From the NCBI GenBank assembly GCA_964016885.1, contig OZ024741.1:147250001-147314000 (forward strand): a stretch of 64,000 nucleotides of DNA, written 5' to 3'. Below, piece by piece: positions 1-64,000 of this stretch. Position 1 is the stretch's first letter; each line of letters opens with the position of its first letter. Both the position numbers and the translations under genes were made by a program. The notes under the pieces were generated by a model, which saw only the letters and a list, made by a program, of their open reading frames with translations, ran no database searches and had not been told where the DNA came from. The DNA comes from Eledone cirrhosa (lineage: Eukaryota).

Positions 1-284
1 AACTCATATGGTCCTTAAAAGACAAAAACATTAAATATAACATCTTTTGGAAAAAGATTTCTTCTGCATCCTCGTACTTGAACAGCTCTCTATCTAAAAT
101 CTGTAATCTCTGCCTAAATGAAAAATTTACCATTATCTCTAACCTAGAATCCATAATAAATAGACGCTCGGATTTGTTTTCCATCTGCCTGCATAAATTC
201 CATAGAACTTTTCACAAAGTATACAGTTAATATTCAATTCTTTATCAATTTAGAATCTTTTCTCAAAGGCACATATACATACAC

Positions 285-725
285 CTCTTTAAAATATACC
301 CATCTACCTTACTTTAAAGGGCATTATACACTCTATAATACTCGTTTACTCTTTTCCCTCATCCTATCTTCTCGTAAAACAATAACATTTGTTTTTGACA
401 TTTTGAATATTCATCCGCAATCATTATTATTTTTTCCCTCTATCATAAATCTTTTTAATCTCAATTTCATCCTTAATTTATTATTATATATTTTTTTTAA
501 TATATACTCATATATTCTTTAAAATATACCCATCTACCTTACTTTAAAGGGCATTATACACTCTATAATACCCGTTTACTCATCACCCTCATTATATCTC
601 CTCGTAAAACAATAACATTTGTTTTTGACATTTTGAGTATTCATCCGCAATCATTATTATTTTTTCTCTCTATCATAAATCTTTTTAATCTCAATTTCAT
701 CCTTAATTTATTATTATTTTTTTCT
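285..725. repeat. Tandem duplication, ~230 bp unit (further duplications at 885-970 and 960-1380)
   Basis: ctttaaaatatacccatctaccttactttaaagggc starts at ~287 and again at ~517, and both copies continue almost identically. Confidence 0.85.
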
Positions 726-1471
726 CCCCATCAACGAACTCATTATTAATACATATGAATTCAATATAAAAACTTTAACTTCACATTATTTTTCTCAAAT
801 CCTTCTACACATAAACTTTTTCTCTTTGCTAATTTTAAAATTCCTACATTTCTCCTTTTGACGTTAGAATATTCACCCACAATTATTATTTTTTTCTCTC
901 TATCTCCATACATAATTTCCCTTCGTTATTTTTTTTTCTCTCTATCTCCATACATAATTTCCCTTCGTTAATTTTCAAATTCCTTTAATTTATACATTAT
1001 CTTCCAACGGTTCCCAACCTCTCTATATTAAAACATTATATCTTTTTCTCAGTTATAAAAACTATCTCTTTCTCTCTATCACCCATCTCTCCCTTTCCAC
1101 CTTCACTCTCATCTCCTCCCCTTTTTTTCATCCTTTCCACCCCCACCCCTCCCTAAATATAATATATTTTTTCCTCGCACATATCCTCCCTTCGTTAATT
1201 TTCAAAATTTTTAATTTATACAGTATCTTCCAACGGTTTTCAACCCCTCTATATAAAATATATCTCCTCTCAGTTATAAAAACTATCTCTTTCTCTCTAT
1301 CACCCATCTCTCCCTCTCATCTCCTTCCCTTTTCATCCTTTTCTCTCCCCCCCCTCTCTAAATAAAATATTTTTCCCAATATCACACATCAATCTAAAAC
1401 CACTTTTCATATGTTTATTTAAAACTGCACTATCAACAAGTGTTTTTTTAGCCTTCATATCATGTTCTCCT

Positions 1472-1540
1472 GTTTTATCTGATGAAAACACAAATATTAT
1501 TGTTTGATGATGTTTGTTTTTGAAATGCGCATAATAAAAT
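1472..1540 (+). ncRNA. Type I hammerhead ribozyme
   Basis: gttttat-CTGATGA-(15-bp stem II, 1 mismatch)-GAAA-tgcgca-TA-ataaaat. Stem I is gttttat/ataaaat, loop 3 is palindromic, and the AUA cleavage triplet ends at 1533. Confidence 0.85.
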
Positions 1541-2879
1541 ATATTGAACTCCTTTAACCATCTTTTGATCTTATATTATATATATATATATATATATATT
1601 ATAAGAATAGATTAAAGTTTAAGAATCACTGCTTTCACTCTTAACAGGCTCTTCTAAAACTGAAAAAAAATCAAACTGTGGACGCAGAAGTAAATATTTC
1701 AACAAATGTTACAACCTAAGGAGAACAAGAAGACAATATTCTTTTGAGCCTTCCTTCCTGCCTTGATCCAACACCACACACACAATGAGACAGTTGGAAA
1801 GAAAGATGATTGCACCAGTGCTGAGCTGAGATCCCTAAAAGACAAAGTAGATCTCAACAGGATTTGAACTCAAAAGTGCACAGAGTTAGAACAAATGCCC
1901 AACACTTTAACAACTTTGCCAAATCTGTGTCATATACTGAAAAGTTAAGCCAATTAACCCATCCCCCTTTCCTATACCCTTTTGACCTTGTGCCAAAGAA
2001 GGTAAGAAATATCGCAACAAAAATAATATCCATAAATCCCTTGTTTGTGATCAGGATGAAAATATTTACAAAAAAAAACCATTTAAGCTGTGAAACATGG
2101 AATCCTGGAATTCATGAAACATTCATTCCCAGAAAACTTGTTCTATCATTAGCATACAAAAACAAGAAATAAAAAATAGAGGATGAGGAAGGGGGTTATT
2201 TTAAGGTTGGAGGAAGGGAGATCAGATTTGCATGTGTTATGCCATGAGAAAAGAGAAACTGTCCATTTTCTCTCCGAATATAAAGTATTTCTTGATGATT
2301 CTGACGGTAGTTTGGGTAAAGTAAGAAACTAAAATAAAATAAAAGACAGTACAGAAATAGATGAACCATATTGGAAAAAGAGGTGAAAAAACTGAGCTGA
2401 AACAAGTTTTAGGTTTAGAAAATATTTCGCAAAAGGCACCTGGATTATTAATGAGGCTTATTCTAGTAACGAAAAAAATATTTAAAAAAAACATTGCTGA
2501 AGATAAAAAGAAACTAAAAACTAAAAATGACGAAATGAGAAGTTATCCTCCTTTGAGATGTGTGAAAGGGACAGAAGATATATTTTAAAGATTAACGAAG
2601 GATGTGCCAATTCTGACTAGTAGCTTAGGTGGAGCTATGGCTGAAGTCAAAAGGCAAGCAAAGCAAGCTATTTATATCTAAATCAAAAATAGTAAGCAGA
2701 TGGATGAAAAATGTTGAGATTTCAACTGTTCAGAATAGAGCAAACAGACAAACTTCTCAATATATAAAGCGAGAGATATACAGAGGAAGGAAACAAAAAC
2801 AGTGATAGTTGTGCCATATCAAACATTAGGTGTGTATACATATATATGTACAGACATATATACATACATATATGTATAT

Positions 2880-2917
<38 letters not shown>

Positions 2918-2959
2918 ACACTTATACATATACACACACACACTTATATATATATAAAT

Positions 2960-3430
2960 AATTAGGTAGTAACATGTGCTTATGCCATATAAAATTAGTC
3001 TGTTAGTTGAAATTTGAAAAAAACCCTCTAAACGGAAAAAAGGATGAGTATTGATGTACATGGGACGGGAACCCACATCTTTGATTTTCTGGACCAATGT
3101 GCTACCATTACACCAACACATACCTCCTTCCATTCAATTAGAAGCTATATAACCATAGCAGGTATATATATGTATATAAATAGGGAGAAACAAAGAAGGT
3201 GTGTTGGTGTAATGGTAACACATTGGTCCAGCAAACCAAAGATGTAGGTTCATGTCCCATGTATGTCAATACTCATCCTGTTTTTCCATTAAGAGGGTTT
3301 TTTTAAAATTTCAACTAACAGACTAATTCTATTTAATCAAATACGGTGTAAACACATGTTACTGCCTAATTTTCAAATTCGTTAGCCGTTTGTAAACAAA
3401 GCCTGCTTTGTGTCTCCCTATTTATATATA
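2960..3430. repeat. Fold-back element made of two inverted tRNA-like-head units, flanked by (TA)n
   Basis: 2960-3130 is the reverse complement of 3195-3371. The arm has A-box-like tggtgtaatgg and B-box-like ggttcatgtcc. A second inverted pair lies at 3172-3194 and 3406-3430. Confidence 0.7.
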
Positions 3431-3459
3431 TATATAAATATATATACATATACATAATT

Positions 3460-3802
3460 GCGACATGATAAAAGGCACCCAGTCCACACTGTAAAGTGGT
3501 CATGATGGCAACATGACAAAAATTACCCAGTCCACACTATAAAGTGGCCATGTAAGTGTCATAACAAAAAGCACCTAGCCCACAGTGCAGAGTGGTCGTG
3601 TAGGTGTCATCACAAAAAGCACCCAGTCCACACTGTAAATGTGGTTGGCGTTAGTAAGGGCATCCAGCTGTAGAAACCATGCCAAAATCAGTTCTATATG
3701 AGTAAGACATGGTCACCTGACCTGGCATTTCTTACAACAGGACAACTCATCTAACCCATGCTAGCATGGATAAAATGGACCTTAAACGGTGATGATGATG
3801 AT
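3460..3802 (+). mobile_element. RTE-tail/SINE-tail repeat with ~44-bp internal tandem units
   Basis: Repeated aaaagcacccagtccacactgtaaagtgg, then aagggcatccagctgtagaaac, acccatgctagcatgg and a (gat)n tail. Confidence 0.8.
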
Positions 3803-3926
3803 ATATATATATGTATATGCACAGATATAGCCTTTGGTTGACTGCTTAACCAATGCCTTGTGAATGAAATTTTCATTTTATTTTTGTTGTCACTCAGAGA
3901 AACACCAAAAGTATGTATGATCTTAT

Positions 3927-4080
3927 AATTATTTCTACTTTTGGCACAAGGCCAGCAATTATCCCATGCATTACTGGTACTTTATTTTATCGACCCCGTA
4001 AGCCTGAAATGCAAAGTTAACCTCGGCGGGATTTGAACTCAGACCATAAAGGGCTGTAACTCTATGCTGCAAAGCATGGC
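3927..4080 (-). mobile_element. tRNA-derived SINE family 1 (Nin/Deu-like core), partial
   Basis: Matches the 40791-40965 copy (tggtactttattttatcgacccc...ggatttgaactcaga). Confidence 0.8.
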
Positions 4081-4838
4081 GATAATGAAGGATTTGCAGT
4101 AGTTTTTCTAATACCACAGCACAACTCAGAGTTTATTGTAGTGAGACGCAGAAGTTGTAATAACACCTCAGTAGTTTTTCAAAAACACAAATATTTTTTC
4201 TTTACATTTCCACCATGAAAGTATTTACTATTTTAGATATATCTCATATATGTAGATATGTCTTGATTGAATCATAAAGGTTGGGTTCTTTAAACCTGGC
4301 AGAGCCTATCCCCTCTCCAAATCTGAACACAGCCGATTTATTTCAGAGAAGGAGAAAGTGTGTGATAGAGTGTAAGTGAGAAAGAGATATAGAAGAAGAA
4401 TTGACTTTAATACTGGACTGGACTAGTACTTTATCAATCTCAAGAGGATGAGAGACAAAGTTGACATTGATAGGATTTGAACTCAGAAAGCCAAAACAAA
4501 TACCACAAAAGCATTCTATCTGGTGTTCTAACAACTCTACCAATTAACTGCCTATCTCTCATATACTTTCGTGCAGCTGTTTCATGACTGTTAATTCCCA
4601 TGGCCAGTGTTTTTCAGTAGTGTTGAAGTTTCTTACTATTAAAAAAATCGAAGGAGGGACAAAAAAAAAATGCTAAAAGGGAACTTTTTCGTTTCAGTAA
4701 TTCAAGAAAGGCAAATTGTTTTTTACATTCCCATTATCGTTAGTTTCCTTTTTAGTCATGCATAAAATCTCGAGATTTACTGAAATAACTGTACTGCCAA
4801 AATGAATAACTTTCGTTTTTGCATAGTATAGTGTTGTT

Positions 4839-4841
<3 letters not shown>

Positions 4842-4901
<60 letters not shown>

Positions 4902-4915
4902 TCTCTCTCTCTCTC
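4842..4915. repeat. (CT)n microsatellite
   Basis: Direct reading. Confidence 0.95.
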
Positions 4916-5499
4916 AAAACTAGTTTCATGCCCCAACTAATTTCGTTTCTTCATAAACTCCTTAATAATGCATGTTTTTTCCAATAAAAGTTTGCAGAGA
5001 TACATTTTCGAAGGTGTAGATTGGTAATATTCTAAAGGGTTATTACATTTTTTTGCAATTCGCAATTTCTAGAAACGACCTTACATACTTGTATGAAGTC
5101 TATAACATTATCTTTGTAGTTAATATTCATTATCAACAGGAAATTCAAGGTATAAAAGAATTTAACGTATAAAAGAAAAGTTCCAAGTTTATGTTTAGCC
5201 TACTGCAAACACAGATCGAAAGTATTCAGTAAAAGAAAGCATAGAACTATATAAAAATGAAATCTATAATATGTGTATTTTTTTTCTTTTTGAACATTTC
5301 ATTAACATAATCGGAAACTACCACATGGAAAACGTATGGCTGAAAATGTCGATTTAAAAATAAGCACTGAACATTTTTACTTGTCAAATTTGGGATTTTC
5401 CAGATCTTTCCATGGGCGAAAGGTTAAAGATTTATGAATTTTTTTCAAACATTTACACGGATGTAATCCATTATTAATTATGAACTTACATGGCTCTGA

Positions 5500-8328
5500 T
5501 ATCTTTCTTTTGAAATACCTTTTTTGTACAGCTCCATTGAAATAATGGAAGTCTTTGTTTCATGTCCTCACCAGAAGCAAGACAAAGTTGTGATAAAGAA
5601 GGCTATAATTTGGTGCTACTTTTATGAGCAGTCCATTGCAGTATCCATAGTTTACACAGTATAATGACTTGATATGTATTCAGGTCAGGGTTAAAGTTAG
5701 ATTTTATAATTAAGGTAGGCTGTATGCTGAACAATAAATGGCCAGGTAGACTGCACACTGAACTGTAAATAACCAGGCACTGCATGCTGAACCTCTCCAA
5801 TAAACACCAATCTTTACTTTGGGTTGATATTTTTCGATTCCTTTATGTACATCATGAATTCTTTGAAGAACATTGTTTTGCATATTTTTGGTATGAGCAT
5901 GCATTTACCTTTAATCGCTAACCCATCCTGCACTTTTAGGCATTCTTTCAATGACCAGTAGTTTCTTATAAGTTTTGGTATATCTTTCACAGTCTCTGGC
6001 CATCCACTTATCATTTGTTTTAATATTTTCAATTCTCCATCTTCTGTAGCTTCTTGTAGCTCTATTTGCTTCTGTACTGATATATCAACAGCCTGTATTG
6101 TAAGATCTAGTTCAATTTATTTGACTTGGGTTGGCTGTACTCTTGATAAATAATCTGGAATTCTTATTTCTCTACCTGGTTTCTATATGATTTGAGCATC
6201 ATATGGTTGTAGCTTTATCAACATTCTTGCAGTCTTAGGGGTGCTTGTGCAATGTTTTTGCTCTGTATATTTTCCAATGGTTTGTAATTTGGTTCAGTTT
6301 GGAACTCTTTACATTACACATATGTATGAAATGTTTCACAACCAAACACCACTGCAAGTAGCTCTCTTTCTATGTTTGCATATCTTAATTCCTTAATTCA
6401 GCATCAGTCAGTCTTTTGCTAGAAAATGCAACAATTTTGCAATTATTGATTAGTGTTGCACCGAGGCCTAACATGCTTGAATCTACTTTTATCACTGTCT
6501 TTGCATTAGGTTTAAAATAAGTTAGGAAGAAGTTTTCATGAAGACAGTCTTTCAAGTTTTGAAAAAGCTTTTCATGTGTATTATTCTATTGTCATTCAGT
6601 GTTTTCCTCAGTGGGACTGTTTTTTAACTAAGTTCTGGTATGAAAGGGCTTATGTATTGGATCATACCTAGATATTGCTTAAGTTCTTCACAGTTTATAT
6701 GTTTGGGCTTTGGTTTGTTTTGTCACATTTTTCAGGATCTGGGTGAGAGCCATTTTCATCCCAGATAAGACCATAAAATTTTATCTGTTTTTGTCTTAAT
6801 TTGTATTTGGATATTGGTTGGACCACTGGTATTGCATTTTCAACAATGTATATTATTTGCTTTCCTGGAAATATGCCAGGGTATTCACTTTCAAGGTCTT
6901 TTATGCTTTGCAGTTGTTTGATTGTATTTCATGATACCACAGTATTAGGTCCTGACCTAATATTGTTGTATCATTTTCAGGCACAAAACATTTGGCTAGA
7001 ATTGTGTCAGAAATTTTGTCTAATGCTGAGGACTATATTATGGTATTTTGGTGCCACTCACTGGCTATAGGATAATTTGTTCTTTTTTGTGACTTATTTG
7101 TTTGCCAGTATTTTTATTAATATTTTTGGGGTCCATCTGATTATATAGCCTTGGCATTGGCTCACTTTTATTTTGTATGTTCTTCCATAGGAATCTTTAT
7201 AATCTATGATAACAAATATTTTCTTACTGTTACTGTTTGTTTCTTCTTTGTTTTATATTGTGTGTAGATACAAGTCTTCTTCTTGATCTGAATTATATTC
7301 TTATTTGTAAGTGGCATCCATATTTTTCTTCTCATTATTTTGTTTTCTGGTCTTGTGTAGGTTTTGTTTTTTGGACCTATATAGGATTTCTGCTTTGGTA
7401 TGTGGTTGATTTTGTAAGGCAATATTTTTCTAAATAGTGTAGTCAATGACATTTTCTGTATTTTCTGTTAAATACATAACAGTCTTCTTTTTTTTCTGTA
7501 AGCTTTCTCACATCTTCCACACTGTCTGGTATTTTTTTTATTGTTACTTCATGACATGTACCTGTTTTTCTTTCACCAGAATCATTATAATGTGCACAGT
7601 TTTTACCATAGCTTCAAATGTTCTTATGCTTTCCATAGTTAACTCTAGTTAGATTTGGGTTATTTATAAGATTTCTGTTTTTATCTGTCCACTTCAGACC
7701 TTTTATTATTTGTTCAAGGATTCTTTCCTTCTTGTTTGTGTCAAAGTCAGATATTTCTGCTTTCGATTTAAGTCTAACAAAATATTCGTCAATGGACTCT
7801 TCGGTTTGTTTTATTGTTGGGAAATCTAATAGTTCAACCAATTTGTTTAGTTTGGGCTTCAAAAATTCTGAATACATTTGCTAATATTTCTTTCTGTCCA
7901 CATTTTACATTTTGTATTAATTATTGGCCCTTTGGTCCTTTGCTAAGTAAAATATAGTTGTGTTTCAGTTTTTCATCTATTTTGTTGATAGTGAAGTAAG
8001 AGCTTATAAAATCAATCCATTTGTTTTAAGCTTCGTACTTATTTTGGTTTGACCAGTCAAGATTTGGTCATGGGGTTGTTGACATCCCAATCTTTATGGA
8101 ATTTTTATTGCCTTTGTGATTGTTTGACTTTTAATTTTTTTTTAGTCTTTGTGTGACTGCCACCATGACATGCTGCTTTACACAAACAAAGCAAACATAT
8201 TTTTAAACATGTTATTTCTCCATCTTAATATTGTTTTAATATTAAATCACATAATATTTTGTTTAAGGCACTCATTCAAAGGAAGAAATTTATGAAATAT
8301 TTAATCAAAACATAGTTGTCATGTTACA
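5500..8328 (-). mobile_element. Decayed Ty3/Gypsy LTR retrotransposon (gag, RT remnant, RNase H, integrase N-terminal part)
   Basis: gag ESIDEYFVRLKSKAE...ERILEQIIKGL; RT tail IKFYGLIWDENGSHPDPEK; RNase H VDSSMLGLGATL and YANIERELLAV; GWPETVKDIPKLIRNYW. PBS-like TGGTGGCAG at 8165-8157 directly follows CA. Many stops and frameshifts. Confidence 0.85.
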
Positions 8329-9109
8329 GGTAAAAACGTTTGAAAAAAGATGTTAAAAATTCAAATCCCTTTATTTGACATGAAGCCAGGGCTGGATTTA
8401 TTGGGGATGATGGGAGTACTTACACAGCTACATCATAACTAAAACAAACACATAGGTAATGCACCACACTTGAGCAAAACACACATGCACATAGAGCTAT
8501 CACCCCTCCCTCCCTAAGCACATACAACACCCTCTTTCCCCTTTACCCCTCCCCCCCCAACCCTTTATTAAACACACACACATACCAACATCACCGGGCT
8601 GAGAATGCAAATCACCACTCCAATCTACCAAGACTGATACCAGAAGTATGCATTTGCAGGCACATACACACACCACAGGGGTGGGTGATACACCCATATA
8701 ACATCATCTCAACACCTCAACTACACCCACCCACACACTAAAATTAGTAAACTATACAGCAACAACAACAACACTAACATGCACACCAAATTAAAAGAAT
8801 CGAAGAAAGGAATGTGAGGGGTGGGAGAGAGAGTAGAGGGAGAACTGGAAGGGATAATACTTACTACCCAGAATTTCCTGACCTCTTTTTCGACACTGTA
8901 GAAGTTTTGTCCTTCTCAAATTTTAGCCATCTCCATCCATGCACCATCACATAGTGAACACACAACCACACATGTACACAGAAATACAGACTTACACGAA
9001 TACAGGAGATTGGTGATGATTTCCTCGCATGCTGGTTATGAGGATGGAATTAATATATTCCTAACACAACAGTCGGGCAAGGAAATCATCACCAATTTCC
9101 AAAACCCTC

Positions 9110-9480
9110 TATAACTAGAGAGAAAATACTATGTACACACCGTCATAAGCTGGGTGGGGATATTAACCCCACGAACATCAATTTGGAGGTTATAGCAGAT
9201 AAAATAACTGGTAACTCTTGAATAAACTCTCTTGCTAGAAAACACCCACAAGATCTTGCACTAGATCATACCTATGGTATAATTCCCCCACATAATAACT
9301 TAGTTAAGACTAAATTACCTTCTACCTTCTTTAAATTATTATTACATAAAAAGTATCCGCCATCACATAGGTACCATAAAATCTTAAATAGAAATACTGT
9401 ATGACTCTGCTACAGCTAACTTGGAAAACTTTATAACAGGATTAAACAATAAATGCCTCTACAATCGTAATGTGAACTGA
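9110..9480 (+). mobile_element. Penelope-like element fragment
   Basis: With one frameshift, ~9275-9416 reads WYN.PHNNLVKTKLPSTFFKLLLHKKYPPSHRYHKILNRNTV*LCYS, matching the PLE WFNPP...HKIFNRNTVK.SYS motif. Confidence 0.7.
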
Positions 9481-10569
9481 CCATTAAGTTTCATTTATGG
9501 GGATGACAAGTGGATTAGATTTACTTCCATAAGCAGGATTAGTAAGGAAGTGAAAACATTTAATAATAACTCTCTTCTCCTCCCTCACTATATACATAAC
9601 TTATTCTCTTCCCTCTATTTCAATATATGTAACCTACTCTCTTCCCTCTCTCTCAATATATGTAACTTATTTCAACTAAACACATGCATTGTTTTATTCC
9701 AGCAACAATGCATTACATAAGCTTGGGCTTATATGAAACTTTACACAACAAAACAAGTATGAACAATCAATGTCTAAAGACATCTTATTGTATTGTTTGG
9801 TCCACAATTAGCTACCATGTTTTCTCTTATAACTTTGGCTTTTTTTTTTTTTTTTGTAATAATTGTTTTGTTGTTTTTCCATATCCATTTCTTTATTTCT
9901 CTTCATTTTCTTGTTTTTCTTCTTCCTCCTCTAATTTTTTCTTTTCAATTTTTCGTGCATTTATTCTAACTTCATCTTATTGTAGCCCCTTTTCTTTCAT
10001 TCTTACACTTTCTATTTTCTTCTCGTTCATCTTATTGTTCTTTTTCTTCTTATTCTAATTTATTCATCTTTTTCATCTTCTTATTCTGACTTCTTCATCT
10101 TCATCATTTTATTCTAACTTCATCTTCTTCCCCTAACTTCATTTTATTCTAGCACCTTCTTCATTCCTTTGCTTTCTATTTTCTATTCTTTCATTTTGTT
10201 GCTATTCAACTTGCTATTGTTCTTCTTTTGAGGGATTTACTTAAACTATAAATTCTTTAAGTACTAAGATAGCAACTTAATATATTGCTCTTATATAAAA
10301 TTATGTTGGAAGATTTTAATTTAAATAGAATCCCTTTAAAATGGGTAGTTTTGTTTCATAGAACCAGTGACAGTTTTGGATAGCTTGGTATCAAAAGCCA
10401 AAAAATGAGATCTTTTACTTGTCAATTTCACCCCTTATATTTTCAGCAAGATGTGATAATGTAAAGTGAAATTGATACTCTGCCACCCTGTGTCACTCAG
10501 CATCACCCTGTGCCCCTCTATGTTCTCTCTTCAACCTACAGATTCAGTAGACCCGATCTTATTCCAGTT

Positions 10570-10890
10570 CCATTGGATGGGTAACCTCCTGGGACACATG
10601 TCTATTGTAGGGTTATCCTCCTGGGACACCAGTCCATTGCAGGGTTAACCTTCTGAGACACCTGTCTGTTGCAAAGGTTAACCTCCCTGGGACACCAGTC
10701 TGATGTAGGGTTAACCTCCTGAGACACCTGTCTGTTGCAAAGGTTAACCTTCCTGGGACACCAGTCCATTGCAGGGTTAACCTCCCGAGACACCAGTCTG
10801 CTGCAGGGGTTAACCTCCCTGGGACACCAGTCTGATGTAGGGTTAACCTCCTGAGACACCAGTCTGATGTAGGGTTAACCTCCCAGCACC
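10570..10890. repeat. ~31-bp minisatellite (about 10 units) amplified inside a minus-strand SINE (10460-10980)
   Basis: Unit ggttaacctcctgagacaccagtctgatgtag. The adjacent gctggtactcatt...agcaacatgaaatgaagtg matches SINE family 2 in reverse. Confidence 0.8.
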
Positions 10891-11919
10891 TGCTGGTACT
10901 CATTCTTTTCTTCAGTTTAATGGAATACAGCAACATGAAATGAAGTGACTTTCTCAGCATCCTAACCACTAGCCCTTCACTGTATATTATTACGTACTAA
11001 TGATGATAATAACATTCATCACCATCATGCTCATTCTCATGATTATTGCTATAATCATCCTTCTCATCCTTAGCATCATCACCATCACCCTCATCATCAG
11101 CAACAGCATCAGCTTCTTTATCCTCAGCAGAATTGTCTAATCTTTTCTAGCATAGTAAAAATGCTGTTAAAGTCAATATGCATCAAGTACACTCTATAGA
11201 GTGGTAGCAATGGAAGTAGCTGAGGGAACACTGTAGACTAGTTGAGGGCATAACTATTTCTCTAGGGCTTGTACCATGCTAAAAAATGCAGCCAGTACAC
11301 TTTGTAAAGTAGTTAGTATTAAGAAGGGCGTCCAGCCAGCCATAGAAACACTATCAAAAAATGGAACACATAAACAAGATGTGGTTCTCTAGTCTAAAAC
11401 CATGATGACCCATCCAACCAATGCAAGCATGGAAAGCAGATGTAGGAGAGAACATTTAAAGATATATAATGATGCCACGCTTTCTAATAATAATTTCTAT
11501 GAATCTGAAAATTTGCAACACCTTACAATGCATGAAATAAGAAAAATAATTTTGGAAATGTACAAAATAAAACCAATAATGGAAAAAGAAAAAAGAAAAC
11601 AAAGCAAAAATCAGTTTGTTTGGCTTGCCGCCAGCTATGCCTTTACAATACCAATATTACTCTTATCAATGTGGCTACTACAAAGATTATTTAGTCTTTA
11701 AATCCCATAGTCCTTTTACCAAAGATAATATAAATCTCCGCCACAAGCATGACCATTGCTAGTTACGAATACTTCTGCTGCAGTGCAGTACAAGATCAGT
11801 TTTTTTGATAAACGGTAAGAGAACAACTAACCTGCTTGCTCTACTTAGAAATCCATGCCAGAATTAACTGGGAATGAGGCAAATTATTAAAGCTAGATAT
11901 CTAGTGAATATTAAAAACA

Positions 11920-13965
<2,046 letters not shown>

Positions 13966-13991
13966 ATATATATATAATATATATATATATA

Positions 13992-14110
13992 GTGAAGGCA
14001 TGTAGCTGAGTGGTAAGAGAATTGGATTTACAATCGTGAGGTTGTAAGTTCGATTCCTGGACCAGGCGATGCGTTGTCCTTGAGCAAGACACTTTATTTC
14101 ATGTTGCTCC
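13992..14110 (+). mobile_element. SINE family 2 head (tRNA-derived, CORE/Meta-like)
   Basis: A box tagctgagtgg, B box gttcgattcc, then gtccttgagcaagacactttatttc. Confidence 0.8.
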
Positions 14111-14331
14111 TTCTACTTTGAGTTGTAACCGATAGAGGATATTAGCAATTGGAAAGACTAACGTAAACATTGTTTCCTGCGTCCGATCTGACAAAAGTCA
14201 ATCGACTGCGATATATATATATATATATATGTTATGATAATAATATGAGATAAAAAAATATATATAACATATACATATATATAAATATATTTTCAACCTT
14301 TGTTGAAAATGATGATGATGATGATGATGAT

Positions 14332-14760
14332 AATTGTTTCTACTTTAGGCACAAGGTCTGTAATTACCCCAGTGCATTACTGGTGCTTTATTTTATCGAC
14401 CCCATAGGTATGGAAGGAAAAGTTAACCTCTGCGGGATTTGAACTCAGACCGCAAAGGAATGTAACACTATACTGCAAAGCATGATGTCCAACCCTCTAC
14501 CGATACTGCCAATCCACCGCCCTTGATGATGATAACAATAACGATTTCTTATATAGGCACAAAGCCAGTAATTTGGGGGAGGGGGAAGTCGATTAAATCG
14601 ACCCCAGTACATTACTGGTGCTTTCTTTTATCGACCCCGTAAAGATGAAAGGCAAAGTTAACCTCGGCGGGATTTGAACTCAGACCGTAGAGGGCCGTAA
14701 CTCTATGCTGCAAAGCATGGTGTCCGACCCTCTACCGATACTGCCAATCCACCACCCCTT
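14332..14760 (-). mobile_element. Two tandem SINE family 1 copies
   Basis: 14332-14523 and 14543-14760 each read ggtggattggcagtatcggtagagggt...gagttcaaatccc...ggggtcgataaaa on the minus strand. Confidence 0.85.
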
Positions 14761-15184
14761 GATGATGATAATAATAATAATAAAATCACCAACTTAACAG
14801 CAGTGCAAATTATAAAATAATAACAACAACAATAATAAACAATGATGATAACACACAAAATACAAAAAAAACATATAATCTGACAATTTTATCAGCTTAA
14901 TTATTCGAAAATAAGAAAGGGGGAAATGTCAAAATCAGAAAAAAGAATCTCAGACAATGAGTAACAAGGAAAAAAATTATAAAAGATACCAATGATGAAT
15001 TGTCACTGAAAGACAATTTATCACTGGTAAATAGAGGGAATCGGGATTTCAAATGATGTGTTTGGTTCAGCTCTTTCCTTTTGCTTTAATTTACTTTTTA
15101 TTGTTTTTTACATTTTGTTTCTTCTTATTATTTATCTTTTTCTTTTTCTTTTTCTTTTTCTTTTTCTTTTTCTTTTTATTATTG

Positions 15185-17198
15185 TTCTTTGAGTCTCAGT
15201 CATTGATGTTATTTAACTGGAAAGTTTGTTGAAATGAATATCAAGCCGCTACCTGCAGCCTCAGATATTCAGGACGTATCGGAGGGTTCTTGCTGTTCCC
15301 AGCAAGCATGCCTTTTGAAGTGTTCCAAAAAGTGGGACTGCACTAATCTTCTTTAACCATCCTTGGAAACTCTTTGAGATAGTACCTAGTGCACCTATGA
15401 CAATCGGGACGACCTTGATTTCAGGGCAGTTCCAAATCCTTTTTAACTCCCACTTTTAATCCTGGTATCGGATAATTTTCTCCCTCTCCTTTTCTTGCAC
15501 TCTCACGTCAAATAGGCAGGCTACAATCATATCATGTCTCCAGCCTTTATAGTGAGTCTGGGCTAGGTGTTTACACTCGGATACAATGTGAGCCACAGTC
15601 TCCTTTCTCTCTCCGCACATCTACAATCAGGCACAATCTTTTTTCCTTGTCCAAAACCACCAGGTCAGGCCTATTGTTTTCCAGTTTCTTATCCGTATGT
15701 TTCCTAAAATCCCATAGCACCTTCACCTGATCGTTTTCTATCACCGACTCTGGCTTATGCTCATACCACTTCTCAGAATGTGGTAAATTGTTTACTTTGC
15801 ATAGATGCCAGTGGATCACTCTGCCAATCATATCATGTCTCCAGCCTTTATAGTGAGTCTGGGTTAGGTGTTTACACTCGGATACAATGTGAGCCACAGT
15901 CTCCTTTCTCTCTCCACACATCCTACACAGTGAGCTAGCCTCCTCCTTGTCAGTATGGTGTTTCACCCACTTCGTTCTGAGGGCTTGCTCTTGCACAGCC
16001 ATTAGCATTCTTTCTGTAGCTTTTTTAGGGTCTCCTCTTTTTAACCAGTTCCATGTCTGTCGATCTCTAAATTCAGTTTTCTTAAAGAAGGTGCTATGAA
16101 GGGATTTTTCATGAAGGTTGCTCTTCCTCCTTGTTGTTATTTCCTCCTTGGCCATCCCCTGGTCTATTTTCCTCTCCTTCAGTATTCTGAGCATTGGCTC
16201 CCTACTGTCAGTCACATATTTGTGCAGGTTTGTTTTTCTCCATCTGAACACAGTCCTCTATGCTGATAAGACCTCTTCCACCTTCAGATCTCTTTAAGTA
16301 GAGTCTATCGACATCACTCCTCTTGTAGAACATGTTGTAGATAGTCATTAGCTTCCTAGTCTTCCTATCCATTTCTTTTTGTTCAGCAACATTCCATTTC
16401 AGAATTCCCGCACTGTACCTAATAATAGACACAGCTCGGGAATTTACTGCACTTATGGCATTCCTACTGTTCACACGTGACTTTAATACGCTCCTTACTC
16501 TCCGAATGTATTCAGATCTTATGAATTCCTTCATTTTTTTGTTCTTGATGTCATCTGCCTCCAGAACACCTAAATATTTCTATCCCTCTTCAGTGTCAAT
16601 TTCCTTTATCATCTCCCCTGTTGGTACCTGGATTCCGTTGCTTCTGCTCAATTTACACTTCTTCATCACTAGGACTCCACACTTATTAATACCAAATTCC
16701 ATATATATATCATTGCTGAAAATATGAACAGTGTCAACAAGTACATCCAACTCCTTCTCACTCTTCCTAAAGAGTTTAAAATCGTCCATGGAGAGGAAGT
16801 GGTTGATGGTAAGCTCTCCTCTTCCCAACTTGTGTCCTGCTCTCACTTTTCGCAATATAACGGACAGGAGAATCAGGGCAAGGACAAACAGCAGAGGGGA
16901 CAAACTATCTACCTGGAAGATACCTCTCTTGATCTTCACGCCTCCCAAGGATTCTCCACCTGATGTTAACTCTGTTTCCCAGGACATCATACTTTTGCTC
17001 AACAACTGTCTGATGTTATCTGCCACCTTCAAGATCTCTAGGCTTTTGGTTATCCAAGAATGAAGTACCATGTCAAATGCTTTTTGTAATCTATCCATCC
17101 CATGGCAAGACCAGTGTGCCTCCGCTTGCAATTCTTCACTACCATCTTATCAATAAGTAACTGGTCTTTTGTACCACGGGATTTCTTTCGGCATCCTT
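15185..17198 (-). mobile_element. R4/Dong-clade non-LTR retrotransposon, 5'-truncated, disrupted (RT + CCHC + restriction-like endonuclease)
   Basis: [58 protein letters not shown]...RHD, NRPDLVV, LQKACLLGTARTLRYVLNI*. The 5' end abuts (TAA)n. Confidence 0.9.
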
Positions 17199-17425
17199 TT
17201 TATTATTATTATTATTATTGGTCTAAGCGGACGTATTTTGCTCGCTCCCAGTAAGTCGCTTTATTTGCCTGTTTAAATTATTTGTTGTTAAATATTTATT
17301 GTTGTATAAGGGATATAAGCCCATAGACTTTGCCCCTTGAAGGGCAGAGTATAATATTTGGGCCTTTTGGCCCAAATATTTGAACTTTTTTTACATGTTA
17401 AAAAATTTACGAAGAAAAAAAAAAC

Positions 17426-19366
17426 ATGGCTAAGCCACGCCCCCCAGCGATATGTCTGCTGTCGTACGACAACGACGTAGAAGTTGAGAGGAGCGCTACA
17501 GCGAAATTAACACACATTGATAACACAAACACCACCACAAACAAGGTAAACAAAGACACCAATGATACCAATAAGAACTCTAATTTGAAAAAGAATGACA
17601 GTAACAGCGACAACGAAAATACAGATAATAAAAAAAAAAAATAACAAATACAACAACAATATCAACACCACTAACATGAAAACAAATAGCGACAACACCA
17701 ACAGCAACAATACCAATTGCACCGAGAACAACGGTGGCAGCAAAGACAACAATGATAACAACGACAGTGCTAACAACAACACCAACAAGAACAACGTCAA
17801 CAACACCCCCAACGAAAACAAGACCACTTTCGCTGCGGCAGCAGCAAAAAAAAGGCCATGTTTCAACATGAACCTCTCAAACAAAGATGAAAAGTTGACC
17901 CAGGCATGGAAGCTCATCAAGCAAGAGCAAACTTGGGCGAACTTAACTGTCCCGGTAGAAGCTATTGAGGCAGTGGAGCGCAAAACGGTACATTATAGAT
18001 GCATCTCAGCACAGACCAAAAGAGCAGCGTTAATCCCACAAGAAGATATCGAAGTCGCGCTGAGGTGCATCAGAGAAGACACCCAGTACATAGAGAGGGG
18101 CAGACAGTACGGCACCATTTCGGTGTTGTTCAAGTCAGAAGCCCTCGCGATGAAACACGCCATGACTCCTTGCAAAACCAGCAAGGTCATAATGTAACCC
18201 TCCAGAATCCCACCAGGACTTGACATGTGGTGGCTTCTGGGATGTGTAATTGTGGAGGGGACGGATACAGTCCCTATAGAAGTTACCAGAATGGCCAGAG
18301 AGGACTGGTCCGGGGCTGACCTGGAGATACTTCTCCAGATCAGGCCCGAGAATGTGAAGACAATCCCAGACCACATCCGACTTCAGAATGGGACTGTCAT
18401 TCACATTATGACCGAAGGCAAAAGGCCGCAGTGTTTGGTTTGTGGGGAAAAAACCCATTTGCGAGCCTTCTGCCCTCAACTGCTGAAAGAGGCAAGGAGT
18501 CGAAATGCTCCACTACTGCCGACACCGGGGCGAGGACCACAACCAACACCGGCACCGGCAAAACCACCAACAACAACACCAATAGAAAGACCACCACCAA
18601 CATTGACCACCCAGGGGGGAAACGAGGAAAGCTGTCAAATTCCCCCTCTCCCCCAAAATACACACACCAATAAAACCTTAAACATACATACAGACACACT
18701 TACAGACACAGACCCCTCATCTACCAGTAGTGAAGATGAAGGAAATCCAAAATCCCCCAAAATACAAAAAAGGAAACACAAAAAGAAAAAAAAACTCAAC
18801 AAAGCACAAAAGCACCCACAATAAAAAAACGCAGACACCACCCGCGCAAACATCTCTCCAATAACATCAACATCAAAACCACCATCACCATCACCAGAAT
18901 CCCCCAAACGCAAACAACCGATACAGACGCAAGAACAAATATACACACAAACATCTGAAACCACAGACACCGCACTCACAACAAACACAGATACAACCGA
19001 AACAACACCACCAAAACCATCACCACCACAGTCACGCAAACAAATAAAATCGCACCAACAAAACATACAAAACTTCGTGCTCGTCAGGAGGGCCAACAAG
19101 GAACTGATGGCCCTCGTATACGAAGTGAAAATATACAAAAAGCGGGGGAAATTTTTAAATCGAGCACATTTCGCGTGCCGGAAGATTTGGTGCTGGTGCG
19201 AATGTCGCTCGACATATTCAAAGAAATACGAGACAGCTTTCCTCGGGACGTGGGAACCCCGAACGTAAAACCCACTTCAAGACTTTTAAAGGGGTTCCCA
19301 AAAGAAACCCCACTAACTATGGAGGTCGAACAACCCAACCTTCAAAAGAGCCCGGAAGGTAAGTAA
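17426..19366 (+). pseudogene. Tx1-A ORF1 (Asn-rich N-terminus, RRM-like region, CX2CX4HX4C knuckle, Pro/Thr-rich tail), with frameshifts and stops
   Basis: ORF pieces 17426-17644, 17595-18197, 18225-18824 (CLVCGEKTHLRAFC) and 19175-19366. Confidence 0.85.
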
Positions 19367-19399
19367 ACCTTCTTCTCTCTCTCTGTTTAACCTGCCAAC

Positions 19400-22300
19400 A
19401 TGGCCGTATTTAGAGTAAGATGTTTAAATGTTCTAGGCCTGGGATCGTCCTGGAAGCAGGGTCACCTGCTCAACGACCTCAGGTCTATAGAAATGGATGT
19501 AATTGCAGTCAGCGAGACCAGGATTTCCGACACGCGCGCACTAGCCCCCATTTTCGACGACTATCAGATCTTTGCATCTGTTAGCCGGCCGGGAATGGGA
19601 GGCGGGGTGGCAGTGCTGTTTAAGAAAGGCCTGGATCTCGAGGTAAGGTCCATCTTCCGGGATCCGGACGGGAAGTTGGTGGTCCTGGACGTGAACAATA
19701 ATGAAGGTGGTGCCTTTAGACTGGTGGCCGTCTATGCTCCTATGCAGGACGGCCGGACTTCTTTAGACGCCTGGAAGCCTTTCTGGGTACATCTCGCCCT
19801 TTACTGTTAGCGGGGGACTGCAACGGCATCTTAGACGCACGCTGGGACTGTGTGGGAGTATCCGATAGGAGCGGGGGGTGCAAAAGCCTCAAGAACCTGA
19901 TCAGCCAGTTCCAACTGTCTGACAGGTACCGACTAGATTTCCCTAGTGCGCCAGTGTGGACCTGGGCTAACCGCATAGGGTCATCTAGATCGTATATAGA
20001 CAGGGTATTCATTAGGGAAATAGACAGAAATAGTGTAAGCTGTCCACGTTTTGAAACGGTCGCCTATTCAGATCACAAGTTTGTGATCTGTATGGTCGAC
20101 CTAGATAATACGCGTAGGTTAGGACCTGGTTACTGGAAGCTAAACATGTCATTTCCGGCACGTAAGGCTTACAGGGACCAGGTCAACAATTTAGTTAAGA
20201 AAAAGTTGACAGGGTGAGTCGTCAACAATAGATGGTGGGGGGCTCTCAAAAGAGAGATTAGAGTAATGTCGATAGAGTTTAGCAAAGAAGTAGCATTAGA
20301 GAAAAATAGAAAGGAGGGGGAGTTGGTAGATAAGTTAGACGAGGCTATTGGTAGTGGCATGGCAACTGATGTGCTAGCGGCGAGAATGGCATTAGACCAT
20401 TTCTTCAATGCTAAACACGAAGGTTGCATTGTCAGAGCTAAGGCGCGTGCTCTGAGAAACGAGGGAACCAAAGCTGTTCGATGGGCCCGCGTGGCATAGG
20501 CGCAGCGTGGTAATAAAACCACGATTCGGTCTTTGACGGACCGAGACGGGCACGAGCTGAGCGAGTCCAAGAGGATGTGTGAGGCCTTTCGCCAACATTT
20601 TGCTCGGTTGCTCGGGGGAAGTGGCGGGTCAGAGATGGTGGCGGACTTCAGTCCCTACCTCGATGGCTTACCGCAACTCTCGACGGCTGACGCTGCGAAA
20701 GGCCAATTACTTCAGCCGAGATTCAGGATGCCCTTGTAGGCTGCATGAGGCGCAAGTCACCCGGTTTGGATGGTCTGCCCTACGAGCTTAACGTAAATAT
20801 GCCAGACTTGTTCTCCAATCTCCTCGAAGTCCTCTACTGCAACTGGCAGCAAAACGGGATTATTCCCAGTTCTGTGAACCGGGGCGTATTGACGCTCATA
20901 AGGAAAGACGAGAACAAGAGGGACACATTAGACAATTTCAGGTCCATAACTCTGCTCAACACAGAGTTTAAGATTTTTGCCAGGGTGTTAGCGAAGAGGT
21001 TGGCGCTTGTCGTCGGGGATTTGGTTGGGGAGGCGCAAACTTGCGCAATCCCAACCAGGTCCATACACGACAACCTCCACCTAATGCGATACATCATAGA
21101 GAGGGTAGGGTGTAAACTTGGCTTCGGTGGGGCTCTGATCAATTTAGATCAATCGAAAGCATTCGATAGGTCGACCATCGGTACCTGGAGGCTGTCCTCA
21201 AGGCGGCTGGCTTCGGCCCCGTCTTGAGAGGCTGGATCGCTGCAATGCACAGTGGCACCTGCTCGATGGTCAAAATTAATGGCCACCTCTCGGCACCGTT
21301 TCAGTCTCCCGATCGGTCCGTCAAGGGTGCCCTCTCTCCTCCCTTCTGTACGTATTGACTCTCGAGCCTTTACTGCGGAAGCTGGAGCTGTTGCAGGGCA
21401 TCCCGCTCGAACCGGGACGCGGAAAGGCTGTGTCGGCTCATGCGGACGACATCACCGTGATGGTGTCGGACACCTCAGAAATCGAGGTGGTCGGCAACTT
21501 ATTGGAGGAATATGAAACGTTGACGGGAGCAAAACTTAAACCGGAAAAGTCAGTAGGCTTGCAACTCGGCATCTGGAGAGGCAAGTCCATGCCGTCCAAC
21601 AGCGTCTTTAGGCGCTGGACGGACGGACCGGTAAAGTTGCTAGTGGTTTGGTTCGGGCCAGACCTCCAGGTGGATAAGAATTGGGACGAGGTGACGGGCA
21701 GGGTAGTCAGTCTCACGCAGAAATGGGCTGGAATGAAGCTATCACTGAAAGGTCGGGCGGAGGTGGCGAACGCGTACGTCGCGTCCGTCATCTACTACCG
21801 TCTGACTGTCGTCCCTTTCCCCCGTTCGCGCCTCGCCATCTAGGAGCAGCTCCTCTTCAAATTCTTGTGGAGGGGTCAGGTTCCGCTGACAGCACCCTCT
21901 ACGTGGAGGGCCGAGCATGCCGTGGCTAATGATGCGTAGGCACGCGCTGAGGCTGCGGCATCTCCAGATATTCTGCCTAAACGGTGAACAGGTGTGGTCG
22001 CCGTTTTTCAGACGGGCCTTTCCGCAGCTCGTATCTTTGACTGAGTTGCAGTCCTGGGTCAAGAAGAGACCAAGACTGGGTGACTGGCATCTGGAATGTT
22101 GCCAGGCACTCTCTGCCCTCTACCAGGCGGGCAATGCGGTCAATGGAACTTCCACTCTCGAGTTCTATAGAGGATTAGTGGTGGGCAAGTGCGACGACGC
22201 ACTCGGAGAGGCTCTGGGAGTCAACGAAGTCGAACTAACCAGTCTGTACCGGAGGACTTTCAAGCCGGGGACGATGGATAATTTCCAAAAATCCCTCGCT

Positions 22301-22789
22301 TGGCAGTGCTACCGGGGGGCACTGCCGGTTCGAGATAAACTCTACAGGCACGGAAGTGCTGTCAGACGGACCTGCCCGAGATGCGCGCAGAGCGACGAGA
22401 CCGTTCTGTACGCTCTTGTCCAGTGTCCGTGCATTACTGACTTGTGGAGTTATGTTGAACAGCTATTGTCGCGTGTAGAACGGATCCGGCTATCGGCCGA
22501 GTCCATAGTCAAGATCGACCCGCCGCCATCTTTTGGCCAGGAAGGGCAGGCAATTTTCCTCTGTCTGGTGGCAGTAGCCAAAGAGGTTGTATGGTGGACG
22601 AGGTTGAAAGGACTGAAGACAGACACTTTTCTCTTCGGCCAATCCCTAATCAACTTTTTCAAGTTTCACTTGGAAAGGAAGGTGAGGGTGGAGAGAGAAG
22701 TGCTGTCCCCCAGTACATTTGCTGAAAGGTGGGTGAATGTGTCGAGAATGGCCCGTGTGAGTGGGCCTACTCTGGTCATGCGGCTGTAG
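19400..22789 (+). pseudogene. Tx1-A ORF2 (APE endonuclease + reverse transcriptase + C-terminal zinc finger), disrupted
   Basis: SETR, VYAP, SYIDRV, YSDHK, GPGYWKLN, KSPGLDGLP, DQSKAFD, AHADD, CPRC...ETVLYALVQC. Several stops and frameshifts. Confidence 0.9.
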
Positions 22790-23296
22790 GTAGGTACATT
22801 TGAAGAGGAGAGGGGTGCCCTTCGAGGGTGCTCTCGAAGCGTCGGGTCATTCAGGACTGATGGGGTACCTGAGCGAACCCTAGGTGGTCATCCCCCCCCC
22901 CCTATCGGGGAATTTTTTCTTGTTGTAATTTTCTTGTTACTTTATTGTTACTTTGTTATTGTTACTTTGTTTATTCATATTGTTTACTCGATTTTTCTGT
23001 AAAACCCCACTGTCCCAGTCTTTTGTATTGTCCCCTATATGTCGGCCCTTGTGGCCAATAAATGAAATCATTATTATTATTATTATTGGCGACCTACGTA
23101 GTAAATCGTATCATCGTGAGCTCCGCAAAGGTTTGTTATTTCCGTTTGTTAAAAATTGCCATTTATGGAAAATTTTTATTGTTAACCATATATAAGCGCA
23201 CATACATTGTTTTCCGAAAAGGACACCCAAAAAGATTGGGGCCTTGTGCCCAAAATTTAAACCTTTATTATTATCAAAAAATTTCTTTGAAAAAAA

Positions 23297-25301
23297 ATGG
23301 CTAATTCACCTCTGCACCAAGCAGCTGAAAGCCTTCCTCACAAATTAACACCTCACACCGACACCACCATTGTAAATGTTACTACGTTTGCCAACACGAC
23401 AAAAAATATAAGCAGTAGCAATATTTTAAATTTGTCTCAGGCAGACATTCATTTCCCGCCATTACCAATGACTGCAGGTGTTAAAGCCTCCACCACCACC
23501 GCGACAACCACCACCACCACCGCAACGACAACCACCCCCACCACCACCGCGACAACAGAAACAAAAGAAGAAAAAAATAAATTAACTCGTGATGTCGAAA
23601 TGAAATCAAGCAAAATGGACTCTTCCCCACCAAAGACGACTGACGTCACCACCACCACAACTGAAACTAAAATTAATATTAACACAAATAACGATAGCAA
23701 CAACAAACACAATGACATTATAAAAACCACCCTCAGTTTCGCCAGAGTAGCAAAAGAGTTCGAAGCATTTACGGTAACTCAGGAGGATTTAGAAAATGCC
23801 AAACAAATGGTAAAGAAAGATGGGTACAGGGTCAGCCTCACCCCCCCACCTAATAAAATGGAGCATCGGCGCCTATGCACCGTGTCGTATCGAACAATAA
23901 ATGTAAAATAGCGCCGAGTGGAACGGGCATCCGAGTCCCAAATCCAAAAAGCTTTGGGACATGTGTGGGCAAAAAAAACTCACATCAGACGTGGGCAAAA
24001 GTATGGAACCGTGGACGTGTTCTTTGAAACACCAGAGGAGGCTAGAGAACACTCCATGGCCCCATTAAGAAGTGACGACTTCACACTCGTCCCTAGCTAT
24101 TGTGGCCAGAGACTCGTAAAGATCAGGGTGACCCACGTTCCACCGGCCATCGAAATTCCCTGGCTAATAGCGGCCGTACTCGCCGGCATCGAAGCCAACA
24201 CAAAAATAATAGCAATAGCAAAAGAAAAGCAGGAGAACTGGTCCGGATCTGGGATGGAGCTCCTGATCCAAGCGAACCAAAAAAAGCATTGAGGAGATCC
24301 CAGAGGTAATAGACCTCACTGACGGCAGCCACCTCACGGTAATGGTCGAGGGCAGAAGACCTAGGTGTGTCGTTTGTGGTGAAGGAACCCACCTAAGGGC
24401 TTTCTGCCCTCAGGCTAAAAGGTTGAGGTCACCTCTCCTACCCACCCCAGTGACACAACCATCAACACCACCAGTAGCAGAGATGGCAGCAACAACTGTA
24501 GCAGCAACAACAGAAGCAACTATAACAGCAACAACCCCAGCAACAGTAGCAAAACCAACACCACCACCAGCAAAACCAACACCACCACCACCCAACACTT
24601 CAGAACTAGCACCAGCGCCTACACCATCCACCACGCCACAACCAAAACTAACGCCTGTGGAGGATTTTCCACTCCCCGGCCTATCACAACTGGAGACAGA
24701 TTGTGACGACGAGGAGTGGGAAACGATATCCGGAAAAAAAAAAGAAACCAAAAAAGTAAAAATTCTCTTCCTTCCCCCTCCAAAAACAAAATACAGAGGG
24801 AAACAAATAAATTAAGAAACAAAAAAGTTAGGACAGATATACCACCATCCACACCAGCATCACCAACCCCATCAACCCAAACACCAACACTATCACCATC
24901 ATTAACCCCAACACCACCATCACCTACACTACAAAAGTCACCAAAATGCGAAACAGAAACAAACCCACAACAAACGCAAACAAAACAAAACAACCAAAAC
25001 GATACACACTACACAGCATTAAATTTGAACAACAAGCAATTATTACCCTACATCCAACACAACACCAGCATCACAGAAAAAGACTACACAACAACCCAAA
25101 AATTCACACCACCTCCACACATACAAATCACTCGCATCACACAGAAAGCGTACATGACACTAAAAAAAAAAATTCCCCAAAGACATCGGAGACTTCCGAC
25201 AAGCACTCTCCAGGAGGATTTATAAGGACATCCTTCCTGAGGAGGCCACAAGCAGTGAAAAGGATGGAAAAACCGTCCTTCCCCTACGAGAAGTAAGGTA
25301 A
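23297..25301 (+). pseudogene. Tx1-B ORF1 (Thr-rich N-terminus, CCHC knuckle, Pro/Thr-rich tail), disrupted
   Basis: Pieces 23297-23911, 23918-24292, 24342-24815 (CVVCGEGTHLRAFC) and 24716-25225. The C-terminal frame FPKDIG...LREVR* aligns with family A FPRDVG. Confidence 0.85.
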
Positions 25302-25335
25302 GTGGTCTTTCCCATCTTTTCCACTCCTTTTCAAC

Positions 25336-28300
25336 ATGACCTCACTCAGAATAGGCAGCATAAATGCGCGTGGCTTGGGGTCGTCATGGAAGCAGGGCCA
25401 CCTGCTCAACGACCTCAGGTCACTAAACATAGATGTAGTGGCCATCAGCGAGACCAGAATCTCCGAGGCACAGGCTTTCGCACCGATCTTCGGCGGCTAC
25501 GATGTGTACGCATCTCCCAGCCGTCCGGGATCGGGGGGAGGAGTTGCTGTGCTTTTTCGGAGAGGTTTGGATCTTGCCATACGGGCCATCTTCCTGGACC
25601 CAGAAGGTAAGTTGGTGGAGCTGGACGTGACCAGCGGAGACGGGCAAGCTTTCAGGTTAGTGGCCGTCTATGCCCCGACAGGAGCAGGGCGGCCTGATTT
25701 CTTCCGGCGTCTGGAGACCTTTCTTGGAACGTCCCTCTCTTTAGTGTTAGTGGGCGACTGGAACGGGATCTTAGATGCACGCTGGGATTGTGTGAGATTA
25801 GTGGATAGGGAAGGAGGGTGCAAGAGTCTCACCAACCTGCTCAGACGTTTTGAACTGTCTGACAGGTACCGAATGGATTTCCCGAATGTACCAATGTGGA
25901 CTTGGACAAATCGCATAGGGTCATCCAGATCATATCTAGATAGAGTATTTTGTAGGGAAATAGATAGGTCTAGCATAGGCTGTCCACAATTCAAGATAGT
26001 CAGCTACACGGACCACAAATTCGTGATCTGTGTGCTTGACTTAGATAGGCTTCATAGACGAGGACCCGGCTACTGGAAGCTAAACGCATCCTTACCAGCG
26101 CGCGAGGCCTACAGAGACCGGATTAGCGAACTAGTTAAGCGGGCGTTGACGGGGGCCATCGTCAACAACAAGTGGTGGTTTGCTCTGAAAAGAGCAATTA
26201 GAATAGAGTCCATTAGGTTTAGTAAGACTTTAGCAATAGAGAAAAATAGAGCAGAGGGAGAATTAGTTAGAAAATTGGATGAGGCGCTTAGCAAAGGCAT
26301 CGCGACCGACGTACTTGCGGCGAAATTGCCCCTTGACCAATTCTTCAATGCAAAGCACGAAGGCTGCGTTGTCAGAGCTAGGGTGCGTGCTCTCAGACAC
26401 GAGGGGACGAAAGCCGTTCAATGGGCCCGAGTGGCGGAGGCGCGTCGTGGCAACAAAGCCACGATCCGGTCTTTGGTGGACCACGACGGGCGCATGCTAC
26501 TCGATCCCGGGCAATGTGTGAAGCTTTTCAGCGACACTTCGCTCAACTGTTCGGGGGCAGTGGCGGGCCGGATCGAGGGATGGACTTTAGTGTCTACCTC
26601 GACGGACTGCCGCGGCTTTCGGCCACTGAGGCGGAGTGTTGCGAAAAGCCGATAACAACCGCTGAAGTACGGGGTGCAATGAGTAGTTGCACAAGGGGTA
26701 AATCGCCTGGTTTGGATGGTCTGCCCTATGAACTTTACGTACAAATGCCAAACTTGTTCGGAGGCCTCTTGGCGGACGTCTACTGCAACTGGCAACAGAA
26801 CGGGAGAATTCCCAGCTCTGTGAGCCGAGGAGCGGTGGCGCTGCTGAGAAAGGATCCGAACAAGGGGGATAACATAGATAATTTTAGGCCCATAACTCTG
26901 CTAAACACAGAGTTCAAGATTTTGGCCAAGGTGCTAGCAAAGAGGTTGGCGCTTGTCGTTAGTGGGAGAGGCACAGACATGCGCCATTCCCGACAGATCC
27001 ATCCACGACAACCTCCACCTCATGCGATACATCGTAGAGAGGGTAGCTAGGGAACCTGGCACGGGTGGGTCTTTGATCAATTTAGATCAGTCGAAAGCCT
27101 TCGATAGGGTCGACCATCGTTACCTAGCGGCAGTCCTGGGGGCGGCTGGCTTTGGGCCCGTCTTCAGAGGCTGGATCGCTGCCATTCACAGCGACATCTG
27201 CTCTGTAGTGAGAGTGAACGGTCACCTTTCGGAACCGTTCAACATCATGCGCTCGGTCCGCCAAGGATGTCCCCTCTCGTCCCTATTGTACGTATTGACT
27301 CTCGAGCCATTACTGCACAAACTGGAGACGTTGAGGGGGGTCCCGCGCGAACTAGGATGCGGAAGATCCGTGTCAGCATATGCCGACGATGTCACCGTAG
27401 TGGTGTCGAACGCCAAACACATCGAGGCGATCGGCACTACACTAAGAGAATACGAAACGGTGACAGGAGCAATGATCAACCAGGAAAAGTCAGTGGGCCT
27501 GCAGCTCGGCACCTGGAGAGGCAGGTCCATGCCGTCCAACAGCGTCGTCGGGCGCTGGACGGACGGACCGGTTAAATTGCTAGGGGTCTGGTTCGGTCCA
27601 GACCTCCAGACGGACAAAAACTGGGACGAGGTGACGAGCAGGGTGGCTTCTCTCACCCAGAAATGGGCCGAGAGGAAGCTATCCCTGAAAGGTCGAGCGG
27701 AGGTGGCGAATGCGTACATCGCATCCGTCATCTACTACCGCCTGACCGTTGTACCTTGTCCTAAGCCCCGCTTGACTGCGCTGGAGCGTTTGCTCTTTCG
27801 CTTCTTGTGGAAGGGACGCGCTCCGATGGTCAGGCGGTCCATCTGCTGTCAACACCCGCTACGTGGAGGGCTGGGCATGCCGTGGCTGATGATGCGCAGA
27901 CACGCGCTCAGGCTACGACATCTCCACCTCTTCCTCGACGGTGATCAGGTGTGGTCGCCGTTTGCTAGACACGTTTTTCCCCACCTCGTCTCCTTGACGG
28001 AGCTGCAGTCCTGGGTCAAGCGAAGACCGAGAGGGAGCGCTTGGAGACTGGAATGTCTTCAGGCGCTCACAGCCCTCGACCAATCGGGCAATGTGATCGG
28101 TGGAAACTCCACCTTGGCTTTCTATAGGAGATTAGTGGAGGGGAAGAGCGACGACGTACTTGGAGAAACTCTAGGCGTCGACGAAAATCAACTAGCCAAT
28201 CTCTTCGGAAGGACTTTCGGGTCGGGGCCTATGGACAACTTCCAGAAATCCCTGGCCTGGCAGTGCTACCGAGGAGCTTTGCCAGTTCGGGATAAACTCT

Positions 28301-28746
28301 ACAGGCATGGAGGTGCCGTAAGCCGGGCATGTCCGAGATGCGCGCAGGGCGACGAAACCGTCCTGCACGCACTCGTCCAGTGTCCGAGCATTGCTGACTT
28401 GTGGGTTTATGTCGAACACCTGCTGTCACGTGTAGGACGGATCCAGCTATCAGCTGAGTCCATCGTGAGGATTGCCCCGCCCCCTTCCTCTGGCCGGGAA
28501 GGGCAGGCAGTTTTTATCTGTCTGGTGGCCATGGCGAAAGAGATAGTATGGTGGACACGTTTGAAAGGGCTGAAGACGAGCACTTACCTCTTCGGTGATG
28601 CCCTGATTAACTTTTTCAAATTTCATTTGAAAAGGAAAATCAGGGTAGAGAGGGAAGTTCTCTCTTCCCAGCATTTTGTTGAAAGATGGGTGAGAGAAGC
28701 AAGTATGGCCCGAATGAATGGGCCTTCTCTGAGTATGTGTCTGTAA
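25336..28746 (+). pseudogene. Tx1-B ORF2 (APE + RT + zinc finger), two frameshifts (~26510, ~26955)
   Basis: SINARGL, SETR, GDWN, SYLDRV, YTDHK, DQSKAFD, RQGCPLS, AYADD, CPRC...HALVQC. Confidence 0.92.
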
Positions 28747-29195
28747 ATTAAAGGTGGAAAACTGGGAGAGGGCACTTGCCCTGGTGGTCAGGGCCACTGT
28801 GGTCTTTTTAATGGGCTTTCTCCACAAATGTCCCTCGGAAGTCTCCCCCCCTATTGGGGAATTTTTCTTTGTTATTTTATTTCAACCTCTGTTTTTTTTT
28901 ACACGCAGAAATGCCCATTTGTACCGTCCTGTACTGTCCTTAATGTCTACTTTATGTAAACCCTTGTGGTTAATAAAGAAAACATTATTATTATTATAAT
29001 TATTATTATTATTTTTATTTATTTCTCCCCCTCATGAACATCATAACAACTGTGAAATGTGAATTTACTCAGTGGAGAAAGTATTTTCTGAAAGACCCTA
29101 AGAGTCATGAGTTCAAATCTAGAGCAAATATTGTTATTGTTGAAATTTGTGCCTTTCTATGCAACTGACCATAAAAATAGTCAATCACTATAAAT

Positions 29196-29378
29196 AATTG
29201 TTTACACTTTTGGCACAAGGCCAGCAATTATCCCAGTTCATTAGGTGCTTTATTTTATCGACCCCATAGGGATGAAAGGCCAAGTTAACCTCGGCTGGAT
29301 TTGAACTCGGACCGTAAAGGGCCGTAACTCTATGCTGCAGAGCATAGCGTCCGACCCTCTACCAATACTGCCAATCCA
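29196..29378 (-). mobile_element. SINE family 1
   Basis: Matches the other family 1 copies. Confidence 0.85.
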
Positions 29379-29666
29379 AATAATAGTGGAGAAAATCAGG
29401 TAAAGTACCTTACCCACCATTATTGTTGTTTATTTTACTTTATTTTATTTTATTTTTTTATTACTATCAATCAGCCCTGCAGATCAATGATCAAAGATAT
29501 TCCAGTCAATTAATCATGGTTTCAATTACAATGCTCAGTTCAACACTTTATTAAAGGTTCCTTTTACATTTTGTTTTGTTTTTGTTTTTGTTGTTTTTGT
29601 TTTTTTGGCGGGGGGGGGGGCCCTTTTGTATTCGTTTTTCTCATTCTTCCATTCTTTTTTTTATTC

Positions 29667-29930
29667 ATGGCCGAGTGGTTAGAGTTCTGGGCTCAAGATT
29701 ATAAGGCCATGGGTTCAAATACCTGCCCAGGCAGTACATTGTGTCCTTGAGCAAGACACTCCAATTCATGTTACTCCAGTTCACTCAGCTGAAAATGAAT
29801 ACCAACAGCTGGGAATTAATACCGTAATGGATTGACACCCATTCAGCAAGGAGTCTTGTATTCTCAGTTGCTTAAAACCAAATGAAAATAGGCTAAGCTC
29901 TGGCCTGATGAATGAACCTCAGGGCTTGCC
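29667..29930 (+). mobile_element. SINE family 2
   Basis: tggccgagtggttag...ggttcaaat...gtgtccttgagcaagacact. Confidence 0.75.
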
Positions 29931-30073
29931 TTAGATTTTAACCCTTTCAATACCAACCCTGACAAAACTGCCTGTGATACAAAACCACCCATTTTAAACA
30001 GTTCCTATTTTAGTTAAAATATAATTTAATATAAAAACACTTTGTTAAGTTATGTGACAAATGTTATCGTTAT

Positions 30074-30295
30074 AATTGTTTCTGCTATAGGCCCAACGTC
30101 AGAAAATTGGAGGGAGGAGAACGTTGATTAAATCGACCTCTGTGTTTGACAGGTACTTTATTTTATCGACCCTGTAAGGATGAAAGGCAAAGCTAACCTC
30201 GGTGGTATTTGAACTCAGAATGTAAAGGGCTGTAACTCTATGCCATGAAGCATGGTGTCTGAGGCTTTAACGATACTGCCAATACTCCACCCTTA
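30074..30295 (-). mobile_element. SINE family 1
   Basis: ggtactttattttatcgaccc...atttgaactcaga. Confidence 0.8.
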
Positions 30296-30312
30296 TCTTA
30301 ATGATAATATTA

Positions 30313-31288
30313 TCTCTATATATATAAAACAGAGGATATATGTCTGTTTGTGTAAATCCCTAAAACTCGAGAAGTACCTGACCGATTTTTTTCAAACTTT
30401 ACACTATATTTCTTGAAGTGCAATGGGCTAAAAAAAATTTACTTTTTCTGCCCTAGGCGAAAAACCACATGTTTTAGGCATTTTTAGGCTTTTTTGAGGC
30501 GTAACTTAAAGATAATCCAGCTGATTTCCTCGAAATGTGCACCACACGTTAGATAGTCCCCTCGCATTGTTGTGGACAAAAAAATTTCCGATTCGATTAA
30601 TTGTTTCTAGGAAATTTACGAATTAGCATTGGGCATTACATGCCATTTTCATTTTCAATATAAACGCTACTTAAACATCGTAAGTAGCGTATAATATTTT
30701 GTTAAAAATTTGGTTTATTTAACAGAGGACACAACACTTACTTTTAAGCAGGACCATTTTTGGGGATTGAGGAAATGAGGGGGATCTTAAAATTTTGTCG
30801 GCGCCCTGTTGATGTTTCGTGCTTTCATCACGCGCAAATCCGGGCCCTGTGTATGTTGCCGTGTTATTGACACCGTAAAACTCACGTCTGTACTACTTCT
30901 ACTAAGACCCCTTTTGTTGCACCTACACTGCAGTATGAATGCTCTGCGCATGTACTCAAAATAGTGGTTGTGCTAATTCTGCAGTGACCCCTTTTGTTGC
31001 ACCTTTGTTGCTGTGTAAACGCAGTGCAGCCAGTGCCACCCAGTGTTTGTGCTAATTGCACTATGATCCCCTTCTGCTGCAGCTGCGTTGCCACGCTGAT
31101 TTCGTCATCTCAATATCCCTACTTAAATGTACATCCCTACTTGGTTTTCACACAATTGACTACATCGCTCCTCAATCATTCCCTGAGAATAAGGGAATTC
31201 AAAAAGTACACAGCTACATTCCTCAATCTTTGCATATGTGTGTTGCTATTTCACGTTTCCTACCCCGTGCAACGCTGGGTCCAGCTAG
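30313..31288 (+). mobile_element. Non-autonomous Helitron
   Basis: 5' TCTATATATATAAAA; 3' subterminal cccgtgcaacgctggg followed by CTAG (31285-31288). The 5' region is homologous to the 44145-44637 element. Confidence 0.8.
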
Positions 31289-31917
31289 CTTTAATAATAA
31301 AACAATTAATAATTTTAGTAAATCCCTTCAAATTTTTCATTAATTAATTAAAATACAATGTAAATCATTAGAAATATGGTAACAAAAGGGTTACATTTTT
31401 AACTGTCAAATGGAATCTTGTGTGAAATGTGAATTAACTGAGTCACAGTATAAAAAAGTATTTTCTTAAACTCATGAGTTGTGAGTTTAAATTTAGAAGA
31501 AATGTTGTTTTTTGTTCAGCAATCAGCCCTGCAGACCCATGATAAAAAAATATTCCAGCCATGAGCATTCCAATCCTGTTCTATTTTATTGTTATGTAAA
31601 AGTTATTTGTGAATTTTTAAAGAAATATTACCATGATTTGGTTAGGTTAATATATAGAGTAAGATGACATTTACTAATTTATTATTTTAATAGGGTTTAC
31701 ATTCTGAGTTCAAATCCCACCAAGGTCAACTTTACCTTTTCATTATTTTAAAGGTCAATAAAATAAAGTGTCAATTAGGAACTGAGGTTGATTTAATCAA
31801 CTTTCCCTTCCTCCAAATCACTACAAGCTTTGTGACTAAATTAGAAATTAGTGGGATGAGGAATATTTTTCACTGGTTAGAAAAAGTTACCTATGTTTGA
31901 GGGAAATATGTTTCCTT

Positions 31918-32830
31918 TCACTGGTTAATGGTGTAGTTGTCAGTGTTGGTGTTAATGTTTCTGGGGCAGATATTCTCTCTTTTGCTGATTACTGATGCAG
32001 ATGGTGGTGTTGTTTGTGGTGCTGTTGGTAGTGTAGTTGGTAGTGTAGTTGGTGGTGTAGTTTGTGGTGGTGTTGGTAGTGTAGTTGGTGGTGTAGTTGG
32101 TAGTGTAGTTGGTGTTATGGTTTGTGGTGCTGTTGGTAGTGTAGTTGGTAGTGTAGTTGGTGGTGTAGTTGGTGGTGGTGTTGGTAGTGTAGTTGGTGGT
32201 GTAGCTTGAGGTGCTGTTGGTAGTGTAGTTGGTGCTATGGTTTGTGGTGCTGTTGGTATTGTAATTGGTAGTGTAGTTGGTGGTGTAATTTGTGGTGGTG
32301 TTGGTAGTGTAGTTGGTGGTGTAGTTGGTAGTGTAGTTGGTGTTATGGTTTGTGGTGCTGTTGGTAGTGTAGTTGGTAGTGTAGTTGGTGGTGTAGTTTG
32401 TGGTGGTGTTGATAGTGTAGTTGGTGGTGTAGTTGGTAGTGTAGTTGGTGTTATGGTTTGTGGTGCTGTTGGTAGTGTAGTTGGTAGTGTAGTTGGTGGT
32501 GTAGCTTGAGGTGCTGTTGGTAGTGTAGTTGGTGCTATGGTTTGTGGTGCTGTTGGTATTGTAATTGGTAGTGTAGTTGGTGGTGTAATTTGTGGTGGTG
32601 TTGGTAGTGTAGTTGGTGGTGTAGCTTGTGGTGCTGTTGGTAGTGTAGTTGGTGCTATGGTTTGTGGTGCTGTTGGTAGTGTAATTGGTAGTGTAGTTGG
32701 TAGTGTAGTTGGTGGTGAAGGTATAAGTGTTGGTGTTAGTGATATTCCTTCTTTGGCTAGTTGATGGTGTAGGTTTCTGGTGTTGCTTATTGCAATGTTG
32801 GATAAATAAGTATGTGAGAACACTCGTCAA
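31918..32830 (-). repeat. 12-bp-based tandem repeat, open in two frames (Pro/Thr mucin-like or TTNY)
   Basis: Unit ggtagtgtagtt with a 300-bp higher-order period (gtagcttgaggtgc at 32201 and 32501). Coding status is unproven. Confidence 0.8.
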
Positions 32831-33639
32831 CCTTTATTCTAGTTGAAGACCCCCCCCCCCAAAAAAAAAATATATATATATATTATATATATATATATAT
32901 ATGCAACTTAAAAGTGAAATTTCTCTGCAAGAAACTTCTGTTTATTTATTCATTTATTTAATTGTTTTATTTTTGTCATTTTTTTGTACCAATCTCAGTT
33001 TTTCATGAAATTACTTCATGATATCTGTAAGAAAATAAACTTCTATTCAGAAATCTTTTTATAGCTTTATTTGTCATTGCATTTCTATGAAATCTCAACA
33101 AATCTTCCATTGTCCATTTGTGCTAAATTTATTGCAAAATCTTGGTTCTATGTTGCTTCATCAGGTGGAAGCAGTTATAATGGAGGAAGTTTTGATAGAT
33201 ATGATGAAATAACCTCACAACCGCTAACATTATTCAGTGTGTAGATTTTATTCCTACACTAGATTTTATAGGTGGGTTATTATTAGTCCACAATTCTAAA
33301 CTGGTAGTGCTGGTACCAATACAAAAAGCGTACAGTCCATCCTGTGAAGTGGTAGTGCTGGAATCATGATAAAAAGCATCCAGTCCACCCTGTAAGGTGG
33401 TATTACTGGAGTCTTGAAAAATGCTCTCAGTACATGCTGTAAAAGTATTGACATTAGGAAAGCCATAGAATCCAAGTTAAAAATGGAGCATACAAACAAG
33501 ACTAGTCTATCTTTAGTATGTGGCAACCTGTTTAACCCATGCAAACATGAAAAATAAACATTAAATAGTGATGATGAATTCAGCCGTATATTCTATTTAG
33601 TCTCTTTTGTTTGTACAACCTCAGGCATATGCTGCTTCA

Positions 33640-34075
33640 TGGTTTCATTAGACAGAATACAGAAAGGATTACCCTGGAGGATAGTGAGGAAGAAGCATTG
33701 AAATAGCCATTCTAACTCCCAGAGCTCATTCCTACAGTTAGCCAACACCCTCACAAGAGCAACAAATAGGGAGGTGGTTTGGGGAGCAAGAATGCTAGAA
33801 ATCTCCATTACTATAGATTCAACAAAAAACCTATCTGAAAGTGGTTCATACTTCAGCAGCTTGTAATCTTCAGCTTTTTGGGTAATAAAACCTAGATTTG
33901 TTGCAGAATACATCAGGTTGCTGCTGGAGAAAGTGTTGCCACATACTGGATCTAAATGAGGGGCTTACCACTATGGAATGGGAAGATTGTGATGCTATCT
34001 GACTCTTTGATATCCCCTTGGTCTAACCCCACCAGCTCATGCTGTAATGATAAGCCAGCAGCATCCATGCTAAAT
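33640..34075 (-). mobile_element. CRE-clade LINE 3' fragment (restriction-like endonuclease)
   Basis: GLDQGDIKESDSITIFPFHSGKPL...KYEPLSDRFFVESIVMEISS...EWLFQCFFLTILQGNPFCI. Confidence 0.65.
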
Positions 34076-35107
34076 GATTCTAGTTACTGGTACCTGACCA
34101 TTGAATTTTATGTGCATTAATTTTAGACAGAAAAGCAACACAGTGTAAGTAAACACATGAAATTCTAGCATCTTGGCAGATTGTCTTGTATTCTATCAAT
34201 TTTGCAATCTTTAAAAAAAAAGTTTAGCCAATGATAAACATTACCATTATGCATACTATCTCACAACTAGGGGTATATATATATCTTCGTTATACAAAAG
34301 AAAATAATAGTTACTAATTAGCCTATAAACAAATTAGATAATGATGTTAGTATTATGCCAATATATTGTATTAATAAATGCTGCTTATATCAAATTGCTA
34401 TGGAGACCGAATACCATGTCTAGGGGCTAGCCAAACATGTCAACATGCTATTAGCTTCTAATGAAATAAGTTGTCACAGCAGGAATTTTATTTTATTTTA
34501 TGCCATTACTCTTTGCATCAGTTACATAAACAGAAATCTACTAACAGGTTAATGAAGCTAGATGTATCTATAACTTTATAAATAATAAAATATTTGAGAG
34601 GAAGATTTCTGCTAAATCTATTATATGTAGTTATAACATAGCAGAGACTGTTCAGATGCAATGGGGAGAAAAATCTATGTAGTCTTTCATGCATTTTTAA
34701 ATGTCAACGAAAAGTAATATTTTATGCTGCAACAAGTTGATTACCATGTTAGATTATTATATGTACCATTAACTTTAGGTTTATTTAAATTAAGTATAAT
34801 AAGTTTATGAAATATAGCCATAAGGTTAAAATAAATATTTCATATACCTTGACGAAAAGAGCTTGGTGTATGCCAATAATAGTTGGCTCTCTTATATAGC
34901 TATGTAGCAAGCTTCTTTGAATATTTAGAAAATAATGCTATTTCAGTATATTTCAATAAGAAACACAATTAAAATGTGGTAAGCTTGCAAAATTTCAACG
35001 AGGGGGAGAAAGAGAGAGAGATGTTTATGTGAGACAGTGGAATGATTTTGTAGGCAATAATATACTAATAAAGACAATAGTTCATAACAATGCCAATAAT
35101 TAGTAGC

Positions 35108-35323
35108 TTAACTTTTTTATTACGATATTTCTAATGAAATACACTATTGATGTTTTCAAATAATTTTGAAAATTATCAAGAATTTAGAAAGATTTAGTAA
35201 AATTATTAACTTTCTCATTAATAAGCTGATGAAAGGTTTTTAAATAAATATAAACACTTTAAAACAAACAGGTTTGTATAGAATTGAGAGTAGGGTTAGT
35301 TATTTTGGTATAAAAAGGGTTAA
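35108..35323. mobile_element. piggyBac-like MITE (degenerate)
   Basis: Ends ggtataaaaagggttaa. The body is similar to 53269-53490. Confidence 0.55.
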
Positions 35324-37459
35324 ATTAATTTTGTTTGAACCCTCTTTCTCTTTCTCTAACTTCATAGGAAAGAGGTAATGAGATGTGATGTTGTCACAAG
35401 TTAAACATAAACACATGCATATTTATAGGAACATACACACAAATGCATGTACACACAGACATACACCACACACATCACACTACACAAATTGAAATGTATT
35501 TTAAAACAAATAAAGTGATTACTTCAAAGGATTTAAAAGAAACCAAAAATACAAACAACAAAAATAAAATACTCAAAGAGATATAAAAGAAAAAAATGAT
35601 GTTAACCAGGTGAGTGAAAAATCTTGCCGTTTCTTTATTTGGTCTTAAGTCCTTTTGGAGATTTCCAGTGGCTGGAAGTTGAAATAAATTATCGATTTCA
35701 CAAATTGCCTGCTGACTATTTTAAAAGCAGAGTTTGCTTCAATAAGTTATCAATGCTGATAGAAATTTTCAAAGAGGAAGTTTTGGCAACGATCCAACAC
35801 GTTTGGGAGTGAGAAGGATAGCATACTGATATTTGTTAGTGCAATGAATGGTTTATTGTAAAGGAAATGAGAACTTTACACCAAAATGTGAAATTAGCAG
35901 AAGAGTTTTTTTTTTCTCACTCAGGCTGAAGATGTTCTCATTGTGAAGAATAAAATAAGTAGAGCCATAATAGGTTGTTAGATATGAGTCCTGTCACTGT
36001 GAAGTGTGTTGAGTTTATGTGCCAGAGTGTTTCAACTACAGTAGCAAATAACCAGAATCTTTCTTCACCCATTGCAGCACTCATAATCATCATTGGGTGA
36101 ATAACTCTGTATCACCCTTCTCCTCCTCCTTCCCCTCCTTCTTTTCCTCCTCCTTCTCCTCCACTCCATCCCTGTCGATCAACTACAGTAACAAATAGCC
36201 ACAATCACATTCTAAGTTGTGGTTCCATGGTCAGTCCTTTAGCCATACCCTACTCATTTTTCAACTGCAATAGCAGATGGCTACACTCTTCCTCCATCCA
36301 TTGCAGCGTTTATAATCAGTTGTGCTTCCATAGTCAGGTGATTAGCTGTGGACATCAGTGAGATTTGAATCTCTAGGTGGAATTTGAACTCAGAACAGAT
36401 ATCGTTAGGCATCTCATCTGACACTTTCACAATTCCATCAATCAACAGCCCTGAACTGCTAGTTTATTTTATCAACCCAGAAAGGATGAAAGGAAAAGTT
36501 TACTTCAGCAGAATTGAAAGCCAAAGTACAGAGAGCCAGAACAAATATGATGAGGTATTTTATCTGATGTTCTAATAACTCTACTATTTTGCTAAACTGT
36601 ATGAAGATACAATGTTTAGGTACAATATAAGAAAGAGGTGTACTATATACTTAATAAGTGGTTCAATAATGGCTTAAGGGACAGATTAAGTCATTTTGAG
36701 GCCCAGAGTACTTAAAAGATTATTGTGGCCCACATATATAAAGTCTGCAAATTGTTTTTCTTTAGAATGACCAAGACAATTTGAATAAAATGGTGTCCCT
36801 TTTAAAATGAGGCTCTAAGCATGTGGTTATTTTATTCAATGGTTAATCAAACCCTCGTTCAAGTCATCTCATTCACTACAAAGTAGACAACAAAATATTT
36901 TTCAAGGACTAAATCTAGTTTTGCACCTCTCCACCCACATCCTCACTAACATTAATTGAGGCTTGTGTAAAAGGAATGGTGTGTACTCTTTATTGTAGTC
37001 AACATGCACATACACTCATATGTTACATACAATCTCTCAGCCAGTATGTTTTACTTGACTACAAACCAGACAGGGTGATAGAGTGAAGAAGAAGAAGAAG
37101 AATTTCAATGTGTATGATATTAAATGATTTCCACTGTATTCTTTAATATTTGAAAGAAAAATGTCATACATTATATATACATTATCGTCATTATTCTCTA
37201 CTCCTATGGAAATAAAACTATTTGAAAACAGGGAAACAATCAATAAAGGGGCAATATAACCCAAAATATTATCTTCTGAGAAACAATTCTCATCCAATAA
37301 TCTTTACTATGTACATAACTTCAGGCAAATTTCAGTTGAATTGATAATTTTAGTTGTAAATTATTACATCTGTTCATACTCTTCAACTACTGATTTTCAT
37401 ATTCCATCTTGTGAAGTGTTTCTCAAGGTGGAACATTCAACTTCAGAATGGTGCATATG

Positions 37460-37895
37460 TACTATTCTATATACTATGCTATATACTATGATATATACTA
37501 TACACTATGCTATATACTATGTTATATACTATGTACAATGCTATACTTATTACTATATATTATATATATACTATACTATATATTATGTATATACTATACT
37601 ATATACCATGCTATATACTATACTATACTATATACCATGCTATATACTATACTATATACTCTGCTATGTACTATGATATATATAGTATACGAAATTCTAT
37701 ACTATATACTATGCTATATGCTGTAGTATATACTATTTTATATACTATGCTATATACTGTGCCATGTACTATGATATATACTATACTATACTATATACTA
37801 TACTATATATTATACTATACTATATACTATACTATATACAGTACTGTATGCTATTCTAGAGACTATGCTATATACTGTACTATATACTATGCTAT
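37460..37895. repeat. (TATAC)n-type degenerate simple repeat
   Basis: Direct reading. Confidence 0.9.
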
Positions 37896-38117
37896 GTGGA
37901 CACACTATGTCCAAATCATTAAAGAGACCGTTTCACAATCATTAGGACCCAGGCTTAATCCCACAGCATGGCATCTTGGGCAAGTGTCATTTACCATAGC
38001 TTTGAGTTGATCTATGAATTGTGAGTGGAATTAGGTAGACAGAACCTGTCTCGAAGAGTGTCGGATGGACTGTACCTATATTATTTTTAGTAGTTGAAAT
38101 CATTATTATCCTTATTA

Positions 38118-38779
38118 TCCGAGGTGCACGCAAGGCAATGAAACCATTCTGTATGCACTCGTCGAGTGTTCGAATATTGCTGACCCATGGGTTTATGTTG
38201 AGCACCTGCTGTCATGTGTAGGATGGATCTGACTATCAACTGAGTCCATTGTGAAGATCGCCCCTCTTTCCTCTTTAAGAAGGGAAGGACAGGCAGTTTT
38301 TACCTGCTTGGTGGCCATGGGGAAAGAGGTTGTGTGGTGGACACATTTGAAAGGGTTGAAGACAGTCATCTTCCTCTTTGGTGAAGCCCTGATTAACTTT
38401 TTCAGATTTCACTTGAAGAGGAAAATCAGAGTGGAAAATCAGATGTGTTGCCTTCCAGCCAGTTTGTTGAAAGGTGGGTGAGAGTGGTGAACATGGTCCA
38501 TGTGAATGGGCTTGCCTTGAGCATATGCCTGTAGATTGGAGTAGAAAGGCTGGGAGAGGGCACTTTGCCCTAGCGGACTGTGGCTTTTGTGGGATTTCTA
38601 GACAAGTGACCATTAGAGTCTCCTCAACTTTGGGAGAATTATTATGTTTGTTTTAAATGTTTATTTTCTTGGTCTCTTTTATAATTTTTATTTTACACAA
38701 AGAAAAACCTGCACTGTATCATCCTGTATCGTCTTTAATGTCTCCTTAATGTGAGCCCTGTATGGCTAATAAAGAAATC
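38118..38779 (+). mobile_element. 5'-truncated Tx1 copy (related to family B)
   Basis: REGQAVFTCLVAMGKEVVWWTHLKGLKT...FGEALINFFRFHLKRKIRVE. Ends ctaataaagaaatc+(ATT)n and is preceded by cattattatccttattat. Confidence 0.88.
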
Positions 38780-38815
38780 ATTATTATTATTATTATTATT
38801 ATAATTATTATTATT

Positions 38816-40785
38816 TAATTTATCTTGCTTTATGTTCATACGAGTTATCACCATGTCACAGCCAGTGACCTCAAGAGACAACAAGGTCCGCCATATTCAA
38901 GAAAGAACACACATACACACAGATGCATCTTTAGATGTTTAAACTTGTGATGTACTTATATTGACAGAATCTTCCTTAGTATATGGGCAGTTCCCATTAG
39001 TACTATCTTTTGTATTTCTTCTATACGTGGGTTTCCTGGGATTAGGGATAAGTAATCATTGGACCCCTTAGGTATCATTCCTAGAGCGCCTACAACCACT
39101 GGTATTGTATTAGTTCTCAACTTCCACATTTTTCCAATCTCTATCTCCAGGTCTTTATACTTGCTCAATTTTTCAAATGTTTTTATAGATATATTCTTGT
39201 CTATTGGAACGGACATATCAATTAGCAGGCATACCCTCTTTTTAAAGTCCTTCAGTATAATATCAGGTCTTTTGCATCTATTTTTCAGTCTGTTTGGATG
39301 CAAAAGTTCCACAAGATTGAGATGTGATCTTTTTCAAGTACGGGAGGTGGTTGATGCTCCCACCAATTTTTTTGATGGGGCTGGTCAAAATGCTTACACG
39401 TTACCCAATGTATGCTTTGTGCAGCTCTGTCGTGCCTGTTTAGGTATTTGGTTGGAACTATAGGACTACACATTGAAATTATATGATCAATGGGCTCTGG
39501 TTGTTTTTTACATACACAGAATAATGGGTTGCATCCATTTTTTATGATGTTAGTTATATAATTTTTTGTTAGCAGACACTGATCTTCTGCTGATATAATC
39601 AGTCCTTCAGTCTCCGATTTCAGTCCAGAGGATGCCAATCACTGATGGGTTAAAGTTTTGTCAACATCAAGATTGTTAGCTCTTTCTGGGTATTTTCCAT
39701 ACAGTTTTTTCTTGCCATTTCTTAGTCAGTTTCTGTAGCAGTTCTTTCTTTGCAGTTACTTTTACTGGCTTTGCTTTTTCTGTGTTTTTCATTTCAGCAG
39801 TAAAGGGAATTTGTGAAATGTGTAGTTCATTACTGAATCTTTGTGCATCGTTTGTAATGGAGTATGATCTTTTGATGTTTTCAAGTTTCAAAACGAGTTT
39901 GATCATCCAATCATGTGCCTCCCTTAGATATGTAGATAATCCAATTGTTGCAGTTTTCAAAGCAATATCTAACTGGATTAATCCACATCCTCCTTCTTTC
40001 CTAGGGAGATATATTCTATCTGTATCTGCCTTAGGGTGATGCATTCTGTGCATGGTTAAGAATTTTCTAATTTTTGTATCGAGCCTACGGATCTCTGTGC
40101 TTGACCAGTTGATGACATTGAAACTAAGTTACTACTGGTATGGCAAGCATGTTTATGGCATCGATGCTTTTCCTTGCATTCAACTCCATTCTTAAGATTG
40201 CTCTTACTCTGCAGTAACATTCCTTCCTTATCCTTTCCCTCATCGTCAGGTGCTTGATTACGTCTCCTTCACAAATGCCTAGATATTTGTAAGTTTCCTC
40301 TTGATCAAGTTCTCTTATCACATCCCCCGATCAAGATTAATGTCTGAACTTCTCAGCAGCTTTCCTCTGGTGAACGTGGTTTTGGCACATTTATCTAGTC
40401 CAAACTCCATTTTAATATCATCACTCAACTGCTTCACAGTGGATAATACCCATTGCAGTTGCACATAATGTTTTGCAAATAGTTTCAGGTCATCCATGTA
40501 GAACTAGTGATTAATGGTTTTGTGATAGACTTTATAGCCATGTTTTCATTGAGCATTTTACTTTATAGTATAAGTGCAATGCAGAATAAAAGTGGTAATA
40601 AAGAGTCACCCTGAAAAATTCCACAATTAATTTTAACTTCTCCAGCTTCCAGTGATTTTTTTTCACTATTCAAAAGGATGTTTTCATACTGAATGACAGG
40701 AACCTCCTGACAACAGGAGATATTTTGAAAATCCCTCAACACTTTTCAATCCAACTGTGTGGCAAACTATCGAATGCTTTTTTTA
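38816..40785 (-). mobile_element. R4/Dong-clade LINE, 5'-truncated, second family
   Basis: KAFDSLPHSWI, YKYLG, MHHPKADTDRIYLPRKEGGCGL, LKSETEGLII, RHD, KRPDIIL, LIDMSVP, KYKDLEIEI, EIQKIVLMGTAHILRKILSI*. Both ends abut AAT repeats. Confidence 0.9.
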
Positions 40786-40790
40786 TTATT

Positions 40791-40965
40791 GGTGGATTGG
40801 CAGTATCGGTAGAGGGTCGAATGCCATGCTTTGCAGCAAAGAGTTATGGTCTGAGTTCAAATCCCACCGAGGTTAACTTTGCCTTTCATTCTTACGGGGT
40901 CAATAAAATAAAGTACCAGTAATACACTGGGATAATTGCTGGCCTTGTGCCAAAAGTAGAAATAA
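40791..40965 (+). mobile_element. SINE family 1 with (AAT)n tail
   Basis: ggtggattggcagtatcggtagagggtcg...gagttcaaatccc...gcctttcattcttacggggtcaataaaataaagtaccag...ggccttgtgccaaaagtagaaataataat. Confidence 0.88.
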
Positions 40966-41044
40966 TAATAATAATAATTATTATTATTATTATAGTAACA
41001 GCCTCAGTAGCAGCAGCAGCAGTAGAAGTAGTAGTAGTAGTAGT

Positions 41045-43130
41045 ATGTGAAACCTCTTTAAATTCTGCTTCTTTCCTATATCATGCCAAGTGTCAACCTA
41101 ACACCCGAGGCAAAATTTGGTAATAACACATTTAACAATCAATTTGCGTGAGCAAAACAGTAAATGTCTTTGCAGGGTATTTAAATTGATAATGCCCTTC
41201 TCAGGGGATGAACAGTGCCAGTTAGCATTATTTTTCTGTATTTCTAATAGAGATTGTTTTCCAGGTCCAATTCAAAATAGCAGCACTATATATAATAACT
41301 GGCACAGCCCAGATACTGATAGTGGTAATTAAGTTCTTCCCATTCAGTTTTGTTTTCAGTAGCAGTCCTATCCTATCCTATTTAGAGAGACTTCCTTTAT
41401 ATTTCCTTTAATTTTCTCATTTAGAACATTGTCAAACTCCAAAATACCCAGATATTTCTACCTACTATCCTCAGGGTCACCAATCGATTCTCCATCAGGT
41501 AGCTCAATCCCACTGCTATGTATATGCTTACCTCGCTTCATAGTCAGGGTGGCATACATTTTGACACCAAACTCAACCTGCAATACCAGTGGATAGTTTT
41601 GACCAGCAAGTCAACCTGAGATTCATTCCAGCCAAAGAGGTTCATGAAAAGTAGGTGATTGACCTTCGATCCTCTGTTGTCCATCTGATAACTAATATCT
41701 GTACCCTGTAAGTGGAATCATGGCAACCACAAAGAACAATATCATGAAGGAATCTCCTTGAAATATTCCTCTTCTTATATTGACTACACCTTAGATTTAT
41801 TTCCTGCATACTTGTTTATCTTCGACAAAGGTATGTTAGACTCTATTACATTAATAACACAGTCTGATATCCCAAACATTTTAGAACCCATGAATGTGGG
41901 ACCAAAGGCTTTCTTAAAATTTGTCCAAGCCATGCATAAATTCTTTAAATGTCTTTTGCAGTTATTAATGATCGCCTTGTTAACAGCAAGATGGTCTTTG
42001 GTTCGCTGGAAATTTTTCCTACACCCCCTTCTGCTCAACAGGTAGCATCTTATTCTGAAGCAAGTGATCATACACTTTTGCAGCAAAGATTCCAGTTAAG
42101 AGCTTCCAAAACAAATTCAAGCAAGCAATCAGCCTGTAATTTCAACTAACGGATCTTTCCTTTTATCCTTTATTATAAAAGTTATCTTTTCTTCAACCAC
42201 CCAACTTGGAACTTCTCCTTGTACAACACAATCATTTAGGTGCTTCCTTAGCTTTGAATTAACACTTTTAAATCTTCTCATCTAGAATCTTTGAATCTAA
42301 TCCAGTCCAGGAGATTCTCAGTTTTGCATTCTTTTAACTTGAACATCTTCCTTTGAAATTCTTTCCCCATCTCTGTTTTGGTTGATTAGATAAATTATAC
42401 TCATCTACATTTATCCTTTTTACATCCTTGTTATGCTTTTTTGAAATTCCCCATAAATTTGACCAACATTGTGTGGATTCTTCAACTTTAAGTGCAACAT
42501 CATCACCATTTTCCCCTAACAGTGTTCTAAAGAACATTTTCTGATTTGCAGAGAACAATTTGTTCTGTTCATATTGTTTTTGTCTATTTGTATAGCATTT
42601 ACATTACTCTATATATATTAGTGTATTTTCATGGTAAACACTTTATCTCACATAATATCGAATCTATAAGATTTTGATATTATATATTTTGAGAACAATA
42701 CCTTAACATTAATATGCGCAACCAGTTACAGCCAGTTTAAACAGAAAGAGGTGAGAGAATTCTGGCCGGATATGGCCAGTTTAAATGCTAAAGGGTTAAT
42801 TTGTTGATTCACTTCATCCATCACTATATTTAAATCTTTCAACTTTATTTTATACCTTATGTCCATATATCATTTCTCCCCTACTTTGGCCTTTTTCTAT
42901 TTTCTTCTATGCCATACATCCATTTTATCTAGACCTTTTCTGAGCTGAGTTATATCACCTTCCAAACTTATCTTCCACCAGGGTTGCTTTATGTCTTCCT
43001 TTCAGTTTGCTTAATACCTAATTGCTCACCCACCAGAAGCCCTGCAGTGCTAAATAACTTTCTCAAGTTGGTGATATCTTTGGTTTCTATATACATCATT
43101 GCATGGTTTAGTTTGGCTGTTTCACATGCT
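41045..43130 (-). mobile_element. Old R4/Dong-clade LINE fragments
   Basis: KQPWWKISLEGDITQLRK, FSANQKMFFRTL, NNCKRHLKNLCMAWTNFKKAF, and a 3' end EIQK..LTGTVHPLRRALSI*. Heavily decayed. Confidence 0.75.
42593..42799. mobile_element. piggyBac-like MITE inserted in the R4 fragment
   Basis: Ends ggccggatatggccagtttaaatgctaaagggttaa. The left end retains tagcattt. Confidence 0.55.
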
Positions 43131-43159
43131 AAACGACTTGTTTCTTCCTATTCTTCATT

Positions 43160-44010
43160 TTCATTAGCAGCGGAGGTGGATGTTTGGAAAGTACAATAAC
43201 TAGGGTAAGAACGGGATGGAAGAAGTTCAGGGAGCTACTGTCACTGCTAGCTGCAAAAGGCTTTTCCCTCAAAATGAAAGGCAGACTGTATGATGCGTGT
43301 AAACAAACAGCAATGTTACATGGTAGTGAGACCTGGGAGTGGTGTGTAGAAGACTTGTGTAGATTAGAAAGAAACGAAGCCTGCATGCTCCGATGGATGT
43401 GTAATAGTAATATACGCGAACGGCAAAGTATAAACGAATTGAGAATGAGACTGAGCATAAGAGGAATCAAATGCTGTGTGCAGGAGAGGCGGTTGTGTTG
43501 GTATGGACATGTGATGCATATGAAGGATGACAGCTGCATAAAAAGGTGCAGAGCATTAGAATTTGATGGAAACCGCGGAGTGGGGAGACCCAAGAAGACC
43601 TGGGATGAGGTGATAAAAGCTGACCTTACCCAATTGCCCTTCTCAAGGGCGATAATACATGATCATGACCTCTGGCGTCACACAGTATTACAGAAGACAC
43701 GACTTCCCACGGGTACAAGCCGAAACTGAAGCATATAGACAATATGCCCCCACCCCCTCCCACTGCAGAGTGGTCATGGAGGTGCCACGGCAAAAAAGCA
43801 CCCAGCCCACACTGTAAAGTGGACGTGTAGGCACCATGGAAAAAAAGCTCCCAGCACTCACTGTAAATGAGGTTGGTGTTAGGAAGGGCAGCCAGAATCA
43901 GTTCCTGTATGAGCAAGACAAGGTGAGCCGACTGTACATTGCCTACAACAGGACAACCTGTCTAACCCATGCTAGCGTGGAAGAACGGACGTGAAACGGT
44001 GATGCTGATG
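43160..44010 (+). mobile_element. RTE-clade LINE 3' fragment with its 3' UTR tail
   Basis: RVRTGWKKFRELLSLL...AMLHGSETW...RRLCWYGHVMHM...GRPKKTW, running straight into the aaaagcacccagcccacactgtaaagtgg tail. Confidence 0.88.
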
Positions 44011-44019
44011 ACTTTCAAT

Positions 44020-45090
44020 GTCCACACCATCAGTCACTTGATTTTCCTTCTTTTGAAATTTTTTAAAATATCTTAAAAGGCAAATTGCAATTAGCAGGTA
44101 CTGCCATGTCTATGATGAAGCATATTTTGTTCTTTTATCTATTACTAGCAGTGGTACCCGGTGTTGCATGGGATAAGGTATTTTGGAACGCGGGCCGCCT
44201 ACAGACCTAATCGTGGAAAAACTGCACACCTGGACAATATGTAAAGAAAATAAACTGAATACTCTGATGGCTGGATAATCTTTAAGATTTTCCTCGATGA
44301 ATCAGGAAAAATGCAGGTTTTCACCTAATGCGGGCCCTAGGGGATCAAGAAAATGAATTTGTTTTATGTGCATAATATGCCTTGAAATTTCGGGGAAATC
44401 AGCTAGGCGTAACGCCTCAAAAAAGCCCTGAAAAGCTGAAAAATGAAGTTTTTCACCTAATGCGGGCCCTAGGGGATCAAAAAGTTGAAATTGTTATGTG
44501 CATAACACTCCCTAAAACATAAGTAATACACATGTAAAGTTTGAAAAAAATCGGTTGGGTACTTCTCGAGTTTTAGGGATTCAAACTCACAGACACACAC
44601 ACACAGCGACAGACATCCTCAGTTTTATATATATAGATTATGATATCTGGTCTATTGGCTTTGATTTTCCTGTCAATGTGAATTGTGAAATCCCACAGTA
44701 TTATGACAATACCAATTTCTGCTACCAGATCTGGATGTGTTGATATCAATTTTCCATTGTTTCTGTTCCATAGAATTTACATATTTTCCAGTAGATGAAC
44801 TGCCCCACACAGTCATATCTGTTTTTGTTTTCAGACAGTGTTAAGGTGGTGCAGGCAGATATTAGGGGATCTACTGTTTCAGTATTTCTGCCGCAGAACC
44901 TACATTCTGAATCCCAATACATTTGCTTGATAATATTTCTGAGAAGGCATACTTGTGCAGTCAGTATGAAACTTTCTGTTTCGGCTTTCAGTTCTGAACT
45001 GTGCAGCCACTGATGGGTCTGCATTTCGTTTACACCAGCTTGCATTTTTTTAGTTAAGTTCTGGCCATGTTGAGGTATATTTTGCCATTT
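44020..45090 (-). mobile_element. R4/Dong-clade LINE 3' fragment, interrupted by a Helitron
   Basis: THQWLHSSELKAETESFIL, CRFCGRNTETVDPLISAC; ICFIIDMAVP resumes beyond the insertion. Confidence 0.75.
44145..44637 (-). mobile_element. Non-autonomous Helitron, complete
   Basis: Minus strand A|TCTATATATATAAAA...cccatgcaacaccgggtacc..CTAG|T. Internal direct repeat at ~44320 and ~44450. Confidence 0.85.
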
Positions 45091-45100
45091 ATAATAATAA

Positions 45101-48100
45101 CTAGCAGAAGAACCGCGGTGTTCTGCTAGCATTTATAGTGTCTATATTGATATACGCAAATATATATGCACATAGATATAATACGTAAATTGACAATATG
45201 CACATAAACTGAACAAAGACTGTGATACACTTACTTCTGTAATCAGTAAAGTAATCCATGATACATTTCTAAAAAAGGCGATAATGGAGATGGAAAAGCG
45301 ATGAAACTGTTGACGGAAAATGTTCATGAATCTTCACTTGAGAATGTCGATGGGAAGCTTCAAGCAGTGAACTTGAAAATAGATGCTGTTGGTATGAATG
45401 AATGAATTACATTTACCAATATGAAGAGTTGACCTTCGCTATATTGTTGTTTTACTGTATTCACATATAGACTTCTTAAGTTTTTGTAGTGTCCCTTTTC
45501 TAGTAATCAAAAAGAAACTGAAATGTACTTCAACTTAAAGAGAGTGATAGCTGTGTCACATCACTGTAGAATTTCTTTGTAGACACTTTTTTGTAACTTG
45601 TGATCATGCAATATACATCTGACCATGTGAGAAGAATTGTGTTGGTAGATATACACCTATCTTTTCAAATGTCTGCCCGTATGCCTTGTTGCATGTAAGG
45701 GCAAAGGCTGGTTTGACAGAAAATTGCTTGCAAGTAAAGGTCGAACTCTTGAGATACATGTGGTATCCTTGGGATTAGCAATCTTGTTCCAACATTGGGG
45801 CCCAATGCCACTTCAGCTTCAATTACATGATTATGTAAACTGATGATGATGTAGCGTGTACCATTGCAATGCCTGTTTAGAGGATCCAGATTTCTCAGAA
45901 GCATGATGCAACTGCCTTTCTTCAGTTTAAGTATGTGTTGGGAAGCCTGATGGTGTAAGTTTGTTGATGAACTCAATTGGATATTGCAGTTCATTATCTA
46001 CTGTATAAGAGCTTCTGTAGATTATTTCATGACCAGGGAACTGGTTGACCATGAACTCATTCACCAATCTTGCTGCATCATTTGTTGGAGTGATAATGGC
46101 TCTATTTGCAAGCCATAGTGGGTTTGTTTAGTTTCCTGGAAGATTTGTATATACAAAATCACACAGTCCAGACACATTACCATATTCCAGACAAAGTTCA
46201 TTTGGCAGAAGAATTGTGAATGCACCTACAGTTGGAACAGTTGGAATGTTATCATTTCCCACATCAAGAAGGTAGTTTGCAAACAGTCTTTCATCAGCTT
46301 GCTGCATAAGTTTACTTGTGTCATCTCTCTTTGTGAAGAAGCAAGTTGATTCAGCAGTCACATTGAGAGGAATCTTGCACTTGGAATGAAGAGTTCTACC
46401 TTTGTGAAGCAAGTGGCTGCTATTCCAGATATGGCAGTGGCAAGTGCAATTTTCTCTTTTAAATCTGAGGTAATCCAGTAGGATGTTTATGACATTGGTC
46501 TTTCCTGTACCTGCACTTGCATTCAAGCAGAAAGTTCTGCCTTCATTTTCATTTACAGAGGTGATTACAGATGTGATTACTTTGTGAAAAATAACTAGTA
46601 ATGTTGGCAGAAGTTCATTTATGTTTGCTTATAGTTGGTGTATATTGAAATCAGTTTCTGCCATAAGAACCCCGTTGATTTCTGGTATGGCAACAATAGT
46701 TGGATCTGGCCGAGGAAGTCCATAGTTGACATGAATGTCCAAGCCATCATGTTGAAGTCTTTGTTGGATCTTCTGTAGAACAATCTGCACAGTTTGCTTG
46801 GACATGACTTGCTCATGACGTTCATGCATGATATCCTCTGCAAGACAATTCTTCCATTTCTCCCAGAACTGCAGAGGGTCATTTGGCATGCTGTAGTACA
46901 ATAAAATGGTGCAGAAGATCTCTCGCAGCTGAGGACCAAGCGTAATGGATGAGGCCTCTTCCATAGCTTTGTCATTTTCTCCATCTTCATCTAACAGACC
47001 TAGTTTCCTGCATGCTTCTTGGAATGTTGGAAATTCAACTCCTTCAATTGTCCTAAAATTTTTGTATGAAGTTGACCTAGCCTTGTGATGTAGGATCATC
47101 CTGAGGTAATATAATTCAGATTGATGTCTACTGAGTGATATTGTAGGAATGTGTCCGAGAGATTCACTCATAAATTGTTGATCGCCATCCAGATGTCACT
47201 TTTTTCTTCTTTGCCACTTTTTGTTTGTCCAAGGGAAATATTTAGGAATATCAATACACAATGTTTTATGCCAGTCAATCTCTAATATTCAGTTGAAAAT
47301 ATTCCGTCAACTTAGTCATTGGCTGTCCCCTAGAAACAATACTTTCTTCCTGCCCTCACTCATACATGACCATTTGTTTCCCAGGTAAATGGCATGGCAA
47401 CTTTTCAACTGGCGGTTTTCAATGATGTAATGGAAATTTATAGATTCTCCAGAATGCTTCACTGGCTGAGATGTACCGTGCAATGATATAGGTCTCAATC
47501 TCATTTTGGGCATGGACACAATTTCCTTGATCATCCTTAATAGTGAAAGTGATCTTGTCTGATCCTTTTGTGATGTACTTATATAAGTACTTAACAGCCT
47601 TGACACTGTGCACAACCTCACAATTGATGTGGCACTGATATCTCAATGAGAGGAAAGGGTTGTATGGAACAATCCAACGATTATCAACAGTAAATTCTTG
47701 ACCTTTAAGTTGGGTTGTATGTGTGTGACCACCATGCTGTCTATCACTTCTTCTATACTCAGGAAAGGAATTTTCGGCAACAAATGTGGTTTGTCTGAAT
47801 GCCTTGGGATAACTTTTTGAGCAATGGCGTTGTTGTCCTAGCTCTTCCATACATGAGCTCATCATATTAGCTTGTGCACATGGGCCATGAATGTTGCAGG
47901 ATGTGATGATCTTATGCAGAATTGGATTGGTTTCTTTATCAGGAATCTCACAGTACACTACCTGATCAATGGCATCTGCAGTTTTGGGCTTGCTATCTTC
48001 AGCCGTTATCAGCAGAATATGAACATGAGTGACGCCTCGTTTTCTGTCACCACTCTATTGTAGCAGAATGAGCCACAACTTTTCCTAGGACATTTTTTTT

Positions 48101-48395
48101 CAGTATGTCATCCATGAGGCTGTCATACTTGATCTTGAAGACTCTTGCACAAATATCAGGATGGTCTCTAGGTTCTTCACCAGGGTGCAAACTATTTTTT
48201 ATTTCATCCCAGTTAGGGTTAGTTGTTACCGTGATGAAATAAGATGGCTTTCCCATGTGTTGAACCACAGTCATTGAATTCTGAAAGCACTCACTGTAGA
48301 AGCGAGAGGAACCATAAATTGAAGGAGGAATAACAATTCTCTGGCCTGCACTTGTTTCAGACGTTAGACTGTGACCATGCTGGGGTACCACGATT
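45101..48395 (-). mobile_element. Decayed autonomous Helitron (Rep HUH/Y2 nuclease + PIF1 helicase)
   Basis: YFITVTTNPNWDEI, KRGVTHVHILL, NIHGPC, DNRWIVPYNPFLSLRYQCHINCEV, AVKYLYKYITKG, RYISASEAFWRI, ASAGTGKT, LLRNLDP..HCNGTR, FSHGQMY. 3' hairpin and CTAG|T at 45101. Confidence 0.92.
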
Positions 48396-48780
48396 AAAGG
48401 ATTTTCTTGACCTCAATTCCAGTACATATATTTTAAAATCTAGTACTTATTTTATTGATCTCTTCTATTCTCTTTGAAACGTGTGTCTATGCATTCATAT
48501 GTATGATGGTACCCTATCGCTTGCGATGAAGATTCTTACAGCTAGGTTTCTCAAATGGAACTGCCTGAAATTAAGGTGAGAGTGTCTGAGCATTTGATAG
48601 GCACGTATAACAGAGGGTTTCAGGGTGGGACTACATTGGTTTTTCGTCTTACTGGCAGATTACACTTTTTTTTTTTACTTCAGTGGAGAGAAGAAAGGCG
48701 AAATAAAGTGTCTTGAGCTTCACTAACCTCGGAAGACGATTTGTGTGCGATATGTGTGTGTGTCTCTATATATATATATA

Positions 48781-49040
48781 TATAATTGAATATAAAAGAA
48801 AGGTAAACACAGATATATACATACATGTGTTCAAATCGTAAGGGACCAGATTCGCTAAGGTGATTGGTAGTTACCACAATTCCGGTTTGTATTTATTTCC
48901 TTGATTTATTCTTAAATTGAGTCTGGCAAACCCTATTGTCCATAGTTAGTATTCTTTTCACCTTAGCGAATCTGGTCCCTTACGATTTGAACACATATAT
49001 GTATATGTCTGTGTTTACCTTTCTTTTATATTCTATTATA
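48781..49040. repeat. Inverted repeat, ~82-bp arms with ~95-bp spacer
   Basis: 48781-48862 (…cgtaagggaccagattcgctaaggtga) is the reverse complement of 48958-49040. Confidence 0.85.
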
Positions 49041-49228
49041 ATATACGGCTCGAAAAAATCTCTTTCCTAGAGCTATTTTATTGTAAGAGACTATTTTGAG
49101 TTTCTAACTCAATATATACCTTTGATATATATATATATATATATATAAGAGAGTATTGAACACCTTGCTTGAAGCATTGTGGAATAAAAAGGTATATTTC
49201 TTTAGGTTGTTTTATATATATATATTAA

Positions 49229-49850
49229 TGCATGCACAGTATGGACCGGCCTTCGCGCATGCGAAATACGGACCAGCCTTCGCGCATGCGCAGTATGGAC
49301 CAGCCTTCGCATATGCATTTTTTGGACCAGCCTTCGCACATGTGCACTTTGGACCAGCCTTCGCACATGCGCACATCGGCCAGTCTTTGCACATGCGCCC
49401 TTCGGACCAGACTACCCACATGCGCACTTCGGACCAGACTTCGCACATGCACACTTCCAACCAGCCTTTACGCATGTGCACTTCCGAGCAGACCTCGTGC
49501 ATGCACACTTCGGACCAGCCTTCGCGCATGTGCACTTCATACCAGCCTTCACGCATGTGCAGTACGGACCAGCCTTCGCGCATGCGCACTTCTGACCAGA
49601 CTTCGCGCATGTGCACTTTGGACCAGTCCTGTGCATGCGCACTTCAGACCAGCCTTCGCACATGCACACTTCCGACCAGACTTCGCGCATACGCACTTCC
49701 GACCAGACTTCACGCATGCGCACTTCCGACCAGACTTCGCACATGCGCACTTCCGACTAGGCTTCGTGCTTGCACCATTCAAACCAGACTTCGCGCATGC
49801 GCACTTTGGACCAGACTTCATGCATGCACACTTCGGACCAGACTTCGCCT
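49229..49850. repeat. 29-30-bp GC-rich minisatellite (~21 units)
   Basis: Consensus gaccagacttcgcgcatgcgcacttc(g/c)g. Confidence 0.92.
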
Positions 49851-50135
49851 ATATATATGTCTATGTATGAATAGATATATTTGTGTGTGTGTGTCCGTTT
49901 GATGTATTATTGCATTTCATGAATTACAAAGAATTTGCAAGTTACTTCACCTGAGGAGGATTTATAATAGCTTCACTAACCTCGGAAGACGATTTGTGTG
50001 TGGTCTGGTATGTATGTGTGTGTGTATATATATATAAATATATATATATATATGTGTGTGTGTGTCTGCATCAGACATAATTTATATGCTATTACATTTA
50101 TATATATCTAATCAATGGGCGGACAACAGTGCTTT

Positions 50136-51485
50136 ATCTAAACTATAATAAAGTAAGAAGCGCGGGACTGCATACGGTTTATAATTTTTTATCCCCTTAG
50201 TAAAATAAGTTGGATTACTTTGAATAAATAATTGTTTCTACTATTGGCACAAGGCCAGCAATTACCCAGTGCATTACTGGTACTTTATTTTATCGACCCC
50301 GTAAGGATGAAAGGCAAAGTTAACCTCGGCGGGATTTGAACTCAGAATGGCAAGGGCCGTAACTCCATGCGTCAAAGCATGGCGTCCGACCCTCTACCGA
50401 TACTGCGAATCAATGAATGAATATTACATAATTTATCTATTAAATTTTGTGGCGGTTCATTAAATATATTTTATTATTTATTTAAAGATTCACTTCTTTC
50501 AAATTTTCAAATGTCAACACTTCCGGTTAGCGATCGCTTAAATAAATATTCATATATTTCTGTCACTAATTTTCTCCTAATGCAGTTTATATATAATATC
50601 GTCTTTTTTAATATATCATGGATTACGTTACTGATTACAGAAGACAGTATAACACAGTCTTCATTCAATTTCTGTGTATATTGTCCATTTTGGTTTTATT
50701 TGATGTATCATATCTACATGTATATATACTAGCGTATAATATCAATATACACACTACACATGCTAGTAGAAAACCAACCGAAGGGTGGTTTTTCTGCTAG
50801 TTATATTAAATGAGTTTTAAAAAAAAGAGTTAATAAATAAATAAAACGTTATACTTGTTTTACTCTCCCATTTCCAATTACACTGAATGCTATAATGACT
50901 GTATGTGTGTGTTTGTGTAAATGTATGTGTGAATTTATGTATGTTTGTGTGAGAGTATGTGTATTTGTGTGAATTATGTCCGTGAGTGTATATTTTTATA
51001 AGTTTGTGTTTGCGTGATTATAGTTATATACTCATAATAGTTATATACTCATACATATAGATGTATGTATGTGCATACTCATACGCGTCAGTGTGTAGAA
51101 AATCATAATCTCTCTATCTCTCTAATCACACACTCTCTCTTTCTATATATATGGTAGTTGAAGTGGTGGTGGTGGCGACGATATACCGGAAGTGCAACTT
51201 TGAAAAGAAGTCAATTTTAGATTATTTATTTTTACAAAATTATTTGTTTACGAAATTTAGTACTTAAATTATGTAATATTCATTCATTATTTATTCACTA
51301 TTTGCCTTTCATCCTTACGGGGTCGATAAAATAAAGTACCAGTAATGCACTGGGATAATTGCTGGCCTTGTGCCAAAAGTAGAAATAATTATTTATTCAA
51401 AGTAATCCAACTTATTTTACTAACTGGATTAAAAGAAATATACTGTACGCAGTCCCGCAGCCCTTGCTTTATTATAGTTTAGATT
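50136..51485. mobile_element. Fold-back / long-TIR element with SINE family 1 sequence in both arms
   Basis: 50136-50527 is an inverted, diverged match to 51183-51485. Confidence 0.65.
50595..50800 (+). mobile_element. Helitron 3'-end fragment
   Basis: Homologous to 45101-45290 in the opposite orientation. Ends with a hairpin and CTAG|T. Confidence 0.75.
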
Positions 51486-51499
51486 TACTATAATAATTA

Positions 51500-51770
51500 T
51501 AATTGTTTCTACTTTTGGCACAAGGCCAACAATTACTGGTACTTTATTTTATCGACCCCATAAGGATGAACAGCAAATAATAATTGTTTCTACATTTGTC
51601 ACAAGTCCAGCAATTTGAAGGGAAGGGGAAAGTTGACTAAATCATCCCTTGTGCATTACTGGTATTTTATTTTATTCACCCTGTAATGATGAAAGGCAAA
51701 GCTAACATCGGCAGGATTTAAACTCAGAACATTAAGGGCCGTAATTCTATGCTGTGAAGCATGTTGTCCA
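51500..51770 (-). mobile_element. Two SINE family 1 pieces
   Basis: Match to the family 1 consensus. Confidence 0.75.
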
Positions 51771-51809
51771 ATAGAGTGTCAGAGTAGACTAAAGTAGAAA
51801 CGATTATTC

Positions 51810-52050
51810 ATCTTCATCATCATCATCTTCCATGCTAGCATGGTTAGATGGTTTTGATCCATTTGATGCAGGATTGATCGGGAGGCTGTGTCTCGTTCAT
51901 ACAGAAGTGTCTCTGGCAGGTTTTCTACAGCTGGATGCCCTTCCTAACACCAACCACATTTGCAGTGTGGACTGGGAGCCTTTTTACCATGTCTCCTACA
52001 TGACCACTTTACAGTGTGGACTGGGTGCTTTTTGTTGTGTCACCAACACA
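51810..52050 (-). mobile_element. RTE-tail/SINE-tail repeat
   Basis: ccatgctagcatgg...tttctacagctggatgcccttcctaacacc. Confidence 0.75.
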
Positions 52051-53268
52051 GTGGACAGAAATTATATAACAAAATTATTATTATCATTATTAGGTTGGTC
52101 GATGGAAGAATTCCTGGATAAAACAGTTTACAGTAGTTAGTTTACTTACATCCCTTTAATTTCTGTGTTAAAATACTATCACACAGTCTACATTTTTTTA
52201 TCCTAATGTGATCAATAAAATAAAGTGCAAGTCATGTACTGGAGTTAATTTAATCTATAGCTCAACCATACAAATGTTCGCAACCTCATCCCTAACTTAG
52301 AAATATCATCATCAGAATCATCATCGCCATCAGCATCACCATCATCCTCACAATCATCATCATCTTCACCATCACCACCAGCATCAGCATCATCATCATT
52401 GCTGTCACCATCATTTTTGTTGTTGTAATAACTGTTGATATTTTTTTTTTTTTTGTTCTCTCTCTGAATTTAAATCAATAAGCTGAATGAAGACAGAAGG
52501 CTGGCAACAATGAACTATTAAGTGCTGCTATGGAATTATTCCTAAAAAGATTTTGAATTTTGATTAATAAACTATGAAATGTGATTGCCTGATGAATTTT
52601 AATAAGTCTTTTTCATTAAAACAAAAAACACAATTACCCCTGTAAAGAAACAAGCAGCATCCTCAATTAGATTTGTATAAATAATTTGAGTAATTTTTTT
52701 TTTTTTTTTTTGCTATAAAGAAAAAAAGTAAGAAAAAAACCATCTGAGAATTTAAATCTACATTGAAATCTTGTGGTGGTTATTTGTTCTACTAATCACC
52801 GTTTCCATAGTCTTCTTCTTTTCCTCTCTTTCAGATAAATATTCTTCATTGGTGTCTATAAACTGTCTATTGTGGTTTACTTATAGACATACCAAAATGT
52901 AGCACTATGTAAATCACCAACATGTTGGGTCAACAAGACTTCACTATCAAATCATGTTTCAAAGTAAAAATCTAAGAAAGTGACTTGACTTTCTGATTTT
53001 ATTCTCCAGGGCCACTTTAGAACTTGTCATTGGAAGCAACAAAAATCCAACATACACACACTACTATAACAATAAATAGTGGATGTAGCCACAGTCATTG
53101 ACCAGTACTACTACTGTAACAATATGGATATAGTTATGGCATCTTGGGCAAGTGTTTTACCTTATAAATGGAATTGGATAGTCAGAAACTGTGTGACAGA
53201 TTGTATCTATAAAACAATCTCCAGTCTTGTCATACACAGTGTCTTACTGATTCTACCTGACAATTACT

Positions 53269-53490
53269 TTAACCCTTTCTTTATCATATTTCTAATGAAA
53301 CACACCACCTATATTTATCAATTAATTTTGTAAATAATCAACAATTTGAAGGAATTTAGTAAAATAACTAACCATATTATTAAAATATTCTTCCTTAGAT
53401 TACATTTCATCTAAATATGAATACTTTAAAACTAGAGGTTTGGCATCATAGAATTGGATGGTTTGGGGTGGGTTGATACCAAAAGTGTTA
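53269..53490. mobile_element. piggyBac-like MITE
   Basis: ttaacccttt start and gataccaaaagtgtta end. Confidence 0.55.
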
Positions 53491-54399
53491 GGGGTACATG
53501 TGTCTATGGAATACTCAACCACTTACACATTAACTTGAGTGCTATGTTGATAAAATGAGTGAATCGTCATTGTCGAAAGTGATGGAGTATCTAACATTAA
53601 CTATGTATTACTCTACACCCTTCCTACATATTGGAGTGAACTATGTATGTATTTACAGATATGTAACTCATGATGGAGTCATAAGAGTACCATGATGACA
53701 TAAGATATGTTTTGGGTACTTCAAACCTGATGAAATCCATCCAATTTCCAGGTCTGAACACAGCTGATTGGGGTTGATAAAAAGTGCCACTGAAATTCTA
53801 GAGTTGATTTAACCAAATTTTCCATCTCTGAAAAATTGCTGGCCTTATGTTTAAATTAAAACCCATTAGAAAGCTATTGTTTAAAAAAGGTTCCTACATA
53901 AAATAATGATGGAAGATATTTAGATAAATATAAACAAATCATTTTGTGTCATAGAAACAGGGGCAGTTTCAGACAAGATACAAAACAGTGACCACAAAAC
54001 ACATTATTTACTTTATATTTGTATTCATTGACTCAATCAAAATAAAGGAAGTTAATCGATTTTTTTTCAAAACTTAAAATTGATTTCTCTTGTATTTACA
54101 TTGCTTTGTCTAGTAACGGGAAGTTCCCCATCCCTACACAAATAGATACAATTGCTGCTACATTATTACAACTGCAAATAGGTTGCTTTTTCACATTAAC
54201 CATTGATTGTTTTTATGTCTTTTAGAAAAGTTATTTCGATAGGAGAGATAAATATCTTGTTATCTTCTTGACCTTACTTCAACTGATTGCTTAAGCTGCA
54301 TTCAATTGCTTGTTCTCTTGTGGTTGCGTAGCTTCAATATATATGATACACTGCCCTTGTCCAATCCATGTAAAGTTGGACACAACCATCCCCCATACA

Positions 54400-55180
<781 letters not shown>

Positions 55181-55336
55181 ATATATATATATATATATAT
55201 ATAAGTAAAGAGATATTTAATTTGTTGGTAATTCAACAAATTTATTTATAACAGATTCGAAGCACTCAACAGAATTTCCTGGAGTATAATATCAATGATA
55301 TTAATAAATGGAAAACTATATTTATAAAACCATATT

Positions 55337-55398
55337 TATTTTATTATATATATTTCAAGGGTACCAAAAACTTTGGTACGCTCTCATCAGATAAAATA
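55337..55398 (-). ncRNA. Type I hammerhead ribozyme
   Basis: Minus strand tattttat-CTGATGA-gagcgtaccaa...ttggtaccctt-GAAA-tatata-TA-ataaaata: 8-bp stem I, ~11-bp stem II, palindromic loop 3. Confidence 0.85.
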
Positions 55399-56302
55399 CA
55401 AAATTTGTTTTATAAATAGTGACATACCCCAGAAACCAGACCTTATCGATTCAGGTTCCGATTGAATATATAGATATCTAAATACATATATAAAAGAAAT
55501 TCTCATCTTTGAAAACAAGTAATATAAAATACCTTATAATCATACACAAAATAATATATAAAATTTTCTCTACATACATTCCGCTTTTTTAAAGTAAATT
55601 CTAAAATATATGACAAATCTAATGTAAATAGTGTAACTAAGAAACATTGGAGTTATCTTTTCCTTTATAATGTAGCACGCATAAACATCCTCTCTTCTTA
55701 ACAATAATTTCGATAATTTTGTTAACTTAATAATTTTCGGTAACTGTTTTCTATCTCTAATAAAATTTGAACTACGTCTTTTTCTTAAATTTGAAATGTA
55801 AACACAATATCTTTCATAACCTTCAAATTATATAGTTATATTAGAATTATTTATCTATTTAAAATAACAACATATATAATCACCAATAATATTTATATTT
55901 TTATTTATTTATATAACTATTTATATAAATGACCTGTTGTAATATAATAAGCTTAAGTGTACTTACAACCTTAATTCTTCATAAAATCTAATTATAAGGG
56001 TTATCTATATAATATTATAACTCATGATTTGGTTATATAGTTTAAATTTTTGGATTAGTATTCTACCACATCAACACATTTTTAATTTTTAATTTTTAAA
56101 TTTACTTACACCATAATATTAATATTAGCCTCTCTTTCTTCTTTCTTCTTTCTTCTTCCTTTATAAAGTATCCTAATACTTATTTTAATTTACCAAGCGT
56201 CTAAATATAACAACTTTTTTCAGTCTACGCTTCTACTTCATTTACATATCCATCCTAAAGATTTGAAATCTTATTTTTTTTCCTTTCACTATCCAAACAG
56301 AA

Positions 56303-56405
56303 CCTGAACCGATAAGGTCTGGTTTCTGGGGTATGTCACTATTTATAAAACAAATTTTGTATTTTATCTGATGAGAGCGTACCAAATTTTTGGTACCCTT
56401 GAAAT
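56303..56405 (+). repeat. Inverted copy of 55352-55458, carrying a truncated hammerhead
   Basis: cgataaggtctggtttctgggg...tattttatCTGATGAgagcgtacc...ggtacccttGAAAt, cut off by the (cat)n tail of the neighbouring RTE. Confidence 0.85.
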
Positions 56406-58640
56406 CATCATCATCATCATCATCATCGTTTAACGTCCATCTTCCACGCTTGCATGGGTTTGGACGGGAGTTTTCCCACTTGAGGCAAGATTGGTTGTCT
56501 TGCTCAGGACAGTAAGGTGGGTTTTCTAAGGCTGGATGCCCTTCCTAACACCAACCACGTTTACAGTGTGTACTGGGAGGTTTTTACTGTGTTACCTACA
56601 CGGCCACATTCCAGCGTGGACTGTGTGTTTTTTTGTCGTGACACCTACACAACCTCATTTGTTTCGGACTGGATGTTGTGGTACCAACATAACTTCACAT
56701 TTAAGGGGGTGGTGTGGATGAGGTGGGGGTAGTGGGACGGGGTGTATTTTGTTAGAGGTGCCTACTGACTGTAGGTTTCGCTTTGTACTTAGGTAAGGCG
56801 AGTCTTCTGTATAACTGTGTAGCGCGAAAGATCTCAGTCCAGTGACATTGTCTTGGAGAGGTGAAAGTGTGTGAGGTCGGAATTTATCAAGTCATCCCAG
56901 GTTTTTCTGGGTCTACCTACTCCGTGGCTACCGTCTATTTTTATCGCCCTGCACTTTTTTATACAGCTGTCATCTTTCATGCGCATCACGTGACCGTACC
57001 AACGTAGTCTTCTCTCGAGTAAACAACATCTGATCCCTCTTAGTTCGTTTATGCTTTGCCGTTCACGTATATTACTATTACACATCCAGCGGAGCATGCA
57101 AGCTTCGTTTCTCTCCAGTCTGCGTATATCCTCTGCACACAATGCTCAGGTCTCACTGCCATGTAACATTGCTGTTCGTATGCAGGCATCATACATCCTG
57201 CCTTTCATTTTTAGAGAGAACCCTTTAGCGGCCAATAGTGGTATAAGCTCTCTGAACTTTTCCCATCCCGTTCTGACTCTAGCTACTGTACTTTCAGAGC
57301 ACCCTCCCCCACTGCTGATTTTGTTACCCAGGTAACGGAAGCTGTCCACTATTTCTATAGAACCATCTGTGCAATGGAATGAGCTAGTATTCTGTGGGCA
57401 CTAGCTGCTACTTATTGCACCAGAGCACCGGCCACATATAAAATCTATATTCTTAGTTAGCTTACCTGTGATCCCACTACATCTTTTATGCACCCATACT
57501 TTGCATTTGGGACATAGAATGGAGTTTCTGCCTACTTCTTTCCTACACACTGAGCATGGCCATTTCCCAGATGGGACCGGTGCCCTATTTTCCTTCCTAC
57601 AAACTAGAACTTTAGTCTTAGACAAGTTAACTTTAAGGCCTTTTGATTCTAGGCCATGCTTCCATGTTTGGAATTTCTTCTCTAGTTCCGCTATTGATTC
57701 AGCTATGAGCGTTAGATCATCTGCATATAGGAGTTCCCATGGGCAGCTGGTCTTGACCTCCTCTGTTATAGCCTGAAGGGCAATAATAAATAGTAGGGGG
57801 CTAAGGACGGAGCCCTGATGAACACCAACTTTTACGCTAAACTCTTCACTATATTCGTTGTTGCTGACTGTTTCTTTATACATGGCTTGTATAGCTCTCA
57901 CAAGCCATTCATCAACACCTAGTTTTCTAAGGGCCCACCAGATAATCGAGCGGGGTACTCTGTCAAAGGCTTTCTCCAAGTCAACAAAGGCTAAGTATAG
58001 GGGTTTACTTTTAGCTAGGTACTTCTCCTGTAGTTGTCGTACAATGAAGAGAGCGTCTGCTGTACTTTTACCTGACACAAACCCAAACTGCATTTTGTCT
58101 AGATCAATTCACTCTCTGATTAGTTGCGCTATTACTTTTTCTGTGACCTTCATGACCTGGTCAATTAATTTAATGCCTCTATAGTTTCCCCTATCTAGGG
58201 CATCACCTTTACCCTTGTAGCAGTTAATGATGATGCTGCTGCGCCAGTCCTTCGGAACAACCACATTCTGTATGACTTGGTTTACTAACCGGGTGACCAT
58301 AGTGTGTCCCACCGTTCCAGATGCTTTCAGCATTTCAGCAACTATTTCCGAAGGCCCGGCCGCCTTGCTCGTCTTCATGTCTTTGATCGCCTTACTTATT
58401 ATACTACCTTCAATTTGCACTGCTGGTCCCTTTATTGGGTCGACGTGGGGGAGACTGTCTTTCTCCCAATTATTCTCCTCATTTAGTAGCCTTTCGTAGT
58501 GACACTTCCAAGCTACCTTCTTATCAGCGTCAGTGATGGCAAGTACACCATCATCATTAAGGACATACTTCTCCCCGACAATATCACTGTTTTCCTTGAC
58601 ACATTGCCTAGCAATTCTGAACACCTCACGTTTTTATGCT
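56405..58640 (-). mobile_element. RTE-clade LINE, 5'-truncated, RT with internal PHD-like finger and full 3' tail
   Basis: YKGKGDALDRGNYRGIKL, QFGFV, FVDLEKAFD, GVHQGSVLSPLLF, LLYADDL, FRYLG, RRLRWYGHV, GRPRKTW, and a (gat)n tail. Confidence 0.92.
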
Positions 58641-58744
58641 CGGATTTATTACTTGGAAGTTTTGAGCTTCTACAGGAGGTATGGTGCATGTTTCTAATCT
58701 TCTCAGACATGACATTTATAATTTTGTTAGTATATATATATATA

Positions 58745-59190
58745 TATGCTTGGCTTGGACATCATAGGCTTCGCTCAAGCCAGTGAGTCCAAAGGATGTC
58801 AGAAGGCCAGGTGGCATTACAACCTTCCTGTTTCAAAGTGGTGATCCCCTCATTTGTGATGCAACATGCAACGACACTTTCCCCAGTTGCAATCTGGTGC
58901 AATCAGTGACTGGCCCAGGATTTGTTACCTAACAAATTGAAAAATCGCAAGTTGTAGAATTATTGGCCACTCTCAAATAGGTTTGTTATTGAAACTGTAG
59001 TAATGGAGACTTCCACTATTCTTGGTCTCTAGAGCATCTCCTTACTCACTGCTATCAGGGTGAAACTGGCCACCCAAATGTGTGAGCCCTGCAAGTTGGA
59101 ATGGTTATTTCAACATGTCTCCCTTGCCATCTTCCAGAGCAGATCTTTCTCTATTATGCCTTGGGTTCTGCATCCCAGAAAGTATGTTCT
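58745..59190 (+). mobile_element. CRE-clade LINE 3' fragment
   Basis: DVRRPGGITTFLFQSGDPLICDATCNDTF...YWPLSNRFVIETVVMETSTILG...EWLFQHVSLAI. Confidence 0.7.
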
Positions 59191-59197
59191 CACACAA

Positions 59198-59650
59198 TGA
59201 AGGCACATGGCTTAGTGGTTAGAGCATTGGGCTTGCAATCGAAAGGTTGTGAGTTCAATTCTTGGACCGTGTGATGTGTTGTTTCCTTGAGCAAGACACT
59301 TTATTTTCACATTGCTCCAGTTTACTCAGCTGTAGAAATGAGATGATAGGATTGGGGTCCCTATCATTCCACTGCAAAGTGGTCGTCGTGGAGGTGCCAC
59401 AGCAAAAGAGAACCCAGCCCACACTGTAAAGTGGACGTGTAGGTGCCACGGAAAAAAAAGCACCCAGCACCCACTGTAAATGAGGTTAGTGTTAGGAAGG
59501 GAATCCAGCTGTAGAAATCAAGCCAGAATCAGTTCCTGTATGAGCAAGACAAGGTCAGGCGACTGGACACTGACCACAACAGGACAACCCATCTAACCCA
59601 TGCTAGCATGGAAGAATGGATGTAAACTGACAACGATGATGATGATGATA
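59198..59650 (+). mobile_element. Full-length SINE family 2: tRNA head + CORE/Meta-like body + RTE-derived tail
   Basis: A box tggcttagtgg, B box gagttcaattc, ccttgagcaagacactt, then the same tail as the RTE 3' UTR at 43760-44010. Confidence 0.85.
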
Positions 59651-60155
59651 ATGAATCTATAGCAACATTTGAGTGTTCTTTTGCATATTTTTGTTGTATT
59701 TCTAATCTGTTATACTTATGATTGAACCAGTTTTGTAAGTATTAATAATTGTAAGTTGTCACCATGAAAATTTAACAAAAAAAGAAAACTCAACACCTCT
59801 TACTAGAACCCTAACTTGTTTACACACCCACTGACCAGATGAATGGATCAAATAACAGACAATTCACTATTGCTATGATTGTCAATAATACATCTAATCT
59901 TCAGTTGCTGTAGTCCCCTTTCATCTGCTCACCTCCACCTGGCCCTCCCAACTATATACATGAGAGTCTTGAATAACACACAGTACTTCTATGAAGAAGC
60001 TCAGTGAATAACCAGTTGCTTTGCTGAAATATTATAGCTATGTTGTAAGAAAATAAATAAAGTTATTTATATACTCTAATATCAATATTAAGTTCTGCCC
60101 CTCTTTATGGACTACCAAGATCACTAGATCCGAATCCACACACATACAGATACGC

Positions 60156-60189
<34 letters not shown>

Positions 60190-60699
60190 ATGCATGGTGT
60201 GTGTGCATGTATAAACATATATTTTAATAGCTCTTAAGATATTACAGACATGTTTTGGAAATATTTCAATATTACAAATAATGCAAAATAGACAGCTCAA
60301 CTTGTGTATTCACATTAACTATCTAATGTACCATTAGATTCTAACTTGCGAAAGTTTATTTTCACAGATTGGTATTTCTTTATCCCAACAACCTTATTAA
60401 ATGCCATTAGTTATAGCATTCTTTCAGAATAACCTAACGCTTACTTAATGGAAAATAACAAATTTGTATATCCATTAGTAAGCCTGAATGTTCTGATATA
60501 ACACAAAATAATATTCTGAGAGTGAACTATTCAAAACAGTGTTCAAATTCACTAATGCTTTCCTCCAGTCACATTTCACATGATTTTGCTATCGTAAGGA
60601 GGAGATTTAAAAGTTACCTTCTTATTTCATTTCTTCATAGAAATGTTGAGCATCAGAGCTTACAAATTGAATCCCATACATCAGTTTTTCCATGATTGC

Positions 60700-60950
60700 A
60701 TGAGTTAAATAAAGCCTAGTGCTTATCCTAGTTTCATTGGCATTAAGTAACTGAGAACTACACTTCAGGGCAGGATGCCAGTCCATCACAGGGCTAATCC
60801 TAATGAAAGTTATTTTGAGCCGAGTGGACTGGAACAACATGAAATGAAGAGCCTTGCTTAAGGACACAATGCATCACCAGGTCTGTGAATCAAATCCACA
60901 ACTTTATAATCATGACCCCATCACCCTAACCACTAGGCCATGTACCTTTG
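60700..60950 (-). mobile_element. SINE family 2 (degenerate)
   Basis: Reverse strand tggcctagtggttagggtg...gtgtccttaagcaagg...atttcatgttgttccagtccactc. Confidence 0.7.
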
Positions 60951-62479
60951 ATGGAACAGAATTTGAAAATTCAAAATTTACAATTGAAGCAATAGGACTT
61001 GAGTGATTATGTTCAAATATATTAACTTCTGGTTCTTTACTAAATTGACCACCAATCATCATGATGTCGTCTTCTGAATAAAAGCATATATACGTTCAAT
61101 ATTTTTGTATTCCAAAAACATTGATTACTGATCAATGATTCCATCACCCTTACTGGAGTTGTAAGAGTACTATTATGAAACACAGTGTGTGTTGGGCATT
61201 TTAAACCTTATGGTGCCATCTCTCTCCAGGTGTAACTACAGCCAATTTCTTCCAAAGAGAGAAAGAAAACAAGATAGAATTGATTCTTGTCCTGATCTGG
61301 TACATCATTTATCAACCGTAAAAGGATGAAAGGCCTTGGTGGAGTTTGAACTCAGAACACAGAGAACTGGAATAAATACCACAAAACATTCTACCCAAAG
61401 CACTAATGATTCTGCCAATTTATTGCCTTCCAAAATAGGGAAGAATAATGTAAACGTTTCTGATTTAAGGGTATTGCCTATTGATTTATAATATAAATAG
61501 ATTCAAATACTCCCAGCAGCTTTGAAGTCCATTCCTGGAAAACATATCTTCTGTCATAGCCATTATTTCAATTTTACTTGAATGCTTTATTTCTGTTCAT
61601 TTGTTTTTGCCACATGAGCTGTGTAAAGATGAAAGAATAACAATGCACTAGCTTCTTATCTGTAATACTTCTGTTATATAAAAATAACTCTTTAAGATGT
61701 AAGGTGAACTGTGAAATGATCATTTTTTTCATCTTAAAGTTTCATTGTTGATTCTGTCATTAAATCTGCTAATAATGTTCCCTTTAGAAAAGATTTGGTT
61801 TCTAACGTGGTATTAAATTCTTCTGCCTCTTCAATTATGTTTTTTTACAATGTTTTTATCCTTTTTGTTTTGTTTTTTTTTAGAAGCTGCTTTGATAACT
61901 CAGCACTTGGATTAAGAAGCTGACATTGATAACAGCGAATTTGTAGGTTCAACACAGAATTCTATAAAGGTTTTATTTTTAAATGAACATAATAGGGTAA
62001 TGCTTTCTCTATCCTATCAGCTGGGACCATGAGGCAGCATATAACTGAGATTCTGCACGTCAGAGACACTGAGCAGATGAATAGTGAGGAGGAAGCATGA
62101 TAAGGTTTCATTGATTAATTCATACTGTAACTGTTGGCCACTACATACACAGATACATGCATACACAAGACTATACTATATTAAATTTTCCACTCAGAAA
62201 GTGTGTATACAATTGTCTATAATGCATTTGTATGATAAAAAATTATACTCAACCAATAAAAGGTTTTCCAAAATACAGTTCAATCTCCAAACAACTATTA
62301 ATATATAAAAATACATGTCGCCATTAAGCAGCAGCCATACATATTAGGCATGTGAACCAGTCAACATACAAGTGATAAAGCAATATACAATAACTATGAA
62401 AATACACTCTTAACAGATGCAATGTGTCTGAACACAGAAGAGCCGAACTCCCACCGTCATCGCCCCCATCTCTCTGTAT

Positions 62480-62740
62480 AGTGAGCAAATGGGGTCTCAC
62501 ATGCTGGCCACACCACAGCCCAGGCGGACACAATGGAGAAGGCGTTTCCCCGGAGGATAGTAATGGAGATGCACTGGAAGAGCCATTCCATCTCGCAGGC
62601 TCATACTTGTGGCTGGCCAGCTCAGCACCTATGGTGGCGAGTAAGGACACCAGAAGTCTCCACTGCCAAGGGCACAACTGCAAACCTGTCGGAGAGTGAC
62701 CAGTACATATCTACTATTTTGAGAAGTTTGCTGAAGAACA
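62480..62740 (-). mobile_element. CRE-clade LINE 3' fragment
   Basis: MYWSLSDRFAVVPLAVETSGVL...EMEWLFQCISITILRGNAFSIVSA. Confidence 0.7.
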
Positions 62741-64000
62741 ACATCTTTAACTTTTAACATCCTGTAACGATTCAGTAGAAAATTATTGTGATGCAGTCAG
62801 TGCCGTTTTGTACCTTTCAAAAATGTCTGACTATTGTGGTTTTATGCAGTACAAAATGTTAAGAGTTAAAACATGTGTCTATACCTGTAAGTAGAGCATT
62901 TTATACATAAATTCTGTGCTATGTGGATTTTTTCTGATATTCAATTCAGTCATAAATATGGTTACTTTGAATAGCTAATGAATCATTAAGTCTTTCACAC
63001 GAGATATTTCTAAGCTACAAACTTGTGGGATTGTTTTGATACCAACCCACTATCTTTAACATCCTATAATGATTTAGCAGAAAATTATTGTGATGCAGTA
63101 ATATTAAGTTACTATTTTAGTAATGAGATAATTAAGAATTTTGGTAAATCCCTCCAAAATTATTCATGAATTAATCGAAATAGAGTTTATTTCATTACGG
63201 TAAGGAAAAGATTAAGTATTATATAATCACGCATACACACACACACCAACAGACATATATATATTTCTATATATTTATTTACATAACTCCATAGCAAACA
63301 TCATAAAAAGAAAAAGTAGTGAGGAGGGGGGAAGAAAGAGGAAAAAACTGGTAAACAGACCGAATGGGGGGGGGGGGGGCACAGAGCAATAGAACATGCA
63401 AGTGAGTAACTGAGGAAAAAATAGAATAGAATAAGTTATAACGAACCGATTAGATTTAAGTTTGGTGGTGCAATAACTAGGAGCGTGGTAGTACCGTGAG
63501 ATCTCAATCAAAGTGAGGGGGAGAGAGAGAGAGAGGAGGAGAGAGAGAGAGAACAAGGGAGAGGAAAAAGGGAAGAGAGAGAAGGAGAGAGTCGATATGA
63601 AAGCGTGGTGGGACCATATATATAATACTAAAAGTCTGTGATTGCTTGCTTGCTTGTCTGTAATGTAATACAACCAAACGGGCGCATAATGGGAAAATAC
63701 TTTGAGAGGAAGTTGACCTGAAATGGGAATACAAAATGGAATAAACCAAGTTTCACGTAAATCAAAGCAAGAGTTCCCGAGATATGGGGTTTTCTAGGTA
63801 CCTTCATAAACAGAGAGAGAGAAGGATAGAGAGGACGAGATAGTGGTTGTGAGAGAATAGATTGAAAGAGAGACATAAAGAGAGGGAGAGGAGACTGAGA
63901 AGGAGAATGGAAGAGAGGGAGAGAGCTGGTGGTGTTGCTGTGTATGTATATATGTGAGTGTGTGTGTGTATATGTGTGTCTATGATCAGTGTATATAGAT

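Follow-up and report, generated by a model that had tools for sequence, protein, structure and literature searches.

The window, a 64,000-nt stretch of Eledone cirrhosa DNA, contains two full-length LINEs, A and B, arranged head to tail within one (ATT)n tract, as the first-pass annotation had proposed, although the 5' part of the tract reads TT+(ATT)6 and not (ATT)7 as given there. The features discussed here are listed below.

14335-14521, minus strand: SINE copy of ~185 nt with the hairpin loop and an ATTAT junction
15184-17199, minus strand: 5'-truncated R4/Dong-like LINE, head to head with A, with RT, zinc finger, and restriction-like nuclease-type C-terminus
17200-17219, plus strand: 5' target tract, TT+(ATT)6
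17220-23069, plus strand: element A, full length, decayed, starting with GG at 17220
from 17427, plus strand: A ORF1, with CX2CX4HX4C knuckle
19400-22789, plus strand: A ORF2, six frame pieces, five stops
23044-23069, plus strand: A 3' end, hairpin GGCC-CTTGT-GGCC, AATAAA, TGAAATC
23070-23087, plus strand: spacer between A and B, exactly (ATT)6
23088-28983, plus strand: element B, full length, broken
23239-23251, plus strand: putative B 5' UTR hairpin, with the CTTGT loop also present in the 3' hairpin
23297-24815, plus strand: B ORF1, one stop, one frameshift
25336-28746, plus strand: B ORF2 (APE endonuclease, RT, zf-RVT), two frameshifts
28959-28983, plus strand: B 3' end, hairpin AACC-CTTGT-GGTT, AATAAA, GAAAAC
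28984-29013, plus strand: 3' target tract, (ATT)4-ATA-(ATT)5
29199-29378, 40792-40962, 50233-50411, and others: further SINE copies
38119-38779, plus strand: third copy, 5'-truncated, from a further family in this lineage (72-74% to A and B), containing a hairpin AGCC-CTGTAT-GGCT

The ATT tract beside A is also the 5' flank of the R4/Dong-like LINE, where it reads as AAT; we take this neighbor to be R4/Dong from its motifs and the TAA target of Dong, not from a tree. The element 3' termini are AATAAATGAAATC in A, AATAAAGAAAAC in B, and AATAAAGAAATC in the third copy, each followed directly by ATT. A 3' poly(A) tail is usual in the L1 group, and its absence from all three copies, noted at first reading, was confirmed. 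The third copy has degenerate ATT upstream and (ATT)7 downstream, in keeping with the 3' junction type and ATT-like 5' flank described for it, with its start corrected from 38118 to 38119.

By blastn, A and B are 75.2% identical over 3433 nt, almost only in ORF2, with two short extra matches, and their ORF1 cores share 34% identity over 227 aa. This divergence rules out a tandem duplication, a conclusion the annotation had also reached. Its description of B as near-intact did not hold, given the stop and frameshift in ORF1 and the two frameshifts in ORF2. An open ORF2 is present in 5 of 69 natural copies elsewhere, and reconstruction of B is therefore unnecessary.

Classification and relatives

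ORF2 contains the Pfam domains Exo_endo_phos (N-terminal APE), RVT_1, and zf-RVT (C-terminal, zinc-binding). Its best solved relative is human L1 ORF2p (E 1e-48), with R2 at E 1e-18, and A and B are APE-type non-LTR retrotransposons of the L1 group. The lineage shows 5' truncation and target-site duplication and has no LTRs. An R4/Dong identity for A and B is ruled out by the N-terminal APE domain; it fits the neighbor at 15184-17199 instead. A CCHC zinc knuckle in ORF1 is typical of the Tx1 clade, and a CX2CX4HX4C knuckle could be read in ORF1 of both A and B, with zero Pfam matches to it above threshold. A search of Rfam over positions 14000-30500 returned no ribozyme and no RNA family.

In an RT tree built without verified sequences of L1, Kibi, Koshi, or Xenopus Tx1, the family and unnamed ENA proteins make up a branch of their own (support 100/99), which belongs to a polytomy with a U2-inserted element and named Tx1-like proteins of vertebrates. 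The best match to a vertebrate Tx1-like protein scored 297 bits across 760 aa and human L1 169 bits, in different databases, and RT identity to the named vertebrate Tx1-type proteins was 35-40%. The elements are L1/Tx1-type LINEs and may belong to the Tx1 clade proper, as first assigned; the tree sets the family outside the branch formed by named Tx1 proteins of vertebrates. The closest nonoctopod relatives are ENA proteins with 41-44% identity. Metagenome relatives are distant (24-33% identity, with one short piece at 41%), and no ATT tracts were found at the 16 of 80 such loci inspected. Cluster look-ups returned no Tx1 names. The family is present in two other organisms, on contigs from four runs that skip repeat junctions.

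ATT junctions across the genome

Genome-wide, among copies with exact ends, ATTATT directly preceded 2144 of 2240 B 5' ends (95.7%) and 241 of 246 A 5' ends (98.0%), always in phase; the same was true of 14/14 copies of the third family, which were located via their 3' ends. ATTAT directly followed 1584 of 1762 B 3' ends, which pass into it in place of the usual L1-group poly(A), and was absent after 178. The 5' counts are far beyond chance, given that ATTATT occurs at 0.13% of window positions.

Copies truncated at the 5' end provide a fairer test of targeting. At least 9 nt of ATT lay upstream of 17 of 30 truncated B copies (57%), against a background of up to 0.5%, and at least 6 nt upstream of 18 of 30, against up to 1%. 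The 12 with less than 6 nt, which speak against targeting, comprise three with short ATT and microhomology and nine without ATT or duplication; for these nine, later deletion or insertion would be only a guess at the cause. Target duplications of 15-17 bp were documented in two truncated copies, at L138 (15-16 bp) and at L177 (17 bp), where an empty inverted paralogue 6 kb away has the predicted sequence. The duplication together with this one empty paralogue indicates that the ATT predates insertion. By the criterion of PMC4494074, a Tx1 family counts as repeat specific when more than 20% of its flanks are one repeat; here the figure is 96-98% for full-length and 57% (17/30) for truncated 5' flanks. 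The claim that these elements target ATT, which had been staked beforehand on nonrandom 5' flanks, is supported by the flank tallies, truncated copies included, and by the target duplication and the empty paralogue.

Pure 5' ATT runs had a median length of 40 nt in full-length copies versus 16.5 nt in truncated ones (p=7e-5). Since the full-length runs are longer and purer than duplication would give, some of this 5' ATT is probably element-borne, that is, carried in part by the RNA. The 3' flanks were interrupted early in 27 of 101 cases, and such interruptions could be later mutations or insertions, which weakens this RNA-borne step.

The 3' hairpin and its likely SINE partner

The arms of the 3' hairpin co-vary among 197 ends, with AACC/GGTT in 116 and GGCC/GGCC in 35, and the third copy has AGCC/GGCT; the common stem of the third family, AGCC/GGCC (8 ends), has one unpaired position. 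This co-variation comes from three or four families, and in folding the hairpins do not outperform shuffled sequences (z about -1.4).

At least 137,049 copies of the SINE occur in the genome, with A+ATTAT after 110,142 of the 137,049 ends. Duplications of at least 8 nt flank 23 of 30 SINE copies versus 1 of 30 in a shifted control, and the preceding base is C or T in 21 of the 23. SINE and LINE duplications both start at ATTAT (the same 5-6 nt), an insertion signature common to both. Unlike the LINE sites, SINE sites span one or two ATT units (9 nt or more of upstream ATT in 3/30), and the core target may therefore be a 5-6-nt motif. The last 26 nt of the SINE match A (2/5000 shuffles) and a fourth family (0/5000), match B (79/5000) and the third copy (171/5000) weakly, and do not match the three Dong-like and two RTE-like ends compared. 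These alignments suggest a 3' terminal sequence and stem-loop that are shared strongly with two families and weakly with two. In one window SINE copy, the hairpin did not form in folding. Given the shared hairpin loop and the duplications starting at ATTAT, the LINE lineage is the likely partner and would mobilize the SINE in trans.

SINEs account for ~40% of the TE content in octopus and have been linked to rearrangement of the genome (PMC8967140 and PMC12988792, in excerpt); no partner LINE for them was named in the literature searched. The octopus SINEs OK, OR1, and OR2 were named in reference lists only, and the window SINE was matched to none of them. A/B-box-like motifs read by eye make a tRNA origin of the SINE a candidate; Rfam gave no tRNA match for two SINE loci.

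A different LINE, for example an RTE family whose tail is of ATT type, could instead move the SINE, the LINE targeting being real and the tail likeness due to chance. One RTE-like family ends in an ATT/GTT tract (L177/L430), RTE elements are abundant in octopus (excerpts of PMC8967140 and PMC9115989), the stretch in common spans only some 25 nt, and the comparison was limited to LINEs within the fetched loci. However, the SINE tail is unlike both RTE-like ends and the Dong-like ends, and the SINE shares its loop (CUUGU), AGAAA-type end, orientation, and ATTAT junction with the lineage described here. We therefore consider mobilization by another LINE rather unlikely, if the strongest of the alternatives.

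Proposed mechanism and choice of site

Our preferred reading, at a probability of roughly 0.7, is that A and B are two families of one L1/Tx1-type lineage that inserts at Y|ATTAT sites, mostly (ATT)n, in one orientation and phase, with the APE endonuclease likely nicking the AAT strand and the SINE likely moved in trans. The observed part of this reading comprises the anatomy, junction counts, target duplications, lack of poly(A), family stacking, and compensated 3' hairpin. We further infer that the endonuclease alone sets specificity. ORF2p would bind the 3' hairpin, and the endonuclease would nick the bottom strand at 5'-ATAAT/R-3', a pyrimidine-purine step, as is the L1 consensus nick TTTT/AA. 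The transcript would continue a few bases into the downstream ATT, pair with the nicked strand, and prime reverse transcription. AUU repeats carried by full-length RNA, which would start inside the upstream tract, would base-pair with the target at the 5' junction, making the tract longer. ATT would be left on both sides by every insertion, allowing later copies to stack behind earlier ones, and the ORF2 protein would move the hairpin-loop SINE in trans.

The site could also be picked mainly by the RNA, with loose nicking at many T/R steps and priming only from nicks that pair with a read-through AUUAU tail. Tail-driven site choice has been proposed for RTE, CR1, and L2 elements, and a tail-target correlation is described for RTE-related elements in the excerpted part of PMC6007223. 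The element ends only 6-7 nt after AAUAAA, so the RNA probably extends into ATT; the same 5-6 nt open both SINE and LINE duplications; and a few copies (L433, L253, and L179) carry one extra ATT unit before the duplicated marker. Each of these points would suit a choice by RNA. On the other hand, at least 9 nt of ATT is duplicated in 17/30 truncated LINEs, compared with an overlap of one to several bases in PMC6007223, the C or T before 21 of 23 SINE duplications lies outside any RNA pairing, and the Tx1L endonuclease is sequence specific in vitro (PMC1950540, in excerpt). We regard site choice mainly by RNA as unlikely, though a serious contender, and favor the endonuclease.

Stacking and sharing of tracts

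In a position-ordered sample, 10 of 30 B 5' ends lay directly behind the 3' end of another lineage member. Some truncated copies, too, sit downstream of the 3' ends of others (e.g., L269, L270, L277, and L299), which requires successive insertion, and B is probably a later arrival than A at the window locus. That the A-B pair was co-transposed from a read-through dimer transcript is very unlikely: stacks are common enough to invite the idea, but the truncated copies argue otherwise, the nearest sampled relative is 99.1% identical for window B and 96.8% for window A, and an 11.8-kb cDNA would be required. Of 76 3' tracts, 24 run on into a Dong-like element's 3' end on the opposite strand; Dong-like ends run into AAT and lineage ends into ATT, so that the same tracts are used from opposite strands. 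A recurrent downstream sequence proved to be the 5' end of the third family and not a Dong end.

Least probable, and largely refuted, is the view that the element itself makes the ATT as a tail and leader and that insertion is otherwise random or reflects passive accumulation in repeat-rich regions: the longer, purer runs of full-length copies and the nine ATT-free truncated copies would agree with it, but ATT upstream of 17/30 truncated copies that cannot carry a leader, a tract already in the empty paralogue of L177, the 24/76 tracts that continue into a Dong-like 3' end, and the fixed orientation and phase do not.

Significance and comparison with known systems

In a broader reading, which we hold only tentatively and with the odds somewhat against it, this is an undescribed multifamily lineage whose ATT specificity evolved independently, whose poly(A) was replaced by a 3' hairpin, whose two RNA ends are borrowed from the target so that full-length insertions grow the microsatellite, which shares its niche with R4/Dong from the opposite strand, and which is the engine of the dominant octopus SINE. 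If true, this would identify what drove the SINE expansion in octopus and account for much of the ATT-repeat load. Sequence-specific APE retrotransposons are few, and the lineage extends their range of targets by a new one while offering thousands of junctions for deciding between enzyme and RNA control of the site. As a candidate partner LINE with natural open-frame copies, it also makes the octopus SINE partnership directly testable, and two unrelated nuclease classes converge here on one microsatellite from opposite strands.

Known Tx1 targets include (TC)n for Kibi, (TTC)n for Koshi, and (TTCC)n/(TTTC)n for crocodilian families (excerpts of PMC4494074 and PMC3812793). Those are likewise APE-type L1/Tx1-group LINEs inserting into microsatellites, whereas here the unit is ATT, the host an octopod, and the RT branch separate. 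The separate branch, in a tree without Kibi and Koshi, suggests an origin independent of their lineage. No ATT-targeting Tx1 was found in the literature searched, a scope outside Repbase and Dfam, and PMC4494074 may list further Tx1 targets. Keno is a U2-targeting Tx1; a U2-inserted relative found here (L326, 28% over ORF2) belongs to the same polytomous radiation but differs in target, keeps an A-rich tail, and is not a sister branch.

Dong, of the R4 clade, targets TAA repeats (PMC3812793, in excerpt), and so the same microsatellite, with tracts shared in this genome (compare PMC3774820, also in excerpt); it differs from this APE lineage in its restriction-like endonuclease, unrelated clade, and opposite orientation. 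R2 RNA keeps upstream 28S sequence, and leader-target pairing explains its uniform 5' junctions (excerpt of PMC3774820); a comparable target-derived leader is suggested here by junction statistics alone, with no ribozyme detected. In crocodilians, the Tx1-type LINE Tx1-Mar was inferred to move SINEU elements on the grounds of a target preference common to both, one less marked in some SINE families (PMC4494074, in part). The same LINE-SINE reasoning is applied here, but Tx1-Mar/SINEU has a Mariner target and a U1/U2 SINE head, whereas our case adds a hairpin common to both 3' ends, and the SINE numbers at least 137,049 copies. For L2 and CR1, the excerpted text of PMC4824008 describes stringent LINE-SINE pairs whose members have a 3' stem-loop in common; the shared tail and compensated stem resemble those found here, in this case in an L1/Tx1-type element.

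Results

Coordinates and end sequences bear out the layout proposed in the first-pass annotation, in which two different L1/Tx1-type LINEs, A and B, are stacked in one (ATT)n tract and a third copy, from another family of the lineage, shares their 3' junction.

Stacked elements and third copy (window positions)
17200-17219, 5' tract TT(ATT)6
17220-23069, element A
between A and B, (ATT)6 spacer
23088-28983, element B
directly 3' of B, (ATT)4-ATA-(ATT)5
38119-38779, third copy, truncated

All three elements terminate in AATAAA(T)GAAAWC and run directly into ATT without poly(A), again as described. A and B each contain coding pieces for APE endonuclease, RT, and zf-RVT, along with a zinc knuckle in ORF1, and the reported divergence of their ORF1s was confirmed, with 34% identity in the ORF1 core versus 75% in ORF2. 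The suggestion that B is near-intact did not hold, given that its ORF1 carries one stop and one frameshift and its ORF2 two frameshifts. The ORF2 of A is split into six frame pieces, with five stops; elsewhere in the genome, an intact 1139-aa frame was present in 5 of 69 B-type ORF2s examined. About 520 nt (24815-25336) separate the usual ORF1 stop of B from ORF2, and in a minority of copies a frame of ~667 aa runs through an A-run in this region, which may be a candidate homopolymer slippage or frameshift signal. Hairpins lie in the 5' UTRs just ahead of ORF1, at 17353-17380 in A (12-pair stem, fold z -5.2) and at 23239-23251 in B, the latter with a CTTGT loop identical to that in the 3' hairpin and in the SINE tail.

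In the window, A and a truncated Dong-like element are arranged head to head. Family spread is similar (median identity 96.0% for A and 94.8% for B; 700 nt, 20 copies each), and the nearest relative is at 99.1% for window B versus 96.8% for window A. Given this closer relative, B was probably inserted after A. The window also holds self-inverted stretches (48775-49045, 51299-51579, and 54767-55142), some made of head-to-head SINE copies, and tandem minisatellite arrays (49229-49848 and 10564-10884).

The ATT-targeting lineage is real and abundant. The 3.0-Gb assembly contains 2240 exact 5' ends for B and 246 for A, directly preceded by in-phase ATTATT in 2144 and 241 cases, respectively, and ATTAT directly follows 1584 of 1762 exact B 3' ends (window background, 0.13% for ATTATT and 0.27% for ATTAT). 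The sequence 5' of the ATT tract differs among loci in 30/30 B and 30/30 A copies, each set including the window copy. Exact B-type 5' ends outnumber 3' ends under search patterns of unequal strictness, yet the share of full-length copies looks unusually high for a LINE. A third family (L179, L260, L267, and others) had ATT in all 14 copies located via their 3' ends. Its ORF2 is 93-97% identical to that of B, its 5' UTR is unrelated, and its ORF1 region differs; with the switch point just 5' of ORF2, it reads as a 5'-module swap relative to B.

Truncated copies offer a fair test of targeting because they cannot carry a 5' leader. The sample consisted of the 100 B 3' ends that come first on one contig, of which 81 were examined as sequence and a further 13 were assigned a 5' end from their coordinates. 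We then removed full-length copies, members of the third family, chimeras (L212, L234, L278), internal deletions (L263, L276, L303), duplicates (L218, L232, L233), and L274, which is inverted and has ATT at its outer flank. Among the 30 remaining truncated copies, upstream ATT reached 6 nt or more in 18 and 9 nt or more in 17, compared to up to 1% and 0.5% of random positions. Tabulated for full-length and truncated copies alike, ATT at the 5' flanks is thus non-random, in agreement with the targeting first proposed. Nine of the 30 had neither upstream ATT nor a target duplication; three of these adjoin Dong-like sequence and a fourth adjoins what is likely the end of a DNA transposon, and such copies may have been damaged later. 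Two truncated copies at imperfect sites, L177 and L138, have target duplications of 17 bp and 15-16 bp, and an empty inverted paralogue of L177 carries the predicted pre-insertion sequence. The 5' segments of L151, L236, and L274 are inverted, as in twin priming.

Tracts are often shared. Another lineage member stands immediately upstream at 10 of 30 position-ordered B 5' ends. Beyond 76 distinct B 3' tracts, the flank is the 3' end of a Dong-like element on the opposite strand in 24, a lineage 5' end in 13, a SINE piece in 4, and unclassified sequence in 35.

The median length of the pure 5' ATT run is 40 nt among 30 full-length copies and 16.5 nt among the 18 truncated copies that have ATT upstream (p=7e-5). 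Both flanks were available for 101 full-length copies; in 27 of them, the 3' flank leaves ATT within 12 nt, and this departure recurs upstream in only three of the 27, each time moved off the junction by extra ATT. Since full-length junctions differ from truncated ones in this way, we infer that the full-length RNA would bear a leader made of AUU repeats, which would pair with the target at insertion. We place this step at a probability of about 0.55, because later mutation and later insertions account for some of the 27 departures.

Just 5' of AATAAA, lineage 3' ends have a four-pair stem around CTTGT. Of 197 ends, 116 carry the arms AACC/GGTT and 35 carry GGCC/GGCC, while those of the third copy are AGCC/GGCT; the fold energies by themselves do not reach significance. 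A ~185-nt SINE terminates in GGC-CTTGT-GCC...AGAAACA. Its terminal 26-mer occurs 137,049 times genome-wide, directly followed by A+ATTAT in 110,142. A duplication of at least 8 nt from the 3' junction was found in 23 of 30 position-ordered SINE copies (control, 1/30), and in 21 of these 23 the base just before it was C or T. The SINE tail matches two lineage families well and two weakly, and matches none of five Dong-like or RTE-like ends. It is likely that the SINE is partnered with the ATT-targeting lineage. Given that its insertion sites are short ATT, the recognized core is probably Y|ATTAT, with the LINE favoring long tracts. One RTE-like family (L177, L430), present as an inverted pair, combines a long open reading frame with a tail composed of GT/AT/ATT.

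Discussion

The lineage ORF2 is L1-group, and the nearest named protein, at 71%, comes from Argonauta hians, which together with the genome size points to a probable octopod host. In two trees without verified L1, Kibi, or Koshi rows, the second using 41 of 112 rows, the RT branches with unnamed ENA proteins inside a polytomy that also holds vertebrate proteins named as Tx1-like and an element inserted in U2. The lineage behaves as a microsatellite-specific Tx1 would, and it may belong to the narrow Tx1 clade. The U2-inserted element is Keno-like and lies within a U2 snRNA gene on a metagenome contig (L326, 1-123 and 5806-5947), and this locus and two other metagenome loci (L320, L324) have a U2-like match also upstream of ORF2.

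Among known systems, PMC4494074 describes Kibi, Koshi, Tx1 families on TTCC/TTTC, and SINEU, and two further papers describe Dong targeting of TAA (PMC3812793) and L1-Tx1 and Dong-R4 in coleoids (PMC8967140). The literature searched (including PMC3747384, PMC4758252, PMC4640811, PMC4824008, PMC6007223, PMC9115989, PMC12988792, PMC1950540, and PMC3531059, in addition to the papers just cited) yielded no Tx1-type element on ATT/AAT and named no partner LINE for an octopus SINE; with papers rather than Repbase or Dfam as the scope, we allow one chance in three that the lineage is already catalogued. The interest beyond one more targeted LINE family would lie in the SINE link and in RNA ends borrowed from the target. 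In the latter respect, the putative AUU leader would resemble R2 elements, which, according to PMC3774820, retain target-derived upstream 28S sequence in their RNA.
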